DNA of 64,000 nt from Candidatus Hodarchaeum mangrovi. GTDB taxonomy: Archaea > Asgardarchaeota > Heimdallarchaeia > Hodarchaeales > Hodarchaeaceae. Where the stretch lies: NCBI GenBank assembly GCA_016839515.1, contig JAEOUE010000197.1, positions 12,766-76,765 of the forward strand, in the 5' to 3' direction. Each line of letters starts with the position of its first letter. The first letter of the stretch is position 1. The translations under genes were made by a program, and so were the position numbers. This document shows, piece after piece, positions 1 through 64,000 of the stretch. The notes below the pieces were generated by a model. It worked only from the letters and a program-made list of their open reading frames with translations, did not search any database and was not told where the DNA came from.

Positions 1-2
1 GC

Positions 3-593
3 GAAAAAACCAAAAAGAAGTATAATCGTGAATTTCCGACATATTATATATCTTCAAGAGAGCGTCAAGGAACAAAAATATTTAGGAATGCAATCCCACG
101 ATATTTAAAAAAAAAGAAAGAAAATGTTTTATCCATAGTTGGAGTACCAAATACAGGAAAAAGTAGTTTATTAAATATTCTTCGTGGAAAGCATGTTGCA
201 GTTACAGGACAAAAACCAGGAGTAACTCGTAGTCCTCAGTTAATACGAATTTCACAACGGATCCTTATTTACGATACACCTGGAGTGATCCCTTTCGATT
301 ACCCTGAAGACGATCTACAAGTTTTTTTAGGAGCATATTCAATCGATAATTTAGATGATCCTATTGGTACAGTAAATTTTTTTATAGATCGAATCCGAGA
401 AAATTATAGCTCTGGGTTTGTCAATTATTACGGAATTACTTCAATAAACTTATCTAATGAGGAAATTCTAAAGCAAATTGCAGCTTTAAGGGGCATGAAA
501 TCCAAGGGAGGGTTATTAAATCTTTTAGAAACTGCAAAATTGGTAATGAGGGAATTTACAGCTGGAAAAATCCAATATTGGGAGGAAGTTTGA
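3..593 (+). CDS. Circularly permuted YlqF/RbgA-family ribosome biogenesis GTPase (5'-truncated by the window edge)
   Basis: The frame of ORF 285..593 is open back to position 3 and reads ...ISSRER...SIVGVPNTGKSSLLN...TGQKPGVTR...YDTPGV, giving the G5-G1-G2-G3 order typical of cpGTPases. Confidence 0.85.
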   Translation, partial: EKTKKKYNREFPTYYISSRERQGTKIFRNAIPRYLKKKKENVLSIVGVPNTGKSSLLNILRGKHVAVTGQKPGVTRSPQLIRISQRILIYDTPGVIPFDYPEDDLQVFLGAYSIDNLDDPIGTVNFFIDRIRENYSSGFVNYYGITSINLSNEEILKQIAALRGMKSKGGLLNLLETAKLVMREFTAGKIQYWEEV

Positions 594-772
594 CAATTAA
601 TCATAGATTAATTTTTTTCATCACAATTTATTTTGCATAAATGAAAGTAAGATTCCAAATAATTTGATCAAACCTAATTAAATTATTTGATGAATCACTC
701 CTTCCAATTAAATATAAATTAAATATCTAATTCAATTTAATACTAGAAGCTTGATAATTAAAGGCGATTTCC

Positions 773-2323
773 GTGGATATAGACAAAGAAATGAAACTTT
801 TTCTTGAAAAAATAATAGCCTATGCAAATAAAACTGGTATAGCACATTTGACTGGGAATATTTATGGAGGATTAGCAGGATTTTGGGATTATGGTCCTAT
901 AGGTGTGGAAATTAAAAACCGAATAAAGGAAGCTTGGTGGAACGATTTTGTAAGAAATCGAGAGGATATCGTGGGTTATGAAGGAGCTATTATAACTCAT
1001 CCGAAGGTTTGGGAAGCTTCAGGACATGTTTCCAGCTTTAATGATCCCTTAGTATTTTGTCAGGGTAAATGTATGAAGAAACATCGTTTGGATCATCTTA
1101 TTGAAGATCTATTAGATCTGAAAACTGAAAACTTAACTGTTGATCAGATGTGGGTGATTGCTAAGGAAAAGAAGTTATATTGCCCTGAATGCAAGGGAAC
1201 TTTAGGAGAGCCAGTTATTTTCAATCTAATGTTCAGTACACAGGTAGGTTCTACAGAAGACACTTCCTCAATCGCCTATTTAAGACCAGAAAACGCTCAG
1301 TTGATTTTTTCAGGATTTAAAAATGTTATTGATTCAACTAGGGTTAAAATGCCATTTGGAATAGCTCAATCAGGTATAGTTTTTAGAAATGAAATCTCAC
1401 CTAGAAATTTCTTATTTAGAGTACGAGAATATGAATTGATGGAATTTGAATATTTCACGAATCCAGATAAAATTAATGAGTGTCCTCAATTTGATGATAT
1501 TAAAGGAAGAGAAATCAATATTCGTGATAAAATTGCTCAAGAAAAAGGGGATAAAGTTGAATTCAAGCGCTTAAACGCCCAAAAGGCATGGGAAAAAAAG
1601 ATATTTAAAAATAAATGGCAAGCATATTGGCTCACAATATTTTTTGAATGGTTTGTCAATAATTTAGCTATTACAGAAGAAAAATTACGTTTAAGACAAC
1701 ACATGGAGTCAGAACTTAGCCATTATGCGTTAGATACATGGGATATTGAATATAGATATCCTTTTGGGTGGAAAGAACTTTTAGGCTGTGCAAATCGAAC
1801 TCAATATGATCTTCAACAACATAAGGAATATTCCAATGTTAAAATAGAATTCATGGAAGATACTGAAGAAGGAATGCAAAGATATATTCCTTATGTAGTA
1901 GCTGAACCATCAGTTGGTTTAGGTAGAATATTACTTACTCTAATTGCAGATGGTTATCAGGAAGATATTGTTAAAGGTAGGAAACGAATAGTTTTGAAAA
2001 TTCATCCAAGATTTGCTGCATATGATGTAGCAATCTTCCCATTACAAAAGAATGACAAAATTAATTTAATTGCACGAAAAATATATGAAAAACTAAAAGA
2101 AGAGCGATTCGTTGTATATTATGATGATAGCGGATCGATAGGGAAACGTTATCGTCGTCAAGACGAAATAGGAACCCCTTATTGTGTTACGATTGATTTT
2201 GACACATTAGATGACAATCAAATCACTATTAGGAACCGAGATTCAATGGAACAGAAACGAATACCGATTGCTAATCTTGTAAATGAGCTTAAGGATAATC
2301 GTGAGCATTATAATAGGCAATAA
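773..2323 (+). CDS. glyS: Glycine--tRNA ligase (alpha2, archaeal/eukaryotic type)
   Basis: IYGG-AGFWDYGP, LRPENAQ, FRNEISPR, ELLGCANRT and EPSVGLGR motifs; C-terminal anticodon-binding domain SIGKRYRRQDEIGTPY. Confidence 0.97.
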   Translation: MDIDKEMKLFLEKIIAYANKTGIAHLTGNIYGGLAGFWDYGPIGVEIKNRIKEAWWNDFVRNREDIVGYEGAIITHPKVWEASGHVSSFNDPLVFCQGKCMKKHRLDHLIEDLLDLKTENLTVDQMWVIAKEKKLYCPECKGTLGEPVIFNLMFSTQVGSTEDTSSIAYLRPENAQLIFSGFKNVIDSTRVKMPFGIAQSGIVFRNEISPRNFLFRVREYELMEFEYFTNPDKINECPQFDDIKGREINIRDKIAQEKGDKVEFKRLNAQKAWEKKIFKNKWQAYWLTIFFEWFVNNLAITEEKLRLRQHMESELSHYALDTWDIEYRYPFGWKELLGCANRTQYDLQQHKEYSNVKIEFMEDTEEGMQRYIPYVVAEPSVGLGRILLTLIADGYQEDIVKGRKRIVLKIHPRFAAYDVAIFPLQKNDKINLIARKIYEKLKEERFVVYYDDSGSIGKRYRRQDEIGTPYCVTIDFDTLDDNQITIRNRDSMEQKRIPIANLVNELKDNREHYNRQ

Positions 2324-2848
2324 TTTAATTAGTATAAGTGATCTTAGAAAAAATGATAATCAAAAAAAGATTGGAATCATAATAATTAAATTTCAAACAT
2401 GATAAAAACAATCATTATTTTATAATTATTTAATTCAAGAAAATAGAAGGGTTATACAGTGGAAAGAGATATTTTAAGGTTTTTCAGAAAGGATTATTTT
2501 ATTGCAGATTACTTTGAAGAAGAATCTTTCCACCAAGGTTACCATAAATTCCAAAAAATTTCCCAGATATTAGAATTAGAAAAAATCTTTTTACCAAAAA
2601 TTTCTGAGGATTCTTCAAAGGGATTTTTTCCAATCTATAAATGTATACCATGCTGATCGCAGTAAAAATAAAAAATTGTCAATTAAAGAACTTGAACAAT
2701 AAATAAAGGTGGATTCTATAAGTTAATGAAGATGATTCTTTAATAGGTAATAATTAAATAATCTAATGATCGAAATGAAGAATGTCTTAGATAGAAGTAA
2801 AAAAGCACTGGTTTATCAAATTAATACTTTTGAAAGGTGTATTAATTA

Positions 2849-4102
2849 ATGGTTACATGGAAAAGCGTATTTTCTCTAGGTGGTGTTGAGGATGAAATAA
2901 TAGAACTTTTTGATGTTGCCTCAATTGTTGATTGGGATCCAGAATTTAAAGGAAGATATATTAAAGGCTTTTTTGAGACAATTTATACATGGATTATAGC
3001 CTTGAAAGAGGTAACACGCAATGAAGTTAATTATTTGCCATCAAATTTCCTAATGGTTGTTGGAAGAAAATGGGGTGACCAAAAACAAAAATCAATACCC
3101 CTTGGAGTTTTATTCGAATTCTCTGAAGGTGATCTGAACTTACGTGCAATTGGACCAAAAAGTTTGTCTGAAAAGGCGGGAGAAGACAGTAATCTTCTGT
3201 TAACTTATATTGATGAGTTATTTGATAAACCAAACTTGTGGAGAAGTAAAATTATAATCTCCGCCAAAAGTAAAAGTGAATGGAAAATCTTAGCGGATAG
3301 CATCGAAGAAAGGCCATGGGATTTAATTGAACAGGGGAGAAAGCTTTCAGGAACAGATCCAAAAAGGGCTAGTGATAGTTTTAAGAAAGCGTTAAGTATT
3401 TTTGATGTTTTATCTGATAGCAATGGAAGATTCCACGCCATTTTTGCATTAGCTGAATTATATTTACAATTGAAGAATTATGATGCTTCAAAAGAACAGC
3501 TAGATAAAGCTTGGGAATTAGCATCTCAATTAGGAGATCCTATGCTTGAGGAAAATGTACTAAGTACAGAAGGAGTTCTTTTGTATGAACAGAAATTTTT
3601 TGAACAGGCATCATCTAAATTTATTCAAGCTTTAGAAAGGGCTAGGAAAGCAAATAAACATAATTTTGTGGTGAATGCTTATTCAAATATTGGAGAATGT
3701 TATTATCGAATGAATATGATAGAACGAGCAATGGAAAATTTCGAGAAATCTCATTCTCTTTCTGAAGAAAGGAATGACAGAAAAAATTTAGCTCGGTCAA
3801 AAATAAACCTTGCAAAAACATTAAAAATATACTTCAAACAAGGGGACAGTTCTAGCCAATCGCAAGCAGAATGGTATTTGAAGGAAGCTATTGACCTCTC
3901 AGAAGAGGTTGGTGATAATTTAGGGGTAATGTGTGCTAGTGGAGAAATCGGGGAGATAGAGGAAATCGCACAGAATTATGAGGGTGCTCTCATGTATTAT
4001 GAAGCTGCTGCTGAAAAAGCCCGACAAATAACTTCCCATCAATATCAGGAATATTATAGAAATAAGGCTCAACGAATGAAAAATATGCTATATGATGCAT
4101 AA
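2849..4102 (+). CDS. TPR-repeat protein with an uncharacterised N-terminal domain
   Basis: Repeated ~40-aa helical units (AYSNIGECYYRMNMIERAMENFEKS etc.) in the C-terminal two-thirds. Confidence 0.8.
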   Translation: MVTWKSVFSLGGVEDEIIELFDVASIVDWDPEFKGRYIKGFFETIYTWIIALKEVTRNEVNYLPSNFLMVVGRKWGDQKQKSIPLGVLFEFSEGDLNLRAIGPKSLSEKAGEDSNLLLTYIDELFDKPNLWRSKIIISAKSKSEWKILADSIEERPWDLIEQGRKLSGTDPKRASDSFKKALSIFDVLSDSNGRFHAIFALAELYLQLKNYDASKEQLDKAWELASQLGDPMLEENVLSTEGVLLYEQKFFEQASSKFIQALERARKANKHNFVVNAYSNIGECYYRMNMIERAMENFEKSHSLSEERNDRKNLARSKINLAKTLKIYFKQGDSSSQSQAEWYLKEAIDLSEEVGDNLGVMCASGEIGEIEEIAQNYEGALMYYEAAAEKARQITSHQYQEYYRNKAQRMKNMLYDA

Positions 4103-4128
4103 TAAAAACTTTGGATGATTAAGGAAAT

Positions 4129-4533
4129 TTATCCGAGAATTTCCCCTATTTTTCTTGCAGCTTCCTTTAAATCAAGGAACAATAATCCTAATTTGACAGT
4201 TCGATTTGCTGATGCAGTAAGGACAGCTTTTGTACCAGCTTGTACTGAAATCAAATAACCACTGTCTCCTTCAACTAATATCCTACTCATTTCTCCTTTA
4301 CCTGTTTCCATAACTGCTCTCTCTCCTAAACTCAATATAGCGGCAGTCATTGCTGCAATACGAACATCATCTAATCCTTGTGGTAATATGGGAGGGAATG
4401 AAGAAATTGGTAATCCTTCTAAAGAAACTACACTGGCAAAATCGATAGCTGGGAGTTTACTAACAAAAGCTTCCAGTACCTCAATGATTTCTTTATGAAT
4501 TTGGAGGTCTGTTTCAGAATCTGGGATATACAT
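4129..4533 (-). CDS. Roadblock/LC7 (MglB-like) domain protein
   Basis: ASVVSLEGLPISS, RIAAMTAAILSLGER and KLGLLFLDLK match the Roadblock pattern. Confidence 0.93.
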   Translation of the reverse strand: MYIPDSETDLQIHKEIIEVLEAFVSKLPAIDFASVVSLEGLPISSFPPILPQGLDDVRIAAMTAAILSLGERAVMETGKGEMSRILVEGDSGYLISVQAGTKAVLTASANRTVKLGLLFLDLKEAARKIGEILG

Positions 4534-4853
4534 CTTAATAACGCCTTTTAGTCAGATGGAAGTTCCTTTTTTACGTTTTAAAGGGTTTTATGAGTGATAA
4601 TCTGAATCGAATCAATAAATTGAGATATGCAACTGCATTTTTCTCAATCTTCTATTTAACTATATCCATTTTCACCTAGAAGACCCTGTATAAATTATAT
4701 ACCTCTAGAATAATAATATAAAATAGCTGTGGAATATACTAATAATATTTGAAGATTAATAATACCATGGGCATTTATACTTTAGGAAAGCTATAAAAAA
4801 GAGTAAATATTTTTAGTTAAAATTTGGAAGCAACTTCAAATATGGGATTGTAA

Positions 4854-5114
4854 TTGAAAGAGATTAAGAAAGAAAGGAAATCCGAATTTACACAAGAACC
4901 AGTTCTATTTCAAATCGGAAAGAAAGGAATTACTGAAAACTTGATAGAAGAGCTAGAAGATCAATTGAAACAAAAAAAATCAGTGAAAGTAAGATTCTTA
5001 AAAAATTCGCCCTATAATAATCGTGAGGAAGCATTCGAAGTATTAAGACAAAGCTTACCTGCAATGGCAAAGATAATTGAAATAAAAGGTTGGACCGCTA
5101 TAATCAATTCCTAG
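4854..5114 (+). CDS. YhbY/CRM-domain RNA-binding protein
   Basis: PVLFQIGKKGITENLIEEL...KKSVKVRF...GWTAII; 86 aa. Confidence 0.85.
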   Translation: MKEIKKERKSEFTQEPVLFQIGKKGITENLIEELEDQLKQKKSVKVRFLKNSPYNNREEAFEVLRQSLPAMAKIIEIKGWTAIINS

Positions 5115-5142
5115 GAAATTATCTGGATTTTTTTTAAATATT

Positions 5143-5733
5143 TTAATTTCCTTTTCTCTCAAAATAAATTTGTGTCATTAGAACTTCTCTTGCAAGAGAT
5201 TGAAATGCTCTTTTTATACCAATACCTGTCGTAGCAACGGTTTCATAAATCGGAAAATTGTTCAATTCAAGTTTTTTTATGAGCTCAGTTTTTGAGACTG
5301 CATCTGGGACATCTCTTTTATTTAAAGCTATAATTAATGGTATATTTTTGCCAAGCTGATCATTTAAATGCATTTTTAGTTCTCTGAAGGATTCTATATT
5401 CTCATTGAGTTGTGAAGCACTCGAATCTACAACGAAAAGGACTCCATCAACTCCTTGAAGCACAATTTTACGCTGGTTTTTATGTCTCTCTTGTCCAGCT
5501 GTCGTATATACATCAAATACAACTCCTTTAGTTGCTTGCATTGGCACAAAATCAAAAAACAGCGTTCTTCCCATTGGATCTTCGATTTTTGTGAATTTTC
5601 CCTTCTCTAATCCATCAACCATTTTATATAACCAAGCAAGTGTGGTAGTTTTTCCACAGAGAGAAGGTCCATAGAAAACAATTTTAAATCTCTGTCGACC
5701 TTCAGCATCTTTTCGCATCCAAGTCTTCTCCAT
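5143..5733 (-). CDS. MglA-family small GTPase
   Basis: KIVFYGPSLCGKTTTL, RTLFFDF (MglA signature), TAGQ, GVDGVLFVVDS, NKRD. Confidence 0.92.
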   Translation of the reverse strand: MEKTWMRKDAEGRQRFKIVFYGPSLCGKTTTLAWLYKMVDGLEKGKFTKIEDPMGRTLFFDFVPMQATKGVVFDVYTTAGQERHKNQRKIVLQGVDGVLFVVDSSASQLNENIESFRELKMHLNDQLGKNIPLIIALNKRDVPDAVSKTELIKKLELNNFPIYETVATTGIGIKRAFQSLAREVLMTQIYFERKGN

Positions 5734-5763
5734 TAAGAAAAGGAGTAGATTAAAGAAGATTTT

Positions 5764-6258
5764 TCAGAATTTTTCTAATTCACGCAATGCTGCTTCTAAT
5801 TCATCTTTTTCCAAGCTCGTACGAACCTCAGGAACAGCAGAGGGTGTTCCTGTTATCTTTCGTGTTGGTCTTCCAGCCAAAAATTCATCTAAAATTGAAC
5901 TTAGTTCCTCATTCGCCTTTCTCATTAGTAAGCGAATCATACCAATATTTACGTCTGCATCCGAAATGATTGTTAAAATACCCCTACCACATGCGCTAGC
6001 AAAGATTTTGCCTGTATCAAATTCAGACGTAACAATGTCTAATCCACCAATTGTTAGGTTTGATCCTTGTTCTGCTGAAGCCATAAATACTGCGGATGCG
6101 ATGGCTCCGATCCCGTCTACATCAACTGAAACATAGCTGAATTTCGAAACATGAGCGATAGTGAGACCAGTTCGATCAACAAGAATAACTTTCTTAATAC
6201 CTGGCTCGCTTTTTATGATCTTGCTTAGTACTGTGTCAAATCTCCTAGGATCAATCAA
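5764..6258 (-). CDS. MglB-like Roadblock protein with C-terminal extension
   Basis: Roadblock core (ILVDRTGLTIA, DVNIGMIRL), then a linker and an acidic terminal helix; directly upstream of the MglA-like gene. Confidence 0.9.
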   Translation of the reverse strand: MIDPRRFDTVLSKIIKSEPGIKKVILVDRTGLTIAHVSKFSYVSVDVDGIGAIASAVFMASAEQGSNLTIGGLDIVTSEFDTGKIFASACGRGILTIISDADVNIGMIRLLMRKANEELSSILDEFLAGRPTRKITGTPSAVPEVRTSLEKDELEAALRELEKF

Positions 6259-6431
6259 TAACTATAGCTCCTTGTAAATAACTTGCAAGTTAATTGTATA
6301 AACTCGCTTTTCATTTCCTTAAATTCATTTCAATATTGAATATTAATAAATCTAGCTCATTAACATTTAAGGTTAGTTAATTTTGATTTAAGACCTGTTT
6401 AAATGGTATTATAAATTCGATCATAGATTTC

Positions 6432-7250
6432 TTAAGGGATTAAATAACTCAAAGTAATAAATAAGATGTTTCCAATAAGAATTTCTGTGATGAAGCCAAG
6501 TGTAAGGATTAGAATAAAGGGGTAGGATGGTTGAACCCAGATAGTTTGTTTCTTTGTGTTTTTTATAGAAGTAATAATTAATTTTTTTCGTTTAAAATCA
6601 TTTTCAGGATTATCTAAACCTAATCGAAATTTTATTCTCCAACCAGTATCTTGATCATATTCTTCTAAAAAGTCAAAATGCCATGGCTTAGTTTCCATTT
6701 CAGTACTAATTTTAACCGTATTTCGTGGATATCCAATAAATAAAACAGCTATTTTGTTTTTCAGAGATTCTTGTTTAAACTTATATAAATCAGACTGAAT
6801 TAACAAATGAAAGCAATTATAGAAGAAAAGAATAAATGGTACCGGTACAGTAAGCAAGATAGCATTTGACAATAAAGAAAAACTACGGGGTACTATTTTT
6901 ATTAGTACTTCAACTCTATTATCACCTAGAATAAAAACAGGAACTGTCATTGGTGAACAAACAGCAATAGCTATTAATGCAAACATATCTGCACCTCCCC
7001 ATAACCCTCCCAAAAGAAGAATTAGAGCGATTATAATTGCAACGATTAAGTTTCCACTCCAGTTTATGAAATAATTAAAAAATGGTTCTTTATTAAGGAT
7101 AAATGTAAGTATCTGTATTAAATGAAGAATAATCCCTCCAAAAATCATTATTAACCAAACCCAGTCCGCAACTTCGCGATATTTGATGTCAAAATAGGAA
7201 GCAATAAGGAGAAGGAATAATGAAAAGGATATAAGTATAATACCAATCAT
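6432..7250 (-). CDS. Prepilin/prearchaellin peptidase, A24 family (PibD/FlaK-like)
   Basis: SYFDIKYREV and WGGAD aspartate motifs, multiple TM segments, C-terminal IWVQPSYPFI. Confidence 0.92.
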   Translation of the reverse strand: MIGIILISFSLFLLLIASYFDIKYREVADWVWLIMIFGGIILHLIQILTFILNKEPFFNYFINWSGNLIVAIIIALILLLGGLWGGADMFALIAIAVCSPMTVPVFILGDNRVEVLIKIVPRSFSLLSNAILLTVPVPFILFFYNCFHLLIQSDLYKFKQESLKNKIAVLFIGYPRNTVKISTEMETKPWHFDFLEEYDQDTGWRIKFRLGLDNPENDFKRKKLIITSIKNTKKQTIWVQPSYPFILILTLGFITEILIGNILFITLSYLIP

Positions 7251-7505
7251 CCGAGTTACCTTTTTAAAAAATTAAGAATAATTACCTTCCTTTACAATAT
7301 TCTTTTTATTTCTTTAGCTAATGGATTTACTTTAACATCCTTTTGTTCTCCTTATAATATTCGAGTAAAAAGAATTTAGAAGGACTAGAAAGAAGAGGAC
7401 ATAAGTTAAAGATTATTATTTAGTCACAATGGTTTTAAATGTGTAGGATGGGAGAGAGAATTAGAATAATTTTTACTAAAAAAGAATTTTTAGTACAGAA
7501 CTTTA

Positions 7506-7611
7506 GCCACCGTGGCTTAGCTAGGTTATAGCGCCTCCTTGGTATTTGTTCCTAGCTTGGTAATGGCAAACAATCAGGAGGATGTCGCGAGTTCAAATCT
7601 CGCCGGTGGCT
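7506..7611 (+). tRNA. tRNA-Thr(GGT) with a 31-nt intron at canonical position 37/38 (7545..7575)
   Basis: Acceptor stem GCCACCG/CGGTGGC with U discriminator; anticodon stem CCTCC/GGAGG, loop TT-GGT-A^A; T arm GCGAG-TTCAAAT-CTCGC; relaxed bulge-helix-bulge at the splice junctions; CCA not encoded. Confidence 0.92.
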
Positions 7612-7778
7612 TCACTTTATACAATCATCAAAGGTTATAAATTATCATAAAAAAAGGATAATGTCTTAATATCTTAAAATAGAAGTAAAATCCTTAATTC
7701 AATAAAGATTATAATGAAATCATTCTTTTACTAAATAATATTTTGAGGAGTCCTCTTTAATATTCTTGAAGTGATTGG

Positions 7779-8402
7779 ATGGATTATATCGATCTTTTAG
7801 ACCTATGGCGAAAGGAGAGGAAAAGCCATTCGCTTCAAAAAATCCCCTCTGATTTTTATATTTCCATAGATAGTGAATTAGCTAAGATTTATAGAACTTC
7901 CTCTGAGGTACAATGGAGAGAATTAAATGATCTAATTATTGAGCGATTCGAATTTTTACGTCAGGATCTTACCAAACTTAGACTTCAAAAAATATTAAAT
8001 TCGATTATTAATGAATTACCAATAGAGACAGCTTATTTAACTTGGGGAGAACAAAAATTAGTGGAGAATTTACAGAAATCGATTAATACATTAAGCATCG
8101 AGAAACCAAATTTTTATACTCAGGATATTTCTCTTAACATGAGTTTACAGGAAGATCCAGACCAAGATACAGATCAAATCGACAAAAATGGCGAGATTAA
8201 TAATAATACTGTCACATACATAACAGTGAGAATTCTCGCTGATACTGACCAATTTATTGGTACAGATAATAGGCGGTATGGACCCTTAAAAAAGCATAAT
8301 GTGGCATACCTACCATTAGAGAATGCAAAAGCATTAATTGCTAAATCTGTAGCTCGTATTATTGAAAATAACACAAGAACAACTTCAAGTGAAATACAAT
8401 GA
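7779..8402 (+). CDS. GINS complex subunit Gins15 (Gins51)
   Basis: WRKERKSHSLQKIPSDFY helical A domain, C-terminal B domain FIGTDNRRYGPL..LPLENAKALI; conserved position before eS27, aIF2a and Nop10. Confidence 0.88.
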   Translation: MDYIDLLDLWRKERKSHSLQKIPSDFYISIDSELAKIYRTSSEVQWRELNDLIIERFEFLRQDLTKLRLQKILNSIINELPIETAYLTWGEQKLVENLQKSINTLSIEKPNFYTQDISLNMSLQEDPDQDTDQIDKNGEINNNTVTYITVRILADTDQFIGTDNRRYGPLKKHNVAYLPLENAKALIAKSVARIIENNTRTTSSEIQ

Positions 8403-8587
8403 AGAAAAATTACGTCCCTCAACCTCGTAGTCGATTCTTTAAAATTCAATGTGAATGTGGAAATGTTCAAGAGATTTTTTCTCATGCAACAACTTCAGTA
8501 GATTGCCGTGTATGCGGAAAGAAATTAACACAACCTCGTAGTGGAAAAGTTGAAATATTTGCAGAAATAATTGAGGTATTAGAGTAG
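8399..8587 (+). CDS. rps27e: Ribosomal protein eS27
   Basis: PRSRFFKIQCECGNVQEIFSHA..CRVCG..L.QP.SGK. Confidence 0.96.
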   Translation: MKKNYVPQPRSRFFKIQCECGNVQEIFSHATTSVDCRVCGKKLTQPRSGKVEIFAEIIEVLE

Positions 8588-8602
8588 AATAGGCGATATC
8601 GA

Positions 8603-9388
8603 ATGGAAGTTAATTTTCCTGCTGTCGATGAGCTTGTAATCGGAACATGTACTAAATTAACTCCTCATGGAGCTTATTTTGAAATATTTGATTATGAAAA
8701 ATTAGGTTCAGAGGCAGGTTTTGTCCATATTTCTGAATTAAGTCGAACTTGGGTAAGAAATATTCGAAGTCACATACGAGAAGGACAAAAAGCAGTAGTT
8801 AAGATACTTCGGGTTGATGAAGCAAGGGGAGAGATTGATATGTCAATACGAAGAGTCTCAGAACCCCAAAAACGAGCTAAACTGAATGAGTTCAAGCAAG
8901 AAAACCGTGCAAGAGGAATCGTCGCTGTAGCCTGTGAAAAATCCAACATTAAAACTGAAGAGATTGAAAAGCTAATAATGACCGAGTATGGTTCTATTTA
9001 TGATGGTTTAATCAATGCCCGAGAAGGCAGTGTTGACATTTTAACCAAAATAGGGATTCCAAAGGAAGCTGCAGAAGAGATTTACCAACTTGCAGTGAAA
9101 GAATTGGAACCACCCAAAGTTGAATTATTTGGGTACATAGATATCACCTGTTACGAAGCTGATGGAGCGCTTCATATAAGAAATTTCTTCAAATCTTATG
9201 AAAAAAATTTCTCGAAAAAATTTAAAGGATCAAATTTCTTAATTCAAATTATTTCTCCACCTGAATATCGCTGTGTAATTGAAAGTAATGATTGGAAATC
9301 AGCTGAAACAATTTGGAAAGACCTCCAAGATGGGGCTACGGAATTCTTTAAACAATATGATGCTGAAGTTTCCTTTAAACGAAAATAA
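8603..9388 (+). CDS. eif2a: Translation initiation factor aIF2 alpha subunit
   Basis: S1 domain FVHISELSRTWVRNIR, KILRVD..RGEIDMSIRRV; genomic context. Confidence 0.95.
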   Translation: MEVNFPAVDELVIGTCTKLTPHGAYFEIFDYEKLGSEAGFVHISELSRTWVRNIRSHIREGQKAVVKILRVDEARGEIDMSIRRVSEPQKRAKLNEFKQENRARGIVAVACEKSNIKTEEIEKLIMTEYGSIYDGLINAREGSVDILTKIGIPKEAAEEIYQLAVKELEPPKVELFGYIDITCYEADGALHIRNFFKSYEKNFSKKFKGSNFLIQIISPPEYRCVIESNDWKSAETIWKDLQDGATEFFKQYDAEVSFKRK

Positions 9389-9414
9389 TCTAACTCGAAA
9401 CTAATGGGGTAAGA

Positions 9415-9591
9415 ATGCGACTCTTAAGAAAATGTGATTGCACATATACTATTAATCAATCAATAAAAATGTGTGAAAAATGCAAAACATATTTCAGAAG
9501 TGCATATCCCCCTAAATTTTCACTTCATGACAAATATGCTACTTATCGAAGGAAAATGAAAGAGATTGCTCGTGAAGGAGAAGAATTATGA
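9415..9591 (+). CDS. nop10: H/ACA RNP protein Nop10 (not in the ORF track)
   Basis: Manual translation MRLLRKCDCTYTINQSIKMCEKCKTYFRSAYPPKFSLHDKYATYRRKMKEIAREGEEL; PPKFS..DKY..YRR motif; follows aIF2a; ATGA overlap with the next gene. Confidence 0.92.
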   Translation: MRLLRKCDCTYTINQSIKMCEKCKTYFRSAYPPKFSLHDKYATYRRKMKEIAREGEEL

Positions 9592-10088
9592 CCGAACAGA
9601 CTCCAATACTGATTCAACAATTTCAGTTAAAAGATTTGGATCAAGTTATTGAGATTAATAGAGAATGCTTACCAGAAAATTATCCAGAAAGATTCTTTCG
9701 AACAATTTATTCAGAATTACCGTCAGCATTCATAGTAGCTAAAATTGGGGAACAAGTAATTGGGTACACAATGGCACGCGTTGAAACTGGTTTAAGTCAT
9801 TATTCGATTTTTCATAGGGGAAAAAAGGGGCATACTGTTAGTATAGCAGTTAAACCTGAATATCGTCGAAAAGGAATAGCAAAAATGCTTTTAAAGCGGT
9901 CAATTGAAGCTATGGTAGAACATGGTGTTAATGAATTATTTTTAGAAGTAAGAGTGTCAAATGATGCCGCAGTTAATCTTTATAAAAATTTTGGGTATGA
10001 AATTTTAAAAGAAATAAGAAATTATTATAGGGATTATGAATCTGCATATCTAATGGCCAAAAAAGTACCAAAAGATAAATTGATTTGA
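9588..10088 (+). CDS. N-terminal acetyltransferase, Ard1/RimI family
   Basis: INRECLPENY, GHTVSIAV.PEYRRKGIA, LEVRVSN.AAVNLY, YYRD.ESAY.M. Confidence 0.93.
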   Translation: MTEQTPILIQQFQLKDLDQVIEINRECLPENYPERFFRTIYSELPSAFIVAKIGEQVIGYTMARVETGLSHYSIFHRGKKGHTVSIAVKPEYRRKGIAKMLLKRSIEAMVEHGVNELFLEVRVSNDAAVNLYKNFGYEILKEIRNYYRDYESAYLMAKKVPKDKLI

Positions 10089-10397
10089 AATCTGAATAAA
10101 GAAATTAATTTATCTCTTCAAAAGAAATCAGATTTAGTGAAAAGATTAAAGCTCACTACTTATTATTCTAATTATCGATAGTTCTCTAAAATGATATTCT
10201 AGAACTTATGGGTTTTTTTTAAGTTTGCTGAATTCTAAAATCATTATTTTAGTAATAAATCTCTTAGGTTCAATTAGAAGGGACCTAAATATAAAGCTTT
10301 AAAAAGAACGAAACGTTACCAAAGGTAAAATAAACTTATCAGTAATAAAAACTTTTTAAATTATGCTGATAATTTCTGTTGTTCAATTTAATAAAAT

Positions 10398-11399
10398 ATG
10401 GTGATCATAAGAATGAAGGATTATCTGTTAAAGGCTAGTAATGCCTTAACTCAGTTAAATAATACTGTTTCTATTAATGCCCGAAGTATGGCTGACGTAG
10501 TTTTAAAGATTTATACTGAGTTCGAAGAATATAGGTATATTGCTGAAACTATTCCTGATTTTATAATTCGTCCAGATAATACAAAATCAAATCTTAAAGC
10601 AAGTGGTGAGATCCGAGTAGCACAGTTATTAACCTCTATTCTGTGTGATCGAATAACAGAATTGTCTTTAAAGTTATGTGAATCTCTTGAATTCAGAGAG
10701 GAAGAAGTTGATGTCAAATTAGAAATCAGGGAGATAAAAGATCAAGTATTCCGATTAGGTGAAGTGATCCATGTCCAACAAAAACTAGCTGATGGTGCTC
10801 CTGTATCAACAGAGGCGATTCAAGATTTAAGTAAACGTTACGAAGCTAGAATAATTCAGCTAGAACAAGAACTCCTTAAAAAAGAGGGACGCGCGTTAAC
10901 AATTACTGCATTAGATGCCGTTAAAAAGCCTAAAATATTTGGTAAAGAGAAATTCAAATCTTCACTAGGAGATCTTATTTTAAGTTTTGGAAAAAATCTT
11001 CGTGCTAGCTCTGGGGGGTATATATCTCTTGCAAATCTTTATACTGCCCTTAAAGAGCAAGTTCCAGACATTAATTTTTCAACAAAGGATCTAGAAGAAG
11101 TTTGTAAGATTCTAGCTAAACAAGACCTAATTTCGGGTCTTACAAAAAGATCTGGGGTTAAAATAGTAGAATTTATACCTGTTAATTTAGGAGAAGATGC
11201 AAAGAAAATATTTTCTTTAGCATCAAAAAAAGGGTTTGTAACATATGAGGAGGTTATCCTGGGAACAAAATGGGATCAACCACGTGTTGATCGTGTCCTT
11301 GAAAGCCTTGTAAATCAGAAAATAGCTCGAAAAGTATCTAGTCTTGATTCTGGGGATCAGTATTTCTTCCCTGGATTGTATGGAGAAGATAATTGGTAG
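10398..11399 (+). CDS. ESCRT-II Vps22/Vps36 (EAP30)-like tandem winged-helix protein with a long N-terminal helical region
   Basis: The C-terminal ~130 aa (GGYISLANLY...P.NLGED.KKIFSLA.KKGFVT...TKWDQPRV.RVLESL...YFFPGL) follows the Snf8/Vps22 pattern as I recall it. Confidence 0.8.
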   Translation: MVIIRMKDYLLKASNALTQLNNTVSINARSMADVVLKIYTEFEEYRYIAETIPDFIIRPDNTKSNLKASGEIRVAQLLTSILCDRITELSLKLCESLEFREEEVDVKLEIREIKDQVFRLGEVIHVQQKLADGAPVSTEAIQDLSKRYEARIIQLEQELLKKEGRALTITALDAVKKPKIFGKEKFKSSLGDLILSFGKNLRASSGGYISLANLYTALKEQVPDINFSTKDLEEVCKILAKQDLISGLTKRSGVKIVEFIPVNLGEDAKKIFSLASKKGFVTYEEVILGTKWDQPRVDRVLESLVNQKIARKVSSLDSGDQYFFPGLYGEDNW

Positions 11400-11409
11400 G
11401 TAATGAAAA

Positions 11410-12294
11410 ATGACTGAAGTTGATACAGAAAGATTTGGTGGATTATTTCGTAAAATCGGGGATGCAGTTCATATTGGTACAAAAACGTTCAAAGGAAAGA
11501 CAATTCTTGGCTCTCAATTTGGATCTGATGCTTTAATATGGAGGATAAAATCTGATGATGTAGAAAATTTTCGTAAAATAGACGGATTCATCGTAAAAGA
11601 TCCAGAAAATGCTATCCTCCTTCAATCAGGGACTCTCGTAGGCGTTGCTGGAAGCGGAATATATGAACTTGATAAAGATGCAAAAAAACCTGGTAGTGAA
11701 ATTATCTGGGTTACAAAACGAGAATTTGTTATTAAATGGGGTAGTCCTGGAGTTTATACAACTGATAATATTATGGTTGGATGTTTTGGCATCTCTCGTA
11801 TGAGAGTAGTAAATCCTCGGAATTTTATTATGAATATTGTATCACATAAACAATATTATACTAGTGAAGAATTAAGAAACTGGGTTAAACAGACAATTAC
11901 CTCTGCAGTTAAACATGTTATGTCACGTTATACCGTTCCTGAATTATTAAAGGAAAGAAGGACTTTAGCTATTCAAACGAAATCCGAACTAGCTCCTGAG
12001 ACATCTAGATGGGGTTTAGAACTTGTAGGATTAGATATTGGGGGTTTTAAAGTACCAGATGAGTACCAAGCCCTACTTTCATATGAGATTGAAAAACAGG
12101 TTTTAGAAACCCAAAAAGAATTGGATGAAGCACGTAAATCCATGAATGAAGTTTCTGAACTGATAAAGAAGTATGAACATATGATAGAACAAGCTGATGA
12201 AATGTTCTTATCAGGAAAATTATCAGAAGAACGATACAAAGAACTAACAGATAAATATTCAAAAAAATTAGCTAAACTAAAGGCTCAATTTTAA
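11410..12294 (+). CDS. SPFH/band-7 domain protein (YdjI-like) with C-terminal coiled coil
   Basis: LIWR, IKWG.P, FG..RMRV.NP..F, WGLEL..LDI.G..VP; C-terminal G.LSEERY..L motif. Confidence 0.85.
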   Translation: MTEVDTERFGGLFRKIGDAVHIGTKTFKGKTILGSQFGSDALIWRIKSDDVENFRKIDGFIVKDPENAILLQSGTLVGVAGSGIYELDKDAKKPGSEIIWVTKREFVIKWGSPGVYTTDNIMVGCFGISRMRVVNPRNFIMNIVSHKQYYTSEELRNWVKQTITSAVKHVMSRYTVPELLKERRTLAIQTKSELAPETSRWGLELVGLDIGGFKVPDEYQALLSYEIEKQVLETQKELDEARKSMNEVSELIKKYEHMIEQADEMFLSGKLSEERYKELTDKYSKKLAKLKAQF

Positions 12295-12304
12295 TAACCA
12301 GCCT

Positions 12305-14071
12305 TTACATTTTCCGAGTTTGGAGGGAACCTCCACAATCTGGACATGTAGTTACCCCTACAGCTTTGATTTCCTCATAACAATTAGCACAGATATTATT
12401 TCTGCATGATATGCACTGAAATCCAATTGCTGAATGATTAGCTAGATTACATATGCTACAATCGAACTTAAAACCAAGCTTTTCAAGAATGATAGAAGTA
12501 GATGGAATGTCAATATACCCATTTATCTCTCCATAAATAATTAAATCCTCAATTTCTCTTATTATATTAGATTCTGAATCTTTAATCTCTCTAAAAATCT
12601 CTTGAAGGGGAACTTTCCTTGTTTTTTTATCTTCTATTAAAAATTTTAAATTGAAATTCAAACTAGGGGGCGAGTCAATTTTTGAAAATTCATCTAAATA
12701 CCATCCATTTTTCAGTGGTCCTTTTTTGCAAAAATAACACTGCTCAGCACTAACAAGGTTGAAAGAATGTGTATATGTTATTCTACAGTCAGGACAATTC
12801 CTAGGAAGGTCTATAATAAATGCAGCGATATTCCCGCAAAATGGACATTCATGTTTACTATTTAAGGGTCTGCAATCAGAACATACAATCCTTCGGCAAT
12901 TTTGACACTCATAATAAAGATTTGGATCTGAATAAGAAGAAGTATCAATTTGACAAAATACTTCAAACTTCTTCACACCTCGAATGAGAAATGGAGAGGA
13001 ACTTTCACCAGCAATAATACGAAAACCAAGGACTAAGGATAAATTTATGATTACATTTAATAATAAATCAGTATCTAAATTAAGATTTCGTGCAATTGAT
13101 TCTACATCTATTCCTCTATCTAGCCAGATTTCTAATCGCGGAGAAATATAGACATTCTCTCTAATAATCCCATCTAAACTTTTATTTATTTTATTTAAAA
13201 ATGAAATAAACTCTAAATATTCAATATTAAAGCGTTGTAACCAGAATTCAATCGGAATATGACGATAAATATAGATATCAAAGAGTATTTGCGAAACCAT
13301 ATGGCTTATTGAGTATATATGTTGTTGATCAGAAGAAAAAAGGAAAGGTATTCCTTTACAATTTTCTTTTAACATTTTTTGGCATTTTTCAATATCAATT
13401 CTAAATAACCTGCTAAGAGTCTTTAGAGATATTTCTGGTTCAAGAATAAAGGTAGTATTGAGAAAACGTTCGAAAAACTTGATATCCTTCTCAATTTGGT
13501 TTGGAGTCGAAAAATCTAAAAAAGTTAGATTATATATACGATTATTTAATGGATCTATATATCCGTAAAAGGTTCCTTGTTGTGCCATTAAATCTAAAAT
13601 GGCTTCTAAGTGTTCTTCGGACCAATTGATTTGTTTTAAAAGAAATTTGAGGTCTATACTTCCTGTTTTTCCTAGTATATTCTGCAGAAAAATCATAGCT
13701 CCATTTGGTGTAAAAAAATATCTTCGAATCCGGTCAAAGAATCCATCATATTTCTGAAGTGATTGAAACATCACAATCTCTAGGATCTCTCCAGGTAAAT
13801 TGGTTGCATCAATCAAATCACAAATGTCTACATTTCCTTTTTGGGTTAAATTATGTTCAATTAATTCATTAATGTAAGAAAGCGGAATGTAAAAATCATC
13901 ATCTGGTGTTAAAATTCCATTCAACACTTTTTCACTAATGCTTTTTCTTATAAAGAGAGCGATTTTTTGAAGGTCTTCTGAGCTATCAAAAGATTGAAGA
14001 GACACAGGTTCTGTCAGTTTCTGAGCGAAATCTAGCCATTTATCCTCTTTTTTTCGAAACATATTATTCAT
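12305..14071 (-). CDS. Multi-winged-helix (UFL1-like/PCI) protein with Zn fingers and RING-like domains; candidate E3 ligase
   Basis: PCI-like WH motifs (G.FYGYID; IEDLII.GEINGYID), internal Cys cluster CQNC..CSDC..CPFC, a Zn ribbon and a C-terminal CSIC..CISC..CANC..CPDC; lies downstream of E1/Ubl on the same strand. Confidence 0.65.
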   Translation of the reverse strand: MNNMFRKKEDKWLDFAQKLTEPVSLQSFDSSEDLQKIALFIRKSISEKVLNGILTPDDDFYIPLSYINELIEHNLTQKGNVDICDLIDATNLPGEILEIVMFQSLQKYDGFFDRIRRYFFTPNGAMIFLQNILGKTGSIDLKFLLKQINWSEEHLEAILDLMAQQGTFYGYIDPLNNRIYNLTFLDFSTPNQIEKDIKFFERFLNTTFILEPEISLKTLSRLFRIDIEKCQKMLKENCKGIPFLFSSDQQHIYSISHMVSQILFDIYIYRHIPIEFWLQRFNIEYLEFISFLNKINKSLDGIIRENVYISPRLEIWLDRGIDVESIARNLNLDTDLLLNVIINLSLVLGFRIIAGESSSPFLIRGVKKFEVFCQIDTSSYSDPNLYYECQNCRRIVCSDCRPLNSKHECPFCGNIAAFIIDLPRNCPDCRITYTHSFNLVSAEQCYFCKKGPLKNGWYLDEFSKIDSPPSLNFNLKFLIEDKKTRKVPLQEIFREIKDSESNIIREIEDLIIYGEINGYIDIPSTSIILEKLGFKFDCSICNLANHSAIGFQCISCRNNICANCYEEIKAVGVTTCPDCGGSLQTRKM

Positions 14072-14236
14072 CCAATAAGCTCGAGAACATCTTCAAGCAA
14101 ATCGTCATCTATAATCATTTATATTTTGTTAATTAAATTCTAAATTATTCTGGATCAATTTTTTTGAATGAAGTTTTTATTTGAAATCTTTTATAAAACT
14201 GTAATACATTTTCAAGAATATCTTAGGTTTTGAAAT

Positions 14237-14557
14237 ATGAGTCATTCAGAATTTAGATGTATAAATTGTGGATATATTCCACATGAGTCTCCTGTATCAG
14301 GGAATTGGTATTGTCCCAAATGTGGAAAGCGATCAACGATAAAAATTGAACAGCCTCTCCACGTTCGAAGTTATTTACGGCATAAAAGTGTTCATCAACG
14401 AAGTAAAGATGAAATATATAATGATATTTATAAAAAACTTACTCTAGAAGAAAAACAAGAATTGGGTTATAAAGAACCTTATATAAATCCAGTTCTATCT
14501 TCAGTAGAACCCAAAAAGAGGGAAACCATTCGTCTTTTCTTACCCTCTGATAATTAA
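14237..14557 (+). CDS. Small Zn-ribbon protein
   Basis: CINCG...CPKCG; 106 aa. Confidence 0.6.
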   Translation: MSHSEFRCINCGYIPHESPVSGNWYCPKCGKRSTIKIEQPLHVRSYLRHKSVHQRSKDEIYNDIYKKLTLEEKQELGYKEPYINPVLSSVEPKKRETIRLFLPSDN

Positions 14558-15795
14558 TTATTTTTTTTCTCAAATATAACTTTAATTCTTTTGTCTTTTT
14601 CACCATATAAGGGTGAAAAAGTTATTCGATCCCCATTCGAGAGAATATCCTTTATTATATCTCCCTCATTCAGATGTTTATTTCCTCTAAATGCTAAGAA
14701 TTCATCTTCATATTTATTATTTACTTCCTGAACAATTTCTATGAATCTATTATCTGGATTTACATGGATCATTGATATTTGATCTGAATTTATTCCCCTA
14801 TTTCCACAAACAAAACAATCGGGATCTGCTAATAGTTTAAAAGTGGAAAAAGTGCCTGTAAGTCCTGAATAAATAGTTAAAGAAGGAATCTGGAACCTCT
14901 CCGATTTTCGTAATCTTCTCAAGATTTTTTGATCTTTTCTTTTAAGAGAAGACCTTTTTTCAAAAAAAAGTGTGTTAATTATCAATTGAGATTGAATACC
15001 ACTAATTACTGAATTGACAGTTATTATACTTGGAATATGAGTAAGTATGAGTTGTTTTAATTCTTTGATATCATAACTAGGAAATTTGTGATTTTTTGTG
15101 CAATTATTTGCAATTTTCTGAAGAAATTTCATATCTTTATTAGAATTTTCTCTGGGCTCTCGATTATATCTTGTATAAAAGGAATAAAGAGCCTTCCAAG
15201 CACAATGTTCACGAATTCTCGGAGTTCCAACCAATGTACATGGAGCTGTCCAAATATTTGTTTCATCTGGTGGGGGAGGATTGTCACATGCTAAACAAGA
15301 TGAAAAATTCTTCTGAATATATTGAACTTGTCCAATGTATCCATCAGTAGCAGAATCAATATATGGTTTAGATAATTCAATTGCTAATGAATTAATATAT
15401 TGACGAGCTAAAAAATTATCGACGCATCCAGCAATAATGTCAACTTCTTCAAAAATTTCAGTAGGGATGTCTTGGATTTTAATTGAAAATGCTTCAACAT
15501 TTACTTGTTTATTGAACATCGTACTAATTCTATCTTTCGCAACTTCTGCTTTACTCTTTCCAATATCTGTTTCTCGAAAGAGCATTTGACGATTTAGATT
15601 TGAATATTCAATTGTATCAACATCAACCAAAATTAATTTTCCAACGCCTAGGAGTGACAGATTTTTTATAACCTCACTTCCAGTGCCACCTATGCCCACA
15701 ACAAGAACTGAACTATTCTGGATTAATTTTTGATCCCATAAAACTAATCGTTCTTGTCTATCATACCGCAAGTTATATTGATCTTCTTGTGACAT
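14554..15795 (-). CDS. Ubiquitin-like activating enzyme E1 (UBA3/UBA2-like)
   Basis: RYDRQ, GIGGTG, DVDTIEYSNLNRQMLF, Zn pairs CLAC and CFVC, catalytic Cys motif PCTLVGTPRIREHC, and a probable C-terminal ubiquitin-fold domain. Confidence 0.93.
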   Translation of the reverse strand: MSQEDQYNLRYDRQERLVLWDQKLIQNSSVLVVGIGGTGSEVIKNLSLLGVGKLILVDVDTIEYSNLNRQMLFRETDIGKSKAEVAKDRISTMFNKQVNVEAFSIKIQDIPTEIFEEVDIIAGCVDNFLARQYINSLAIELSKPYIDSATDGYIGQVQYIQKNFSSCLACDNPPPPDETNIWTAPCTLVGTPRIREHCAWKALYSFYTRYNREPRENSNKDMKFLQKIANNCTKNHKFPSYDIKELKQLILTHIPSIITVNSVISGIQSQLIINTLFFEKRSSLKRKDQKILRRLRKSERFQIPSLTIYSGLTGTFSTFKLLADPDCFVCGNRGINSDQISMIHVNPDNRFIEIVQEVNNKYEDEFLAFRGNKHLNEGDIIKDILSNGDRITFSPLYGEKDKRIKVIFEKKNN

Positions 15796-15828
15796 TGAAA
15801 TAATCCTTTTAAATAAAAAGAAAAGGTA

Positions 15829-16158
15829 TTATCCACCCTTAATCTGATCAGGGACAATCATAAGCATTGCATTTTCTTCAATGTTGTAACTTGATAAGCT
15901 ATTTGATGGATTCATGCGTCTACCTTTGTATAATAGAGCAATTGGCACTACTTCAGGAATATTGAACGCATCACGAGCTGCTCCAATAGCTTGAAAAACG
16001 CTCCCATTCATATTGATATATTTTTCACGAACGTTTTGATCTGGAGGGAGCTGAGGATCTTTAAAACGTACTTTCACCATTTTTTCTATACTTGAATCGG
16101 AGGGACTTTTTCTGACTGAATTATCCCATATAACATCTTTTTTAGACAATATTATCAC
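15829..16158 (-). CDS. Ubiquitin-like modifier ending in Gly-Gly (UFM1-like features)
   Basis: Beta-grasp pattern LLYKGRRMNP..SLSSYNI, C-terminal KGG-stop, adjacent to E1. Confidence 0.9.
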   Translation of the reverse strand: MIILSKKDVIWDNSVRKSPSDSSIEKMVKVRFKDPQLPPDQNVREKYINMNGSVFQAIGAARDAFNIPEVVPIALLYKGRRMNPSNSLSSYNIEENAMLMIVPDQIKGG

Positions 16159-16169
16159 CTTTTATTAAA

Positions 16170-16970
16170 TTAGACATATAGTAAACGTTCAATTTCGGAT
16201 AGAGTTGTTAAAAGATCAATTCTACCTTTTGCATAATCCTCTAAAGGACCTTTAATGAGCGGATATGTGTTTAGTAGTTCACTTTCGAGCCCTATCGGAT
16301 AGTTCTTTTTTCTTTTGATAATTAAATTAATGATTTCCCCATCTTGTGCATAGAATTTTACAATAATATCTTTTGTACTAACCGTTGAATCATAGTTTGT
16401 AAGGATTTTTTTGATAAGTGGGTCTTTTTCATATTCAACTGTTGAAAATTCAGGTTTTTTTATGCTTACATCAACCTCCCCTAAGGCTTTTGGAATTTTA
16501 TCCTCCGCAAGCTTGTAGATTTCTTCTAATACGTTGAGAATGCTTGAAGAATTAGGAGTCCAAGATTTCATCGACGGTAAATCGTTGAGTTCACAATCTA
16601 GAATTTCTCGAAGTTGACTGGGTCCATCGATATATGGACGAGCAGGCAGATCATCTAAAACTACGAGCAATGGAAATGCATAGGCCCCTACTTGCATTTT
16701 GATTCTGATTTTTCCAATCTCATCCCCAATATATTCACCAGGAAAGTTTTCTAATACTTTTTGCCCTTCTTGGTAAATCAAATAGTAAGATTCAGCTTTT
16801 AATTCATCATCGACAATCGATTCATTTTCAGCTGTGAAAGAGGACCGTTTTATGTAATTTGTAAGATCACAATAATCACACTTCACAGGAAATTGAAAAA
16901 TGGGTTTTTGAGAGAGAGGAGCACCACAACCATTACACTGCGCAATATTACTCTGAATTTCGAAATCCAT
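16170..16970 (-). CDS. Zn-ribbon plus UEV/RWD-like (BRE/BABAM2-like) protein
   Basis: CNGC..CDYC, then FPLLVVLDDLPARP...LPSMKSWTPNSSSILNVLEEI, an E2-fold-like segment without the HPN/Cys motif; first gene of the Ubl-E1 run. Confidence 0.55.
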   Translation of the reverse strand: MDFEIQSNIAQCNGCGAPLSQKPIFQFPVKCDYCDLTNYIKRSSFTAENESIVDDELKAESYYLIYQEGQKVLENFPGEYIGDEIGKIRIKMQVGAYAFPLLVVLDDLPARPYIDGPSQLREILDCELNDLPSMKSWTPNSSSILNVLEEIYKLAEDKIPKALGEVDVSIKKPEFSTVEYEKDPLIKKILTNYDSTVSTKDIIVKFYAQDGEIINLIIKRKKNYPIGLESELLNTYPLIKGPLEDYAKGRIDLLTTLSEIERLLYV

Positions 16971-17218
16971 ACATTCTCACCAAAGATAATTTTATGTGTT
17001 TTTTACGGAAGCTAATTTTAAATCTTAATTAATTATGACTAAGATATTGTTTTATTTAACTTACAGATTATAGATAGGGTTGAAGGATTTATTAATTAAT
17101 TCATCTCGGATGAATACGATTCTTTGTATGATGACTTAGAATACAGACCTTAAAAAGATAGCTCATTCTGGTGCAATTCAACCATAAATAAGGCAACCTT
17201 TTAAATATTGAGGACTGA

Positions 17219-17818
17219 ATGAGTGTTTTAAGAGATCCATTATATCGAACTCTAAGTTATTACCGAAGTGAGATAGCTATGCAAGACCTGCATTCAAGAA
17301 GGTTAAGAGAAGAATTTAAGAGAATGTTAAAGATATTTCCACCAAAATCCAGTCATATTAAATGGAAAATAATCGATAATGACCTTCATCATTATCGTGC
17401 GACTATTTTTGGTAAAACTGGGACACCATTTGAAGGTGGAAAATGGGATATTACAGTAGATTTACCACCCGAGTATCCGTTCAAACCTCCCATTGTTAAC
17501 TTTATAACACCTATCTGGCATCCGAATATTGCTGTTGGAAAAACAAAATGGACTTGGGGATCTAATGTATGTTTAAGCTTGGTGAATTGGAATAATTTGG
17601 GGAAACCAGGCGGCTGGAAAGAAACGATTACTTTACCCAGTGTATTTGAACATATTGAAATGATGTTGGATATATATGAAAGTGTTGATAATGCTGACTT
17701 TCCTGAGTATCTTGTTGATCCAGAGGATCCATTTAATCCAGAAGCAGGAAAAGAGATGAAAGAAAACTTTCGGGCTTACTGGGAAAAAGCTTCCGATTGG
17801 ACAAAGAAGCATAGCTGA
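17219..17818 (+). CDS. Ubiquitin-conjugating enzyme E2 (UBC family)
   Basis: RRLREE, GTPFEGG, YPFKPP.V.F.TPIWHPNI, VCLSL catalytic Cys, DPFNPEA. Confidence 0.96.
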   Translation: MSVLRDPLYRTLSYYRSEIAMQDLHSRRLREEFKRMLKIFPPKSSHIKWKIIDNDLHHYRATIFGKTGTPFEGGKWDITVDLPPEYPFKPPIVNFITPIWHPNIAVGKTKWTWGSNVCLSLVNWNNLGKPGGWKETITLPSVFEHIEMMLDIYESVDNADFPEYLVDPEDPFNPEAGKEMKENFRAYWEKASDWTKKHS

Positions 17819-17834
17819 ACTAGAGGAAATTCGA

Positions 17835-18413
17835 ATGCCTTTAGAATCTAGCAACGAAAAAAATAATCAAAAAAATCATCTAAATGAGGTTAAGAAACCT
17901 TCATCAAAGAACAAAGACAAGAAAAAGATTGTTAAATTAGATATTAAAGTAAAATCGGTTTCGATCTACTGGAAACACATTCAGAAGATGACCGATTTTT
18001 CCGTACGATCTATACCTAACGAAGCTATCGGTCTTCTCGGAGGGAGAGAAATTAGGAAAGGTGAACTTTTGGTAGAAAAAGTAATTCATATATCCACTGG
18101 CGACGAAGTCTCAGTATCTTTTTCAGATGATGATTTCAAGTCTTTTGAGGATCTTCTTAATGAAAATAATCATTGCATTGGATGGTGGCATTCTCATCCA
18201 GGATATGGATTGTTTCTTTCTCCAACTGATTTAACAACTCATATTTATTCCTTTCAAGTTCATAATCCACTATCTGTGGCACTAGTTTTAGATCCAACAA
18301 GAATTAATAATCAATGTGCTGATTTTACATGTTATCAAGTAAAAGGAGAAAATGGGATTTCACCCTTTATTTATAACGAAATAGCTAGCTATATCATAAA
18401 ATCAAAAGACTAA
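17835..18413 (+). CDS. JAMM/MPN+ metalloprotease (Rpn11/CSN5-like deconjugase)
   Basis: EAIGLLGG, IGWWHSHPGYGLFLSPTD, VALVLDP. Confidence 0.95.
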   Translation: MPLESSNEKNNQKNHLNEVKKPSSKNKDKKKIVKLDIKVKSVSIYWKHIQKMTDFSVRSIPNEAIGLLGGREIRKGELLVEKVIHISTGDEVSVSFSDDDFKSFEDLLNENNHCIGWWHSHPGYGLFLSPTDLTTHIYSFQVHNPLSVALVLDPTRINNQCADFTCYQVKGENGISPFIYNEIASYIIKSKD

Positions 18414-18472
18414 TTTAGGTTAAATATAAGTTGTTTCGAGATATTAATTGTTTTTCAAAGGAATAATAAAAA

Positions 18473-19285
18473 ATGGTGTCCACATCATTATCTTTTAGTT
18501 TTTATAAGCGTATTAGTGGTCAAATAGCTCATTTTTTCCTTCAAAGCGGTTCAGCAACTGATTATACAATAATTGACTATTTTTTTGTTTTTTTAGGTCC
18601 AGCTGCAGTACTTTTCTTTACGTTCTACCTTTGGTGGTCAGGAAAAAGGAAGAATCGCAAGATTATGAGGATAACACAGGAGTCTTTAATCCAAGTATTC
18701 TCAAAAGAGTTCGAAGATCTCATTATGGAGCAGATGAGTTCAAATGGGGGCCTTTTATTTCCTAAATACAAAAAATCTACTGTAATTCCCTTTAAGGACT
18801 TTCGTGTTGTATTTGCTCTCGAAGAACGTCATTTAATGCTATCTGTTATTATTTCTTGGTTTTCAGGAGCTAAAGATTATATTGCATTAGAAGCTAATCC
18901 TAAACGTGGAAAAACATCAACCAAAATTCAAATAATTCCTAAGAAAGAAGAAGGACAAATTAAGAAACACCAAGATTTGCTATTTACTCTCGATGAAATA
19001 GAATTAGGGGTGAGACAGCTTGATGAGACATATATTTGGAAAGCATCATCAAGCCGATCAGGATTGTATTTTCTTTCAGATAAAACTCTCCTGAAAAATA
19101 TACATAAATTGCGAAACAATCTTGTTCGAATTTCTATAGATTCCTCAGATGATCCTTCTATTCGAATATACGTCAAGATAAATAAGGATTTAGACCTTGA
19201 ACAGTTATACATAACATTTATGGCTTTGTGTGAGAGGGTTGACCAAGTATTTGATAAAACTGTAATGAAAAAAACTCGAAATTAG
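18473..19285 (+). CDS. Single-pass membrane protein, CCDC47 (PAT complex)/DUF1682-like
   Basis: TM helix followed by GKRKNRKI....L...F and a later L..RH...SVI......KD.I segment, resembling CCDC47 as recalled. Confidence 0.6.
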   Translation: MVSTSLSFSFYKRISGQIAHFFLQSGSATDYTIIDYFFVFLGPAAVLFFTFYLWWSGKRKNRKIMRITQESLIQVFSKEFEDLIMEQMSSNGGLLFPKYKKSTVIPFKDFRVVFALEERHLMLSVIISWFSGAKDYIALEANPKRGKTSTKIQIIPKKEEGQIKKHQDLLFTLDEIELGVRQLDETYIWKASSSRSGLYFLSDKTLLKNIHKLRNNLVRISIDSSDDPSIRIYVKINKDLDLEQLYITFMALCERVDQVFDKTVMKKTRN

Positions 19286-19308
19286 ATCAGACGAGAAAAT
19301 TTTAAATT

Positions 19309-19872
19309 CTATAGGGTTTCTAATTTTTCAGTTACACGTTGTCGAAGCCACTCAAGTCCTTCTTCAACATTGAATCCAGTTTTCGCTGAAGTTGGTACAA
19401 TTGCATAAGAATGTGTGGTAACTTTGTGGAGATTGAGAGCTCGAGCTACTTCTCCTGCAGAACCAGCATTTTCTAAATCTTGTTTATTAGCTAAAACCAA
19501 TATAGGAATATTTTGAACGCGATCATTGTTAAGAACATACTTCCATAATTCCTTTCTTGCTTCTTCATATCGTGCTTTATCAGCTGAATCAATCACATAC
19601 ACTATTCCCATGGAACCTGCCATGTAACTTTCCCACAATGATTCACGGAATGCTTCTTGCCCTCCAATGTCCCACGAAATAAACCTTACATTTCCCGAGC
19701 TGAATTCATCAACATTCATTCCGAGAGTTCTAAATGTGCTACTGTCAAATTCACCCGATGTAATTCTTTTAACAATCGTTGTTTTACCTGCGTGATCTAG
19801 CCCTAACCATGCAATTTTGACTGTTAGACGTTCTTTGGCAAATTTTGCTCTAAGTTTGGTTAAAAAGCTCAT
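19309..19872 (-). CDS. Arf/Arl-family small GTPase with N-terminal amphipathic helix
   Basis: GLDHAGKTT, WDIGGQ, LW..Y, ANKQD, TSAKTG..V.EGL.WL. Confidence 0.93.
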   Translation of the reverse strand: MSFLTKLRAKFAKERLTVKIAWLGLDHAGKTTIVKRITSGEFDSSTFRTLGMNVDEFSSGNVRFISWDIGGQEAFRESLWESYMAGSMGIVYVIDSADKARYEEARKELWKYVLNNDRVQNIPILVLANKQDLENAGSAGEVARALNLHKVTTHSYAIVPTSAKTGFNVEEGLEWLRQRVTEKLETL

Positions 19873-19882
19873 TTTTGGGCAC

Positions 19883-20434
19883 CTATTTGTTCTTCCGTGT
19901 TATTATAATGCGAAATCTTTCACTCATCCACTGCCATGGTTCATCAACTCCTTCTCCTGTAAGTGCTGAACAAGGATATACTGCAAATGTCCTTGGTCGC
20001 ATACTAATTTCTCTTTCTAACCCTAATGATTCAATTATCTTCTCTAAAGGCATTGCTTCAGCTAAATCTTGTTTATTAGCTAGGAAAAGAAAAGCTGAGT
20101 CCTCTGGGGCCCATTTAATTACTTGTTGCAACCATTTCCCTGCTTCTTCAACTTTTGATTTATCTGCTGAATCAAAAACAAACACAATTCCTACTGACTT
20201 GGTTACGAAAGGTTCCCATAAACTAGTTGGATATGTAACCTGACCCCCCAGATCAGCAGCCATGACCTCAATATCTCCAATTTTTAGTGTTTCAATATTC
20301 ATACCCATCGTAGGAACAGTTTCTAGGTTATCTTGTCCTTTCAATCTTCTTACTAATGTTGTTTTCCCTGCATTAGCTAATCCAACGAAGGTCATCTGAT
20401 TTTCTATTTCACGACCGAATATTTTTGTTGGCAT
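19883..20434 (-). CDS. Arf/Arl-family small GTPase
   Basis: GLANAGKTT, TVPTMG.N, DLGGQ, ANKQD, CSALTGEGV...WQWM. Confidence 0.92.
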   Translation of the reverse strand: MPTKIFGREIENQMTFVGLANAGKTTLVRRLKGQDNLETVPTMGMNIETLKIGDIEVMAADLGGQVTYPTSLWEPFVTKSVGIVFVFDSADKSKVEEAGKWLQQVIKWAPEDSAFLFLANKQDLAEAMPLEKIIESLGLEREISMRPRTFAVYPCSALTGEGVDEPWQWMSERFRIIITRKNK

Positions 20435-20667
20435 ACAAAATCTCCTTTTTTAATCAAAATAATAAATTAATCGATGAATTATTAAAGTAATTAGGTGCTT
20501 TACATTGTAAATTTTAAGCGAAATAGGTCGTTTTCTTGATTTTTTCTTCAATGATTAATGAATTAATCATTAAATAAAGTAAGAGTTTTGACTTAGTTTG
20601 TAATTAAGAAATTAAGTCCATCATTAAAAACTGTTTGTTTTAAAACTAGAAATTCTATCCTTATTTT

Positions 20668-22554
20668 TTATACCTCTCTGGTAAAAATCGGTTGTTTTGA
20701 AACCAATTTTGGGAAGACTCTTGCAATAATCGGTTTATCCTTCACTTGTTCTTTAATTTGCACTTCTAATGCCTTTAATGAAAGTGTTTCTTGTTTTTTC
20801 TTTTGACGAGATCTAACATTAACAGTTTTATCTTCAAATTCCTTTTTTCCAATAACAATTACATAAGGGGTCCAAAGCTTTTCCGCTGCTCTAATTTTTT
20901 TATTTAAAGAAAGATCTCTATCATCTATTTCAATACGAATCCCTCGACTTTCAAGATACTCTGAGATCTCTAATGCATAAGAAGTAAGATCATCAGTCAC
21001 AGGAATGATTCTAACTTGAATAGGTGCTAGCCACAAAGGAAATTGTGGTTTTTGGCCTTTTTCTATTCGTTTAATTTGTTCTTCAAGAATAGCATAAATA
21101 ACTCGTTCTGTTGAACCAGATAATGAACAATGGAGTAGTAGAGGATAACTATCCTGCCCCTGATCATTTATATATTTGATATTGAACCTTTCAGCATTTT
21201 CAACATCGATCTGAACTGTTGATAATGCTGCTGCCTTTTTTTGTGCATCTACAACATTAAATTCAAACTTTAGAATAAAATAAGCATACCTAATGTTAAA
21301 TAGCTCAAGTAATACTGGTTTATTCAGGCTTTGAACCATTGCTTTAATCCAATCATGGTTTTCTTCATAGAAATCGTAAGTCATACGAAAGGCAGTCTCA
21401 AAAGTAATGTCAATGTCTTTCATATACTTAAAAGCCATTTTAAATTGTGTCTCGAATTCAGCTTTTGCCATGTCAATGTCTAAAGCGACCGTATGAAGAT
21501 CAGGCATCGTGAAGGCCCGAAGACGGCGAATTCCCGCTAATTCTCCACGTTGTTCTCGTCTGAAAGATTGTGCAAGTTCAAAAATTTTAACAGGAAGCTG
21601 ACGATAACTTATCAGAGCATCTGACAAAGTTAAGAATTGACCAAAACAAGCAGCAAAACGTAGGAAGTAATCTTTATCACCAGATTTAACTACATATTGA
21701 CGTGCAGGGAATCTTTCTAAATATTTTTTAAGAGAAGGATGTTCATAAGAGTACATTAAAGGTGTTTCAACAATCATAGCTCCATATTGAGCTGCTATCT
21801 TCAAAACTTGGTCTTCTATCAATCTTTTTACAACAAATCCTCTTGGAAGAATTCGAAAGTTTCCCGAATCACTTCCTGATTCATAATCGATTAATTCAAG
21901 TTTCTTCATCAGGTCCACATGTTTTGGAGGAGTACTTATTGACCTATCTTTAGCAGTTTCATATTTCACAAAAACATCAAGTTCTTTATGTTGGTTATAA
22001 TTAAAATCTCTGAAATTTACTTTTTCCCCAAATTCAGTAAGTATAAAAAATTCTGATTTTGTTTGATCTTCAGCTTCCAAAGCTTTGGTAACTTCAATTG
22101 AAGATTTAATATCTATATCGCCCAAAATCTCTTTTGAACGTTCTGCAAGGGCGTGTCCTTTGCAATTTATTGAAAAACTTTTATAGTAACCAAATGGAGC
22201 ACGAATAATGTTCAGTTTTCGGTTTTTTATTTTTATATTTGTAGTTAGTTCCCTTAACATCTCCAAAGCTTCTGATGACCTGGCTGGATTAGTTTTAGTT
22301 AGATGCACCCAAGGATAAATAATAACATTAGTTTCTTTTATATCGTTTAACGCATGTATGATCTCATCTGAACCTTGTAGAATTACTTTATCTCTATTTT
22401 TAGTGTCTTCGACTTCAACTGATATAAAGACAATTAAAACAGAACTCTCTGTACTGTATTCGCCTAAAACTTCATCTAATGGTTCAGGATCTTTGATAGC
22501 TTTTTCATTTATTTTCCAAGCAAAACCATGTGAATGGATAAGTAAAAGTTGCAT
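20668..22554 (-). CDS. thrS: Threonine--tRNA ligase, archaeal type
   Basis: MQLLLIH N-terminal editing domain, RAPFGYYK.F.I.CKGH, LRFAACFGQF, RLRAFTMPDLH, PLWLAP.QVR. Confidence 0.97.
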   Translation of the reverse strand: MQLLLIHSHGFAWKINEKAIKDPEPLDEVLGEYSTESSVLIVFISVEVEDTKNRDKVILQGSDEIIHALNDIKETNVIIYPWVHLTKTNPARSSEALEMLRELTTNIKIKNRKLNIIRAPFGYYKSFSINCKGHALAERSKEILGDIDIKSSIEVTKALEAEDQTKSEFFILTEFGEKVNFRDFNYNQHKELDVFVKYETAKDRSISTPPKHVDLMKKLELIDYESGSDSGNFRILPRGFVVKRLIEDQVLKIAAQYGAMIVETPLMYSYEHPSLKKYLERFPARQYVVKSGDKDYFLRFAACFGQFLTLSDALISYRQLPVKIFELAQSFRREQRGELAGIRRLRAFTMPDLHTVALDIDMAKAEFETQFKMAFKYMKDIDITFETAFRMTYDFYEENHDWIKAMVQSLNKPVLLELFNIRYAYFILKFEFNVVDAQKKAAALSTVQIDVENAERFNIKYINDQGQDSYPLLLHCSLSGSTERVIYAILEEQIKRIEKGQKPQFPLWLAPIQVRIIPVTDDLTSYALEISEYLESRGIRIEIDDRDLSLNKKIRAAEKLWTPYVIVIGKKEFEDKTVNVRSRQKKKQETLSLKALEVQIKEQVKDKPIIARVFPKLVSKQPIFTREV

Positions 22555-22654
22555 AAGATCAACCCTAAATGGATTTATGAGGTATTTATAGTCATTTTAT
22601 ACTTATTTGTCAAATATTCAAAAGCTCTTGTCTCGTAAGATTACTAAGTTTCCC

Positions 22655-23254
22655 TCACAGAAAATTTTCAACAAAAAAGTTAACAGAAGAATCTGGGATT
22701 CCCAGTTCAAGAAATGTTGCCCATGCCCGAGTCTTATCATATTGTTCAGAAAGTGTTCGTTCTGTCATAAATTCATAATATTCATGTGGAAAAACAACCC
22801 ATTCAGTGGATTCCTCTACAAAATAGTCTGGTTTTATCTTGGACCAAGGTTTATATAAAAGAGTGGCAATTCTTATTTCTTTTGGACTTTTAAGCTTTAA
22901 ATATTCCAATGCAATTTCAAGACTTTCACCTGTATCTGCTAAATCATCAACCAATAAGATTTTTTTATTATAAATATCAACACCAACATCTTGTGCTATT
23001 ACAGGGCGAGTATGTGTTTCTGCTATTGCAGTATAAAATCTAATCTGCATTGTTGCTAGAATTGAAGTGCCTGTTTTTTTCTGGAGAGGAACCTCTGCTT
23101 CGAACATATCACTTAGTAATCTAGCTGGTATCCATCCCCCTCTACTAATACCAATGATTATTTCTGGGTTGTATCCATCTTTTTTTATCAAATGAAAACA
23201 CGTTCTTGCTAGTCTATCTATATCTTGCCACTTTAATACTTTAAATTTCATCAT
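22655..23254 (-). CDS. Purine phosphoribosyltransferase (type I PRTase)
   Basis: ISRGGWIPARLLSD, ILLVDDLADTGES, WVVFP. Confidence 0.92.
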   Translation of the reverse strand: MMKFKVLKWQDIDRLARTCFHLIKKDGYNPEIIIGISRGGWIPARLLSDMFEAEVPLQKKTGTSILATMQIRFYTAIAETHTRPVIAQDVGVDIYNKKILLVDDLADTGESLEIALEYLKLKSPKEIRIATLLYKPWSKIKPDYFVEESTEWVVFPHEYYEFMTERTLSEQYDKTRAWATFLELGIPDSSVNFFVENFL

Positions 23255-23384
23255 GAGTTAAACCAGTGGTATATCTTAATTAATTTTGAAATACGTTTAC
23301 TTATTTAATTGAATTTAAAATTGTGTTACATGATAAATTTCCACCTGAAAGTCCTGGAGTGGGTTAATTATAGCTTTATATATT

Positions 23385-23930
23385 TTGAAAAAAATACAAA
23401 CATATTCAGTGCTAATTTTTGAAGGAGAATTGAAGTCCAAGATTGAGTTATATTCATTGGGACAAAAACTCAAGGAATTAAGCGACAATAACTCTCTTGT
23501 TGCAATCCAAATGCTGGATTCTTTAAATATTTGGAGCTTGGCGCACATTGAGTCAGCAGTTTGGCATTCGATAAATGCGCTTAAAAATAATCATCTAATT
23601 TCTAATACATTGGCAATTGAGTTATTATTATACCTCGCTGGTGAGAGGCAAATAAGTAAAGCTATTGAGGAGTATGGACTGAAGGAACGTACAAGAAAAG
23701 TACTAGGAATTATAATAGGTTCAAATCATCATAATATCCATTTAGCTTTTAATGAATTATTATCTTTATATAGTCTAGAATTAAATAAAAAAATCCTTAA
23801 TCCCACAGCAGAAAAATATGAATACTTTTCAAAGAAATTCATCCAAGAAGGTTATATTAAGGATAATTTATCTTATCAGGGAATTGAAACTGTGTTATTG
23901 CAAAGAATAGCACTGTTAGCACTGGGATAA
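23385..23930 (+). CDS. cgi121: KEOPS complex subunit Cgi121
   Basis: H..SA..H...A......ISNTL.IELLLYLAGERQISKAI..YG. Confidence 0.88.
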   Translation: MKKIQTYSVLIFEGELKSKIELYSLGQKLKELSDNNSLVAIQMLDSLNIWSLAHIESAVWHSINALKNNHLISNTLAIELLLYLAGERQISKAIEEYGLKERTRKVLGIIIGSNHHNIHLAFNELLSLYSLELNKKILNPTAEKYEYFSKKFIQEGYIKDNLSYQGIETVLLQRIALLALG

Positions 23931-23942
23931 AGCCTTTTTATA

Positions 23943-24482
23943 CTAGATTCTTCTCAGATAATCTGAAGTCTTGATTTCTGTTTTTGGCTTCATCACACTT
24001 ATTCCAGATAAATCTCGAATGATTTCTATTCGGATTTCATAATCGGGGTCGGTAAGTTTAACAGTTCCCCATGTTATTTTATCAGCAACAGCTGAAATAA
24101 CTTCCTTTGATCTAAGATTAGTTTGTCGCTTACGTAATACGATTGCCCAAGTATTTTCTCTTGTAACTTTCTTTTGGACTAATTCATAAGCATGATTAGT
24201 GATCTGTAAGATATCAGTCTTAAATAAATGTTCTAACGGAGTTATTCTTAAACAGGCAATGAGTGGACCATTTTCTTCAATATATTCACGGATTTTTAAA
24301 ACTACCTGAAATGGATGGATTTCCTCATCTTGAAGCGTGAGTAGCGATAAACCTGGTACACGTGATTTTAGAGGTTTTGTTTTATAATCTAAGACATCAG
24401 TAATCACATAATAGAGTTCCGAGAGCGCATCACGTTCTTGGTTTCTTTGTGAGCTAATTAAAAAGCTCATATTCGACACCAC
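23943..24482 (-). CDS. THUMP-domain RNA-binding protein (Tan1-like)
   Basis: E..A.SEL, LRITPLE, TW.I.LRKR, V.L.DPD..IRIEII....GISV. Confidence 0.85.
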   Translation of the reverse strand: MVSNMSFLISSQRNQERDALSELYYVITDVLDYKTKPLKSRVPGLSLLTLQDEEIHPFQVVLKIREYIEENGPLIACLRITPLEHLFKTDILQITNHAYELVQKKVTRENTWAIVLRKRQTNLRSKEVISAVADKITWGTVKLTDPDYEIRIEIIRDLSGISVMKPKTEIKTSDYLRRI

Positions 24483-24488
24483 CCTAGG

Positions 24489-24659
24489 TTATTCACGAAT
24501 TAACCAAGCAGAAGATATAAGATCTGTGGATCCACATTTTGGGCATGAAGGTTTGGTAATATAGATACCATCTTCCTCTAATGTTATAAATTCAGCTTTC
24601 TGGAATCTATTTTCACAATTTTTATTCTGACAAATATAAACATCAGGTTTTTCTACCAT
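24489..24659 (-). CDS. Small Zn-ribbon protein, 56 aa (not in the ORF track)
   Basis: Manual translation MVEKPDVYICQNKNCENRFQKAEFITLEEDGIYITKPSCPKCGSTDLISSAWLIRE; fills the gap between the GTPase and THUMP genes; GGTGG upstream of the start. Confidence 0.75.
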   Translation of the reverse strand: MVEKPDVYICQNKNCENRFQKAEFITLEEDGIYITKPSCPKCGSTDLISSAWLIRE

Positions 24660-24676
24660 TTTTCCACCAACAATAT

Positions 24677-25378
24677 TTAGATTTGTTTATGACCAAATTC
24701 GAGAATATCTGTGATGTTAGCAACTCCTTTAGGTAAATTAAATATTTGATTATCCCAATCAGCAAGAATAAGACGCCTCCAAGAGGCGAATTGAAGCTGG
24801 GAAAGTACTTTATCTTCTGATTGCCGTAGATTTTGAGCTATATCTTTGAGATTGCCTGTTGAATGTTTAACTGCAAGAAGAACATCATAGTATTGTTTTA
24901 TTGCATTTAAGACTATCATTCCTAGAGCACGTTCAATATTTTCTCCAGATTTCGCAGAAGTTCCAATTACTGTAATTTTATCGGAATTTTTACCTAAAAC
25001 AGCATTAGCTACTTCATCGGGAGTCTTAGCACCAATTATATCTTGTTTGTTTGCACATAAAATTATAGGAACACTTGGAAGGATTTGATTTACCTCTAGT
25101 AATAATTTACTTGCCTCTTCAAAGGAGGCCACATTTACTGAATCGACTACAAATAAAACTCCATCTGCCCCCTTACTCAAGATCTTTCGAATTACTTCAA
25201 AACGCTGTAGTCCTGGTGTCCCAAATAAAAAGACTTTTACACCATAAATTTCGGTTTTACAGTGATCTAATGCAACAGTTGTACCACCATAATCAATAGA
25301 AATAGCTGATCCACCGCAAATCTGGTGTACTGTTGTTGATTTTCCACTGTTATAAGGACCTAATAGAACTATCTTCAT
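24677..25378 (-). CDS. MglA-related small GTPase with C-terminal winged-helix-like extension
   Basis: GPYNSGKST, TTVALD, FGTPGLQRF, ANKQD, TSAK; tail LKDIAQNLRQSEDKVLSQL. Confidence 0.85.
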   Translation of the reverse strand: MKIVLLGPYNSGKSTTVHQICGGSAISIDYGGTTVALDHCKTEIYGVKVFLFGTPGLQRFEVIRKILSKGADGVLFVVDSVNVASFEEASKLLLEVNQILPSVPIILCANKQDIIGAKTPDEVANAVLGKNSDKITVIGTSAKSGENIERALGMIVLNAIKQYYDVLLAVKHSTGNLKDIAQNLRQSEDKVLSQLQFASWRRLILADWDNQIFNLPKGVANITDILEFGHKQI

Positions 25379-25900
25379 TTTTCAGGGCCACGCAAATTTG
25401 ACTGCATACGGAGATTTTTATATTCTAAGATCGTTACTCTCTATAGCTAAGCAAGATTATTCATAGGGATTAAAGTAAATTAAATATACCTTTCCGATCA
25501 AAGACAAAAAGGAGGTCTTTGCTAAGCTTTGCCTATTGACTAGTATTTCAATTACTTATAAAGATTCGCTTTCTTTCTTTATTTGCTTCCTTAATTCTTA
25601 TTGTACCAAGTTTTAAAGGATTTAAGTTTCAAGTTTAGGATTTTGTATTTTAAAAATTCTGTTTAAAAATATTTTAAGGAATAAAACGTTATATTTTGGC
25701 AATACTTTTTGGAATCTGTTTTAATAAGATGGAAAAATCTTCCTTTAGGGGAATTAAACTTATTTTTAATAAAATTCTACAAAAAGATTTTAGTAAAAAT
25801 AAAGTATTCGAGAAAACACAAAAGGTACATTCTAAAGTCGTCCATTATAGGCTCTTTTAATCTGAATGAGAAAATTTTCTTTTAAGAGGACAAGTATAAG

Positions 25901-26323
25901 ATGAAAGTTCTTTATCGAAATCTATGGGCTTCTAGAGATGCACGCACACTGATTCTGTCCAGTTTAATACTTACAATGTGTGTATTATTTGAATTTTCAT
26001 TTCTTTTTTTTCCAGATATTCTTGAAAATACGATTTTCCAATTTATAATGGTGGAAATAATCCTTTTCGAAGGAAATTTTCAGCCATTGCTTGTTCTTCT
26101 TCATTTAGCTATTTGGGGAATAATGTTCTTCTCTACTCTTCTGGTCTATACAAGTGTTAAAGAATATAGTGGGCGAAGAACAGGACTTTTAGAAATTGGG
26201 GCTATTCTAATAGCATTTTTAGTAACTTCGATTCTGATCTATGATCTATGGTTTACATTATTCCTGCTTTGTCTAAATGGTTTAATTCTTTTGTATTTAT
26301 ACATATTAATGCAGAATGAGTAG
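25901..26323 (+). CDS. Hypothetical multi-pass membrane protein
   Basis: About four hydrophobic segments in 140 aa. Confidence 0.7.
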   Translation: MKVLYRNLWASRDARTLILSSLILTMCVLFEFSFLFFPDILENTIFQFIMVEIILFEGNFQPLLVLLHLAIWGIMFFSTLLVYTSVKEYSGRRTGLLEIGAILIAFLVTSILIYDLWFTLFLLCLNGLILLYLYILMQNE

Positions 26324-26502
26324 TATTTGCCAAATTCTCAATAATTCAAGGGCAAAATTAAGAAATCTTTTATCTTTAAATCATGAATAATGTAGATTCA
26401 TCTTTTTCAGGTTTTGTGGTTAACAATCTTAATTTAAAAATTAGATATACGGACTAAATTAAGTATAAATTTCTTTAAATTTAAGAATTTCCCTCAAAAC
26501 AC

Positions 26503-26549
26503 TCAGTCTGGGACGGTGTCATCAAAATCAGATTAGTAAGAATCATCAT
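26503..26549 (-). ncRNA. Box C/D methylation guide sRNA
   Basis: The minus strand reads ATGATGA (C) TTCTTACTAAT CTGA (D') TT TTGATGA (C') CACCGTCCCAGA CTGA (D), with canonical spacing. Confidence 0.88.
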
Positions 26550-26934
26550 TGTGTTTTAAGGGTTCTTCTTGTGTGAGAAGGAGTTCTCGAAGGTTTGAAT
26601 ATATTATTTGGCTTTTAGGATTCTTTAAATATTCTTTACATTTTTTTAATGTTCCAGAAACATAATCTGAGAATGCATAAAGGTAACGATTATTATAATT
26701 GTGGATATAACAAAGTCCTACACGAACATGAGGTATACAATTATGAGATGATCGAAAGATTCCAGTTTGAAGGTCAAAATCATAATACGATAGATAAAGT
26801 CCTACTCTAGCTGCGCCATAAACTCCATAAAGTTTCCGAATTTCTGAGGAAACTGCTTTCCATGCGTCCCGTTCATTCATAAGGCTGGAACTAATGAATC
26901 TGATAACAATGTAACGGGTACGTTCTTTTATCAC
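26533..26934 (-). CDS. rnp2: RNase P protein Pop5/Rpp14
   Basis: ER.RYI, LYG.YG, GIFR, VSGTLKK; in an operon with Rpp30 and eL15. Confidence 0.88.
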   Translation of the reverse strand: MIKERTRYIVIRFISSSLMNERDAWKAVSSEIRKLYGVYGAARVGLYLSYYDFDLQTGIFRSSHNCIPHVRVGLCYIHNYNNRYLYAFSDYVSGTLKKCKEYLKNPKSQIIYSNLRELLLTQEEPLKHNDDSY

Positions 26935-26937
26935 GAT

Positions 26938-27681
26938 TTATTCTTCCTCGTTTTGATCAATATTAAAACGAAAAACACCTGGCATGATGTAATTTGAATC
27001 AATTTTTTTTAGATTGTGCTCTAAAAGCGTGTTTGGTATAGTACTTATGCCATCTAAAGCTTTCTGAGAGTCTAGACAAAGAATATGCCCCAAAGCGGCT
27101 AATTCAAGTGGATTTCGTTGATCAGTTGGTTTAGAACCTGATGAATTAAATATAATAGGTATACCTTTTTTAACAGCTCTACTGAGCGCAAATCTTGTTT
27201 CGCGTATTATAGGGATATAAGTTCTTTCAGATGAGGCATATAAAGTTGATAGTGGTACTTCTAAAAATTTATTGAATTTTTGCATTAAATTTCCAACAGA
27301 AAGTGAAAAAAGTTTATTAAATTGAAGAACTGGAAATTTTAATATATCAATACGATTGTCTTGAGCTGCCCAAGCTGCAATATCTGGAGTTGTACATTCA
27401 ATACCAATAATAGGATATTTCCTTCTATTTTGCCTTAATAAATGGACAATATCCTCTTTATTTTCTTTTCTTGTGTCTAGATCAAGTCTTGGATAAATTA
27501 AAAAGTTCTTAGTTTGGTAATTTTTTTTGATTTGATCAAATAGAGAAGTGGGTAAATTACTTAACCAAATCACTGAAAAATTAAATGCTCTAACCAATTT
27601 CACACAAGTAAGTAGTTCAGTTTCTGATGTATATTGGTTTGGATTTAAAGTGTCAACGAATACGCGAACCATTTTATACAC
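26938..27681 (-). CDS. rnp3: RNase P protein Rpp30
   Basis: AAQDNRIDIL, SSG.....QRNPLEL, YIMPGV; genomic context. Confidence 0.85.
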   Translation of the reverse strand: MYKMVRVFVDTLNPNQYTSETELLTCVKLVRAFNFSVIWLSNLPTSLFDQIKKNYQTKNFLIYPRLDLDTRKENKEDIVHLLRQNRRKYPIIGIECTTPDIAAWAAQDNRIDILKFPVLQFNKLFSLSVGNLMQKFNKFLEVPLSTLYASSERTYIPIIRETRFALSRAVKKGIPIIFNSSGSKPTDQRNPLELAALGHILCLDSQKALDGISTIPNTLLEHNLKKIDSNYIMPGVFRFNIDQNEEE

Positions 27682-27796
27682 TTTAATTAATGATCTTTCA
27701 GGGATCTTTTAAAAAAATTGACAACTATTTTTAATTATATTTTTTAATTAAATGCTTTTACCTAAGTAATAGCTCGATAAAGAGTTATTTCTATAA

Positions 27797-28360
27797 TCAA
27801 CGATCATAAGATGGTCTTAAATGTTCTGATCCTTTTCCTCTTCGCCTTAAACCTCGAGATTTTTTACCTGCAGAGGTTTTCCCTCGAAACACTCGCCCTT
27901 TATGACTCGAATTACATATCCAATTGATTTTAGAATCTGAAATTATTTCTGGAGCATTCGGATCTACCATTATTACTTCAAACCATCGTGAAAGACCATC
28001 TTCATGTACTGGATAGCTGTTTAAAACTCTTAGATTTCTAAAACGACGTGCAGCTCTTTCTTCAGCAATCCATTGTCTTGATTTTTTTGGAGTAAGGCGC
28101 TTAACACCCATTCGCTTTGAACGTCTTCCCATTACAGGACGTGGTTTTCTTCTTCCACCTCTTGGAACTCGAGTACGAACCAAGATGAAACCTTTTTTCC
28201 GACGATATCCTAATGCACGAGCACGATCAACTCGTGTTGGGTGGTCAATTCTAACCAGACTTGGTTCCCTACGCCATTCGATTAGTCTTGCTATTCGTAA
28301 TTGTTTAAAATCTTCTTTTTGTTCTTTCCAAAATTTTGACACATATTTATAAGCATTCAT
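27797..28360 (-). CDS. rpl15e: Ribosomal protein eL15 (start moved to MNAYKY, downstream of a GGAGG SD)
   Basis: [44 protein letters not shown]. Confidence 0.97.
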
Positions 28361-28376
28361 TGAAAATCCTCCTTTA

Positions 28377-28427
28377 GGTTCTGCGAAAATGAGATTTGTG
28401 TTCTCTCCGCAACATTCCAAAGTGGAG
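28377..28427 (-). promoter_or_regulatory. Structured 5' leader of rpl15e (putative eL15 autoregulatory leader)
   Basis: mRNA sense: TCCA-CTT-TGGA hairpin, ATG linker, TGCG..GAGA..TCTC..CGCA hairpin, then GAACC and the SD; TTTAAAA TATA-like box about 30 nt upstream. Confidence 0.5.
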
Positions 28428-28661
28428 ATACTTTAAACTGGCGTTGTTTTGTAGTGTTTTAAACGCTTACTAAGTTTAATTAAAATTTATTATTTAATGA
28501 TGGATAATGAATATATTTTGAATAAATACGAACAGATTTCTTTCAAGCTTTAAAAAGATTAAATAACGTAGAAATATAAATGATTTAAGTTCTTTCTCGA
28601 AATCAGATAATTACAATATAAATAACTGTTAAAAAGATCTGCTCTTATAGGAGATATTAAA

Positions 28662-29609
28662 ATGAAGATATTAATAGCAGATGAAATCGCTAACTCTGCA
28701 GTAAAACTTCTTAAAGCTGATTATGACGTAGTAGTCCATCATTATTCTCCAAATGAATTAATAGATGAAATTTCTAAATTTCATGCACTAATTGTACGAA
28801 GCGCAACTAAAGTACCTCGGTTAGTAATTGAAAAAGGAACTAACCTAAAAGCTATAGGAAGAGCTGGTGTAGGAATAGACAATATCGATGTTGTAGCTGC
28901 TACAGAAAGGAAAATTGCTGTAGTTAATTCACCTCACGCCTCAACGATTTCTGTTGCTGAAATGTCCCTTGGTTTTATGCTTGCATTAAGTCGTAAATTA
29001 GTTGATGCTAATTATCAAACAAAGCTTGGAAGATGGCCAAAAAATGCTTTAATGGGCACAGAATTATATGCAAAAACATTAGGATTTATAGGCTGTGGTA
29101 GGATTGGAGCTGAAGTTGCAAAACGGGCACAATCTTTTGGGATGAGATGTATTGCCTATGATCCTTATCTCCCTAAAGAAATAGCTAAATCAATTAATGT
29201 TGAACTTTTTGATGACCTCAATTATGTTCTTGCAACTTCTGACTTTGTTTCAATCCATGCTCTATTGACTGATGAAACATACGGAATGATTGGTGAAAAA
29301 GAATTATCTATTATGAAATCCTCCTCTTTTATCATAAATTGCGCTCGTGGAGGTATAATTGACGAAAAAGCTTTATATGAAGCTTTAATTGAGCGAAGAA
29401 TAAAAGGAGTAGCTTTGGACGTATTTGAAATTGAACCTGCCAAAGAAAATAAATTATTTGAGTTAGAAAATGTTTATGTATCTCCTCACATTGCTGCTTC
29501 AACCATAGAGGCTCAAGAAAGAGCTGGTGAAATTATTGCTGAACAGATAAGATTTGTTCTACAAGGAAATCGTCCTGTATTTTGTGTTAATAATGAAATA
29601 TTTGATTAA
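28662..29609 (+). CDS. D-3-phosphoglycerate dehydrogenase / D-2-hydroxyacid dehydrogenase (no ACT domain)
   Basis: IVRSATKV, GRAGVGIDNID, GCGRIG, INCARGG, DVFE.EP, SPHIAAST.EAQ. Confidence 0.9.
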   Translation: MKILIADEIANSAVKLLKADYDVVVHHYSPNELIDEISKFHALIVRSATKVPRLVIEKGTNLKAIGRAGVGIDNIDVVAATERKIAVVNSPHASTISVAEMSLGFMLALSRKLVDANYQTKLGRWPKNALMGTELYAKTLGFIGCGRIGAEVAKRAQSFGMRCIAYDPYLPKEIAKSINVELFDDLNYVLATSDFVSIHALLTDETYGMIGEKELSIMKSSSFIINCARGGIIDEKALYEALIERRIKGVALDVFEIEPAKENKLFELENVYVSPHIAASTIEAQERAGEIIAEQIRFVLQGNRPVFCVNNEIFD

Positions 29610-29630
29610 ATAATAATTGGAAGGATTTAA

Positions 29631-30131
29631 ATGGGAAGATCTCCTAAAAAAAAGGATTTCATAGAGAAAACGAATGAAAAAGATGACCTGGAGTTTGAAA
29701 CTCTATCATTTGAACAAAAAATTCCTCTTGAAAAACTCAAGGAGCATTTTCCTGCTCTTTATCAAGAAATCAATAAAGAAGTAATGAAAATAAAGATTGA
29801 TGAACAAAGTGTTGAAACTAATGGCTTCAAAACTCAAAATGATTCAACATTTGATCCTTTTACTAATTACGAACCAGATATATTTGATTATTTGGCCAGA
29901 GCAAAAACAGAAGCTGAAGGAAACGAGTTAGTTGACTTTCTAGAAAACCAAAAGAAAATTACTTCTCAAATTGCTACCGAAATAAGGGAAAAAATAAAAA
30001 AAGATGGAATTAGAAGCTTTGGACCTTTGAGAGGACCTAATTATTATTTTCAGAAAGCAGGGGAAATATCTACCAAACATGTAATTAAAAAAAGATACTC
30101 TTTATCTAGAGACTTAGAAGAATTTGATTGA
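29631..30131 (+). CDS. DUF2095-like conserved archaeal protein
   Basis: FP.L..E, Y.P...DYL.RA.T..E..E.VDFL, GIRSFG..R...YY. Confidence 0.75.
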   Translation: MGRSPKKKDFIEKTNEKDDLEFETLSFEQKIPLEKLKEHFPALYQEINKEVMKIKIDEQSVETNGFKTQNDSTFDPFTNYEPDIFDYLARAKTEAEGNELVDFLENQKKITSQIATEIREKIKKDGIRSFGPLRGPNYYFQKAGEISTKHVIKKRYSLSRDLEEFD

Positions 30132-30141
30132 ATTTTTTTTG

Positions 30142-31341
30142 TTATACTGCTGCAACAATACGAATTACATCTCCAAATTTAATCACAGATTTATCAGATA
30201 ATTTTCTGTTTGTTTTAGCATCGACTCCGTAAATGAAGTTTTTGAACAAGTCTTGATGAATAATACCAGCAAGTTCCTTAACAGTCGTACCCTCTTTTAC
30301 TAAAAAAACTTCCGGAAGGATACGGCCATCTTGATCACTATAATGCGTGCTATCTGCCACAGGATAGACTGGGATTAATTTTAAAACATCAAAAACAGCC
30401 CTGTTAAGAGTCTCAAAAACACCTGTTGTTTTATAAGGAAGTAATATTTCTTTCTCAATCTTTAATATAATCTGCTGTTCTTTAGTAGATAATTCATCAA
30501 TAATTTCTAATTTTCCACTTTCAGAGATGTAATTTATCTTTCTTTGCGTATTTAAATTCTTTAAAACTAGATCAGTTAGAGCAGTAGTTGGAATAACAAA
30601 ATTTCCAAACATATTTTGCAGATTTTCAAGATGAGACTTGGAAGTTGGTTTATCTATTTTATTTGCTGCAATAAGTATTGGTTTTCCAATTTTTTGAACA
30701 GAATTACAAAGTTTAAGAATTTCTTCATCGGTCCAATTCTGAACGTTCTTTAAGTCTAAATTTGATTCATTAACTGCGTGTAAAATGTCCGATTTGGTAA
30801 TTTTTAACCCCGTGAATTTTTCAGTGATAAAATCTATTATATTCTTTTGTTCAGTTTGAGCCTTTCTAATAGCCCGATTCCAATCTTTTTTGAGTATTCC
30901 GTTCATCCATTGGGTGATTTCATCTTCCAAAAAAGAAATATCAATCATTGGATCGTGACTTCCTGGTTCTACATTTTCTCCTTCTTCATTAAGAGAACCT
31001 GAAGCATCTACTACATGAATTAGGATATCAGCTTGAGCAAGATCTGCAAGAAACTGATTACCCATCCCCCTTCCTTTATAAGCACCTGGAACTAATCCTG
31101 CTACGTCAATAAGTTTTATTGGAATTTTTCGAATTCTGTCTATACATTCAGAATTTCTAGGTTGACAAGTAACATTTAATTCATTACATACACAGGGTGT
31201 TGTGACAAAACCAACTCCTTGGTTTGGATCAATCGTCGTAAAGGGGTAATCTCCTGTTTTTGCTGATGTCCCACATAATGCATTTAAAAAAGTCGTTTTT
31301 CCACTAGACGGTTTTCCTACTATCCCTATTAAGACACCCAT
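30142..31341 (-). CDS. ychF: YchF/Obg-family translation-associated NTPase with TGS domain
   Basis: GKPSSGKTT, YPFTTIDPN, DVAGLVPGA..GRGMGNQFL, ANK.D, C-terminal TGS. Confidence 0.93.
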   Translation of the reverse strand: MGVLIGIVGKPSSGKTTFLNALCGTSAKTGDYPFTTIDPNQGVGFVTTPCVCNELNVTCQPRNSECIDRIRKIPIKLIDVAGLVPGAYKGRGMGNQFLADLAQADILIHVVDASGSLNEEGENVEPGSHDPMIDISFLEDEITQWMNGILKKDWNRAIRKAQTEQKNIIDFITEKFTGLKITKSDILHAVNESNLDLKNVQNWTDEEILKLCNSVQKIGKPILIAANKIDKPTSKSHLENLQNMFGNFVIPTTALTDLVLKNLNTQRKINYISESGKLEIIDELSTKEQQIILKIEKEILLPYKTTGVFETLNRAVFDVLKLIPVYPVADSTHYSDQDGRILPEVFLVKEGTTVKELAGIIHQDLFKNFIYGVDAKTNRKLSDKSVIKFGDVIRIVAAV

Positions 31342-31492
31342 TAGAATTAGTTCTCCTTTTACTTTTTTTTTTCTAAATTATTTTGAAGCTAATATTTTAC
31401 TTTTTAAATACCCTTTATTCGATACAATTTAACTCAATGTAAAAAATAAAAAAATTATACTGAATTCACTTTACATTGATAGATACGTATAA

Positions 31493-33268
31493 TTGTACGT
31501 TAAGGTTTATATTTATTCTCTCATAACGGAAATTGTGAAAAGTTCTCAAGAAATACCATCTGAAATAGCTCTCATCTTAAATCGATTAACCGATAAGTGG
31601 AAAAAAACATTATTGAATAAGAATCGAGAATATTTCAAGAATGAAATAAAAAATGATTTACTTTCGTGGTATAAATTCCTAAATTACCTAATTTTTAATC
31701 ATGATTCTTTACCACAAGAGATATGGGCAGCATTAATCAAAACTGCGTGGTTGTTTGCTGATATTGAATTTTTCAAAGAATATGGGCAAAAAATTAATAC
31801 AGAATTAACTGATTCAATATCCTTAATTTATTATGGGATTGCACAAACTGAATTTTTCAATTTCCAAGATGGGTTTACGTTAATTGAGCAAAATATTGAC
31901 GTTTTAAATGAAAAAAATGATTGGTTAGGGCTACTCGAAGTTTCGACGGCTTATGCATTAATTCTCAATAATTCAGAAAAGATTGATCAATTAATTTCAT
32001 TCAAAAACCAAATAGATGAAATTTTTCTTCAAAAATTTCATGGAAATAAAATTTATCAACATTTAACAATCCCAATCACCCAATTTATGCATAAAAAGGA
32101 TAAAAAAATAATAATCGATGAAGAATTGGATTACTTGACCATTGCTATTGAAGGAAAGGACAATTTAATTATTGGATTGACATATATATACTATGCAAAT
32201 CTCCATGAGGATACCAATTATATAGATAATATGAAAAAAGCAATATATCACTTTAATAAAATTAATGCAAAGCAGCGATTACTAATTGCTTATACAAACT
32301 TGGCAAGTCATTACTCGACGAAGCAGTCTCTAGAAATGTTACAAGAATATACTAACAAAGCTATAAATTTAGCAGATGAGATTTCACCTGAAGAAAAGAG
32401 GTCTCAGCATCTCTATCCGTATTTAATGAAAGGTTACATTGAATTAAGAATGGGTCATTTACATAGTTCAGAAGCTTTATTCAAAACAGTTATCATCATT
32501 GCTGAAAAATGTTCAAGTAAAATATACCTGGTAAAATCATATCATGGATTAGCTCAAGTTTATTTTCTATTAAACCAAAATAAATTAGCAATTGATCAGG
32601 CAGAGACTGCTTTTTCTTATTGTACAAATTTTAAAGACGGTCATTTCTATAAATATTATTTAATTGAGCATATCGATCTTTTAATTGAACTAAATCATTT
32701 GGACAATATCAATAACTACCTGAATGAAATTAATCTTTATATCTCTGATTTAGATTCTTGTATCCAGATTTACTTTAATTTTGTAAAATCGAAATTTGAA
32801 CTGAAGAAACGAAATATTGGAACAGCTAAAGAAATAATTTCTACTTTAATACCTGAATTAAATAAGTGTAAAAAATTACATTCAACAATATTATTAGAAT
32901 ATGGTGAAATATTATTACATGAATTTCGACTCTCTGAAGATCATGATTTATTATTAGAGGCACAAAAAGTTATTGAAAGGGGTTTAGAGAGAATTGAAGA
33001 TATACCAAGTCGTATTAAGGGAGAATATTTGTCTGCTATCCTATTTACTGCTCAAAAAAGATATGATGAAGCAGAAGATTTATTAGAATCACTTATTTCT
33101 AATACAAAGGAATCTGTGCCAAGGTTTTTAATTCTTGCAGAGAAATTATTGGATAATATTCGTGATACCCGTTCTGCAGGAACACCGGTTTCCCCAATGA
33201 GTAATCTCAAAGAGGTAATTCAATATCTTCAAGATGCTAAATCTGTAACTGAATCACAACCTAGATAG
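31493..33268 (+). CDS. TPR-repeat protein
   Basis: Helical repeats such as AYTNLASHY and SYHGLAQVYF.LNQNKLA. Confidence 0.75.
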   Translation: MYVKVYIYSLITEIVKSSQEIPSEIALILNRLTDKWKKTLLNKNREYFKNEIKNDLLSWYKFLNYLIFNHDSLPQEIWAALIKTAWLFADIEFFKEYGQKINTELTDSISLIYYGIAQTEFFNFQDGFTLIEQNIDVLNEKNDWLGLLEVSTAYALILNNSEKIDQLISFKNQIDEIFLQKFHGNKIYQHLTIPITQFMHKKDKKIIIDEELDYLTIAIEGKDNLIIGLTYIYYANLHEDTNYIDNMKKAIYHFNKINAKQRLLIAYTNLASHYSTKQSLEMLQEYTNKAINLADEISPEEKRSQHLYPYLMKGYIELRMGHLHSSEALFKTVIIIAEKCSSKIYLVKSYHGLAQVYFLLNQNKLAIDQAETAFSYCTNFKDGHFYKYYLIEHIDLLIELNHLDNINNYLNEINLYISDLDSCIQIYFNFVKSKFELKKRNIGTAKEIISTLIPELNKCKKLHSTILLEYGEILLHEFRLSEDHDLLLEAQKVIERGLERIEDIPSRIKGEYLSAILFTAQKRYDEAEDLLESLISNTKESVPRFLILAEKLLDNIRDTRSAGTPVSPMSNLKEVIQYLQDAKSVTESQPR

Positions 33269-33282
33269 CAAGAAAAGATTTT

Positions 33283-34764
33283 TTATTTTTGATAATTTGA
33301 TTTAAAAAACTCTATAGGGTTACCTTTAAGGATCTTTTTCCATGATTGAAGAGTGCCACCATTATTAGCTACTGAAGATAATATTGGTGTCAATTCTGGA
33401 CCTCCTAAAGATAAAATTGCTTGGATTGTAGCCCATTCGATTGGAAATGTTTTAAATTGATGTTTAGATTTTAACTTTAATTTTAGATACTCAAGACCCT
33501 CTTGAATTGAAGAATAATTAACTGGATGTGAACTAAGTTTTGTCCCTAATTTAGGAATTAATGGATTAACTGATAATTTGAATCTAATAGAAGGAAAAAG
33601 ATCCACGAGTTCTTGTGTAAAATCTGCTATTTGTTGTCCCTCTATTACTGGGTCTTCCGATAATCCTATAATATAATAAAATTTTAGTTCTCTTATTCCA
33701 TTGCGTTCAGCATTCGTTATAAAATCTTTGATCTGCTGATTCGACAGATTTTTTCCTATTTTTTTTCGTAATATTTCAGAACCTGTTTCAGGAGCAACAG
33801 AAAGATTTTTTTGGCCTGAATAATTTAATTTTTCTAAAAGTTTTATTCCTGAATCCATTCTAATACTTGGTAAAGTAAATTTTAACTTTTTAGAAGAAAA
33901 AAAATCAATTAATTGGTCAATTTTGCTATATTCCGCTGTACTTGATCCAATAAGAGAAAAAAAATTAGTTTGTGTTTCTATACTTCCTTTATTAATAATT
34001 AATTCAAGATTTGCTAAAGAACGTTCTCTCATTGGACGAAAAGCTTTTCCAATTAAACAGAAATGACATCCATGCGGACAACCCCTTGTTATTTGCAAAA
34101 AAAACCCATTTAAACTACCTTTCTTCTTCTCTTTTACTAAAGGTCTAACTTGAGCTGTAGGAAAGGGTACTTTATCAAGATCAGGTGTAATTACTGGAAA
34201 CCATTTCTCAAATTTAATATCAGGGTAATAAAAACCAGATATAGAGGAAATTGAATCCCTTAAACTTTTAAATTTGCTGTTAACAATTGTTTGAAGAAAT
34301 TCAAGGACAACACTTTCAATTTCCCCTATAAAGAAAAGATCAAAAATTTTAAGCAGTGGTCCTGGATTTATGGTAACCGTGGGTCCTCCTGCAATAAGAA
34401 TAGGATAAGATGAAGATCTATCATGTAACAGAATTGGTATTTTAGACTGTTGAAGCATTCGTATTGCATTAATATAATCCAATTCAAACTGAAACGTGAA
34501 AGCAAGGATATCAAATTGATGAAGGTTTTTTTTCGTTTCTAAGGAAGTGGGCAATCTTGGATCCTTAGCTGAGTAAAATATTCTTTCTGTACTAATATTT
34601 GGGTGTTGATTAAGTAAAGAATAAAGTAGCTTAATCGTTAGTCCTGACATTCCAACTTGATACGAATTTGGATATACTAGCCCTATTCGCCATTGTATTG
34701 ATGATTTGGGTTTTTGAATTACATTTATTTCTTTAATTTTACTTGTCATTTCTGCTCTTACCAA
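33283..34764 (-). CDS. Radical SAM protein with N-terminal B12-binding-like domain
   Basis: YPNSYQVGMS, IAGGP...NP, RGCPHGCHFC, APETGS. Confidence 0.9.
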   Translation of the reverse strand: MVRAEMTSKIKEINVIQKPKSSIQWRIGLVYPNSYQVGMSGLTIKLLYSLLNQHPNISTERIFYSAKDPRLPTSLETKKNLHQFDILAFTFQFELDYINAIRMLQQSKIPILLHDRSSSYPILIAGGPTVTINPGPLLKIFDLFFIGEIESVVLEFLQTIVNSKFKSLRDSISSISGFYYPDIKFEKWFPVITPDLDKVPFPTAQVRPLVKEKKKGSLNGFFLQITRGCPHGCHFCLIGKAFRPMRERSLANLELIINKGSIETQTNFFSLIGSSTAEYSKIDQLIDFFSSKKLKFTLPSIRMDSGIKLLEKLNYSGQKNLSVAPETGSEILRKKIGKNLSNQQIKDFITNAERNGIRELKFYYIIGLSEDPVIEGQQIADFTQELVDLFPSIRFKLSVNPLIPKLGTKLSSHPVNYSSIQEGLEYLKLKLKSKHQFKTFPIEWATIQAILSLGGPELTPILSSVANNGGTLQSWKKILKGNPIEFFKSNYQK

Positions 34765-36028
34765 GTTTTTTTATCATTAAACCCTTTTTCGTATCAAAAT
34801 AATAAATGGTATTTGCTGGAACATCAGTAGTAACGAGTGTATGAGCTCCAATCTGAGAATTTTCTCCTAAAATAACACCAGGCATTAGGGAGGCATTGAT
34901 TCCAGTACTAACCCCGTCACCCATGATAATACCTAGTTTTCTATGACCAGTTTGAAGTCTTTCCCCTTTTATATTCATTTTAATTTCGTTTTTTTCAAGC
35001 TTTAAATTTGCCACCTTAGTTCCAGCACCAAAATTGCAATTTCGACCAATAACCGAATCTCCAATATAGGTGAGATGTCCAATAGTTGTATTATCAAGAA
35101 TAATACTATTTTTTATTTCTACAGCGTTACCAATTTTTACATGCTTTCCAATGTAAGAATACGGTCTAATATAACAATTAGGGCCAATAAAGGCACCTTC
35201 GTCAATGCATACAGGCCCTTGAATGTAGACACCAGGTTTTAAATCGACATGATTCTTGATTTCAACTGGACCTTCGATATTTACTCCATTCAATTTAGGT
35301 TCGAGAGTTCTTTGAACTAATTCTTTCATAGAAGCTTCATTAGCTTCTAAAATATGCCAGGGGTATCCAATATCAGTCCAATGCTCTTTGATAAGGAACA
35401 CTGAAAACTCAAATCCTTTTAAAATGGCCATATTAACTATATCAGGTAATTCAATTTCCCCTCTTGGAGAAACTGCAATTCTGGGATATAAATCGAAAAT
35501 AGCTCTAGGAAGGGTCATAATTCCTGCATTGATCATGTTACTAATAGGTTTTGGACTTTTTTCATGTATTTTAACTAATAAATCGTTCTTAAACTCAAGA
35601 CACCCATAAATTTCTGGATTGGGGACTTTAGCCGCAGCAAATGTTCCAAGTTTAGGCGCATTTTTTACTGATACTTCAAGGAAGGAAGAAATATCTTTTG
35701 AAAGTGCAAAAATATCCCCATAAAACATAAAAAACATTTCTGAATTTATTAAATTTTTACATATTTGTACTGCATGTCCTGTACCAAGTTGTTCTTTCTG
35801 ATTAACCCATTCGATTTTAAATGGGAAATCGTACTTTTCCACTCTTCTTTGAATTTGATCTGCCTCAAACCCAATGACTAATATTACCTTATCAACATGG
35901 TTTTTGAGATTGTCAAGAATGTGAAATAGAATTGGTTTCCCACCAATGGGTATCAATGGTTTAGGAAATTTATTTGTGATTGGATTTAATCTCGTCCCTT
36001 TCCCCGCTGTAAGGATTAATGCTTCCAA
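34739..36028 (-). CDS. glmU: Bifunctional sugar-1-phosphate nucleotidyltransferase/acetyltransferase (archaeal GlmU)
   Basis: AGKGTRL.P.T...PKPL, LGTGHA, RGEIEL.D, hexapeptide repeats, HLTYIGDS, NFGAGT. Confidence 0.92.
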   Translation of the reverse strand: MEALILTAGKGTRLNPITNKFPKPLIPIGGKPILFHILDNLKNHVDKVILVIGFEADQIQRRVEKYDFPFKIEWVNQKEQLGTGHAVQICKNLINSEMFFMFYGDIFALSKDISSFLEVSVKNAPKLGTFAAAKVPNPEIYGCLEFKNDLLVKIHEKSPKPISNMINAGIMTLPRAIFDLYPRIAVSPRGEIELPDIVNMAILKGFEFSVFLIKEHWTDIGYPWHILEANEASMKELVQRTLEPKLNGVNIEGPVEIKNHVDLKPGVYIQGPVCIDEGAFIGPNCYIRPYSYIGKHVKIGNAVEIKNSIILDNTTIGHLTYIGDSVIGRNCNFGAGTKVANLKLEKNEIKMNIKGERLQTGHRKLGIIMGDGVSTGINASLMPGVILGENSQIGAHTLVTTDVPANTIYYFDTKKGLMIKKLGKSRNDK

Positions 36029-36637
36029 TTTTTCAGCCTCAGAACTATTTTACTAATAATCTGAAAGTAGAATTAGTATTGTATTAGTAAAGTTGATCAA
36101 ATTTTGTAATTCTTTTCTACTACTTCTTTGCTAGATTTTAGATATAAAGAAATCGTTCATTCAGTTTAATTGTTAAGAATTAAATAATGAAGATTTAGGA
36201 GGTATTTTTAGATTGGAAAACAAATTTCTTAGAATAGAACAAAACATTCTATTTTTTTGATTGAAAATATTTTGGAAAATCATTCCACAATATTAGTTAA
36301 AATATTATTTAGAGGAGAAAGAAAAAGATTTAGTAGGATTTAGAGTTTTTTTACAATTTTAAGGATTTCAGTGTCTCTTTTCTAATTTAAAAGTAGATAT
36401 GTAGAGAAACAATGAAGAAGATCTATTGTTTTAAAATGAATTTAGCTGGTTAAAAGAATATAAATTGTAATTATCAGTTTCGTTTTAGAAAGTTTTTTAT
36501 GTGAACATGATTCAATATTACATGCATATATCACGGTGTTATAGTCTTTTCAGATATTTTATGCTAAATAAACTTTGATTCAAATTACTGGTCATCCAGT
36601 CTTTCGACATATAACAAACCAATAGGAGTGCTTTGGA

Positions 36638-37165
36638 TTGAACAACACCGAATATCGTACCTCTACTTCTGTATCATCCGAAATAAATCGGTTGGTACGC
36701 GATATAGATAAACATCGTGCCATTGCTTCCGATTTTTATGAGGAATTACTAGGGCACGCTTCCTTCTTTAAATCATCCAAAGAAGGTTCAAATGACTCCG
36801 ATGAAAGAAAACGTCGTTTTAAACGCATGGGAGTGATTTTAGAAGAATTAAAAGAAGAATATTGGGAAATCTGTGATTTAATACTTGAATTAAATGGTGT
36901 TGAATTGTTTGAGAGCAAATCAACGGAAGAAGGGCTACGAATCTCACGAGAATTAATTGAATTTCTTACACAACTTGAACCAACTGTAAGAAATGCTCAT
37001 AAAACATTACGATCTAATGAACTGGGAACAGTTGGTTCTGATCTATTATCTAGTATCAAAAATCAGAAATTCTTCACATTAAATGAGGTTCTGCAAAATA
37101 TATTTACTGAAATAAATGCCTTAAGCGAACAATTCAAAGATTTACGACAAAAGAGAATAATGTAA
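36638..37165 (+). CDS. Hypothetical alpha-helical protein
   Basis: 175-aa ORF with a GGAG upstream and a terminator-like hairpin at its end; no recognised motif. Confidence 0.65.
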   Translation: MNNTEYRTSTSVSSEINRLVRDIDKHRAIASDFYEELLGHASFFKSSKEGSNDSDERKRRFKRMGVILEELKEEYWEICDLILELNGVELFESKSTEEGLRISRELIEFLTQLEPTVRNAHKTLRSNELGTVGSDLLSSIKNQKFFTLNEVLQNIFTEINALSEQFKDLRQKRIM

Positions 37166-37187
37166 AAGGGGAAATCCCCTTTTTTTT
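37164..37187. terminator. Hairpin with A and T tracts between convergent genes
   Basis: AAAAGGGG-AAAT-CCCCTTTTTTTT. Confidence 0.65.
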
Positions 37188-37189
37188 AT

Positions 37190-37786
37190 TTATTCTATAA
37201 CCAGTTCTCCACATTTAGGACAAGAGAAAGCTCCAGGAGGTATTTTTTCACCACATTTATTACAAATCCATATCTTCTTTGTACTATCCGTTGACCAAAT
37301 TTTCCGTGTTGGGACTGATTTTGGTACTGGCTTTTTAACTTTTGTTGCAGAACCTGTTGCATAAGCTGTTATTGTTGCAACAATAGCACATGAAATTGTT
37401 CCAAATATAAACTCTGATATTGCACCTAATTCAATTGTTGGAACATTTACAATTAAAAGAAATGCTGCTCCTAGTATAGTACCAAAGAATCCAGCGAATC
37501 CTCCCCAAAACCCTGATTTAGCCCTTATACCAGCAATCAAGCCTGAAATGGCCCAAGCAACGAGAACAGCCCAAAATGAATATAATGTAGTAGCATTTAA
37601 GTTCATGCCATAAAACATTTGTTGAATTACGGCATTAAAGTCTAAGGCTGTAAGGGAAGCGGCATGACTTGGATCAAATATTAACTGAGTAAGTTCTAAT
37701 GCTGATAATCCTATGCTCAACACCAATATTGTGTTTATTATTGGATTTGTAGTTTTATTTGACGAATTTTGTGACATTAATGACAT
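37190..37786 (-). CDS. Membrane protein with C-terminal Zn ribbon
   Basis: About four TM helices; WICNKCG..CPKCG. Confidence 0.75.
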   Translation of the reverse strand: MSLMSQNSSNKTTNPIINTILVLSIGLSALELTQLIFDPSHAASLTALDFNAVIQQMFYGMNLNATTLYSFWAVLVAWAISGLIAGIRAKSGFWGGFAGFFGTILGAAFLLIVNVPTIELGAISEFIFGTISCAIVATITAYATGSATKVKKPVPKSVPTRKIWSTDSTKKIWICNKCGEKIPPGAFSCPKCGELVIE

Positions 37787-38015
37787 CCTTCTATTAAATT
37801 AATGAATTTAGAGGGGAAATTAAAAAGCAAGTTTACAGATTAAAGCTTTCTATGACAATTATTAAATTATATTGAATTAAGGTTAATATTTAGATAGAAG
37901 TAAATTTACTGTGATTAGACTAGAATAGTCCAAAATTAGAGTTTAAAACCCAATGTCTACAAATAAAACAGTTAAGATCTTTTGATTTGATTTATCAAAG
38001 AGTTGTCATACAAAA

Positions 38016-40040
38016 ATGAATAAAATGTCAAATTTAGATGTATATGCGATTTCAAAGGAACTCCAAGCTCTTGTTGGATATAGAGTAGATAATATTTATC
38101 GTGATTCATCGGATAGTTTTTATTTGTTTAAATTTAAAGGAACTGGGAGTTTTAAAAATCCAATATTATTGATAGAACCAGGAGTCCGTTTTCATTTAAC
38201 AGAATACAAACATGAAGTACCTCAGCGTCCAACGGAGAAGATTATGGCAGTAAGAAAACATTTAAAGGGTTCAGAATTAGTTAAAATTTGTCAAGTTGAA
38301 TTTGATAGAATTATAGAGATGACATTGGTAGGAAAGCAGAAGTATCGAGTTTATGTTGAGCTTTTTGGGACAAAACCAAATTTTGTTATTGTGGGAGAGG
38401 AGAATAAGGTAATTTCAGCTTTGTGGTATAGAAAAATGCGTCATCGCGATCTTTTACCAGGTAAGGAGTTTGAATTACCTCCAAGTAGTGGAAAGTCAAT
38501 ATTTCAACTTAGTCTTGAGGAATTAAAATCAAACCTAGCTTCCAGTGAATATCAAAACGAGGAAATTGTTAGAGTATTAGTACGTAAATTTGGGGGAGGA
38601 GGGGGCCTTATGGAAGAAATTTTATACAGAGCTGGGATTTTAAAATCAATTCACTGCTCTGAAATAACAGAAAAAGAAATTATGACTTTTTTATCTATTT
38701 TCAAAGAAATAGAAATAGAATTAATCAACTTAAATCCTTCTGTAATTCTTGATAAAGACAATAAACCAGTTTTATATCAACCAATAACTCTAAGATCAAT
38801 AGATGGTTTTTTAAGAAAGTTTGATACTTTTTCTGCTGCTATGGACTATTATTACTCTTCTACTCTTCCTCAGATTTCCACAAGTATAATATCAATTGAT
38901 CGAAAGCGGAAAAAGATACTAGCAATAAAGGAGAAACAGGAAAAAGCAATTAAAGAGTTTACAGCGAAGGAAATGAGATACAAATTGCTTGGAGACCGAA
39001 TTTACGAGAATTTTCATTTAATTGATGATTTATTAAGTACAATAATGCAGGCACGTAAAAAGAATATATCCTGGGAGGAGATTATGAAAAAATTTGAAAG
39101 TGCAGGAACTCACAGCTTTCCTTCTTTGAAAATTCTCAAAGAAATAGTTCCCGAAAAAGGAAAAATTATTCTAATATTGGATTCAGAAGAAGTTGAAATC
39201 GATTTTCGAAAATCTGCTTCAAATATAGCTAATGATTTCTATGAAAATGCCAAAAAAGTATCAAGGAAAATTGTACCAGCCCAAGAAGCTCTTGAAAAAA
39301 CAATTGAGAGACTAAATAACCTATCAGAGGAACTTACTATTCAAAAAGAAGCTGCATCGTTGAATTTAAAGAGACGAAAAAGAAAATGGTATGAAAAATT
39401 TCATTGGACTTATTCAAAAAATAATTTTCTAATTATTGGAGGAAAAGATATTTCAGGAAATGAAGAGTTAGCTAAACGGCGATTAAATGAGACTGACCTA
39501 TTTTTTCATGCTGAGCTTCAAGGTGCTCCTTATACTATATTGAAACGAGAATCCAATGATTTGGATCCTTCAGAAGAAGACATTAAAACTGCTGCTCAAT
39601 TAGCTGCTTGTTTTTCAAGTGGTTGGAAAGTTGGATATGGTGCAGTAGATGTCTATTATGTAACTGGTTCAAATGTGAGTTTTTCAGCACCAAGTGGTGA
39701 ATATATACCAAAGGGGGGAATAATGATTAAAGGAACTAGGAATTATATCAGGGGAGTTGAATTAATTCTAGCAATCGGTATAGAATTTGATGAATATTCC
39801 GCTAGAATAATTTATGGAAATGAAGAAAAAATAAAACTAGTAAGCCAAAATTACATTTTGATCAAACCTGGTTCCGAACCAAAAGGAAAATTAGCAAAAA
39901 AAATCCAAAAAGTCTTTATTGAGAATGCTAACTCATCTGAAGAGCAAGCAAAAATACGTGCGATAGATTTGAACGAATTTGTTCACGCCATACCACATAA
40001 TTCAGTGATCTATAATGTTTTCTTTTCTAAATCAGTCTAA
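38016..40040 (+). CDS. rqcH: Ribosome quality-control factor Rqc2/NEMF (RqcH, NFACT)
   Basis: MSNLDV, RKHL, FDRI, VELFG..PN, WYEKFHW, IGGKD...NE, FFHAELQGAP, APSGEYI.KG...IKG.RNY. Confidence 0.93.
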   Translation: MNKMSNLDVYAISKELQALVGYRVDNIYRDSSDSFYLFKFKGTGSFKNPILLIEPGVRFHLTEYKHEVPQRPTEKIMAVRKHLKGSELVKICQVEFDRIIEMTLVGKQKYRVYVELFGTKPNFVIVGEENKVISALWYRKMRHRDLLPGKEFELPPSSGKSIFQLSLEELKSNLASSEYQNEEIVRVLVRKFGGGGGLMEEILYRAGILKSIHCSEITEKEIMTFLSIFKEIEIELINLNPSVILDKDNKPVLYQPITLRSIDGFLRKFDTFSAAMDYYYSSTLPQISTSIISIDRKRKKILAIKEKQEKAIKEFTAKEMRYKLLGDRIYENFHLIDDLLSTIMQARKKNISWEEIMKKFESAGTHSFPSLKILKEIVPEKGKIILILDSEEVEIDFRKSASNIANDFYENAKKVSRKIVPAQEALEKTIERLNNLSEELTIQKEAASLNLKRRKRKWYEKFHWTYSKNNFLIIGGKDISGNEELAKRRLNETDLFFHAELQGAPYTILKRESNDLDPSEEDIKTAAQLAACFSSGWKVGYGAVDVYYVTGSNVSFSAPSGEYIPKGGIMIKGTRNYIRGVELILAIGIEFDEYSARIIYGNEEKIKLVSQNYILIKPGSEPKGKLAKKIQKVFIENANSSEEQAKIRAIDLNEFVHAIPHNSVIYNVFFSKSV

Positions 40041-40664
40041 ATCTTCATTAGAGGTGTCATCCTCAAGATTTGCTTTTATACAATCCGAACATAATGTATA
40101 ACCATTAGTTACATTTAGAAATTCGGAATAATTACCACAATCATCACAAAAGCCTTTAAGTTTTGGGTATTCTAATTCATTTGTTGTATTTTCTATTAAA
40201 AGTTGTTCTAGTCTAATTCTCATAAGACCAGGTGCAAATTTTAAAATATCATTAGTTGACACTATTCCAAGTGGTTTGGATAAATCATTGTTTTCAACAA
40301 CAAGAATTCGTTCAATATTTCGTTTAGCCATATATAACATACAATTCTCCAATGTTTCATCAGATGAAACATAAGCAATTGGATGGGTCATCACATCTTC
40401 AACTAAAATTATGCCAGGATCAAGAGCACAGCCAACAACTCGATTTATAATATCACCTTTGGTAATAATTCCTAGGATCTGTTCATTTTTTATGACTACT
40501 GATCCTACATTATGTTCTTTCATTAGTTTAGCAGCTTCTGCAACGGGTTGATTTCTTGGCATTGAAATAATCCTAGATTCTTTTTTTAGTAAATGCTTAA
40601 TTATTACCTCATTTTCTCTTTGAATCACAGTATAAAGACACTCCTTGATTTCATGATAACTCAT
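40032..40664 (-). CDS. CBS-pair protein with C-terminal Zn ribbon
   Basis: Two CBS repeats; GFCDDCG...LCSDC. Confidence 0.88.
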   Translation of the reverse strand: MSYHEIKECLYTVIQRENEVIIKHLLKKESRIISMPRNQPVAEAAKLMKEHNVGSVVIKNEQILGIITKGDIINRVVGCALDPGIILVEDVMTHPIAYVSSDETLENCMLYMAKRNIERILVVENNDLSKPLGIVSTNDILKFAPGLMRIRLEQLLIENTTNELEYPKLKGFCDDCGNYSEFLNVTNGYTLCSDCIKANLEDDTSNEDLD

Positions 40665-41060
40665 CGTAAAAATATAATAGTTTTAATCCCAAAAAAAGGT
40701 TTGCATCTATTGTCAACATCTGGACTAATTTTGGTTATTTGATATAATACTATTGTAATACTTAAAATATTTGAATTATTAATGTTCACAATATAAAGAA
40801 AGACATAAAGAAGGTAAAAAGTTGAAAATTTAATCAAAGAAGGGTCAAAACTATGTGAAGTACCATTTAAATACTGTATTTTAAAATAAGATATTATTTT
40901 TATTCAAAAAATAAACGAAAATGTATTAAATTTATCATTTTTAATAATATGGTAAAAAAAATATCTTCATGAATGAAATGACCCATTAGATTATTAAAAA
41001 CTATTCTCATTTGCTATTATAACTTGATTGATATGATATTTAATTTTAAGATTTCATCAG

Positions 41061-44000
41061 TTAGAAAAGAGTTGTAGGACGTAATCCAATCTCAAATACC
41101 TGACGCTTATTTATTTCTAGTAATTTTATCCAAGAGTCTAAATATTGCGAAATACTTGAAGCATAATTTTCTTCTAGTTGCGTTATAATTTGTGTGTATC
41201 GCAATACCCAGCCTTCAGAAAGAGTTAACCCGATCTTTTCTTGTCCACAGGATGAACATTTACCTGATAGAGGGATACGTCGGAAGTTTCGGTTACATCT
41301 TAGACATCTAAAAGGTTGAGAGAAGAATTTTTCTAAAGAAGAGTTATATTTTTCTAAAAAATCGTTTTCTAATATTTTTTCAACAAACTCACTCTCTTGA
41401 GTACCCTGAATTTTTTTAAGGATTGAAAGACTTGATTGAATCTTTGAAATAAGTTTACTCTGTTTAAGCGGATTACTAATATTAAATCCTGAGATGTTGT
41501 CAATCTTATGAATTTTTGGATAAGAGTAATTTAAATTAGAAATTTTGTAGACCAGAAGATCTTTTTTGGTAGGATTACTTTTTAATTCTCTGAAAAATAG
41601 TAGATTCATAGGAATGGATTCACTCATTGCATAGAATGACAAATCTTCCCAAGAATCTGGCATATTCAAAACCATAGGGACATCCATTGTTCCCCCTCTA
41701 GTAGTGGGAATAAATTCTTCAGAAAAATTAATTAAAACATCAAGTAGAAGAGTAAACGAGTCTATGTCTCCATTACAGTTACGTCCCTTTAATTTATGCC
41801 AAACTGGATGTGCATAAAGAACATCAGTTGTGGTAGAACCAATAATTCGTCCGATCACTCCAACCTTAGAAAAAGGGGAAATTCCGACAATCAAAGAACC
41901 CATTAGATCTTGGAAGGATTTTAATCTGAAATAGGCTGGCAAATCGTAAAATTCAGTTAATTCATCATCAATAAATTTAGTTAGTTTTAAAAGAAATTTT
42001 TCAGATGACTTACTAATAATAACATCATATGGAAAGAGTTCTATTAATTGATTTTCATTTTCTAGCTGCTTTCCTTCAATATCATGGTCATAACCAAGAC
42101 GGATAAGATCTTCAATCGATGTTCCTACTTCCAGAGGTTTGAAACATAATAAGGGGGCATTTGTAGTATCAAACCGACTAGTTCCATCTTTATAGACATA
42201 TATATCATGTCTTGCTCTCAAAACACCTTTGTTGAGATTCTCTGGAATTTTATTTTTAGTATTAAGATAAGAAACCGCTTTAAATTTTTCTAAATTTGAA
42301 ATATCACTTTTATTTACCTTTAGCAGTTCCTCAAAGGCTACAGAATGTGGTTTAGAAGGAACACCATAATTTCCACATACAGGACAATTTTTTGTTTCAA
42401 AAGTATGGTTATTTCTGCACAAAAGTTTTTGAGTTGTTTCTTGATTACAGTCTGGGCAGTAAACATAATAAACTGTTTTTTGACAGGACGAACAGTATCG
42501 GTTCGAAAGGTTAAGAATTACTGCCTTTTCTTTTATTACTTTTAATAAATTTCTTTGAGACCCTCCTAAGGATCCGATGGGAAAAAGAACGTGAGATGGA
42601 GGATTTATATGACGAGGTTCAGCTTTTTCTACTCGAACTATCTGAGTACCAAGTCTACGTTTTGATTTTGATCTTATTGGTACTCCGATTAATTTAGATA
42701 CAATTTCCTCAGTCTCATCCTCAATGGAGAGATTATTTATTATTTGATCTAAATCAAGATTTTCATCTTTTAAACGAGTTAAAATGTGCTGAAAATTATC
42801 AAATTCAATCCTTTCATTACTAACAGAAAAAGGAACACCTAAAAAACTTAGAATCCTTTTCATTTCATCATTATTGGGAATTTTTGGTTCTTCATTCTTA
42901 ATAATATGGTCTAATAAAAGAATTAAATCACTAATAGCTATATTATTCCAATTAAAAGAAAATTTAGGGTGCAAAGGCACTTTTGTTAATTTAGATATCA
43001 AATAAACTTTTTCAGGATTCAATTTAAAGACTGATGGATTATCAAGACAACTTTTTAAAATATTGAAGTCAACAGATAAAGCTCGTGCTAAATTTTGAAT
43101 CGAACCAAATTTCCTTATTGAGGCATTAATCACCTCCATTGCCCACCATTCCTCGGTCCAGGAAGATATATCAAAAGCTTCCTGATCAGGAATATCATCA
43201 GGACAAAGTAATAATTCTCCTAATTCCCAGATTTGTATGATTCTATTTTCATATTCTTTAAATGTTTCAATATTGTCAATCCGTACTAAAGAGCCATCTT
43301 CAATTGTTACTAAAGGACCTGTTAAACTAGAAACAGGAAGTGTTATTAAATTTCGTTCTATTAAGTCAATTTTTATTGACGTTCCTGGCGAAATGATTTT
43401 TAAAAGCATCATTGTCGCTGGATTTACACCAACTGAACCAAATCCAGTATTACGTGTGCGTCCATACCTTAATTGAAACCCCCCTGGACCAGATGATTTT
43501 GATAACAATGGTTGAGTACCTCGAATTTCTCGATCACCAAAAACTAGTTTATTCTTTTTTACAAAATGAAAACTTCTATCTAACCAGTTCCATTCTGGAA
43601 TTTCAGCTAAAATTTTATATCGAGTAATCAGGTTTATATTATCCATAAAACGTTCTAATGCTACACACATTCCCATTCTTAATTGGTTTGATAGAGGTGG
43701 AAGATTTCTATATTTAACAACCTCAATTCTTTCATAGGATTCACCTGAGATTTCAATACCAATATTTTGGAGTATTAATTTCGCTAAATCCTTTTTCAAA
43801 TCAGGAATTCGATCACTTAGCTCATAATAAAGCTCTAATTCCTCAATATATCTTCCTATCATTTCAGGTGTAGCGTTAAATCGATTTAGATGCAAGATTC
43901 TGCGTAGGTAATCCGCAATTAGAACAACTAATCCTATTACTTCCCCAGGGACATAACGAATAGTATTGGAAAAAAAAATTGTCAAATGTGAAGTCTTTTC

Positions 44001-44381
44001 TGAAATAGCTATTTTTGGAATAGCCTCTTCGGGAACAGAAATCAATCCTTGACTTAAGATAACACATGCGCTTTGGAGTGCAATTAGAATTAGCTCCTCT
44101 CGAGGCAATTTTAAATAATAACCGTTTACTATCTGTTTGGCTATTTCTGCTGCAAGTAAAAGTGAGTTCTCATGGAAAACGATGTTTGATGGCAAATTTT
44201 CTTCTAAACCAGCAATATTTATGATTGAGGAAATTCTTAACTTTACAGAATATGTTATTATCGATTCTACGTTACATCTTGGGTCATATTTCCGATTTCG
44301 TGCTTGTTGTGCTAAAGAAAATTGATTGTTCAATGATTTTTTTATCTGTGTAACATAATTGGTGAATTCTGGAAAAATCAT
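41061..44381 (-). CDS. polC: DNA polymerase D large subunit (DP2) homolog, divergent and possibly inactive
   Basis: GGFQLRYGRTRNTG, W.EEWW, VPLHP, HVLFPIG..GG.QR, KGVLRA.H...YKDGT.RFD, RGG.MD.P and the C-terminal FRC..C...RR.PL.GKC are retained, but the catalytic motif reads GRNCNGDID. Confidence 0.9.
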   Translation of the reverse strand: MIFPEFTNYVTQIKKSLNNQFSLAQQARNRKYDPRCNVESIITYSVKLRISSIINIAGLEENLPSNIVFHENSLLLAAEIAKQIVNGYYLKLPREELILIALQSACVILSQGLISVPEEAIPKIAISEKTSHLTIFFSNTIRYVPGEVIGLVVLIADYLRRILHLNRFNATPEMIGRYIEELELYYELSDRIPDLKKDLAKLILQNIGIEISGESYERIEVVKYRNLPPLSNQLRMGMCVALERFMDNINLITRYKILAEIPEWNWLDRSFHFVKKNKLVFGDREIRGTQPLLSKSSGPGGFQLRYGRTRNTGFGSVGVNPATMMLLKIISPGTSIKIDLIERNLITLPVSSLTGPLVTIEDGSLVRIDNIETFKEYENRIIQIWELGELLLCPDDIPDQEAFDISSWTEEWWAMEVINASIRKFGSIQNLARALSVDFNILKSCLDNPSVFKLNPEKVYLISKLTKVPLHPKFSFNWNNIAISDLILLLDHIIKNEEPKIPNNDEMKRILSFLGVPFSVSNERIEFDNFQHILTRLKDENLDLDQIINNLSIEDETEEIVSKLIGVPIRSKSKRRLGTQIVRVEKAEPRHINPPSHVLFPIGSLGGSQRNLLKVIKEKAVILNLSNRYCSSCQKTVYYVYCPDCNQETTQKLLCRNNHTFETKNCPVCGNYGVPSKPHSVAFEELLKVNKSDISNLEKFKAVSYLNTKNKIPENLNKGVLRARHDIYVYKDGTSRFDTTNAPLLCFKPLEVGTSIEDLIRLGYDHDIEGKQLENENQLIELFPYDVIISKSSEKFLLKLTKFIDDELTEFYDLPAYFRLKSFQDLMGSLIVGISPFSKVGVIGRIIGSTTTDVLYAHPVWHKLKGRNCNGDIDSFTLLLDVLINFSEEFIPTTRGGTMDVPMVLNMPDSWEDLSFYAMSESIPMNLLFFRELKSNPTKKDLLVYKISNLNYSYPKIHKIDNISGFNISNPLKQSKLISKIQSSLSILKKIQGTQESEFVEKILENDFLEKYNSSLEKFFSQPFRCLRCNRNFRRIPLSGKCSSCGQEKIGLTLSEGWVLRYTQIITQLEENYASSISQYLDSWIKLLEINKRQVFEIGLRPTTLF

Positions 44382-45085
44382 GAAAGAATCCTAATCCCAT
44401 TAGGTAAAGTTACGTTAAGTATACCAATATTATTTATTGAAGTAAGTTTATCGAAATAGAACACTCCAGTTTGGTTTAAATATGGATTGGGTATCAATGG
44501 TATAGTTCCATTTAAAATAAAGATACTATAGGGATTTGTTGGCTGAAAAGATTCTCTTCGTTTACTAAAAATAAAGATCTGATTATCAAATACTTCAACA
44601 CGAGCATGGAATACTAAATTAAATATCTCTTCTATAGTTAGGGAAGTCGTCAAGCTTGTTAATTTTAATTTAAAGTTTGCTGAAACTTCACTAGAATAAA
44701 TATTTCCATTGGTCACATTTGTATATGGTGGTTGTTTTGCATTCATTTGAAAAGTTTCTTCAATAAATGAGAATTCCGCTAGTATACCTCTGGTTATTGC
44801 CAAATATTCTAAATTTTTCAAAAAATCTTTAATAGACAGTTTAGCATTTTCTTGAGACATTCCTGAGTTATTTTGCGTGTATTTGGATAAAATATATTCT
44901 AAAAAGTTTTGAATTTCCCTTTTAGAGTCGAAATATGGTTCTGAGAGAGATTCTCTATTAAATTCAAGTTGATTTACTTGTATGTTCATTAAAGCTGCAG
45001 CCATTGAAACAATATAAATCGCTATAAGCATTGTTGCTAAAATAAACATTTGCCCCTGTCTTGATTTATTAAATAACTTCTGCAT
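44378..45085 (-). CDS. Pilin-like protein with class III signal peptide
   Basis: KSRQG|QMFILATMLIAIYIV. Confidence 0.8.
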   Translation of the reverse strand: MQKLFNKSRQGQMFILATMLIAIYIVSMAAALMNIQVNQLEFNRESLSEPYFDSKREIQNFLEYILSKYTQNNSGMSQENAKLSIKDFLKNLEYLAITRGILAEFSFIEETFQMNAKQPPYTNVTNGNIYSSEVSANFKLKLTSLTTSLTIEEIFNLVFHARVEVFDNQIFIFSKRRESFQPTNPYSIFILNGTIPLIPNPYLNQTGVFYFDKLTSINNIGILNVTLPNGIRILS

Positions 45086-45607
45086 CTATATTTTCTCCCA
45101 TAAATAAAGTTTAACTAAATAGCCATTCTGAAATTGACCATATTCTGCAGATGTGTATGATCCAAGATGATAATTAATAATTACTCCCTCTCCTCCAGTT
45201 TGAAGTGCTGCAATATCTGCAGCTGAGCCTAAAATCGTGTTATATGAATCAGAAGGCACTCCATTGACTAAATCATGAGCAATAAGTATAAAACCATAAT
45301 TATCACTCAAAATAGAAGTAATATAGGCATCTAGAAGACTAAGAAAATAGGTTGCTTCATCTGAATAAATAGGATTGAATTTAAGATAAATAGAAGGTCT
45401 AAGATAGCCTGCTTCGTCAGCTGTGCTTAAAATGTCATAGCCAGTTCGATCTAGAAATTTATATGATTGAGGAGGATTTAAGCTTTGGTCCGCAGCATTA
45501 ATAAGCAATAGAGCGAGAACTAACATTAAAGAAACAGCTACCAATGTTTCAGCAATTTGTAACTGACCACGCTGTCTCCTTTTTTTTAAATATTTCATTT
45601 TACTCAC
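45086..45607 (-). CDS. Pilin-like protein with class III signal peptide
   Basis: KKRRQRG|QLQIAETLVAVSLMLV. Confidence 0.82.
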   Translation of the reverse strand: MSKMKYLKKRRQRGQLQIAETLVAVSLMLVLALLLINAADQSLNPPQSYKFLDRTGYDILSTADEAGYLRPSIYLKFNPIYSDEATYFLSLLDAYITSILSDNYGFILIAHDLVNGVPSDSYNTILGSAADIAALQTGGEGVIINYHLGSYTSAEYGQFQNGYLVKLYLWEKI

Positions 45608-46772
45608 TCCAAAGAGTTATTTGACATCGCATTAATAAACCACGGACAATCACAGGATAAGTTTTACTCAATAAAGCTTTGATTCTAATATTATCACTTA
45701 TATGACCCAAAGTATTATAATACTGTCCTTGTTCCTCTGTTTTATCCAAAATAGCTGGATAAGTTCCAATACCAACTCTATAATAATCCGTATATTGTGA
45801 AATACTAAGAAGTATGACAAGGCCAGTTTCTGGTAGTAATATTGTTTCATTTCCATCCCAAGATATAGACCCTAAATCTAGAAAATGTGATGAATATGAA
45901 TGTAATGTATCTTTGTAGATTATCGAAATGAAATGATTAACAGGTGTATCTGTTGTAGGTAAAGTATCGCTTACAAGCAAAGCTGAAGAATTAATGCCAC
46001 CTCCCCAAATAGTCGTACTTGAAGAAGATCCGATAAAAGCTTGAGGAAAAACAGAGTCTATGCTTCCCCAATTTACACCCCAAAGAACACCTGTCTCGGC
46101 TACTACCAAGATGACATGTTGTCCATCTGGATCATTAAAATGCGGAATCTCATACGTATAAGAACTCCCTCCAGTAGAATTCGTGAGTAGATCCTCTCCG
46201 TATAGCAATTGTGCATCTTTTAAGTTAACAACTATTACTTTAGAATTAGCTTTAGGGATTGGAGTATTGTAAGGATTTGTAACAACAAATTCTACTCTAT
46301 TATGGGTTTGATTTACACTGATTAGAGTAAGAGATATCTTTAGGCTTTGTTGAAGGGAGATTTGAAATTCTCTCTTTCCAGATAATTTTATAACATCTTT
46401 CAAAGTTTCATAATCATAATTATTCATTCCAGAGATAGTAGAAATTCCCGTTCCACTAATAAGACGAGCAATTTTGGCAGCATCCAGAGCAAAATATCCA
46501 TAATAATGACTAGTGGCTAAACCGAAATTATTAGGTAAATTTTTTAGATATCCCCAATCATCTGTTCCTGATTCCTGTAATATCATACGGCTAAAATTGT
46601 CGAGATCATCATATGAGATTGTCCCTACATCAGTACGATTAATATTAGATTGAATGTTAATTATAATAAGGAGTAATTGTGAAAGCATTAACAAGAAAAG
46701 GAAAAGACTGATGACAAAGTCCACAGCTCTCATTTGTCCTTTTCGTTTTTTGTTTAAAAGTTGAAATATCAT
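45600..46772 (-). CDS. Large pilin/adhesin-like protein with class III signal peptide
   Basis: KKRKG|QMRAVDFVISLFLFLL; G..DWG and FGLA motifs, Ig-like insert. Confidence 0.82.
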   Translation of the reverse strand: MIFQLLNKKRKGQMRAVDFVISLFLFLLMLSQLLLIIINIQSNINRTDVGTISYDDLDNFSRMILQESGTDDWGYLKNLPNNFGLATSHYYGYFALDAAKIARLISGTGISTISGMNNYDYETLKDVIKLSGKREFQISLQQSLKISLTLISVNQTHNRVEFVVTNPYNTPIPKANSKVIVVNLKDAQLLYGEDLLTNSTGGSSYTYEIPHFNDPDGQHVILVVAETGVLWGVNWGSIDSVFPQAFIGSSSSTTIWGGGINSSALLVSDTLPTTDTPVNHFISIIYKDTLHSYSSHFLDLGSISWDGNETILLPETGLVILLSISQYTDYYRVGIGTYPAILDKTEEQGQYYNTLGHISDNIRIKALLSKTYPVIVRGLLMRCQITLWSE

Positions 46773-46814
46773 TTATGCTTCCCATCATATTGTGATAATT
46801 TGTTAATTAACATC

Positions 46815-47261
46815 CTAAGAAATATCATCGGTTGATCCAACATTAGAAACTTCTAGCTGAATTACAATTTCCTCCAATTTATCCTTTAATTCAAGTAAGG
46901 TGGTTTCTAATTCAGTTAGCTGTAATCCTTTCTCTAAAAGAGTTGTTGCTTGAGCAATTAACTCATCTGCTTTTTCAGCTTTCTCTGATCTTATATTTGA
47001 AGTGATCTCTGATAGTGTATTCACTTTTAAAGTTAATTCAGAGATATTTTTTTCCATAATTCCTAATCTTCCTTCAATTGGTGCAAAATCGACTTCTACA
47101 GGGCCAACTGCAACATTAGGAGCTGAAGAAGAGATTGGTTTTGGTAATGAACCCCCTGAACCCATGCCTTGGACAAGTAGAAATTCCATATTAGTAAGTT
47201 TGTCTTCCAAACTAGATATTTTTTCTAATATTTCTGTTAATACCTTTTCATCTTTACCCAT
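46815..47261 (-). CDS. Cytoplasmic coiled-coil protein within the pilus operon
   Basis: Heptad-rich with a G/S/P linker and no TM segment. Confidence 0.7.
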   Translation of the reverse strand: MGKDEKVLTEILEKISSLEDKLTNMEFLLVQGMGSGGSLPKPISSSAPNVAVGPVEVDFAPIEGRLGIMEKNISELTLKVNTLSEITSNIRSEKAEKADELIAQATTLLEKGLQLTELETTLLELKDKLEEIVIQLEVSNVGSTDDIS

Positions 47262-47277
47262 TATATCACCATTTATC

Positions 47278-48234
47278 CTAGAAAAGCAGAACAGTTATTT
47301 TAAAGAAAGCATAGGAGATAATCAATAGAATACATGAATGTCTCAAGCCTATTTTAGCATCTCCTTCACCCATTTTTCCTGAAATTAATCCAGCAAATAT
47401 TGCTTCAATAATCATAAGGTGGAAAAAGAGTAATTGAAGTCCTGCAACATTCGATGGGAGTTTTGCAGTTGCTACTTGTCCAGCTGAAACAGCATCAACT
47501 ATTTGAACTGCAAGGGTTTGGAAGAAGGAATAAAGTAAGATAATCATTACAATCGCAAATACAATGAAAGAGGCATATATTATCCAAGTATAAGGTTTCA
47601 TTGCTGAAAGTCTTTCCCGTTTTAAACCTAAAATCTCAGAAACATGGTTATGTGCAGATTCAAATACATCTTCAATGGCTCCACCTGATCGTTCAGCCTC
47701 TAAAATCAACAGCGAGGTTCGCTTCATTAAAGGAGTGTCTGCAGTTTCAGTTAAACTTCGAAGAGCTTTGCTAAAAGGTATTCCCCAACTTATTTTAGCG
47801 GCCATTTTTTTTAATTCTGGTGTAAGAGCTCCATATTGATGCTTTGAGGATTCCATTATTGCTCTAGGTAATGGTAAACCTGTTTTTTGAGCATCAGAAA
47901 TCTCTCTAAGAAGAGAAGGAATGTGGTCATCAATATTATCCCGCCATTTTTGATTCGAATGATAAGCTAGAGCAGGTATTAAAAGGAGAGCTAGAGCTAG
48001 TAATACTGTAATATCTAAAACATCAAAAAACTTGAAGATAGGATCTAAAGAGACCTCACGTATAGTGAATAAGTAAGGATCATTTTCAATAGGAGGATAA
48101 ACAGGTTCTGTTCTTTCAACAATATGCTGAATAACTGGACTATAGAAAAATAATGAAATCACTAATGTAACAAGAAACAAAAATATTGAGAGTATCCAAA
48201 TCCTTTGTTCACCTTTTGTAGTAAGTTTTCCCAT
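47278..48234 (-). CDS. Type IV pilus membrane platform protein (TadC/PilC-like)
   Basis: IP.LLREISDAQKTG, YGALTPEL, AERSGG, GLISGKMGEG....GL.H. Confidence 0.92.
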   Translation of the reverse strand: MGKLTTKGEQRIWILSIFLFLVTLVISLFFYSPVIQHIVERTEPVYPPIENDPYLFTIREVSLDPIFKFFDVLDITVLLALALLLIPALAYHSNQKWRDNIDDHIPSLLREISDAQKTGLPLPRAIMESSKHQYGALTPELKKMAAKISWGIPFSKALRSLTETADTPLMKRTSLLILEAERSGGAIEDVFESAHNHVSEILGLKRERLSAMKPYTWIIYASFIVFAIVMIILLYSFFQTLAVQIVDAVSAGQVATAKLPSNVAGLQLLFFHLMIIEAIFAGLISGKMGEGDAKIGLRHSCILLIISYAFFKITVLLF

Positions 48235-48250
48235 TCTTTCTTGCCTCCAT

Positions 48251-49174
48251 TTAAATTTCTCGTGATATTGTTGAAATTAGTAAAAGCATCACTGTTAATA
48301 GGATTGGCATCAAAAAATAGGTAAGTAGAACCATAATTATTCCACCTACAGTTGCATCCTTAGTGATAACAGCTAAAATAGCAATAATAACAACAAAGAA
48401 AAGAGGTGAAACTACTCCGATGATCATAAAAATTTCTGATAAAACCCCTAATTGTTCAATAAACTCTTTTGTTTCTTCTTCTTTAAGTTTCATTAGCGCT
48501 TTACTCTCAGCTGTTAAGAAAAAAGTTAAATCACCACCGCTAGTCACTGTTGCAGACATACCATCAAGAAATTTGGAGAATCTTTCTGAAGGAGACCGTT
48601 CGCTCGCAGTTCTAAGTGCTTTTAAAATATCATAACCAAAAATTTCAATATCACGTGTTATACGTTTACTCTCCTTGGAAATTTCAGGAGCGACTGATTC
48701 TTCACCTGCAAGTGAGTAGAATAATCTATCTGGGGGAACTCCAGAACTTGACATAGCAGACAGATAAGAAGCGGTTGATGGTAAACCAGCTTCAATAAGA
48801 ATTTTACGATCAGCAGCCTTCATTTGAGGCCAATATATGAATGGAATATAGGTTATTATGGCAAAAAATATTCCTAGTATTATGCCTATAATAATACTCA
48901 ATAATAATTGTCCATTGGCGTTGATTTGAGGAGTTAATGATTGAACAAGTATTAATACTAATCCTGTACTAAAAAATAAGACTAATAATCCAACAATAAT
49001 TGAACTGAGTATTGCACTTCCAAGATATGCACGAACAGAAATGTCTATTCCTGCTTTTTTTAAACTTCGACCTAATCGCTTAAACTTTCCCCCTTCAATC
49101 CATGGTTCTAGATACCTCCCAAAACGGAGATAACCAACTCGCCTTATAAACTTACTCAAAGTAAAACGCTCCAC
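48251..49174 (-). CDS. Type IV pilus membrane platform protein (TadB/PilC-like)
   Basis: LKKAGI, LP...SYL.AMSSSG, FGYDIL.AL, SPS..F..FL, SGGDL..FL. Confidence 0.92.
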   Translation of the reverse strand: MERFTLSKFIRRVGYLRFGRYLEPWIEGGKFKRLGRSLKKAGIDISVRAYLGSAILSSIIVGLLVLFFSTGLVLILVQSLTPQINANGQLLLSIIIGIILGIFFAIITYIPFIYWPQMKAADRKILIEAGLPSTASYLSAMSSSGVPPDRLFYSLAGEESVAPEISKESKRITRDIEIFGYDILKALRTASERSPSERFSKFLDGMSATVTSGGDLTFFLTAESKALMKLKEEETKEFIEQLGVLSEIFMIIGVVSPLFFVVIIAILAVITKDATVGGIIMVLLTYFLMPILLTVMLLLISTISREI

Positions 49175-49182
49175 AACGATTT

Positions 49183-50691
49183 TTAGACAGCTTTTAGTTC
49201 TCTTTTTGCTCGATCTACAGTTTCTAAAGGATTTTGATAATAATTGTTAATAACTTCAGCAACTTGTGTGTAATGGGCCAATTTTTTCTTTACTTGCCAT
49301 CTTAAAATGGTTTTTCGCCTCTCAATTTCTTCATAAACTTGGGAATCTGTCAATCCTTGGCCTTCTTGTATTCCTTCAAGAATATAAGACCTTCCATAAT
49401 TGATAAAGGCGTCTTCGCGTGCATTCCAACCAAAAACTTTATTTGTTATTAACTCTGTGGTTACCGGATCAATTCCCACGATTTCTGTCGCCTCAATAAC
49501 CCTTCTTACTTGCTTATCCCCACGTCGAACCTTTCGAAGGACAATAAGCAGATTTAGAGTTTGAATTAATGTTCGAGGAATATTCATGGGTTCATTTTCA
49601 AGTCGACGTATAGTTCCTGTAACACTATCTCCGTGTATTGTACCCATTCCTGTATGTCCTGTTGCCATGGCTTGGAAAAGGTTATAAGCTTCCGAACCAC
49701 GAACTTCACCAACAAATAAATAATCAGGCCTTTGTCGCAATGCAGCACGAAGTAGATCATACATTGATACTTCCCCACGTCTAGATCCATCTATTTCTCG
49801 TCCACCATATCCTTCTCGAGCCACGGCTGGAATCCAATTTTCATGTGGTAAATGAAGTTCTGCAGTATCTTCAATAGATACTATTTTCATTCCTGGTCGA
49901 ATAAACATTGCTAAACTATTAAGAAGTGAAGTTTTACCTGCAGCTGTACCTCCAGCGATAACTACTGAATTTCTATTCTCTAAAGCATACCAAAGAAACG
50001 CTGCAAGATCTTCATCAATTGTATTGAATGTTATCATATCAGTTATGGTTAGTGGATCAGAACGAAATTTTCTGATTGTAAAAGTACTACCCCTTTGAGT
50101 AACTTCTCTACCATATGTTAACTGCAGACGACTCCCATCAGCAAGAGCTGCATCTAATAAAGGTCGTGCAACACTAATATGACGTCCTGAACGCTGAGCA
50201 AGCTTAATAATAAAGGCATCCAGATCATCTTCGTTATCAAATTTTATATTAGTTTGAATACTTTCAAATTTTCGGTGCCAGATATAAACAGGAATTCCAA
50301 CCCCATCACACGAAATGTCTTCAACATTATGGTCCTTTAGCATTGCATCTATAGGTCCAAATCCCACAAAATCTCGTGTTATATGATAATTGATTTTGTC
50401 AAATGTTTTCTCATCTAATTTTAAACCGTAATTTTTAGCAATACCGATGACTTTCTGTCTTAAGTAATCTCGAGCAACCTCAGGGTTTTTAAGAACATTA
50501 AAGTCGACATCTAATTCTTCTTCTAATGTACTCTTGATCATATCCAAAATTTCTTTCTCTTTAGCACTAAGAGGAACTTCAACGACGGTATATTTAGTTT
50601 GTTTTGATTCTGGGTCAGTTGCAACTAGTGCGTAACTAAATGGGGGGATTAAAGGATATGTTTCACGAATTAAACTACTCGATTCGGACAT
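49183..50691 (-). CDS. Type IV pilus assembly ATPase (archaeal PilB/FlaI/VirB11 family)
   Basis: VEDISCDG, FTIRKF, GGTAAGKTS, SIEDTAE, ALRQRPD...VGEVRG.EA, AMATGH. Confidence 0.96.
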   Translation of the reverse strand: MSESSSLIRETYPLIPPFSYALVATDPESKQTKYTVVEVPLSAKEKEILDMIKSTLEEELDVDFNVLKNPEVARDYLRQKVIGIAKNYGLKLDEKTFDKINYHITRDFVGFGPIDAMLKDHNVEDISCDGVGIPVYIWHRKFESIQTNIKFDNEDDLDAFIIKLAQRSGRHISVARPLLDAALADGSRLQLTYGREVTQRGSTFTIRKFRSDPLTITDMITFNTIDEDLAAFLWYALENRNSVVIAGGTAAGKTSLLNSLAMFIRPGMKIVSIEDTAELHLPHENWIPAVAREGYGGREIDGSRRGEVSMYDLLRAALRQRPDYLFVGEVRGSEAYNLFQAMATGHTGMGTIHGDSVTGTIRRLENEPMNIPRTLIQTLNLLIVLRKVRRGDKQVRRVIEATEIVGIDPVTTELITNKVFGWNAREDAFINYGRSYILEGIQEGQGLTDSQVYEEIERRKTILRWQVKKKLAHYTQVAEVINNYYQNPLETVDRAKRELKAV

Positions 50692-50835
50692 TTATTCCTA
50701 ACCTTCTATTTATTAATTAATTAATGGAGTTAAAAATTTCTCATTAGGTTAACAATTTTATTTAGATTTTAATTTAATTATTTATGTATTTGATTTTTTA
50801 GATGTGATTATTAGGATTATGTAATATCTCAAATA

Positions 50836-51288
50836 TTAAGTTATCTGGATATTAAGATCCAGCCCAATCTTTCCTATAGATAAAATAAGTATCTCATTGA
50901 CGCTTTGAAAAGCTGTATTTGCCACAATAAGGTTGAATTTACTGTTGATCATGAACGATTGTATACGATTTACTTCATATTTCGTGGTAAAGCCATGAAG
51001 TTGGATTTCATTATTAGATACATTAGTTATTTCAATAGAATAACGAAGTCCTTGACCAAGTAGCGATGGGAGATTTATATATTGGTTTATTGTAATATTT
51101 CCAGAGTCACAAAGTTGCAATGATTGCTGGATTTGACTTTGCAGAAATTCGAGAATTTCTCGCATTTCTAGATTAGCTAAATTATCCCGAAATTCTTCAC
51201 TTAAAGTAAGAAACATTGAATTAGTCAAAATCACTAAGCTTAAACCTAGAGTAAAAATCATCATAAAAGTAATATATTGAGACGCCAT
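50836..51288 (-). CDS. Pilin-like protein (N-terminal hydrophobic helix)
   Basis: MASQYITFMMIFTLGLSLVIL followed by an amphipathic helix and a beta-rich body; operon position. Confidence 0.65.
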   Translation of the reverse strand: MASQYITFMMIFTLGLSLVILTNSMFLTLSEEFRDNLANLEMREILEFLQSQIQQSLQLCDSGNITINQYINLPSLLGQGLRYSIEITNVSNNEIQLHGFTTKYEVNRIQSFMINSKFNLIVANTAFQSVNEILILSIGKIGLDLNIQIT

Positions 51289-51303
51289 ATTATTTTACTC
51301 TCA

Positions 51304-52248
51304 TTATGTGCTTAAACCAATTTCATAGACAATTTTTTGAACAACAATATTGAAATAACTTATTTGAGTAAGCCCTCTTATATTTTGTGTGCTCCAAAGA
51401 TCATAAGAAACGGTACCTGTATCACGAATATCTTCCCATAATAAATTTAACTGAGAGATTGCAGGGTTACTTGGAAGGGTTATTGGGGAAGATGTAAGTT
51501 GAGTAGAATGAACTTTTATTTGAGTGGATGAAGAATGGATAACATCAAAATTTGCTGAAAGGGAAATAAAGAAAACTTGGAATTTTATTTCAGGCTCAGG
51601 AGACGTAGAGACAGTTAAATGAATAGAAGTCCTGTAATTCAAGATGATATGATGCCTTCGATCATTCAAGTGACTTAGAGTCAAATTTGTCAATTCTTGA
51701 TATTCAGTACTAGCAAAAGCACCTGTTAAAAAAACTGGATCACGATGTTGATATGGATCAGGGCCTAACAGGTATTTTGATGTCCCTCGTGGTACTATTG
51801 TTCTTGGACTGTTATAAACCCAATCAAGTGATTTGACTGGATGTCCTGAATCAATATTTGTGAAATTATAAACGATTTCCGAATCTTGATCAACTAGTTT
51901 TAAGGAAATATAGGCTGATGCAGGAGAAAATACTAATTTACCAGCAGATTTTTGAAAGAGTGTGGTTCGAAAGCCACCTGGGTCACCACTTTCACTGATT
52001 AAAGTTTTAATCGTTGTATCTAGATCAAGAAGGCTATTTTTTACCGTAGAAATAGCCTCCTCACTTTGAGCTCTTTCGATAAATGGTACAACCTGTATAA
52101 AGGTCATCATAACCCCTGTGATAATCAAGCCAAAGATTATTACAGTGGCTAAGATAGGAGATACAGCTTTTCTTTTATTGGATAGAAGTCTTACAATCTG
52201 CAAATAAAGAGGACCTAGGTAATGAGTAACCAAATTTAATCCCTGCAA
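51304..52248 (-). CDS. Pilin-like protein with class III signal peptide (exact start uncertain)
   Basis: KRKA|VSPILATVIIFGLII...VPFI. Confidence 0.85.
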   Translation of the reverse strand: MQGLNLVTHYLGPLYLQIVRLLSNKRKAVSPILATVIIFGLIITGVMMTFIQVVPFIERAQSEEAISTVKNSLLDLDTTIKTLISESGDPGGFRTTLFQKSAGKLVFSPASAYISLKLVDQDSEIVYNFTNIDSGHPVKSLDWVYNSPRTIVPRGTSKYLLGPDPYQHRDPVFLTGAFASTEYQELTNLTLSHLNDRRHHIILNYRTSIHLTVSTSPEPEIKFQVFFISLSANFDVIHSSSTQIKVHSTQLTSSPITLPSNPAISQLNLLWEDIRDTGTVSYDLWSTQNIRGLTQISYFNIVVQKIVYEIGLST

Positions 52249-52429
52249 TTGAAATATAAGTCTAATATATATTTTAGGGTTGTTAAATCCTGTATAGTTA
52301 TTACCCTAAAATATTAGATATAAGCATTTTTGTAATCCCTAAAACTCATGAATAAAATAAATTATAATTTAGTATATTGTTTATAAATTTTCTAAATAGT
52401 GTTTCCTAAAGATCAGGAGAGAAGTAAAA

Positions 52430-52500
52430 AAATCCCTGGGATTTATTTATCTATCCAAATTTCTAGGGAACTATCTTTATTTGAAGAAATCACTAGGGAA
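52430..52500. repeat. Palindrome plus direct repeats in the pilus/radA divergent promoter region
   Basis: AAATCCC-T-GGGATTT at 52430-52444; CTAGGGAA at 52463-52470 and 52493-52500. Confidence 0.45.
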
Positions 52501-52653
52501 ATATTTATTGAAGTATAAACTAAAGAACAAGAAGAATCTCACTTCCAATCAGAGTTTAATTTGACAAAATTATTTTAAGAAGAACATATAATCAGAAGGA
52601 ATGTTCTGGACTTAACAGTAAGAAAGAATAGAAATCTCAGGAAAGGGAATAAA

Positions 52654-53697
52654 ATGTCCCCAAAGAAAAAAATCGAAAATTCAGAGGACGTAGAAGAAGA
52701 GAAGTCAGAAGATAAGAGCAGAAAAACCTCTAAACTAACTAGCATTACAGATCTTCCAGGAGTTGGGCCATCGACTGCTCAAAAACTAATAGAAGCAGGA
52801 TTTTCCACATTAGAAGCCATAGCAACGGTTTCTGTTGGAGAATTAGCCTCAATTGCTAATATGGGGGAGAAAACAGTGACTAAAATAATCGAGTCAGCGA
52901 GGGAGGCCTTAGATATAGATTTTGAGACTGCTAAATCAGTCTTAAATCGAAGAAGAGAATTAGCTAAAATAACTACTGGAAGTAAACAATTAGATGAATT
53001 ATTTGGAGGAGGAATTGAAACTGGAGCTATAACTGAGCTTTATGGAGAATTTAGAACAGGTAAAACCCAAATTGCGCATCAATTATGTGTTACAGTTCAA
53101 TTGCCAAGAGAAAGAGGTGGTTTAAAAGAAGGAGATAATTTACCTAAAGTTGTATATATTGATACTGAAGGAACTTTTAGACCTGAAAGGATCGTGGCTA
53201 TGGCTGAACGATGGAAAGATGTATTAGAGGTAGATATAGCTCTTGAGAATATTCTACATGGAAGAGCTCACAATAGTGATCATCAAATGGTATTAGTGGA
53301 AAAGATGATTAAAGAATATATTCCTGTTCAGAATGTTCGATTACTAATTGTAGATTCGTTAATTTCGCATTTCCGTGCAGAGTATGTAGGAAGAGGAACA
53401 CTAGCATCTCGTCAACAAAAACTCAATCAACACATTCATACAATTCTACGTGCTGCTGAGGTTGGTAATATCGCAGTAATTGTGACTAATCAAGTACATG
53501 CAAAACCTGATCAATTTTTTGGCGATCCAACAGCTCCAGTAGGAGGGCATATTGTAGCTCATGCAGCACAAACCCGTGTTTATCTCCGAAAATCAAAAGG
53601 AGAAAGAAGAATTGCACGAATCGTTGATAGTCCCCTCTTACCAGAGAGTGAAGCAATTTTTGGGGTAACTGCAGAGGGAATAATTGATGTTGAATAG
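52654..53697 (+). CDS. radA: DNA repair and recombination protein RadA
   Basis: N-terminal Hh[51 protein letters not shown]. Confidence 0.98.
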
Positions 53698-53716
53698 GGA
53701 AAATACTGGATATATC

Positions 53717-53899
53717 ATGCCAAAAGATTGGTGGCGCTGTAGTGTATGTGGATATGTCTATAAACCTGAGATAGGTGATGCTGTATCAAAAATTCATTCA
53801 GGGACCCTATTCGAAGAAATTCCTAACACATGGGTATGTCCAGTATGTTTTGCAGAAAAAAAAATGTTTTTCAAGTTTAACACCTCAAAAAAAAGATAG
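53717..53899 (+). CDS. Rubredoxin
   Basis: CSVCGYVY.P..GD...GT.FEEIP..WVCPVC; start moved to the ATG at 53717. Confidence 0.93.
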   Translation: MPKDWWRCSVCGYVYKPEIGDAVSKIHSGTLFEEIPNTWVCPVCFAEKKMFFKFNTSKKR

Positions 53900-53943
53900 G
53901 ATTAAAAATTAAATTGTATAAAGTAAATTTTCTTTAATCAAAT

Positions 53944-54366
53944 ATGGAAATACAAGATTTGAATAAAACTACTGATATTCTAATAATCCTTTTCTGTGTT
54001 TTAGTCACTCTAATCGATTTAAATAGGTTGGGTTTAGATATTGTTTTGTTATTGGTTGTTTATTTGATCTTTCTTATTTGGGCAGTAATTTTAACATTTA
54101 ATTTGAGTAATATAGCAATAGAATATGCTTTTCCAGATGAAATTTATGTATTAAGTGGTCAACGATCACGTCGTGTCATTAGAACCACTGTATTAGTTGC
54201 ATCAGTTGGATTACTATTAATATTTACTGTATTATTGGTTAATCAAGTCTCAGAAGCGAAGGGTTTAGCAGTGGCTATTAATATTATAGCATTAAGAGTA
54301 GCTTTTCTAGTATTATCTCCAGAAGAGAATCCATACTTCTTTATTCATCCCCATAATTATTCTTAA
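53944..54366 (+). CDS. Hypothetical membrane protein
   Basis: About four hydrophobic helices. Confidence 0.65.
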   Translation: MEIQDLNKTTDILIILFCVLVTLIDLNRLGLDIVLLLVVYLIFLIWAVILTFNLSNIAIEYAFPDEIYVLSGQRSRRVIRTTVLVASVGLLLIFTVLLVNQVSEAKGLAVAINIIALRVAFLVLSPEENPYFFIHPHNYS

Positions 54367-54514
54367 AATTTACTCTGGAAAGTTTACATATTTTCATTAG
54401 TAGAAGACTAAAGAGATTATTTGATAAAAAAATTATTCTGAATAGGTACCACCTCAAATAAATGAAAACTTTTCATTAGTAAAAACCACTCAGCAAACAA
54501 AGAGATGATTAAAT

Positions 54515-55327
54515 ATGCGAAGATTTTTAATAGGCGGAAATTGGAAAATGCAAGTTTTAACTGTTGATGATGCTGAAAAAAAGGCTCAAACAATTGCCTC
54601 TACAATAGAAAATATTAAACGGGTAGAGGTGTTTATTGCTCCCCCATTTAACAGTTTATTTAATGTAAAACAGATTATTGCTAAAACCAAATTAAGAATA
54701 GCAGGTCAGAACATGCATTATATTGAACAGGGGGCTTTTACAGGTCAAATTTCGGTATTATCTTTATTAGATGCAGGGTGTAATTATGTGATTCTTGGCC
54801 ATAGTGAACCACGAAGAATTTTCGGGGAGTCCAATCAAACAATTAACTTGAAAGTGCTTAAAGCATTACAACATGGGCTTAAAGTTGTCTTATGTATTGG
54901 TGAAACAGCTAAAGAACGCGAAGAAGGACTAACAAGAGAAATTAATAGTTCACAGCTAAGCGAATGTTTATTTGGAGTTTCTGATGAAGAACTTAAGAAA
55001 ATTATTATCGCTTATGAACCTGTTTGGGCGATTAATAATCCTTATTTGAATCCTGGTATTGAAATAAAGCCTGCTACTCCTACTCAAGCCGCTTCTGCTC
55101 ATAAAATGATAAGAGATTGGATTAGGAAAGAATTTGGTAATCCAATTGGAGAGTGGATACGTATTATCTATGGGGGTTCAATGAGCCAAAGTAATGCACG
55201 AGAACTGTTGGAGATTACAGATATTGATGGAGGTCTTATTGGAGGAGCCTCTTTAACAGCTGAAAGTTTTACTCCAATTATACAAATTGCTGAAGAACTT
55301 TCTAAAGATATTGAAGAGCTTCGTTAG
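54515..55327 (+). CDS. tpiA: Triosephosphate isomerase, bacterial/eukaryotic type
   Basis: GGNWKM, GAFTG, GHSE, AYEPVWAI, YGGS, GGLIGGASL. Confidence 0.95.
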   Translation: MRRFLIGGNWKMQVLTVDDAEKKAQTIASTIENIKRVEVFIAPPFNSLFNVKQIIAKTKLRIAGQNMHYIEQGAFTGQISVLSLLDAGCNYVILGHSEPRRIFGESNQTINLKVLKALQHGLKVVLCIGETAKEREEGLTREINSSQLSECLFGVSDEELKKIIIAYEPVWAINNPYLNPGIEIKPATPTQAASAHKMIRDWIRKEFGNPIGEWIRIIYGGSMSQSNARELLEITDIDGGLIGGASLTAESFTPIIQIAEELSKDIEELR

Positions 55328-55383
55328 AATTATAATATTTCAAATATTAAATAAAGAAGTTCCAAGTCACTCGGGTGTAGAGA

Positions 55384-56055
55384 TTGAGTATACAAACTGA
55401 TAAACTTCCTCAAATTATTGTTGCTGAATATGCTGTTCATAAATTAAAGGATCAATTTAAATTTAAACTAGGTTTTCGGCCCTCACGATCAAAAGATGAT
55501 TTAGAAGAAATTTTAAGAAAATGCGAGGCAGCATTGATGATCCTCAAGTATTCATATCTGTCTCTAAAGGATCTCCATGAACATAAAGATGTTATTTTAA
55601 TTCAAAAAATGGCACAAGAATTACGAGAAGCTATTAATCCTGCTTTACAAACTCCATCAACTCATAAGTTAAGTTACGCAATATTAAACTGGGGAGTACA
55701 GCTTCTTGAAGGTTTTCAAAACAGATTACAAAAGGAAGGATTTGAAATAGGGGTAGGAATAGATATTAAAGCAGTAAGGATTCGGAATGTTCAAAAAATC
55801 GGAGAATTTGTTAAAGCTCGTGTATCTGATAGTCAAGGAGAATATACAGTAATGACTAACCTCACTACGATAAAACCAAACCTAAAATTAGCTGTTTCTT
55901 TTCTTCCACCAACTGAAGTTGCCGGAGAGATTTCAGAAGCTATGTTTTTAGGTTTAGAAGAACGAATTGAACCTGTAGGATCATTTTTAAATCCTAAGGA
56001 ATTTGATCTTAAGGATATTAATGCAATACTCTTCAAGCTGATAAAAAAGAAATAA
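55384..56055 (+). CDS. tRNA-binding OB-fold protein (Trbp111-like C-terminus, helical N-terminus)
   Basis: LKYSY, VMTN, AVSFLPP.EV.G.ISEAMFLG. Confidence 0.8.
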   Translation: MSIQTDKLPQIIVAEYAVHKLKDQFKFKLGFRPSRSKDDLEEILRKCEAALMILKYSYLSLKDLHEHKDVILIQKMAQELREAINPALQTPSTHKLSYAILNWGVQLLEGFQNRLQKEGFEIGVGIDIKAVRIRNVQKIGEFVKARVSDSQGEYTVMTNLTTIKPNLKLAVSFLPPTEVAGEISEAMFLGLEERIEPVGSFLNPKEFDLKDINAILFKLIKKK

Positions 56056-56063
56056 ATAAAAGT

Positions 56064-56735
56064 TTATTCAAAGAAAGAAATTATTTCTCTCAGATCTTTT
56101 CCTTGACAAACAAAATCAGCAGCTTTCGCTACTTCTTCTGAACTAGGTTCAATAGCAATTGAAATACCTGCAGCTTCAAACATCTCGATGTCCGCGGATG
56201 CATCTCCAATAGCTAAACAATTATTCTTATCAATATTGTATTTTTTAAGTATTGATTGTAAAATTGTACCTTTCTTTTTCCATCCTATGTTAATTTTCAC
56301 TTCTCCTGTAATTTGATTGTTGATCCGAACTATATCATTGGCAATCCAATAATCAAATTTATATTTTCGTGCAATTTGATCTACAACAGTAAAAAGCCCC
56401 ATTGATAAGATAGCAAGAGTAAATCCTTTTTCCTTTAGAAAAGTGACTAAATCGGATAGTCCATCCCTTAATACAATTGTTTCGAGAGCTTTGTAGTAAT
56501 CACTCTCTAAATATCCTTTCCATGTTTTAGCATCTAGGCGACAAAATTCATAATAAGAAATTTCTCCTTTTAGGAATTTTGCCAAAATAGCTTTACCGTG
56601 AGACTCCCATGTGCCAAAATAATCGTGCACTGTTTTCCATGAGGATGAATCAGATTTTAAAGATAGAGTTCCGTCAAAATCAAAAACAGCAAGGGAATGG
56701 GAGGTAACATGAATTTTTCCATTTTTAATTAACAT
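56064..56735 (-). CDS. HAD-superfamily phosphatase (phosphoserine phosphatase-like)
   Basis: FDFDGTL, ILSMG, K, IGDASADIEMF..AG. Confidence 0.88.
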   Translation of the reverse strand: MLIKNGKIHVTSHSLAVFDFDGTLSLKSDSSSWKTVHDYFGTWESHGKAILAKFLKGEISYYEFCRLDAKTWKGYLESDYYKALETIVLRDGLSDLVTFLKEKGFTLAILSMGLFTVVDQIARKYKFDYWIANDIVRINNQITGEVKINIGWKKKGTILQSILKKYNIDKNNCLAIGDASADIEMFEAAGISIAIEPSSEEVAKAADFVCQGKDLREIISFFE

Positions 56736-56889
56736 ACAATAGGATAAATAATGGAAGCGAAAAATAATTTTGGTTAATTAGAAAAGCTTAATTATAAAAA
56801 CTCTGAAGTAAGCTGAAGATTTGAAATTTGACTTTAAAAATGAGGATTCAATATAGAACTTGCAATAATTAAATAGGTAGGAAAACTAG

Positions 56890-57933
56890 GTGCGCGTTAT
56901 AGTTAGTGGAATTTCTGGGTCTGGACGATCTGACGCTGTTCGTGATTTAGAAGAATATATTAAACAAAATCACCCGAAGAAGAAATTAATAATCATGAAT
57001 ACCAATCGTATGATGCTCGAGGCTGCAGAAGAACTGAGGATGTATGTAAAACGTGAAAAGATGTTAGATCTTTCACCTTCAACTCTTCAAGCATTAAGAT
57101 CAACTGTTTTTGAACGAATAATTCGGGAAGTGAAAGAGTATGAATCCCAAAATGAAGATGTTGCCGTGATTATCAACACTCATGCAACCTTTAGATGGCG
57201 TGAGCATCTGATGCAAGGATGGGATTTTTTTTATTTAACAAAATTGAAACCAGATATTTTCATAACAATTATTAATGTGATTAATGATATTTATAATACA
57301 TTAGAAGCCAATCCGCTTTGGGGAGGTATGAATAATCGACTACAATTAGGAATTTGGCAAGAAGAGGAAGCATTCACTACTAAACTTATGGCGGAAATAT
57401 TGAAAAAGCCTTTCTATATAATAGCAAGAAAACAACCTCCTGAAACTTTATATTTACTCATTTTTAAACATGAGATTTCCGAAAAAGTCTATCTCTCTTA
57501 TCCTATGACACATATCAAAGATGAGGAAAAAAAAAAGGAAATACAAATCTTAGCAAACAAACTTAGAAATCTTGGAATGGTTGTATTTGATCCTGGAACC
57601 ATGGAACTCGAAAAAGTCTATGAAGACATTCCTGATGACATTCGTATTTATGATTTTTATCAAACTGTCTATCGTGACTTCCAGTTAATAGATCAAGGAA
57701 CTATGGTTGTTGTATTTTATCCAGAAATTGTCCATTCATCTGGTGTGGTTAATGAACAAGCTTATGGATTCCGTAATAATAAATATGTTTTTGCTGTTTT
57801 TCCAGCAGAAAATTATAGCCCGTTTACAAGTTTTTTTGCAGATAAAACCTTTATCTCAGTAGCTGATTTGGTTAAATTCCTGAAAGAAGAGTTCATCCCC
57901 TCACGTAATAAAGAAAAGAAGAATTTAGACTGA
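56890..57933 (+). CDS. Archaeal adenylate-kinase-like P-loop domain fused to a nucleoside deoxyribosyltransferase-like domain
   Basis: N-terminal SGISGSGRS and IINTHA; C-terminal VYLSYPMT..VFDP..RDFQLID..SSGVVNE..Y. Confidence 0.7.
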   Translation: MRVIVSGISGSGRSDAVRDLEEYIKQNHPKKKLIIMNTNRMMLEAAEELRMYVKREKMLDLSPSTLQALRSTVFERIIREVKEYESQNEDVAVIINTHATFRWREHLMQGWDFFYLTKLKPDIFITIINVINDIYNTLEANPLWGGMNNRLQLGIWQEEEAFTTKLMAEILKKPFYIIARKQPPETLYLLIFKHEISEKVYLSYPMTHIKDEEKKKEIQILANKLRNLGMVVFDPGTMELEKVYEDIPDDIRIYDFYQTVYRDFQLIDQGTMVVVFYPEIVHSSGVVNEQAYGFRNNKYVFAVFPAENYSPFTSFFADKTFISVADLVKFLKEEFIPSRNKEKKNLD

Positions 57934-58102
57934 ATCAATGGGCTCTTTATATCTATTTTTTTCCATACTAATAATATAGAGAAGCTTAGAACATTAATAT
58001 ATGTTATTAAATCTCCTGAAATGACCCCATTAGCTGATAAATCATACCTATTTAAATCTATTAAACTTTAGATAGTTTAATTAATTGAAGGGGTGATATC
58101 TT

Positions 58103-58423
58103 TCAATCCTCAGTTGCAATAATAGTTAAAAATCCAATTAACACGAAAAAGACTAATGGGATTAATAGGATAAATATTTCTGGGATTTTCATTGCTCTAA
58201 ACTCTGTGTTAAAAAGTATTAAATATAATGGATACGCTAGGAGTTTAATGATCATTATAAAAAGATTTACAAATGAATAACCTGCAATTTCAGCAATGAT
58301 TAACCAAGCCACAATAAAAATAATAGCACTTTTATATTCTATGATATAAGCTGGTAAATCTTTCAAGAATCTAATTATTTTCTTTGAATATTGTGATCGA
58401 TTTGGGGGTTGTTCAACTGACAT
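58103..58423 (-). CDS. Small membrane protein downstream of the ABC permease
   Basis: Two to three TM helices; probable start MSVEQ at 58423, just after the permease stop. Confidence 0.65.
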   Translation of the reverse strand: MSVEQPPNRSQYSKKIIRFLKDLPAYIIEYKSAIIFIVAWLIIAEIAGYSFVNLFIMIIKLLAYPLYLILFNTEFRAMKIPEIFILLIPLVFFVLIGFLTIIATED

Positions 58424-58427
58424 TTTT

Positions 58428-60494
58428 TCATCCGCCAAATGCTGTTCCTGTTTTTTCACCAAGTAATTTTTGTGTAATTGTCATTCCTATTGCTGCTACA
58501 ATCAATTGAATCAATCCCATAACACCAGCAGGGGCTATAGGATATCCCCCACGATTTATTTCATCATAAATTCCTTTTGTCAATGGGTCTGATAAACTAG
58601 TGAAGGGAAAAAATGGTTTAAAAGGTTCATTTATAGGCGTAATCATGATAGAGGTCGAAACTTCTGTAAAACTCGTTATTAGAGTCAAAATCCCCCCTGC
58701 TAACACACCACTCGCCATTAAAGGTATTGTTACCTTCCTAAGTGTAGTTAATGTGGATGCACCCAAATTATGTGCGACTTCTTCTAGAGATTCATGAATT
58801 TGACGAAGAACAGCGGTTGATGACTGCACAGCATAAGGCATCCTTCTAACAGAATAAGAAACAACAAAGATAAACCAAAAAGAGGTGAATCTAAATTCTA
58901 ATGGTGAATTAGGGGTAGAAAGGAATATTTCTCGAATTAAACTAGTTATATTTCCAATAATCGGTATAAGATCAAATTCTGCGGGTAAAAGACCCCATAA
59001 AGAAGTAGTTGAACTAAAGAATGAAATATATCCTGATGCTAAAACAATGCCTGGGACGGCAAAGGGCATGGTCGAAAAAATTTCTAATGATCGAAGATTT
59101 AATAATTTACCAATAAAAAAGAAGATAAGAGCAGTTACAATTGCAAATGCAAACATAGTTAGAACTTTCTCTGTTGATCCTATAGAGAGCCTTGATGCTG
59201 CTTTTGCTCCTAGAATAAGTCCTGCATAGCCTCCGATAATCGCCATAATAGTAGTTATTCCATTTAGCTTCTTCTTTCGGACAATAAGATATGCAACGGT
59301 TATTCCAATAAAAATTGTTATAAACATTGCTAAGATCGAGTAAACTAGGGAATTAATGATCATATCTATAACCTTTTCTTTGCTTAATGTTGTTGTTACT
59401 CCTTCCAAAGTCCAAAGGGTGGGTATTATTTCCCCAATATTGATTTTTTCAACAAAGGCTACAAAAATGATCCCAAGATGGGGAAGAAGCGATATAATCA
59501 ATAGAAATGAAAGAATAAAATAAACAAGAATTAATTTAGATTTTGATGGAGTTTGCATCATTCGATCTAATTTCATTCCTGAAACTTTTTCTGGAGCATA
59601 ATCTTTCATCCCAACAAGTTTAGAGGCAAATAATAGCGCAAGAACACTAATTATAAGTAAAATAATCACAAGTGCATAAGCTTCATAAAGATGTGTCTGT
59701 CTTTCATCTCTAATATCTTTAAAAACAACAAAAGGAGCAAATTTTGGGAATTCTAAAACAATTGGAGTACCTAAATCGCTAATTGACCAAATAAATACGA
59801 GTACAGCTCCTGCAACAAATCCTGGTGTTATTAAAGGTAGGATAATCTTTCGGTACAAGTTTAATCCCCAACTTCCTAAATTTCTAGCTTGCTCTTCTTG
59901 AGCAGGATCAATCTTACTATATGAAGCAGAAGCATTGAAGAAGATAAGGGGCCAGAGATGAATAGATTGCATGAAGATGATTCCCCAAAGTGAAGAACCA
60001 AGTAAATCGGGCAAACCAGGAATGAATAGCTGAAGAAAATTACTAACAATACCATTACGATCTAATAGACGACTTAATCCAAATGTTCCTACAAAAGGAG
60101 GGGATACTAAAGGAAGGATAGCTAATATCTGGAAAAATCTTTTACCAGCAAAATGATATCTAGCAAAAATAATAGTTACCGTCAAACCAATAATACAACA
60201 GATAAAAGTGGTCGTGAAACCTGTGAAAACTGTATTGAATAAGCTTGTTCGATAAACAGTGTCATTGAATACGAAAATAAAGTTGTCAAAGAAATTATTT
60301 GGTTCTGAAAAGTTAAAAGCTGCAATTGAGACATTTAAAATTGGTAATAACATATAAAAACTGAATATAAACATTAGGATTGAGAATATACCTAAGGATT
60401 TGAATTCATAATTGGCAAATAAAGATTTTGTCTTTTTTTTTGTCTTAGGAGCTATTTCTTCTTTGAACTTTTTTGTTAAGGTAGCTGGTATCAT
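58428..60494 (-). CDS. ABC transporter permease, FbpB/ThiP-type (duplicated domains)
   Basis: Two EAA-like loops (EEQARNLG, EEVAHNLGA); PLVSPPFVG and PFAVPGIV. Confidence 0.93.
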   Translation of the reverse strand: MIPATLTKKFKEEIAPKTKKKTKSLFANYEFKSLGIFSILMFIFSFYMLLPILNVSIAAFNFSEPNNFFDNFIFVFNDTVYRTSLFNTVFTGFTTTFICCIIGLTVTIIFARYHFAGKRFFQILAILPLVSPPFVGTFGLSRLLDRNGIVSNFLQLFIPGLPDLLGSSLWGIIFMQSIHLWPLIFFNASASYSKIDPAQEEQARNLGSWGLNLYRKIILPLITPGFVAGAVLVFIWSISDLGTPIVLEFPKFAPFVVFKDIRDERQTHLYEAYALVIILLIISVLALLFASKLVGMKDYAPEKVSGMKLDRMMQTPSKSKLILVYFILSFLLIISLLPHLGIIFVAFVEKINIGEIIPTLWTLEGVTTTLSKEKVIDMIINSLVYSILAMFITIFIGITVAYLIVRKKKLNGITTIMAIIGGYAGLILGAKAASRLSIGSTEKVLTMFAFAIVTALIFFFIGKLLNLRSLEIFSTMPFAVPGIVLASGYISFFSSTTSLWGLLPAEFDLIPIIGNITSLIREIFLSTPNSPLEFRFTSFWFIFVVSYSVRRMPYAVQSSTAVLRQIHESLEEVAHNLGASTLTTLRKVTIPLMASGVLAGGILTLITSFTEVSTSIMITPINEPFKPFFPFTSLSDPLTKGIYDEINRGGYPIAPAGVMGLIQLIVAAIGMTITQKLLGEKTGTAFGG

Positions 60495-60597
60495 TTTCGA
60501 TCCTTCTAATCAGGAAGATTCCTTTTTATTTAATTTTATATGCTCCTTTAAAAATATCTTGGCAAAATTAAAATAGAGTTTTTTTCAGATGGTTAGT

Positions 60598-60639
60598 AAA
60601 AAAAAAAGAGAAAGATCAGATTTTAAAAAATCTTGATCT
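60598..60639 (-). terminator. Hairpin plus U-tract between the binding-protein and permease genes
   Basis: Inverted repeat AGATCAGATTTT/AAAATCTTGATCT at 60613-60639, followed on the minus strand by a run of T. Confidence 0.55.
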
Positions 60640-60657
60640 AAAGGGTATTTTTCAGTT

Positions 60658-62079
60658 CTATTCCTTTTTACGTAAAAGAGGAATCAAAACTACTAGACTT
60701 CCAAGGATTATTAAAAGTTCAAATCCGGGAATTGCTCCTCCTTTTCCAGCAATTTCTAATGCTTCAGCGAATTGTGCTGCGCCGTGAGCGGTCCAATTTC
60801 CAGTAACTGCAGAGTCTTTGTATTTAAGGGCTACTAAACCTGCCATTGTACCATTGAAGTCAGCAGGTAATTTGACAAGAGCTGCAATCGCATCATCTTT
60901 CTGGCTTCCATCATTTAATGAAATAATTTTCTCCCATGCAGCTTTCAAGTCATCATGGTTTTCTACAATCCAATAGTGGAAAAGAGTCTCAGCTCGTGAA
61001 TGAATCGCACCATCAATTGCTGGATTAAATGGACTGATGATCGGGAATGCTGCTGTATTTGGGGCTCCTGTGGTAGTGAAAGCTTTTGGAATATGGCTGG
61101 CAGTTCCTGCTTTAAAGTTAGCTGGCGTACGATAATCACCAACAAGAGTTTGCCCTGCAGTTCCAGTTAAGAAGTCCATAAACTTCTGTGCTGGGGCTAA
61201 ATTAGCAGCTCCCTTAATAATTCCTGCAGGATCAGGACTGACAGTTGTAGCTCCACCATATGTAAACCCAATGTCAGTATTATTTACCATAATATCTAAT
61301 GCATAATAATCAATGCAAAGACCAATTCCTGCATTTCCTTCCGAAACATCAGCAGGTACTTTTGAACTACTTGTTGAAAAAGTTCCTATATTACCAGAGA
61401 TTTTTACCCATAATTCCCAAGCTGAAGTAACATTTGCTGCAAATGTTATTTCTGAACCAGAATGCTCATCTGCCATAAATTGTAAAAGTTGTTTTACAAT
61501 AGCAACCGTTGATCCACTTAAATCAGGATCAGTCATTGCGACATGACCAAAATATTGAGGATCAGCTAGACTAGCCCAAGTTGTTGGCACATCTAATCCT
61601 TCTGCTGTAAGATAAGCAGTATTGTAAATTATTCCAAATCCACTCATTGCTGCAGCGTACCAAGTGGGGGTAGTATCCGAGTCATCTTTTAAATGCCATC
61701 CACCTAAATATGCTGAGATATTGCCATCTTCAACTACCTCATATGGCTCTAAAAGATTTGCTTTTCGTGCTTCTTCGAAATAAAATTCACCACCACCCCA
61801 CCAAACGTCAGCTTCTGGATTTGTGCCATTCCATGTCACAACATCAGCGTAACAATCACCAGAATATTTTACTGATGTAGTGACTGTAATATCATTACCA
61901 GTTTCTGTTGTATACCAAACCTTAAAGGCATCAATAACATGATCTGCAAATTCACTGCTATGAGGGTGTAAAATTACTAAAGTATCAGTGATTTGGGGAG
62001 CAGCCATGTTTTCAATAGTTGGAATAAATGCTCCAAGGAGCAAAAATCCCAAGAAAATTCCTAGAAGATATTTTTTCAT
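60658..62079 (-). CDS. ABC substrate-binding protein (Fe3+/thiamine/phosphonate cluster) with a PGF-CTERM-like anchor
   Basis: Signal peptide, ADVWWGG, GIIYN, P.TW..L.DP, AQKFMDFL; C-terminal IPGF-TM-RKKE. Confidence 0.9.
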   Translation of the reverse strand: MKKYLLGIFLGFLLLGAFIPTIENMAAPQITDTLVILHPHSSEFADHVIDAFKVWYTTETGNDITVTTSVKYSGDCYADVVTWNGTNPEADVWWGGGEFYFEEARKANLLEPYEVVEDGNISAYLGGWHLKDDSDTTPTWYAAAMSGFGIIYNTAYLTAEGLDVPTTWASLADPQYFGHVAMTDPDLSGSTVAIVKQLLQFMADEHSGSEITFAANVTSAWELWVKISGNIGTFSTSSSKVPADVSEGNAGIGLCIDYYALDIMVNNTDIGFTYGGATTVSPDPAGIIKGAANLAPAQKFMDFLTGTAGQTLVGDYRTPANFKAGTASHIPKAFTTTGAPNTAAFPIISPFNPAIDGAIHSRAETLFHYWIVENHDDLKAAWEKIISLNDGSQKDDAIAALVKLPADFNGTMAGLVALKYKDSAVTGNWTAHGAAQFAEALEIAGKGGAIPGFELLIILGSLVVLIPLLRKKE

Positions 62080-62495
62080 ATATTCTTTCTCCTAAATTTG
62101 AATTAATGTCTAATATTTCACATTAACCTATCATAAGTGTAGAAAAATTGATATAGGTCAGGAATTATCTGTGCTAGGAGTTAGTTTTTAAGGTTTATTT
62201 GTATTATTTAAATATAGTTAATTGTGTTCAAACAATCAAAAGATTTACAGACAATACGATAGTACAATATATAATTCTTTACTAGAATCCCATTTAGGAG
62301 AAAAAATCCTAGAATTTCTCATTAAAAAGATTTAGTTAAATTTTGAAATCCCTTGCATTTCTCTAAACAACATCTTTTAAGATAAACTTTAAAATAAACC
62401 TTTTACAACAGATTACAGAATCATTTAAACCACAAAAGTTTAAAAAAGAAACGAAGGTCTAAATTTATGGAATAAAGTATAATGAGGTCTGAGTT

Positions 62496-63629
62496 TTGAG
62501 CAAAAAGACTCCTATTCTTATCTTAGAGAATCTTACAAAGAAGTTTGGTGACGTTATTGCGGTTGATAATGTTAATTTAGAAATCTATGAAGGAGAAATT
62601 ATTACATTACTCGGACCATCTGGCTGCGGAAAATCAACCACTTTACGGTCTATTGCTGGCTTAGAAAAAGTTGATGGGGGAGAAATATACTTTAAAGATC
62701 GCAACGATGGACAAATGAAGCCAATCACAAATCTAGCTGTTCGAAAAAGAGATATGGCGATGGTTTTCCAATCATATGCTCTATGGCCTCATATGACTGT
62801 TTTCAAGAATGTAGAATTTGGTATGACCGTTGGATCTAGGCAGATACCTAAAGAAGAACGAAAGGAACGAATATTAAAAGCTTTAAAGATGGTTCAAGCC
62901 GAAAAATTGGCAGAAAGAAAACCTTCGGAGCTTTCGGGAGGACAACAGCAGAGAATTGCAGTAGCTCGAGCAATTGTTGTCAATCCTTCTATTTTACTTC
63001 TTGATGAACCTTTTTCAAATCTTGATGCTAAACTAAGGATCGAAACAAGATCAGAAATTCGAACATTAATAAAGAAAATAGGTCTAACAGCTATATTTGT
63101 AACACATGACCAAAGTGAGGCTTTATCCATCTCAGATAGGATTGCAGTAATGAATAAAGGAATAGTAGAACAAGTAGGGTCACCATTAGAAATTTGGCAA
63201 CACCCCTTTAATTCCTTTGTAGGAGCATTTATTGGTGAAGCCAACCTTATCAAATGTCAAGTACTTAATTTAGAAAACAATAGTGCGGTTTTATGCTTAT
63301 TAAATTCAAATGACTGTTTCAAGTCAAACCAAATAAAAGGTTTAAAAGTTAAAGAAAATGTTCATGTGATTCTGAGACCACAAATGATCGAAATATCTCA
63401 TGATAAATCAGAAACAAAAAATCAGATAACAGCAAAAATTTTGGAATCAATGTTTATGGGAACTTTGGAGTATGTAAAAGTAGAGTTATCAAATAAAACA
63501 ATATTAACAATTCATCGTAAAATTATAAAAGAAGTCCCATTAGAGCGAGGAGAAAAGGTATTTCTAGAAATAGATCCAGATCAAGCATTTGCTTATGGTG
63601 GAGAATTTCAAACTCCAGCTGTTTATTAA
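62496..63629 (+). CDS. ABC transporter ATP-binding subunit (FbpC/PotA family)
   Basis: GPSGCGKST, FQSYALWPH, LSGGQQQR, LLDEP, VTHDQ, TOBE-like tail. Confidence 0.95.
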   Translation: MSKKTPILILENLTKKFGDVIAVDNVNLEIYEGEIITLLGPSGCGKSTTLRSIAGLEKVDGGEIYFKDRNDGQMKPITNLAVRKRDMAMVFQSYALWPHMTVFKNVEFGMTVGSRQIPKEERKERILKALKMVQAEKLAERKPSELSGGQQQRIAVARAIVVNPSILLLDEPFSNLDAKLRIETRSEIRTLIKKIGLTAIFVTHDQSEALSISDRIAVMNKGIVEQVGSPLEIWQHPFNSFVGAFIGEANLIKCQVLNLENNSAVLCLLNSNDCFKSNQIKGLKVKENVHVILRPQMIEISHDKSETKNQITAKILESMFMGTLEYVKVELSNKTILTIHRKIIKEVPLERGEKVFLEIDPDQAFAYGGEFQTPAVY

Positions 63630-63785
63630 AGAACGACCATTTTATCTTTTTTGTTTTATAAATTTTTTTCAATGTTACTATATACTCCATGTTTAAGGAT
63701 TCAGAGTAAAAATAAGATTTAATAAACTGATTCTATTAAGTGTTTAATGACACAAGAAAGGGTTAAATGAAACATTTTTTCCCTT

Positions 63786-63866
63786 ATGATGAGAAAGACG
63801 GTCTACGGAGGTCTTGAATCAGCTTTTTCTGTATTCTTGACTAATGATGACAGTTGCACTTACTGA
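63786..63866 (+). ncRNA. Box C/D guide sRNA with a long hairpin between D' and C'
   Basis: ATGATGA (C) GAAAGACGGTCTA CGGA (D') [GGTC-TT-GAAT-CAG..CTG-T-ATTC-TT-GACT stem] ATGATGA (C') CAGTTGCACTTA CTGA (D). Confidence 0.8.
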
Positions 63867-63967
63867 CCGACTTAATTTGGGTAGTATATATGCCATTGAA
63901 GATATTAGACATTTTTCGGGATCTGAATAAATTTCAATTCCAATTATTATCTTTAATTGAGGTGAAT

Positions 63968-64000
63968 ATGGCATATTATGAAATTGTTCCAGTCGAAATG
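63968..64000 (+). CDS. Start of a CDS truncated by the window end
   Basis: GAGGTGA SD followed by ATG, reading MAYYEIVPVEM. Confidence 0.55.
   Translation, partial: MAYYEIVPVEM

Follow-up and report, generated by a model that had tools for sequence, protein, structure and literature searches.

Related conjugation systems

Eukaryotic UFMylation employs the modifier UFM1, the E1 UBA5, the E2 UFC1, UFL1 together with DDRGK1 and CDK5RAP3, and the UFSP proteases. Among archaea, operons of the Caldiarchaeum subterraneum type are described as comprising ubiquitin, an E1, an E2, a small RING E3 and an Rpn11-like JAMM protease (PMC5654768, PMC6043591), and gene clusters linking ubiquitin with ESCRT components are reported from Asgard archaea (Hatano et al. 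2022, PMC9192718). An Asgard 'Ufm1' family of isomorphic ESPs has also been reported (Koestlbacher et al. 2026, PMC12962969; preprint 10.1101/2024.07.03.601958); these small β-grasp proteins are described as resembling eukaryotic Ufm1 most in structure and as occurring in nine major Asgard clades, and the names UFL1, UFC1 and UBA5 do not occur in the main text of that report.

The locus described here lies in the window, the whole 64,000-nucleotide stretch of Candidatus Hodarchaeum mangrovi DNA that was analysed. We think it probable that this Hodarchaeales archaeon has here a third ubiquitin-type conjugation system, complete in itself, with a UFL1-like RING ligase and a ubiquitin-like modifier (Ubl) that is not UFM1. 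When compared with the Caldiarchaeum type as described, the candidate ligase is not a small RING protein but a 588-residue one that has two zinc modules and a winged-helix array resembling that of UFL1, there is an extra protein combining a zinc ribbon with tandem UBC/RWD folds, and the Ubl carries invariant motifs of its own as well as an N-terminal extension that is conserved and modelled as disordered. The reported ubiquitin-ESCRT clusters are similar in having a ubiquitin-type tag, an E1 and an E2, with an adjoining EAP30-domain gene and a UEV-fold protein beside the tag, but the canonical cluster of this genome is found elsewhere, on contig C153.

With UFMylation the cassette shares a winged-helix array, that of the 588-residue family, related to the N-terminal array of UFL1 (E 2.4e-7 to 3.4e-6). 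In other respects it differs: the tag is not UFM1-like, the E1 is not UBA5-like, the E2 has an HPN motif, the protease is a JAMM metalloprotease rather than a Cys protease, the candidate ligase has a RING-like finger, and the genome contains no UFC1 match at E ≤ 1 and no DDRGK match over the cut-off. The link to UFMylation runs through the ligase candidate, not the modifier. We read the cassette as a hint at the role of UFL1 before UFM1, not as a proto-UFM1 pathway.

Organization of the cassette

The genes form two divergent units. The minus strand encodes the 266-residue zinc-ribbon/UEV-like accessory protein (16170..16970), the 109-residue Ubl (15829..16158), the 413-residue E1 (14554..15795) and the 588-residue candidate E3 (12305..14071), while the plus strand encodes the 199-residue UBC-type E2 (17219..17818) and the 192-residue JAMM/MPN+ metalloprotease (17835..18413). 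According to the ORF coordinates, the units are separated by a spacer of 248 bp (16971..17218), presumed to be the site of both promoters. The ORFs and a Pfam scan of the window show all cassette genes to be present and intact. All ORF positions given in a preliminary description of this DNA were confirmed, and the full conjugation cluster that it claimed is indeed there, with a UBA1/UBA2/UBA3-type E1, a UBC E2 that has the HPN motif, and a JAMM protease.

The modifier

The Ubl comprises an N-terminal extension of around 26 residues, a β-grasp core (residues 27–105) and a tail in which GG directly precedes the stop codon (...IKGG). Both the extension and the mature GG end had been correctly described. 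The extension retains a KKDV(I/V)WD motif in most orthologues, although it is modelled as disordered (pLDDT <50, residues 1–18), and several family members carry one to six residues beyond the GG. The family alignment also reveals invariant motifs peculiar to this family, which is found in 22 of the 301 Asgard genomes sampled, representing three of 30 families.

The preliminary description had considered the Ubl to be UFM1-like. Profile comparisons give a different picture, with 24 of 24 family members matching the ubiquitin and Rad60-SLD entries in Pfam and none of the 24 matching Ufm1 at E ≤ 10. No Ufm1 match over the cut-off was seen in any of the 301 Asgard genomes or in the genome under study. 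When the family profile was compared with solved structures, the best 60 of 249 matches were ubiquitin-type chains only, with no UFM1 chain among them, and in a search of 1.84 billion representatives the non-family matches sampled were polyubiquitins. The proposed structural comparison with UFM1, ubiquitin and SUMO likewise went against the UFM1 assignment: Foldseek and two VIA-align searches of solved structures with the confident Ubl model were led by ISG15, ubiquitin, NEDD8, SUMO and Dsk2, and further included FAT10 and many other β-grasp families, but listed no UFM1 entry. We place the Ubl on a deep branch among the ubiquitin/SUMO/ISG15-like β-grasp tags; it is not UFM1.

This bears directly on the suggestion that the cassette is a hybrid or ancestral 'proto-UFMylation' pathway, in which a Ubl corresponding or ancestral to UFM1 would be served by ubiquitin-type E1, E2 and protease. 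The candidate ligase is UFL1-like, as that suggestion would have it, and the Ubl family shares a DP.LP turn and a last-strand Pro with the UFM1 string that had been quoted in its favour. One distant member, P0168, gives a sub-threshold Pfam Ufm1 match (12.6 bits, E 0.13), ranking below Rad60-SLD, TUG-UBL1 and ubiquitin. Nevertheless, given the Pfam results for the 24 members and 301 genomes, a tail that ends in GG, an E1 much nearer to UBA1, UBA2 and UBA3 than to UBA5, and a genome with no UFC1 match at E ≤ 1, we regard such a pathway as improbable. Structure-based Ufm1 homologues are reported in nine Asgard clades (PMC12962969), which could be held to favour it, and the Ubl may in principle belong to that set; however, its best structural matches are not to UFM1 and its family occupies the three sampled families given above, not nine clades.

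E1, E2 and JAMM protease

The E1 matches the Pfam ThiF entry (E 9.4e-53) across residues 21–321. Among solved structures its best relatives are UBA1 (1.3e-37), SAE2/UBA2 (3e-34) and UBA3 (3.4e-28), ahead of ThiF (2.5e-22), MoeB (6.6e-21) and UBA5 (1e-17). The preliminary assignment to the UBA3/UBA2 type, with a Cys domain, holds: Cys186, within the string quoted there, aligns with Cys632 of human UBA1 (as counted from the printed alignment), and is probably the catalytic residue, inside an inserted Cys domain. The E2 (UQ_con, E 4.7e-24) has UBE2K, UBC1, UBE2T and UBE2D as its closest solved relatives and contains two insertions around the active site. Its HPN motif, noted previously, is conserved together with Cys118: H101, N103 and C118 are invariant in all 20 aligned sequences and P102 is present in at least 90% of the 20. 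In the printed alignment, most of the 17 same-family orthologues start no more than two residues from Met21 of the query, which points to Met21 (17279) as the probable start.

The protease was rightly called a JAMM enzyme (Prok-JAB, E 4.5e-10; JAB, E 2.8e-8) and shows the Glu and HSHP...S..D motif. It is likely to be a deconjugase and, in relatives whose Ubl has residues after the GG, probably also the tail-processing enzyme. E1, E2 and protease are of ordinary ubiquitin type. By family membership, the E1 would adenylate the GG tail of the Ubl and take the Ubl onto Cys186, the E2 would receive it on Cys118, and the JAMM protease would remove the tag, as well as trim the tail where relatives encode residues after the GG.

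Could the Ubl-E1 pair instead act mainly as a sulfur carrier of the SAMP/Urm1/MoaD-ThiS kind, with conjugation secondary? The E1 does belong to the ThiF/MoeB superfamily and possesses CxxC pairs of the kind that bind zinc in ThiF/MoeB-type enzymes, and the GG end of the Ubl would suit such a function. Yet the scores against UBA1, UBA2 and UBA3 are far better than those against ThiF and MoeB, the E1 has the inserted domain with a Cys aligned to the catalytic residue of UBA1, and an HPN-Cys E2 and a JAMM gene lie next door, presumably co-transcribed, and accompany the Ubl-E1 pair in G070, a distant genome, as well. The Pfam scan of the window gave no rhodanese domain. We consider a primary sulfur carrier role very improbable.

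The candidate ligase

The 588-residue protein begins with a UFL1-like winged-helix array (around residues 20–170 and beyond), continues with a Cys/His-rich zinc module (around 373–448) and a winged helix (around 465–525), and ends in a C4C4 RING-like finger (538–579). When its family profile (A2, 35 sequences) was compared with solved structures, the best four of 44 matches were to UFL1 or a DDRGK1-UFL1 fusion (E values 2.4e-7, 2.5e-6, 3.2e-6 and 3.4e-6); the solved UFL1 entries named in this comparison are 8ohd, 8qfc, 8c0d and 8b9x. RING domains followed, matching residues 522–582 at E 0.009–0.3. In Pfam, 15 of the 35 members match E3_UFM1_ligase at E ≤ 0.01 (best 3e-6) and 22 match PCI; the protein in the window itself scores 18.1 bits against E3_UFM1_ligase, under the 23.2-bit cut-off. 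The invariant columns of the alignment include 16 Cys. The RING matches of the finger are weak, and its ligands 4 and 5 are spaced by four residues where RING fingers usually have two or three; to our knowledge UFL1 has no RING-like finger. That the protein labelled earlier as 'WH/RING' is a relative of UFL1 had not been foreseen. Two further UFL1-like winged-helix proteins in the genome (915 and 795 residues) both lie outside the Ubl clusters, so carrying the UFL1 scaffold does not in itself link a protein to conjugation.

On the basis of its linkage and homology, and of a complex prediction of weak support, the 588-residue protein may be an E3 or substrate adaptor, with the RING-like finger docking the charged E2 and the winged-helix array binding the target. 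The predicted complex with the E2 scored 0.43 (runs 0.37, 0.43 and 0.44), 0.35 above the best control (0.08), with at least 41% of contacts shared between runs and a partner pLDDT of at least 76. Of 80 solved complexes, 58 attain the mark applied, as do two of 110 mismatches, but passing scores of 0.60 or lower comprise seven of those 80 and both mismatches. A score in this band, where a pass is usually wrong unless the pairing was already likely, lends weak support. The pass may also come from likeness, because many RING-E2 complexes have been solved.

It is possible, though rather unlikely, that the protein is not a ligase but a nucleic-acid-binding protein, scaffold or substrate travelling with the cassette, the E2 then working alone or with an E3 from another locus. 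Proteins that bind DNA or RNA commonly contain winged-helix arrays and zinc fingers, the prediction with the E2 is weak, and in a sister family (G265) the gene following E1 encodes instead a 533-residue protein with zinc and helix-turn-helix repeats, the 588-like gene being on another contig. Against this, the best solved matches are specifically to UFL1, with the first transcription factor only at E 0.11; the RING-matching eight-Cys finger at the C-terminus does not vary among the 35 sequences; the complex score exceeds its best control by 0.35; and the gene is tightly linked to the Ubl, the two lying on one contig around 4 kb or less apart in 18 of the 20 genomes of the Hodarchaeales family f1 that have both.

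The 266-residue accessory protein

This protein starts with a C4 zinc ribbon, followed by a central domain of UBC/UEV/RWD fold (around residues 55–163) that lacks HPN and has a near-invariant Cys126, and ends with an RWD-like domain (around 184–264). The previous 'Zn-UEV' label holds at fold level. Going by the fold, it may be a non-canonical cofactor, binding the Ubl or the E2 in the manner of a UEV; that it might be a second, HPN-less E2 is the less likely option.

Distribution and genomic neighbours

The genome contains three Ubl clusters, of which the cassette is one, distinct from the ubiquitin-ESCRT operon, as had been proposed. The canonical locus on contig C153 encodes Vps25, two Snf7 proteins, EAP30 (79 bits), Vps28, a UEV, a 331-residue E1, an E2 and an 82-residue ubiquitin ending in GGKR. 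The two E1 enzymes are 35% identical, and BLAST finds no match between the Ubl and the C153 ubiquitin. The cassette is syntenic across family f1, the order of all 13 genes being kept in the complete genome G256, but nearly all of the syntenic genomes belong to a single genus-level group and are kin rather than independent. In G070 (family f23) there is an operon of Ubl, E1, E2 and JAMM, with neither the 588- nor the 266-residue protein gene found on its 6.9-kb contig.

The cassette is flanked by plus-strand genes for an EAP30 (ESCRT-II-like) protein (333 residues, E 7.5e-9) and an SPFH/Band 7 protein (294 residues, Band_7 E 1e-17), together at 10398..12294, and for a single-pass, CCDC47-like membrane protein (270 residues, 18473..19285, Pfam CCDC47 E 9e-4). 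The EAP30 gene is a second, divergent copy, the stronger being that on C153; the EAP30-SPFH order recurs in G256 and G220. CCDC47 is a subunit of the PAT complex. Its namesake here has one N-terminal hydrophobic segment (around 31–55), and six of 20 members of its family match Pfam CCDC47 at E ≤ 0.01 (best 1.2e-8). The gene occurs in 21 of 21 other f1 genomes and, in the genomes compared by coordinates, shares a contig with the Ubl at a distance of around 2.4–2.7 kb.

These syntenic neighbours are, by adjacency, candidate partners, and a sorting signal linked to membranes or ESCRT can be envisaged, in which the tag would mark cargo for the EAP30-like, SPFH, CCDC47-like and Arf-like neighbours. 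The order EAP30, SPFH, cassette, CCDC47-like gene and two Arf-like GTPases is kept in G256, the CCDC47-like gene is regularly present in f1, and linkage of ubiquitin with ESCRT is established in Asgard archaea (PMC9192718). However, adjacency is the evidence here, the core ESCRT genes are on C153, alongside a different ubiquitin, E1 and E2, and the CCDC47 likeness is weak for the protein in the window, with CCDC47 not found when the family profile was compared with solved structures. We consider such a signal unlikely, if somewhat less so than a proto-UFMylation pathway; it is compatible with a ubiquitin-type cascade.

Between the E1 and 588-residue protein genes there is also a plus-strand ORF of 106 residues (14237..14557) with weak zinc-ribbon matches in Pfam, convergent with the minus-strand E1 and overlapping its stop by four bases, which has a syntenic counterpart in G256 (46% identity). 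Both this ORF and the CCDC47-like gene were absent from the preliminary description, and both are syntenic in a relative.

Organization of the cassette

The cluster consists of two divergent units separated by a 248-bp spacer. On the minus strand lie ORFs for a 266-residue protein (16170-16970), for the ubiquitin-like modifier of 109 residues (Ubl; 15829-16158), whose IKGG end is followed by the stop codon, for a 413-residue E1 (14554-15795; Pfam ThiF, E = 9.4e-53) and, beyond a small convergent zinc-ribbon ORF on the plus strand (14237-14557), for a Cys-rich protein of 588 residues (12305-14071). The plus-strand unit encodes a 199-residue E2 (17219-17818; Pfam UQ_con, E = 5e-24), a JAMM protease of 192 residues (17835-18413; Pfam JAB, 3e-8, and Prok-JAB, 4.5e-10) and a CCDC47-like membrane protein of 270 residues (18473-19285). 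The tag, its enzymes and the 266- and 588-residue proteins have their ORFs where the preliminary description, made by a model from the sequence alone, had placed them. The G+C content of the window is about 32%, and the names attached to near-identical proteins point to an Asgard archaeon of Hodarchaeales type. The stretch is present in 20 DNA sequencing runs from seven studies and, among the 24 runs listed, none that contains it is RNA.

Conjugation and deconjugation enzymes

Among solved structures the E1 matches UBA1 (E = 1.3e-37), SAE2/UBA2 (3e-34) and UBA3 (3.4e-28) best, with far weaker matches to ThiF, MoeB and UBA5 (1e-17 for the last). Its Pfam ThiF match, within residues 21-321, holds an insertion. 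In the printed alignment Cys186, part of a CT....PR..EHC motif, is paired with residue 632 of full-length human UBA1, the catalytic cysteine of that enzyme. E1 residues 213-267 align with UBA1 850-904, which fits a Cys-domain insertion of small size. The protein thus appears to combine a ThiF-type adenylation domain with a cysteine in an inserted Cys domain, as canonical E1s do; around 85 residues lie C-terminal to its second CxxC pair, canonical E1s having at their C-terminus a ubiquitin-fold domain by which the E2 is recruited.

The E2 scores 85 bits against the UBC model (PF00179; cut-off 27). In an alignment of 20 sequences His101, Asn103 and Cys118 are invariant and Pro102 is at least 90% conserved, so that the protein carries the HPN motif and catalytic-type cysteine that mark the UBC family. 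Two insertions lie near the active site, and most orthologues begin at, or no more than two residues from, Met21 of the ORF. The protease exceeds the cut-offs of both Prok-JAB (39.8 bits against 25) and JAB (34 bits against 22.5), and the metal-site motif (Glu plus H.H...S..D) is visible in its translation, as in members of the JAMM/MPN+ family. The canonical E1, HPN-bearing E2 and JAMM protease of the preliminary description therefore hold good on match scores, aligned cysteines and motifs, and the enzymes of the cassette are, judged by their sequences, of the ordinary ubiquitin kind.

The modifier and its resemblances

Homologues of the Ubl form a tight family of 39 proteins at E ≤ 1e-3, with invariant FKDPQLP, PIALL, IVPD and IKGG motifs. 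Some members carry one to six residues beyond the Gly-Gly, and in those members processing would be needed. The AlphaFold2 model is confident (core pLDDT around 96) and shows a β-grasp fold with an exposed C-terminal Gly-Gly. Its first 18 residues have a pLDDT under 50. Within residues 1-26 there is nevertheless a KKDV(I/V)WD motif, kept in most orthologues despite the predicted disorder, and this conservation suggests a short binding motif.

By itself the window's Ubl falls below the Pfam cut-offs for ubiquitin (PF00240; 21.8 bits, cut-off 25.4) and Rad60-SLD (PF11976; 23.7 bits, cut-off 23.8). At E ≤ 10, all 24 family members match both models, with best values of 2.9e-6 and 2.5e-7, respectively. 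The part chiefly matched is ubiquitin residues 42-70, and in the local match Leu76 and Val102 of the Ubl occupy the positions of ubiquitin Ile44 and Val70. A family profile run against solved structures retrieved ubiquitin-type chains alone among the best 60 of 249 matches. Against 1.84 billion representative sequences it gave 263 matches at E ≤ 1e-3; of the 150 listed, six are short family members and the rest long proteins with two to ten matched stretches each, the five of these that were scanned all being polyubiquitins. An Atlas feature search with one family member led to ubiquitin and Rad60-SLD clusters.

The preliminary description had aligned the Ubl by eye with UFM1 in preference to ubiquitin. 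With the Ufm1 model of Pfam (PF03671) no match at E ≤ 10 was obtained for any of the 24, a count subject to the filters of HMMER, against the 24 of 24 that match ubiquitin and Rad60-SLD. One distant member of the Ubl family does reach 12.6 bits (E = 0.13) with Ufm1, but three other Ubl models rank higher. The genome as a whole has no Ufm1 match over the cut-off, its best (E = 1) being on another contig, and none of 301 Asgard genomes has one. A Foldseek comparison, proposed in the preliminary description as a check, returned ubiquitin, SUMO, NEDD8, Caldiarchaeum ubiquitin, Dsk2, FAT10 and ISG15, with UFM1 absent from its 49 rows. Three structure searches in all yielded no UFM1 among the matches listed; since matches that differ by less than one Z unit count as tied, and a family absent from the listing may still be similar, this indicates the lack of a preference for UFM1 rather than proof of distance from it.

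UFM1 works with a UBA5-type E1, which has no separate Cys domain, and with UFC1, an E2 without HPN. The enzymes of the cassette do not follow this pattern, the E1 having a Cys-domain insertion and the E2 an HPN motif. UFC1 (PF08694) has no match at E ≤ 1 in the genome, which is 91% complete, and DDRGK none over the cut-off (best E = 0.06). An affinity to UFM1 thus finds no support from Pfam, the solved-structure profile, the 1.84 billion representatives, the Atlas or the structure searches: in the data at hand the Ubl shows no preference for UFM1. The result is a caution against naming tags as UFM1 homologues by visual resemblance. Structure-based Ufm1 homologues have been reported in nine Asgard clades by Koestlbacher et al. 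2026 (PMC12962969), an article whose main text does not mention UFL1, UFC1 or UBA5.

Relation to other conjugation clusters

Archaeal ubiquitin operons (PMC5654768, PMC6043591) and Asgard ubiquitin-ESCRT clusters (PMC9192718) have already been described. A canonical locus of the latter type is present on another contig of the same genome (C153), with Vps25, two Snf7 proteins, EAP30 (79 bits), Vps28 and a UEV, together with a 331-residue E1, an 82-residue ubiquitin with a GGKR end and an E2. A third Ubl cluster, on contig C304 (L008:45-3481), encodes tandem Ubls of 116 and 145 residues, each with a long acidic stretch ahead of its core and STAG (Ala-Gly, not Gly-Gly) as its C-terminus, followed by a 416-residue E1, a 175-residue E2 and a 275-residue JAB protease. 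The window's E1 is only 38% identical to the C304 E1 and 35% identical to that of C153, which argues that the cassette is a separate system, as had been proposed with respect to the ubiquitin-ESCRT operon. What survives of the original interpretation is, then, a separate ubiquitin-type conjugation cluster with canonical enzymes; a UFM1-like tag is not supported.

The 266-residue protein

By sequence, this protein has no significant match in Pfam or among solved structures, and hhalign comparisons gave 0.3% with the E2 family and 1% with the Ubl family. Its model (pLDDT 76) has three parts, among them a zinc ribbon and an RWD-like C-terminal domain; a helix, a four-stranded sheet and further helices are predicted, as in the UEV/RWD/UBC superfold, with no HPN-Cys site. 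HPN is absent, and Cys126 is nearly invariant. In another Asgard family the central domain is found again, alongside UQ_con, BRE-like and RWD domains, in larger proteins: one of 588 residues (L060:3335-5101, minus strand, genome G113) and one of 560 (L061:3147-4829, minus strand, genome G210), each with several UBC-superfold domains in a row. Taken together, the modelled fold, the missing HPN and this recurrence make the earlier label of 'Zn-UEV' apt at the level of fold. A weakly SUMO2-like stretch (E = 0.022) was set aside, the model showing an RWD-like C-terminal domain there and not a β-grasp.

A UFL1-like candidate ligase

The interest of the cassette lies not in its tag but in the 588-residue protein, a UFL1-like candidate ligase with a RING-like finger. 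Its family comprises 62 proteins of about 583-588 residues. With a profile of 35 members, the four best matches among solved structures are UFL1 or a DDRGK1-UFL1 fusion (E = 2.4e-7 to 3.4e-6), and the aligned part of UFL1 is its N-terminal row of winged helices. The Pfam E3_UFM1_ligase model (PF09743) is matched by 15 of the 35 at E ≤ 0.01 (best 3e-6), the window's own protein falling below the cut-off (18.1 bits against 23.2), and PCI is matched by 22. The C-terminal winged helix weakly resembles that of DDRGK1 (E = 0.37-6). Directly after UFL1 among the solved structures come RING domains, over residues 522-582 and at weak values (E = 0.009-0.3; 0.018-0.3 for those of UHRF1, MAT1, BRE1, TRIM and CNOT4). 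Here Cys538, 541, 553, 556, 561, 564, 576 and 579 are invariant and would form the RING-like finger. A central Cys/His module is also invariant.

These comparisons indicate a relationship to UFL1 at the family level, not full-length orthology: the protein is shorter than UFL1 (588 against about 794 residues) and the C-terminal halves differ. UFL1 is a scaffold-type ligase without a RING that acts with DDRGK1 and UFC1 and, to our knowledge, is unusual among ligases in having no RING, HECT or RBR domain. The 588-residue protein does not match that working mode, since it bears a RING-like finger in a genome with neither a UFC1 match nor a DDRGK match over the cut-off.

Complex prediction weakly suggests that the protein may bind the E2. 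The score was 0.43 (runs of 0.37, 0.43 and 0.44) against 0.08 for the best control, with at least 41% contact agreement between runs and a partner pLDDT of at least 76. In calibration, 58 of 80 solved complexes reached the mark applied, as did 2 of 110 mismatches; with scores of 0.60 or below, only seven of the 80 did so, along with both passing mismatches. Many RING-E2 pairs have solved structures, and the pass may reflect likeness to these.

Two further UFL1-like proteins are encoded elsewhere in the genome: one of 915 residues on C194 (L015:3797-6544, minus strand), with UFL1-like winged-helix repeats and an E3_UFM1_ligase match of E = 4.4e-5, and one of 795 residues on C179 (L016:7405-9792, plus strand), in which such repeats are joined by HEAT repeats. 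No Ubl genes lie in the neighbourhood of either. UFL1-like domains in Asgard fusion proteins were described in a 2020 preprint. Our literature search found no paper in which a cassette of Ubl, E1, E2 and JAMM is linked with a UFL1-like protein, although supplements may hold such a report.

The cassette is a concrete, testable candidate for UFL1 function before UFM1: one protein joins a UFL1-like scaffold with a RING-like finger, and its gene is linked to those of a ubiquitin-type tag, an E1, an E2 and a deconjugase. We think it rather improbable that it preserves the actual pre-UFM1 context of UFL1. Were it to do so, the partners of an ancestral RING-bearing UFL1 would have been an ordinary ubiquitin-type tag with its E1 and E2, and the membrane, next to a CCDC47-like protein, a possible place of action. 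In the lineage leading to eukaryotes UFL1 would then have retained its scaffold and lost the RING, with UFM1, UBA5 and UFC1 replacing tag, E1 and E2. The parts, apart from the membrane neighbour, are small and soluble, which should allow reconstitution of the cascade in vitro.

Distribution and gene neighbourhood

In the sample of 301 Asgard genomes the Ubl family occurs in 22, including 19 of the 20 others of the same family (f1), one of two in its sister family (f2) and one of six in a distant family (f23). The 588-residue family likewise occurs in 22 (all 20 others of f1 and one of two in f2), and the 266-residue family in the present genome, 19 of the 20 others of f1 and one of two in f2. 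Of the 20 f1 genomes with both the Ubl and the 588-residue gene, 18 have them on one contig and no more than about 4 kb apart, the remaining two having them on separate contigs of fragmented assemblies. The Ubl and 266-residue genes adjoin each other in all 21 genomes that have the two; because these genomes are kin, the counts overstate independence. The complete genome G256 keeps the full order: EAP30, SPFH, 588-residue protein, zinc ribbon, E1, Ubl, 266-residue protein, E2, JAMM, CCDC47-like protein, Arf, Arf and ThrRS. On the single contig of G220, a full Ubl gene lies at about 694 kb with the 266-residue and CCDC47-like genes, and the extreme end of the contig has another Ubl match, a partial one, beside the E1 and 588-residue genes; the cassette looks to have been split over the contig ends or misjoined there.

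In the f2 genome (G265) the slot of the 588-residue gene after E1 is taken by a gene for a 533-residue protein in which a zinc motif at the N-terminus is combined with successive helix-turn-helix-like repeats (L026:8389-9990, plus strand), a 588-like gene being found on another contig. The distant f23 holder (G070) has, of the cassette, Ubl, E1, E2 and JAMM alone, on a short contig. They are followed by a 946-residue protein (L027:3578-6418, plus strand) that has a domain resembling TRAP-beta (translocon-associated protein beta) and ends in a zinc ribbon.

The 270-residue neighbour has a single N-terminal hydrophobic segment. It scores 18.9 bits with the CCDC47 model (PF07946; cut-off 27.7), which 6 of the 20 members of its family match at E ≤ 0.01 (best 1.2e-8). 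The family profile gave no match to CCDC47, or other relevant match, among solved structures, and our literature search found no paper joining CCDC47 and Asgard. At 10398-12294 (plus strand) the window encodes two more proteins whose genes keep their place beside the cassette in relatives. One is a second EAP30 (ESCRT-II-like) protein, divergent and much extended at its N-terminus; the other belongs to the SPFH/Band 7 group and has a coiled coil at its C-terminus. Directly past the CCDC47-like gene, at 19309-20434 (minus strand), lie two tandem genes for Arf-family small GTPases (E = 1.5e-47 and 5.3e-38), which are syntenic in G256 as well.

Follow-up and report, generated by a model that had tools for sequence, protein, structure and literature searches.

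Genomic context of the P0001 gene

The window analysed here is a 64,000-nucleotide stretch of contig JAEOUE010000197.1 from Candidatus Hodarchaeum mangrovi (Hodarchaeales, Asgard archaea; genome G000). The target protein, P0001, is encoded on the minus strand by an intact ORF of 588 aa (12305..14071) with no internal stop codon, exactly as delimited in the original prediction. Judged from the alignment, translation probably starts at Met4 (position 14062), because the homologues begin at this residue. In total, 62 homologues of ca. 583 aa each were retrieved, and their names, where the source gave one, were of the Hodarchaeales or Heimdall type. The P0001 gene forms its own transcription unit, convergent with an SPFH gene and divergent from a Zn-ribbon gene. 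In the metatranscriptomes, a single 174-nt contig from one run was identical to positions 13672-13845, for which carry-over of DNA is possible, and the other three runs yielded no contig matching the gene; stretches without coverage are uninformative.

Neighbouring genes constitute a ubiquitin-type set. On the minus strand, they comprise a ThiF-type E1 resembling UBA1, SAE2 and UBA3 (14554..15795), a putative partner of P0001, and a ubiquitin-like protein (Ubl) ending in GG (15829..16158), the presumed modifier. These are followed by ORF266 (16170-16970), which matched nothing in PDB or Pfam by sequence or profile, and, on the plus strand, by a canonical UQ_con E2 with an HPN motif and Cys (17219..17818) and a JAMM/MPN deconjugating protease (17835..18413). 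This HPN-type E2, the candidate partner of the P0001 fingers, lies 3.1 kb from P0001 and confirms the earlier statement that a canonical E2 is encoded nearby. The identification of the transmembrane protein encoded next (18473-19285) as CCDC47 was rejected, as its Pfam score of 18.9 bits was below the cut-off and its profile found no CCDC47 chain in PDB. On the other side of the target, an EAP30/ESCRT-II-like winged-helix (WH) protein (10398-11399) and the SPFH/Band 7 protein (11410-12294) are encoded on the plus strand, and GINS51 lies at 7779-8402. An NCBIfam search of P0001 and four neighbours returned no model above the cut-off.

Of 22 genome loci, 16 had the E1, Ubl, ORF266 and E2 genes next to the target, and six reached a contig edge first; among seven metagenome loci, three showed this arrangement and four were short. 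A metagenome scan with a profile of the distant subfamily (A6) gave seven loci, all from members of the main family, and thus no independent context. The conserved block around the target also carries genes for GINS51, S27e, aIF2-alpha and GNAT, so the synteny may reflect inheritance within one clade. Both families of the order have the EAP30 and SPFH genes next to the target. In the sister-family genome G228, the orthologue directly follows the SPFH gene on the same strand; no E1, Ubl, E2 or JAMM gene was found in the 9 kb downstream or in the 4.9 kb present upstream, and the E2 orthologue is located on a separate 2.5-kb contig.

Phyletic distribution

Full-length orthologues of P0001 were detected in Ca. 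H. mangrovi, all 21 other genomes of its family and one of the two sister-family genomes (23 of 400 Asgard genomes), and none was found in the remaining 376. The orthologue of the cluster E2 (≥ 286 bits) occurred in 19 of the 22 family genomes and in G228, and was found neither in 59 genomes of other families nor in G229; its range thus matches that of the P0001 orthologues. Searches of the 91%-complete genome of Ca. H. mangrovi revealed no Ufm1 and no UFC1, and the best DDRGK match there scored 14 bits, below the cut-off. The same genome encodes at least seven ORFs with fingers of the type described below, together with three Ubl/E2 sets, so the pairing between a given E3 and E2 is not unique.

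UFL1-type winged-helix array

The N-terminal part of P0001 (residues 18-178; 13538..14020, minus strand) consists of about three PCI-like WH units of the UFL1 type, recognised by profile searches against PDB, hhalign and Pfam. Human UFL1 with UFBP1/DDRGK1, the E3 that acts with UFM1 on ribosomes (PDB 8ohd, 8qfc, 8b9x and 8c0d; Pfam PF09743), is among the nearest systems known. When the P0001 family profile was compared with PDB, the best four of 47 listed matches were human UFL1 chains (E = 2.4e-6, 1.5e-5, 1.6e-5 and 1.6e-5). HMMER aligned profile positions 31-103 with human UFL1 and so reproduced the alignment that the original prediction had given for the N-terminus; the peptide GILTPDDD...DATNL corresponds to residues 52-92 of P0001. 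The first WH unit (residues 22-63) aligned with the partial WH of UFL1 in the same type of search. The alignment as a whole spans only UFL1 residues ~20-234, a stretch that takes in the partial WH and the position of Leu45. Among other Asgard genomes, the family profile (A1) matched UFL1-like proteins of ca. 790 aa with E values of 1e-9 to 7e-6, and hhalign of residues 18-178 against a family of Asgard DDRGK and UFL1 fusion proteins (alignment A3) gave probabilities of 93.2% and 95.3%.

P0001 itself scored 18.1 bits with PF09743, below the Pfam cut-off of 23.2, and the single sequence matched nothing in PDB below an E value of 0.27 (phmmer). In the family, PF09743 matches at E ≤ 0.1 were obtained for 19 of 37 members, and P0039 passed the cut-off (27.5 bits). 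As judged from the profiles, the likeness to UFL1 is more than chance, because PF09743 gave no match at E ≤ 1e-3 in 14 control genomes. The PCI model (PF01399) matched residues 135-179 with 26.3 bits, above its cut-off of 22, and was matched in 29 of the 37 members. By these sequence comparisons, residues 18-178 are homologous to the WH array of UFL1.

A helical middle region follows (residues 179-365; 12977..13537, minus strand), which might contain further WH units. Here a weak WH-unit signal was observed at residues ~197-240, where 29 of 37 members exceeded the 95th percentile of shuffled sequences, and residues 256-365 gave no match in profile searches. The proposal that the WH unit repeats several times thus holds within residues 18-178 and for the C-terminal WH at 471-527, is weakly indicated at ~197-240 and found no counterpart in 256-365.

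RING-like fingers, zinc ribbon and C-terminal winged helix

The C-terminal part of P0001 begins with a central RING-like finger (finger 1, residues 366-415; 12827..12976, minus strand), identified by a finger-profile match, with C373, D376, C389, C392, C397, C400, C409 and C412 as the assigned ligands; D376 is replaced by Cys in the G228 orthologue. It is followed by a four-Cys zinc ribbon (residues 416-452; 12716..12826, minus strand), in which C426, C429, C445 and C448 are invariant. Conservation along the protein is highest in finger 1 and the ribbon, with identities of 70% and 72%, respectively, and this cassette recurs in relatives. Next comes a PCI-like WH (residues 471-527; 12491..12661, minus strand), supported by hhalign, which paired it with the final WH in the Asgard UFL1-like family (90.5%, E = 1.3e-6), and by PCI scores of 33-36 bits in distant orthologues; in the comparison of the family profile with PDB, it matched the WH of DDRGK1 only at E = 0.44. 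The protein ends in a C4C4 RING-type finger (residues 528-588, the finger itself being 528-582; 12308..12490, minus strand), whose eight Cys ligands (C538, C541, C553, C556, C561, C564, C576 and C579) are invariant in 37 sequences.

A broadened profile built from 28 C-terminal fingers (A4) matched, in PDB, the zinc domain of CesA (1weo, 1.3e-4), TRIM32 (9e-4), PRT1 (1.4e-3) and NOT4 (2e-3), followed by TRIM56, TRIM37 and RCHY1; FYVE and C1 domains were weaker (0.02-0.05). The C-terminal finger profile also matched finger 1, with 19.6 bits (23.6 bits and E = 2.3e-4 in the genome-wide search). On the basis of these profile matches, the two fingers are homologous eight-ligand domains closest to RING domains. 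All Pfam RING models remained below their cut-offs for P0001 and its family, and the ESM Atlas provided no usable match for the whole protein and leads only, with scores all below 0.8, for residues 360-588. A profile of the central module (A7) matched RING and PHD domains in PDB at 0.006-0.1 and gave no RBR or IBR match. The C2H2 repeat proteins in its top rows were discarded as spurious, since their scores sum weak stretches with individual i-E values above 2.

The substitution pattern in 198 distinct fingers was informative for zinc topology: 120 of the 121 non-Cys residues at ligand positions occurred at ligands 2, 5 and 6, many of the fingers being related and the events therefore far fewer. 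Most of these residues were Asp or His, and one finger had lost ligands 2, 5 and 6 together. Because these three ligands share one site only in a cross-brace, the pattern indirectly supports a cross-brace arrangement. In both fingers, ligands 1 and 2 flank an aliphatic residue, ligand 7 is followed by Pro, and ligand 8 is followed by Gly (Gly413 and Gly580) in place of the linchpin Lys/Arg.

The 19 Cys residues of the two fingers and the ribbon were invariant in all 37 aligned sequences, and all 19 invariant Cys residues of the family were assigned as ligands; Cys84 is Val in P0007. No spare invariant Cys for a thioester was thus present among the 37 sequences, and for this reason a scaffold-type mode is likely. 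A thioester ligase of the RBR/HECT type was rejected, given that no conserved catalytic Cys lies outside the zinc sites and that the best RBR chain (RNF31) matched at an E value of 0.76 or worse.

Profile searches against the UFL1, PCI and RING families thus recovered UFL1 and RING through profiles run against PDB and PCI above the Pfam cut-off. The predicted succession of UFL1-like WH units, a RING-like cluster, a Zn ribbon, a PCI-type WH and a terminal C8 RING-like finger was borne out at this level of analysis.

Predicted role in a ubiquitin-type system

Since P0001 adjoins ubiquitin-type tagging genes, it is probably a ligase or an adaptor, and this context makes an E3 function plausible. 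On balance, and with moderate confidence, we predict from sequence that P0001 is a RING-type (scaffold-type) E3 or E3-like adaptor of the adjacent Hodarchaeales-specific E1/Ubl/E2/JAMM set. One finger would dock the thioester-charged canonical E2, the best candidate being the conserved central finger-plus-ribbon module, while the acidic WH array (median pI 5.1) may hold a protein target or partner. The GG-ended Ubl would then pass from the E2 straight to a lysine, with no E3 thioester involved. The second, faster-evolving C-terminal cassette of WH and finger could complete an intramolecular RING pair or bind targets. Clients linked to membranes or ESCRT-II are candidates, because the EAP30 and SPFH genes adjoin the target in both families.

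Several observations weigh against an E3: the Pfam RING scores lie below their cut-offs, the gene is transcribed as a separate unit, and in G228 no genes of the cascade were found beside it. A RING fold by itself does not establish E3 activity, and a non-catalytic role is the strongest alternative, one that we consider unlikely but deserving of weight. Here, the WH array and fingers would only assemble proteins, e.g., ubiquitylated cargo, EAP30 or SPFH, and the fingers would be treble clefs binding proteins, Ubl or membranes rather than activating an E2. Such a role would fit the EAP30-SPFH adjacency, the sole linkage kept in both families, the G228 gene abutting SPFH on the same strand. It would likewise accommodate the missing linchpins, the weak matches below threshold to FYVE_2, C1_2 and an ANCHR-like B-box, and the top PDB match of the finger profile, as the zinc domain of CesA has a RING fold but is not known as a ligase. 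However, the profile matches are dominated by RING ligase domains. FYVE fingers are characterised by a basic phosphoinositide-binding motif, R(R/K)HHCR, which is absent from the P0001 fingers, where the sequence leading up to ligand 3 is [YF]-x-C. Furthermore, P0001 and the cluster E2 have identical ranges, and the same finger type ends WD40, WH and membrane proteins of this clade, so that it is combined with different recognition domains, a feature also of E3 families. These observations argue against a non-catalytic role.

The original prediction regarded P0001 as a RING-dependent precursor of the UFL1 scaffold. On such a view, the eukaryotic lineage would have retained the winged helices, dispensed with the fingers and changed its partners to UFC1/UFM1. 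The array is truly UFL1-like, and several Asgard lineages possess UFL1-type arrays that end in a finger-plus-ribbon cassette; PF09743 scored 72.8 bits in P0084 and 30.6 bits in the L051 protein, and the Ca. H. mangrovi genome encodes a 915-aa membrane paralogue. A homologue search with P0084 returned only P0084 itself. Direct descent is nevertheless improbable: the P0001 family is confined to one order, its similarity ends at UFL1 residue ~234 with the C-terminal region of UFL1 unmatched, and no UFM1 or UFC1 was found in its own genome. In addition, the gene does not adjoin the cascade in the order's second family, and the Asgard DDRGK and UFL1 fusion family of ca. 788 aa matches far better (71 and 44.6 bits versus 18.1) while giving no match to the A4 finger profile. 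P0001 seems to be one of the proteins that arose when a UFL1-type WH array took part in domain shuffling, rather than the ancestor of UFL1. A broader version of the idea, to which we would likewise give little credence, is that UFL1-type WH scaffolds first worked in RING-dependent ubiquitin-type Asgard ligases, some of them membrane-anchored like the 915-aa paralogue, and that UFL1/UFBP1 is a derivative that lost the finger on adopting UFC1/UFM1. If so, P0001 would preserve the ancestral way in which such a scaffold activates an E2.

Finally, a nucleic-acid-binding regulator built of winged helices and zinc ribbons, domains frequent in archaeal DNA-binding proteins such as transcription factors, is very improbable despite a weak match to the double-wHTH factor PF0095 (E = 0.054, residues 216-342), as the WH units are closest to the protein-binding PCI/UFL1 type, all regions are acidic (median pI 5.1-6.4; net charge of the whole protein, -13) and the finger profile is closest to RINGs.

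As a RING-type E3 or E3-like adaptor, P0001 would provide a third ubiquitin-like system, one specific to Hodarchaeales, with its ligase, in the archaea most closely related to eukaryotes. UFL1 stands apart from other E3 ligases in lacking a recognisable ligase domain, and a WH array joined to RING-type fingers beside a canonical E2 offers a testable model for separating the holding of a target or partner from E2 activation. A literature search found no paper on a UFL1-type WH array fused to RING fingers. The value of the finding is limited in that Asgard UFL1 relatives are already in print and the P0001 family is restricted to one order.

Comparison with known systems

According to PMC9627666, UFL1 consists of five WH units and a C-terminal helical region, contains no known E3 domain, has its partial WH completed by UFBP1 and works with UFC1/UFM1. 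P0001 and human UFL1 have in common an N-terminal array of PCI-like winged helices. In contrast to the five-WH-plus-helical layout, the last 220 residues of P0001 consist of zinc fingers and one WH, two RING-like fingers and a ribbon replacing the C-terminal region of UFL1. Moreover, P0001 adjoins a UQ_con E2, a UBA1-like E1 and a ubiquitin-like tag, whereas UFL1 uses UFC1/UFM1.

In terms of profile scores, the Asgard family of ca. 788 aa is a closer counterpart of UFL1/UFBP1 than P0001. Its members are fusions of DDRGK, E3_UFM1_ligase, PCI and VPS28-like domains that match UFL1 (71 bits) and DDRGK (44.6 bits) in one chain, were found in 21 of 25 genomes of another Asgard family (f13), and differ from P0001 in their N-terminal zinc fingers and VPS28-like tail. 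This architecture is probably that of the preprint by Liu et al. 2020 (10.1101/2020.10.19.343400) and of the 'Asgard UFL1/DDRGK1' of PMC10183829.

The finger itself has parallels elsewhere. CNOT4 (1e4u, 1ur6) and the N-terminal zinc domain of CesA (1weo) share the pattern C-x2-C-x11-14-C-x2-C-x4-C-x2-C-x11-C-x2-C with the P0001 finger and, unlike P0001, have no WH array. Winged helices stand beside a RING finger in eukaryotic E3 assemblies such as those of Nse1 and of the cullin WHB domain with RBX1; for P0001 this is an analogy only, as neither gave a sequence match in any search. The reconstituted archaeal RING E3 is the small RING finger protein (srfp) of Caldiarchaeum subterraneum (PMC5654768), a RING-H2 protein whose gene accompanies those for Ub, E1, E2 and a JAMM protease and which requires both an Ile at the aliphatic position and a linchpin Arg for activity. 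P0001 likewise has an archaeal RING-type finger, encoded next to Ub-type genes, whose first two ligands flank an aliphatic residue; it differs in its length of 588 aa, in C4C4-type fingers without a linchpin and in the WH scaffold that carries them.

Sequence features and conservation of P0001

The target protein, P0001, is somewhat more likely than not the RING-dependent, scaffold-type E3 of the ubiquitin-like protein (Ubl) system encoded next to it, or an E3-like adaptor for that system, and its architecture would be a fusion of a UFL1-type winged-helix (WH) array to RING-type fingers. Its gene is an uninterrupted ORF of 588 codons (window 12305–14071, minus strand) in an AT-rich window (GC 0.28–0.36), on a contig (C138) of a 4.0 Mb genome that is 91% complete. 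A word-indexed search returned 62 relatives, nearly all of 582–591 aa, and those named in the source were Hodarchaeales, Hodarchaeota, Heimdallarchaeota or Promethearchaeota MAGs; when 1.84 billion representatives were searched exhaustively with phmmer, no more than 30 proteins reached E ≤ 1e-3. In the alignment of 37 family members (A1), homologues begin at Met4 and 19 Cys are invariant (373, 389, 392, 397, 400, 409, 412, 426, 429, 445, 448, 538, 541, 553, 556, 561, 564, 576 and 579). Identity between P0001 and 35 members was 45% in the WH array (18–178), 38% in the middle region (179–365), 70% in the central finger (366–415), 72% in the zinc ribbon (416–452), 27% in the C-terminal WH (471–527) and 35% in the C-terminal finger (528–582). 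Given these values, the central finger-plus-ribbon is the most constrained part of P0001 and might be the surface that faces the E2. One 174-nt contig from a single metatranscriptome run was identical to window 13672–13845, which is too little to claim transcription of the gene.

UFL1-like winged helices and related architectures

Pfam PCI matched residues 135–179 of P0001 above its cut-off (26.3 vs. 22 bits), and E3_UFM1_ligase (PF09743) matched residues 66–171 below its own (18.1 vs. 23.2 bits). Across the family, PCI was matched by 29 of the 37 members and E3_UFM1_ligase by 19 (E ≤ 0.1), with one member, P0039, passing the latter cut-off (27.5 bits). When the A1 profile was compared with all PDB sequences, UFL1 chains took the first four places (8b9x, 2.4e-6; 8qfc, 1.5e-5; 8c0d_A and 8ohd, both 1.6e-5). 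The original prediction had proposed UFL1-like winged helices with a PCI-like helix; both profile results bear this out, and the UFL1 N-terminal alignment that it proposed is the one obtained with the A1 profile. The UFL1-like part was independently confirmed by hhalign against a family of ca. 788-aa Asgard proteins (A3: L029:436–2796, minus strand, and 15 relatives), with 93.2% probability (E 2.9e-7) over residues 18–176 and, in slices, 95.3% for residues 18–178 and 90.5% for the C-terminal WH (456–527). No significant match was found for residues 179–365, where an HMM of the WH unit picked up a weak unit near residues 197–240 in 29 of the 37 members (median 4.8 bits; shuffled sequences, 95th percentile 2.1 and maximum 7.2) and none in residues 256–365.

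Of 151 Asgard genomes sampled, 48 had PF09743 matches (44 above the cut-off); 14 control genomes had none at E ≤ 1e-3. A UFL1-type array followed by the same finger-plus-ribbon cassette was seen in several other proteins, including P0084, labelled Ranarchaeia (PF09743, 72.8 bits), and a protein at L051 (30.6 bits). A 915-aa paralogue in the window's own genome (L001:214–2961, minus strand, contig C194; 23.7 bits) devotes about 370 residues to membrane spans, which are followed by a WH array of UFL1 type and two cassettes of RING-like finger plus Zn ribbon, and would be a membrane-anchored counterpart of P0001. A search of the full-text literature found no paper describing a WH-plus-RING protein of this type, although appendix figures of PMC10183829 may show one; a 2020 preprint (Liu et al., 10.1101/2020.10.19.343400) reports an Asgard fusion with the E3 UFM1 ligase domain.

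Two RING-like zinc fingers

The Cys residues of the C-terminal finger are spaced C-x2-C-x11-C-x2-C-x4-C-x2-C-x11-C-x2-C. When the PDB was searched with the A1 profile, RING domains appeared only at E 0.017–0.2. The finger profile was broadened by taking in 20 paralogous fingers of related genomes and eight orthologues (A4), and then matched the cellulose-synthase RING-type domain 1weo (1.3e-4), TRIM32 (9e-4), PRT1 (1.4e-3) and NOT4 (2e-3), followed by TRIM56, TRIM37 and RCHY1; FYVE and C1 domains were weaker (0.02–0.05). Although A4 contains no central-finger sequence of the P0001 family, it matched residues 367–414 (19.6 bits; when the whole genome was scanned in six frames, 23.6 bits at E 2.3e-4), indicating that P0001 carries two homologous fingers.

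Ligand 2 of the central finger is Asp376, and Cys in the sister-family orthologue. Among 198 distinct fingers from all proteins gathered, ligands 1, 3, 7 and 8 were constant and ligand 4 varied once, whereas non-Cys residues occurred 85 times at ligand 2 (Asp 71, His 6), 32 times at ligand 6 (Asp 20, Ala 9, His 3) and three times at ligand 5; ligands 2, 5 and 6 were lost together in one finger. This pattern fits a RING-type topology, since ligands 1, 2, 5 and 6 make one zinc site only in a cross-brace; the fingers are related, however, and the independent events hence few. A thioester mechanism of the RBR or HECT-like kind appears unlikely from the sequence because every invariant Cys serves as a ligand; no RBR chain reached a value better than E 0.76.

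The window's own genome encodes 10 such fingers in seven ORFs, and in the same clade as P0001 the finger also occurs on its own at the end of other proteins, of WD40, WH-only and membrane type. These otherwise unrelated Hodarchaeales proteins (P0094–P0115; e.g., L118:866–2551, L119:1641–2942, L120:1811–2572 and L122:716–1213) comprise WD40 propellers (775–794 aa), a 434-aa protein that resembles a propeller, proteins with a double WH-finger unit and membrane proteins, and look like a small E3-like repertoire. The L118 protein has Lys at the linchpin position.

Gene neighbourhood and phyletic range

The P0001 gene is convergent with an SPFH gene, beside which lies an EAP30/ESCRT-II-like gene, and divergent from a gene for a 106-aa Zn-ribbon protein (window 14237–14557, plus strand) that overlaps the 3′ end of the E1 gene by 4 bases. 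On this other side are the E1, a Ubl gene ending in GG and a 266-aa Zn-ribbon protein (ORF266), and beyond them a UQ_con E2 that has the HPN motif and Cys, together with a JAMM protease, a membrane protein and two Arf-like GTPases; a canonical E2, as originally noted, is close by. E1, Ubl, ORF266 and E2 adjoin the P0001-family gene in 16 of 22 genome loci, the remaining six running into contig edges first, and seven metagenome loci keep the same context as far as each reaches. This synteny is partly plain inheritance, because the conserved block also includes GINS51, ribosomal protein S27e, aIF2-alpha and a GNAT acetyltransferase (window 7779–10088, plus strand), which lie upstream of EAP30-SPFH in an order fixed in both families of the order.

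The Ubl ORF as listed (window 15829–16158, minus strand) begins at GTG, giving a 26-residue N-terminal extension; from Met27 the product would be ubiquitin-like, 83 residues long and end exactly in Gly-Gly, so that C-terminal processing would be unnecessary. ORF266 (window 16170–16970, minus strand) is encoded between Ubl and E2. Its Zn ribbon is N-terminal, the rest of the protein is well conserved (76% mean column identity), and no sequence match was found in Pfam, NCBIfam or the PDB; the cluster may have in it a second component of E3-like or UEV-like kind. The conserved 270-aa product of window 18473–19285 (plus strand), which has a single membrane span at its N terminus, matched Pfam CCDC47 (PAT complex) weakly, below the cut-off (18.9 vs. 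27.7 bits), and its profile matched no CCDC47 chain in the PDB.

Among 400 Asgard genomes, full-length P0001 orthologues were found in the window's genome, all 21 others of its family and one of two sister-family genomes (G228), and in none of the other 376; a separate pass over 201 genomes agreed. In the 83 genomes of the class, orthologues of the cluster E2 (≥ 286 bits) occurred in 19 of 22 family genomes, with pieces at contig ends in one more and none in two (74% and 80% complete), and in G228, but not in the second sister-family genome (G229) or any of 59 genomes of other families. This shared range is weak evidence, because it all falls within one clade. In G228, the P0001 orthologue (27% identical) comes immediately after SPFH, on the same strand, and is succeeded by a small Zn-ribbon ORF (L113:6647–6946) and a GTPase. 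Neither the 9 kb downstream nor the 4.9 kb upstream holds an E1, Ubl, E2 or JAMM gene, and the E2 orthologue is on a 2.5-kb contig. An arrangement of this kind could also suit a non-catalytic adaptor tied to EAP30/SPFH, a role that we regard as possible but rather unlikely.

Comparison with known systems

The preferred role, in an adjacent Ubl system, concerns an extra system of this genome, as two further Ubl/E2 sets exist: one on C153, where ubiquitin (52 bits) and an E2 (120 bits) are accompanied by a UEV-like protein and two genes of ESCRT-III, and one on C304 with two Ubl-like ORFs and an E2. Asgard ubiquitin-ESCRT clusters are described in PMC9192718, and Ufm1 homologues in nine Asgard clades are reported in PMC12962969. 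The original prediction took P0001 for a direct precursor of UFL1, which seems unlikely. The E1 beside P0001 is UBA1/SAE2/UBA3-like (1e-37 vs. 1e-17 for UBA5). Searches of the 91% complete genome found neither Ufm1 nor UFC1, and DDRGK at only 14 bits. A nucleic-acid-binding regulator is highly improbable, given that P0001 is acidic throughout, with a median pI of 5.1 in the WH array.

According to Peter et al. (2022, PMC9627666), UFL1 is made up of an N-terminal helix, a partial WH that UFBP1 completes, five WH domains of PCI-like type and, C-terminally, a helical region; no E3 domain is known in it. The P0001 match is limited to UFL1 residues of about 20–234. In the reconstituted Caldiarchaeum RING E3 (PMC5654768), a Lys/Arg linchpin after the last ligand is important; both P0001 fingers have Gly there. 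As a presumably membrane-anchored protein, the 915-aa paralogue is reminiscent of UFL1, which UFBP1 anchors at the ER. The A3 family joins in a single chain N-terminal Cys/His fingers, DDRGK (44.6 bits), E3_UFM1_ligase (71 bits), PCI (83.9 bits) and, as a tail, a VPS28-like part (22.7 bits, below the cut-off), fusing UFBP1-like and UFL1-like parts in the order of their eukaryotic pairing.

Follow-up and report, generated by a model that had tools for sequence, protein, structure and literature searches.

The 64,000-nucleotide stretch of Candidatus Hodarchaeum mangrovi DNA analyzed here (the window) is, on balance, best read as carrying a surface-filament operon with a vertically inherited, non-catalytic replisome gene co-transcribed at its end. 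That gene encodes DP2, the large subunit of PolD. The neighborhood looks, from its gene order, like a genus-specific accident and not a DNA-uptake machine, and nothing points to DP2 working with the filament or in DNA uptake.

A filament gene cluster with DP2 at its end

Ten co-oriented ORFs occupy positions 41061-52248 of the minus strand in the ORF listing of the window (Table 1). They comprise five pilin-like genes, a FlaI-like ATPase gene, a FlaJ/PilC platform in two genes, a coiled-coil gene and DP2. An earlier note on this DNA had described the same ten pilus and DP2 genes, and the ORF listing agrees with it, as does Pfam for the ATPase, the two platform genes and DP2. The overlap that it saw between the last pilin stop and the DP2 start was read directly as ATGA, radA, placed about 400 bp off on the opposite strand, was measured at 405 bp from the first pilin ORF, and DP1 is indeed missing from the window, as the genome's only PF04042 match sits on another contig.

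Table 1. Features of the filament-DP2-radA region and the candidate peptidase gene, with positions counted from the first nucleotide of the window.
Feature	Position	Strand	Evidence or remark
Pilin-like gene 1 (314 aa as listed)	51304..52248	-	N-terminus [KR]R[GAS]|VSPVLATVIIFG / VSPVLATVIIFGLIITG kept in 13 relatives
Pilin-like gene 2 (150 aa)	50836..51288	-	Hydrophobic N-terminus MAS|QYITFMIIF kept in 13 relatives
FlaI/PilB-type assembly ATPase (502 aa)	49183..50691	-	T2SSE (PF00437) E 3.5e-36
Platform protein, N-terminal half of FlaJ/PilC type	48251..49174	-	T2SSF (PF00482) E 6.3e-16
Platform protein, C-terminal half of FlaJ/PilC type	47278..48234	-	T2SSF (PF00482) E 9.1e-18
Coiled-coil protein (148 aa)	46815..47261	-	Class-wide companion of the platform genes
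G|Q pilin-like gene (390 aa)	45600..46772	-	RRRG|QIRAVDFVVSLFLFLLML kept in 15 relatives
G|Q pilin-like gene (173 aa)	45086..45607	-	HRG|QLQIAETLVSVALMLVLALLLI kept in 15 relatives
G|Q pilin-like gene (235 aa), directly before DP2	44378..45085	-	RRG|QMFILATMLIA kept in 15 relatives
DP2, PolD large subunit (1106 aa), single copy, catalytically degenerate	41061..44381	-	Pfam, alignment
ATGA stop/start overlap, last pilin gene/DP2	44378..44381	-	Read from sequence
NCNGD acidic motif (N868-C-N870-G-D872; canonical N-C-D-G-D)	41766..41780	-	Ungapped alignment to 6hms_B
P836-F837-S838 replacing PHT steric-gate motif	41868..41876	-	Column comparison
Divergent intergenic region (405 bp), filament operon/radA	52249..52653	.	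ORF limits
radA (347 aa)	52654..53697	+	Rad51 E 2.6e-92, HHH_5 E 3.2e-15
Candidate class III signal (prepilin) peptidase	6432..7250	-	PF01478 match at 6930-7223

The label pilin-like was given to the five ORFs for their N-termini, which resemble class III signal peptides, are conserved in 13-15 relatives per gene, and consist of a basic-G/A|Q or |V motif followed by about 20 hydrophobic residues. For the three G|Q-type pilins that the earlier note had picked out, the R-G|Q N-termini are conserved in relatives. No Pilin_N match was found in the window, and none of the five ORFs reached the cut-off of any Pfam or NCBIfam family, including pilin-like gene 1, whose actual start codon probably lies further in than listed, and pilin-like gene 2, for which the sole Pfam match was a sub-threshold LTD. 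No DNA-binding domain was recognized in these ORFs by Pfam or NCBIfam either. An AF2 model of the 235-aa ORF (pLDDT 86.2) consists of a beta domain and a long N-terminal helix; a PDB fold search with this model returned nothing at E<=0.001.

As expected of a type IV filament (T4F) system, a secretion ATPase of the T2SSE/FlaI/PilB family (PF00437) is present, as is a polytopic platform, here made of two ORFs with one PF00482 domain each. The ATPase is 90-93% identical within the genus and has an orthologue in 78 of 83 genomes of the class. The platform ORFs cover positions 6-242 and 299-546, respectively, of the 555-position FlaJ model of NCBIfam, and the adjacent coiled-coil ORF, for which Pfam and NCBIfam gave no family, adjoins platform genes in 10 of 16 filament loci from other families (tblastn). 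A candidate class III signal peptidase, the genome's only PF01478 match (31.9 bits, over cut-off), is encoded 37 kb from the operon. In our reading, a Hodarchaeales-like Heimdall-group genus carries here an ordered T4F gene cluster, which would most likely build a surface filament. The cluster does not match an archaellum: archaellin (PF01917), which the earlier note had listed as absent from the window, has no match in the whole genome, the cluster holds no ArlH-like gene, and the ATPase scores 427.6 bits, below the cut-off of 550, with its top NCBIfam model, FlaI. The window likewise lacks a FlaH-like gene, its sole KaiC/ArlH-family (PF06745) match being radA itself, below cut-off.

Likely co-expression of DP2 with the pilin genes

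The spacing at the pilin-DP2 junction is -4 nt (an overlap) here; in 18 of 18 relatives a TGA is followed by a spacer of 5-7 nt, and a GAGG-like stretch often precedes the DP2 ATG. By comparison, the gap ahead of the ATPase gene is wider, at 144 nt. Because it is so tight, DP2 is probably expressed together with the three G|Q pilin genes, and the arrangement makes both co-transcription and coupled translation of the last pilin and DP2 likely; the translational coupling and operon membership proposed in the earlier note are thus plausible. Such joint expression weighs against our preferred explanation, which offers no reason for a replisome component to be made along with pilins. Alternatively, the overlap could be incidental, with most DP2 transcripts starting at a separate promoter within the last pilin gene, under regulation independent of the filament. 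Internal promoters are common in archaea, and in a genome as AT-rich as this one (29-36% GC) TATA-like sequences easily arise in coding DNA. However, a 5-7 nt spacer or an overlap in 19 of 19 genomes leaves no room for an intergenic promoter, and we regard separate expression as rather unlikely.

DP2 has lost its catalytic residues and is under purifying selection

All three Pfam domains of DP2 (PF03833, PF24844 and PF24846) are over cut-off, with E-values of 2.3e-79, 3.2e-73 and 2.4e-38, respectively, as is NCBIfam TIGR00354 (710.1 bits vs a cut-off of 702.15), and the protein aligns with P. abyssi DP2 across residues 5-1083 (E 4.4e-160). In the ungapped alignment to the latter (6hms_B), NCDGDED is replaced by NCNGDID. 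Residues D956 and D958 of DP2 are catalytic (PMC4996933), and PMC7708050, in the part drawn on here, reports that D964A or D966A abolishes activity and identifies PHT as the steric-gate motif. The first catalytic Asp, an Mg-binding residue, is absent in 18 of 18 DP2 sequences of the genus, and both are absent in 5 of these. Of the 150 best cluster representatives, 148 bear the motif region, and just 6 of them lack the first Asp, 5 being the nearest relatives. At column 837, the steric gate, 65/65 canonical representatives have H, and 15/15 genus sequences have one of F, T and I. When the comparison was extended to the 92 columns that are at least 95% identical in the 65 canonical DP2s, 61 were kept in at least 80% of the 15 genus sequences and 31 were not, with H837, R866 and D870 lost in all 15. 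Without its catalytic Asp and steric-gate His, this DP2 cannot count as an ordinary polymerase; judged by its residues, it is a pseudo-polymerase. For the same reason the earlier description of a repurposed PolD subunit is fair in the sense of repurposed or non-catalytic, while its link to DNA uptake was not supported.

The remainder of the protein is well kept. An unbroken ORF was seen in 15 of 15 full-length genus loci, dN/dS values of 0.09-0.27 (6 genus pairs) indicate purifying selection, and all eight Zn-finger cysteines (Cys630/633/642/645 and Cys1026/1029/1042/1045) are retained in 15 of 15 genus sequences. The barrel scaffold is kept under purifying selection, as are the Zn fingers and the DP1-binding C-terminal domain. 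That DP2 is dead yet under purifying selection points to some function other than polymerization.

The earlier note had called for a search for further DP2 copies. None was found: PF24846 has one match in the genome (91.32% complete), so that the window DP2 is the only one, and 17 of 18 genus genomes likewise hold one DP2 each. In the DP2 tree, support was 1.0 for the genus clade, 0.989 for the genus with its sister family, and 0.735 for nesting with other Heimdall-group DP2. By this phylogeny the window DP2 is a vertical orthologue of Heimdall-group DP2. A lone DP2 with such a placement was an outcome named beforehand as speaking against a competence role.

The probable DP1 partner and a possible nuclease role

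The genome's DP1 lies on contig C295, where it adjoins an Orc1/Cdc6-like ORF. Its motif III reads GEHD in 18/18 genus sequences vs GNHD in 11/11 others, and the remaining four of the five nuclease (PDE) motifs are unchanged in the genus. A complex model of DP1 with the DP2 C-terminal domain scored 0.73, vs 0.05 for the best of 3 controls, and so passes a mark that 58 of 80 solved complexes attained, as did 2 of 110 mismatched pairs; with the self-built alignments used here, these counts apply only roughly. The model runs gave at least 64% contact agreement and a partner pLDDT of at least 59, although a similar complex has already been solved, so the pass may reflect memory. The modeling suggests that DP2 probably still pairs with DP1. 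The two genes are about 7-10 kb apart on one contig in another family and 1.0-1.3 Mb apart in two closed genus genomes; DP2 has thus left the DP1 neighborhood in this genus, which we counted against our preferred explanation. Four PolB genes were found in the genome, one with a C-terminal CxxC...CxxC motif. The DP1-DP2 pair may persist as a non-polymerizing replisome or repair component, and DNA synthesis would fall to B-family polymerases, one of them Zn-finger-tailed, which fits Kazlauskas 2020. A dead polymerase joined to a possibly live 3'-5' exonuclease could have acquired a DNA-processing job, which, like the closeness of radA to the cluster, also speaks against the preferred explanation.

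A more specific version of such a job is a recombination or repair nuclease complex of DP2 and DP1, linked to radA, with the filament genes merely lying in between. The loss of polymerase residues alongside four of five unchanged PDE motifs is in keeping with it, radA falls inside the same conserved block, and a genome of the sister family encodes an SMC/Rad50-like AAA_23 protein (1001 aa) about 1.4 kb upstream of DP2, divergently and past a lyase gene. However, 8 kb separate radA from DP2, which is on the other strand, no radA was found near DP2 in 5 other-family loci or on 2 sister-family contigs, and the orc1/cdc6 gene next to DP1 is a replication context, which together make a radA-linked complex improbable.

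Gene order is conserved within one genus

Pilin-DP2 adjacency was seen in 18 of the 18 genus genomes whose flank is assembled, and long runs of window ORFs are collinear with genus relatives (46 consecutive with G009 and 24 with G002); conservation of the junction across the genus does not exceed that of the 30-47 kb around it. Outside the genus, DP2 adjoined filament genes in 0 of 5 DP2-centered and 0 of 16 filament-centered loci of other families. The filament cluster occurs class-wide without DP2, and about 830-870 kb separate DP2 from the ATPase gene in two closed genomes. On two sister-family contigs DP2 is degenerate and has no filament genes within 4.7-6 kb, its neighbors being a lyase and an SMC-like gene, or a GTPase and a tRNA synthetase. 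The pilin-DP2-radA order, whose conservation across Asgard genomes the earlier note had wished to see checked, is therefore confined to the genus and missing from the loci compared in other families and the sister family. Since DP2 of the sister family is also degenerate, inactivation is older than the filament adjacency. We suggest that the placement of DP2 behind the pilins arose in the ancestor of the genus and was then preserved within a large collinear block.

These data bear directly on the idea that the filament imports or exchanges DNA, with a non-catalytic DP2, possibly aided by the DP1 nuclease, binding or processing that DNA and handing it to RadA. Type IV pili aid the transformation of certain methanogens, 19 of 19 genus genomes place DP2 where its translation would be coupled to that of the last pilin gene, DP2 is catalytically dead but under purifying selection, most DP1 nuclease motifs are kept, and radA (77-83% identity in the genus) is divergent here and, in 2 of 16 other-family loci, from two genomes of one family, lies within 3.4-4.4 kb of the platform genes. 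However, the adjacency is limited to one genus and no better kept than its surroundings, DP2 degenerated in the sister family away from filament genes, and the filament cluster does without DP2 elsewhere in the class. A search for ComEC (PF03772) and DprA (PF02481), families that the earlier note had named, gave 0 matches in the 91.32%-complete genome, and the operon shows no obvious membrane channel for DNA. Moreover, DP2 has no signal peptide while the globular domains of pilins are extracellular, and modeling still places the DP2 tail on DP1 in the manner of replicative PolD. A DNA-uptake role thus seems quite improbable, and the competence-like module once proposed here is not supported, given a single vertical DP2, genus-only synteny and the failure to find ComEC or DprA. 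The bolder form of this idea makes dead DP2 a working filament part, which with a nuclease-competent DP1 would act as a cytoplasmic DNA clamp or processor passing filament-delivered DNA to RadA; we give it very little credence, although if true it would mean that a B3_Heim-lineage genus had turned a former replicase into part of a DNA-exchange system. That DP2 is a decaying gene heading for loss, as the missing catalytic residues, the long DP2 branches (mostly sister family, 2.3-3.3 vs a median of 0.75) and an in-frame TGA in one genus genome (L007) might suggest, is hardly credible and close to refuted by the full-length ORFs, the low dN/dS, and the retention of 61 of 92 near-universal columns and every Zn-finger Cys.

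Comparison with known systems

The Ced system of Sulfolobales is a DNA-import system, and Epd pili are an archaeal type IV filament system that offers a comparison case. Competence pili and DNA-import systems (ComEC/DprA transformation, Ced) share with this locus a type IV filament next to a recombinase gene; here, in contrast, the genome gave no ComEC or DprA match, and the pilins showed no recognizable DNA-binding domain. Archaeal type IV filaments (the archaellum with FlaI/FlaJ, and two-platform-gene pili such as subsystem 4A, PMC13705601) likewise have an ATPase, a platform, class III signal peptide substrates (putative ones here) and a signal peptidase, whereas the platform here is split into N and C halves and the pilins match no Pfam or NCBIfam model. 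Asgard genomes rarely have an ordered T4F locus, according to the part of PMC13705601 drawn on here; this one is ordered.

Canonical PolD DP2 (Pyrococcus abyssi, PDB 6hms/6t8h) and the window DP2 have in common the three-domain architecture, the Zn fingers and the DP1-binding C-terminal domain. The window gene differs in having NCNGD for NCDGD and PFS for PHT, and in being distant from DP1 and located behind pilin genes. PolD inactivation in the Heimdall B3/LC3 lineage is already published: Kazlauskas 2020 (PMC7544198), in the section drawn on here, describes a "Heimdall_B3/LC3-like" group with no active DP2 and a co-occurring Zn-tailed PolB (B10), ties DP2 inactivation to the gain of that PolB, and allows that DP1 of B3 may remain active. 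Our residue checks for DP2, DP1 and PolB concur for this same lineage, and in a public contig titled B3_Heim the DP2 is of the same type (RSCNGATDS), with the same pilin genes upstream. While that section covers two MAGs and leaves gene context unmentioned, the loss is seen here at residue level in 18 genus and 2 sister-family members, along with evidence for purifying selection and the T4F adjacency.

Parallels in kind are the polymerase module of eukaryotic Pol epsilon that has become inactive and the DP1-derived inactive B-subunits, in which, in the parts of PMC7544198 and PMC6355029 drawn on here, a replicative module is similarly retained as a non-catalytic scaffold after polymerase replacement. 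Dead DP2 may have a scaffold role of this kind, with the difference that the dead part here is the two-barrel DP2 core, whereas DP1 keeps most of its nuclease residues.

A type IV filament gene cluster ends in DP2

An ORF listing of the window combined with Pfam searches recovered ten ORFs on the minus strand between 41061 and 52248, all co-oriented and ending in DP2, with radA on the opposite strand beyond the first pilin ORF; the earlier note had described the same arrangement from the sequence alone, placing radA about 400 bp away. Features with coordinates are collected in the table.

Coordinates of the features discussed (window positions unless a contig or locus is named)
Feature	Position	Strand	Evidence or remark
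Prepilin peptidase	6930-7223		sole family match in the genome
NFACT/RqcH-like gene	38016-40040	+	downstream of DP2, conserved block
CBS-domain gene	40032-40664	-	downstream of DP2, conserved block
DP2, 1106 aa	41061-44381	-	all three DP2 domains (Pfam)
Overlap of last pilin stop and DP2 start	44378-44381		ATGA
Platform ORF	47278-48234	-	one T2SSF domain (Pfam); FlaJ model 299-546, C half (NCBIfam)
Platform ORF	48251-49174	-	one T2SSF domain (Pfam); FlaJ model 6-242 of 555, N half (NCBIfam)
Secretion ATPase	49183-50691	-	T2SSE (Pfam); best NCBIfam model archaellum FlaI
radA		opposite strand	begins 405 bp from first pilin ORF; Rad51 E 2.6e-92 (Pfam)
DP1, source genome	contig C295, locus L002:694-2280		beside Orc1/Cdc6-like ORF
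PolB, window's contig	C138:7776-8837		861-aa frame, YGDTD motif
SMC/Rad50-like gene, sister family	locus L064:4406-7411	+	1001 aa; AAA_23 E 1.2e-15

The two platform ORFs fit the N half and the C half of the FlaJ model, so two genes here encode what is a single FlaJ/PilC-type protein. The secretion ATPase scored 427.6 bits against the archaellum FlaI model of NCBIfam, which has a cut-off of 550. The remaining six ORFs, five pilin-like and one coiled-coil, matched no Pfam or NCBIfam family over its cut-off. The five are called pilin-like because of N-termini that are kept in 13-15 relatives each: the 390-, 173- and 235-aa ORFs (the G|Q pilins) carry R-G|Q and then a hydrophobic stretch of about 20 residues, the 314-aa ORF has [KR]R[GAS]|VSPVLATVIIFGLIITG and the 150-aa ORF has MAS|QYITF. 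An AlphaFold2 model of the 235-aa ORF from 15 sequences (pLDDT 86.2, pTM 0.74) showed a long N-terminal helix and a beta domain; Foldseek found no match to it in the PDB at E<=0.001, so no fold was assigned. Matches of this ORF to the PriX model (E 0.02, 15.2 bits, cut-off 50) and of the coiled-coil ORF to arcadin-4 (E 0.031) were dismissed as noise.

The archaellin family has no match anywhere in the genome, and the sole match to the KaiC/ArlH family within the window, below cut-off, is radA itself. With DP1 on another contig, the earlier observation that the window holds no DP1, archaellin or FlaH-like gene stands. By its ATPase, platform and peptidase the cluster is a type IV filament (T4F) system, and by the tests run it is not an archaellum.

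The gaps leading through the G|Q pilin genes to DP2 measure -8, 0 and -4 nt, with 42 nt before these genes and 144 nt before the ATPase gene. The last of them is the ATGA overlap previously reported, which we read again in the sequence; in 18/18 relatives the pilin TGA and the DP2 ATG are instead separated by 5-7 nt, the junction often reading t-c-g-TGA-g-a-g-g-a-a-ATG. Such gaps suggest a transcript that DP2 shares with the three G|Q pilin genes at least, and the overlap here together with the short spacer in relatives supports the earlier proposal that DP2 may be translated by coupling to the pilin. For 41061-50691, six metatranscriptome runs had a share of 0.00. Beyond DP2, the ends of the CBS-domain and NFACT/RqcH-like ORFs share 9 nt.

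Catalytic residues of DP2 have been replaced

In an ungapped alignment, K-G-R-N-C-N-G-D-I-D-S of the window DP2 lies opposite K-R-R-N-C-D-G-D-E-D-A of P. abyssi DP2 (6hms_B), and counting along this alignment identifies the replaced Asp as P. abyssi D956. D956 and D958 are the two invariant aspartates described as critical for polymerase activity in the available part of PMC4996933, and the available text of PMC7708050 reports complete loss of polymerisation both in Thermococcus 9degN PolD carrying D964A or D966A and in P. horikoshii PolD carrying D957A or D959A. The same text assigns the steric gate to H931 of a PHT motif, where bulky replacements (Arg, Tyr) abolish activity; in the window DP2 this motif reads PFS.

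The first Asp is absent from 18/18 genus DP2s, that of the window included. The motif reads N-G-D-[IV]-D in 13 of them, N-G-A-T-D in two, and S-G-N-I-D, N-G-A-N-D and N-G-V-S-D in one each, so that both Asp are lost in 5/18. The two sister-family DP2s read T-A-N-G-D-I-D and N-V-F-L-G-A-V. Other families of the class keep D-G-D-E-D, either without an intein (loci L020, L021, L023, L024) or after one (L025, L027). Of the earlier model, only the coupling and the unusual DP2 hold up, the latter with the first catalytic Asp lost throughout the genus and PHT changed to PFS in the window. Many other-family DP2 genes in the class carry an intein between N and C of the acidic motif, giving open frames of 1350-1750 aa with two family matches each; the genus and sister-family DP2 loci that were read have none.

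A search of 1.84 billion cluster representatives returned 886 proteins at E<=0.001. Among the best 150 of these, 148 included the motif region and only six missed the first Asp: five are the nearest relatives (40-54% identity) and the sixth is P0087, a 1152-aa representative, 30% identical to the window DP2, in which C-G-G-E-V-D replaces C-D-G-D-E-D. P0087 may stand for a second lineage whose acidic motif degenerated independently.

We then surveyed the 92 columns that are at least 95% identical among 65 canonical DP2 representatives, 61 of which are kept in at least 80% of 15 genus sequences. H837, R866, D870, G582 and P584 are among the residues lost in 15/15, as is the P-G of the P-G-K motif (341-343), whose Lys is lost in 14/15; the eight Zn-finger Cys among the surveyed columns and most barrel residues are kept in 15/15. 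Judged by its sequence, the window DP2 is CATALYTICALLY degenerate. A decaying gene was considered and rejected, given a full-length ORF in 15/15 complete loci and purifying selection, with NG86 dN/dS values from six pairs (0.093, 0.138, 0.105, 0.268, 0.075 and 0.206, with dS saturated in the last two).

DP2 is a sole, vertically inherited copy

The earlier note had asked for the other DP2 copies of this genome; the DP2 catalytic-domain family gave a single match in the source genome (91.32% complete, 6.09% contaminated). With the window protein as query, 30/31 genomes matched, and 17 of the 18 other genus genomes hold one DP2, which in one of them is split over two contigs. The DP2 match in locus L007, from the closed genus genome G015, contains one in-frame TGA that leaves an open frame of 868 aa; the gene may be truly broken or recoded there, or the TGA may come from an error in sequencing.

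A DP2 tree (FastTree, LG+gamma) was built from 85 sequences and 1137 trimmed columns, comprising 15 genus, 2 sister-family and 3 other-family DP2s and 65 canonical cluster representatives (1050-1260 aa), with intein-bearing sequences and fragments left out. Because the long sister-family terminal branches (2.3 and 3.3, median 0.75) make midpoint rooting misleading, the tree was re-rooted on a distant canonical representative. Support was 1.0 for the genus clade and 0.989 for genus plus sister family, a node that could in part reflect long-branch attraction; the nesting of both with other Heimdall-group DP2 received 0.735. The window DP2 is the sole copy in its genome and a vertical orthologue. 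Across a 251-genome phylum sample, the DP2 catalytic domain went unmatched at E<=1e-20 in two families (f19, 0/4; f13, 0/1), which fits the report, in the available part of PMC12680538, of some Asgard lineages without DP2.

The pilin-DP2 junction is confined to the genus

Pilin and DP2 genes are adjacent in 15/15 twenty-kb genus loci and in 3/3 further genomes; outside this count stand G005 and G017, represented only by fragments, and G006 (71% complete), which has no DP2, ATPase or DP1. The order is filament genes, DP2, CBS gene and NFACT gene, and radA is divergent on every contig long enough to include it. We also scanned named genomes with the alignment of genus DP2s, which gave 27 loci, a single DP2 protein as query having given no relative. 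At 19 of these, from genomes named Hodarchaeota, Heimdallarchaeota, Promethearchaeota and the like (Heimdallarchaeota archaeon B3_Heim among them), DP2 is 44-56% identical; orthologues of the coiled-coil, 390-, 173- and 235-aa ORFs directly precede it at all 18 loci with an upstream flank, the 19th being cut at its 5' end. The remaining eight loci (a Methanobrevibacter, Thermoproteota, Korarchaeum, a Hadarchaeota MAG and an unclassified archaeon) have no filament genes within a 3-kb flank. We accordingly place the genus, as Hodarchaeales-like, in the Heimdall group and not among the Lokiarchaea.

Filament genes were found in 0/5 DP2-centred loci of other families, and DP2 in 0/16 filament-centred loci (15 of other families, one of the sister family); in two closed genomes outside the genus about 830-870 kb separates the ATPase from DP2. 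Within the 4.7-6 kb upstream of DP2, one sister-family contig carries a beta-eliminating lyase and an SMC/Rad50-like protein, and the other a GTPase together with a class II tRNA synthetase. Over the class, sampled by 83 genomes and 21 loci of other families, DP2 and the filament genes were never adjacent outside the genus. The pilin-DP2-radA order put forward in the earlier note is accordingly universal in the genus and absent from the loci outside it. The SMC/Rad50-like gene is divergent from the degenerate sister-family DP2 and sits beyond the lyase gene, about 1.4 kb upstream.

Collinearity extends well past the junction: 46 consecutive of the 61 window ORFs of at least 100 aa (6432-53697) are collinear with the closed genome G009, and 24 consecutive ORFs (26533-53697) with G002, from the most divergent subclade. 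Background gene order is as conserved within the genus as the pilin-DP2 junction.

These results bear on whether DP2 has a real DNA-handling link to its neighbours. The best argument for such a link, to radA or to the filament, comes from the move of a dead polymerase, still under selection, away from the vicinity of DP1 to the end of a pilin transcription unit. DP2 is, on the other side, a sole and vertical copy, its adjacency is limited to the genus, and the ComEC and DprA families, which had been proposed as a search, have no match in the source genome, which leaves the DNA-uptake proposal unsupported. We regard a link to radA as improbable, and one to the filament as slightly more improbable still. 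The junction in the operon is a new observation, probably to be explained by history; should it be more than an accident, it would represent a second career for a retired replicase.

The filament cluster is class-wide

With an ATPase orthologue (E<=1e-60) in 78/83 class genomes, the filament cluster is class-wide. ATPase identity is 90-93% within the genus and 54-67% outside; the corresponding genus values are 46-55% for DP2 and 77-83% for RadA, and against G009 the ATPase is the most conserved of the 61 window ORFs; so strong a constraint is unusual for a pilus ATPase. In 2/16 filament-centred loci (L068, L069) RadA is encoded on the same strand as the platform genes, 3.4-4.4 kb upstream of them, and none was seen in the other 14. 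Both loci come from closed genomes of another family, in which the ATPase gene and the platform/coiled-coil/pilin module are convergent and about 3 kb apart. RadA thus occurs near the filament cluster in two different families.

In cultured Hodarchaeales, helical filaments of 15-25 nm with round tips are described on cell protrusions, at contacts with partner methanogens, their nature being left unexplained in the available part of the report (bioRxiv 10.1101/2025.02.26.640444). The window cluster offers candidate genes for these filaments, as a lead rather than a finding.

DP1 and PolB in the same genome

DP1 is single-copy in 19/21 genus genomes (E<=1e-10). Its PDE motif III reads G-E-H-D in 18/18 genus sequences (loci L118-L135 included) and G-N-H-D in 11/11 from other families; in the genus, Glu replaces the metal-binding Asn and the other four PDE motifs are kept (residue roles from the available part of PMC10721889). 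In two closed genus genomes 1.0-1.3 Mb separates DP1 from DP2; in another family the two share a contig, at a distance of 7-10 kb.

A complex of DP1 residues 130-528 and DP2 tail residues 940-1106 was predicted from our DP1 and genus DP2 alignments. It scored 0.73, the best of three controls scoring 0.05; the score mark is reached by 58/80 solved complexes and 2/110 mismatched pairs, counts that are only rough because custom alignments were used. Runs agreed in at least 64% of contacts, with partner pLDDT of at least 59, and the predicted interface takes in the invariant R1034-R1035-x-P1037 of the last Zn finger. Since like complexes have been solved (6hms and others), the pass may reflect memory, and the model shows likeness, not binding.

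The source genome has four PolB genes (five family matches). The PolB on contig C34 ends in a CxxC...CxxC motif, a tail that resembles the B10 group of PMC7544198 as its available text describes it. Another PolB lies on the window's own contig, about 4 kb left of the window start.

Discussion

We consider it reasonably probable that the locus joins a surface-filament cluster to a co-transcribed DP2 that acts as a non-polymerising partner of DP1, with PolBs synthesising DNA. The class III peptidase would cleave the five pilin-like substrates and the cluster would assemble a surface filament; DP2 would stay with DP1 in replication or repair, and DNA synthesis would fall to the PolB enzymes.

In eukaryotes the DP2 core has been lost, the DP2 tail is kept fused to PolB, and an inactive DP1 is kept. 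A lineage with both a dead DP2, full-length and under selection, and a nearly intact DP1 may be a living intermediate for the eukaryotic transition, and the locus gives residue-level detail on the dead DP2 across about 20 genomes. The Heimdall group is treated as close to the origin of eukaryotic polymerases in the available parts of PMC7544198 and PMC12680538.

The cluster, ordered and conserved class-wide, contrasts with section 7 of PMC13705601, according to which ordered T4F loci are rare in Asgard genomes. In the literature covered, which comprised parts of articles without their supplements, we found no report of a DP2 gene ending a T4F operon, in line with the earlier note, which knew of no described pilus operon containing DP2.

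Compared with the canonical DP2 family, the window DP2 shares the architecture and departs from it in two catalytic-site tests. Inactivation of DP2 is already known for the Heimdall B3/LC3 lineage: the available text of PMC7544198 sets a 'Heimdall_B3/LC3-like' group against the main DP1 clade by an inactive DP1, no active DP2, or PolBs with a Zn C-terminus (B10), reports active DP2 and DP1 in other Heimdallarchaea such as AB125, and allows that the B3 DP1 may still be active because all five motifs are present. The available part of PMC12680538 makes no mention of an inactive DP2 that we could find. Our residue checks agree with PMC7544198, within that text, and extend it. The window DP2 belongs with the inactive PolD of this described group, and the new element is the position of a dead DP2 at the end of a filament operon, from which it would be expressed.
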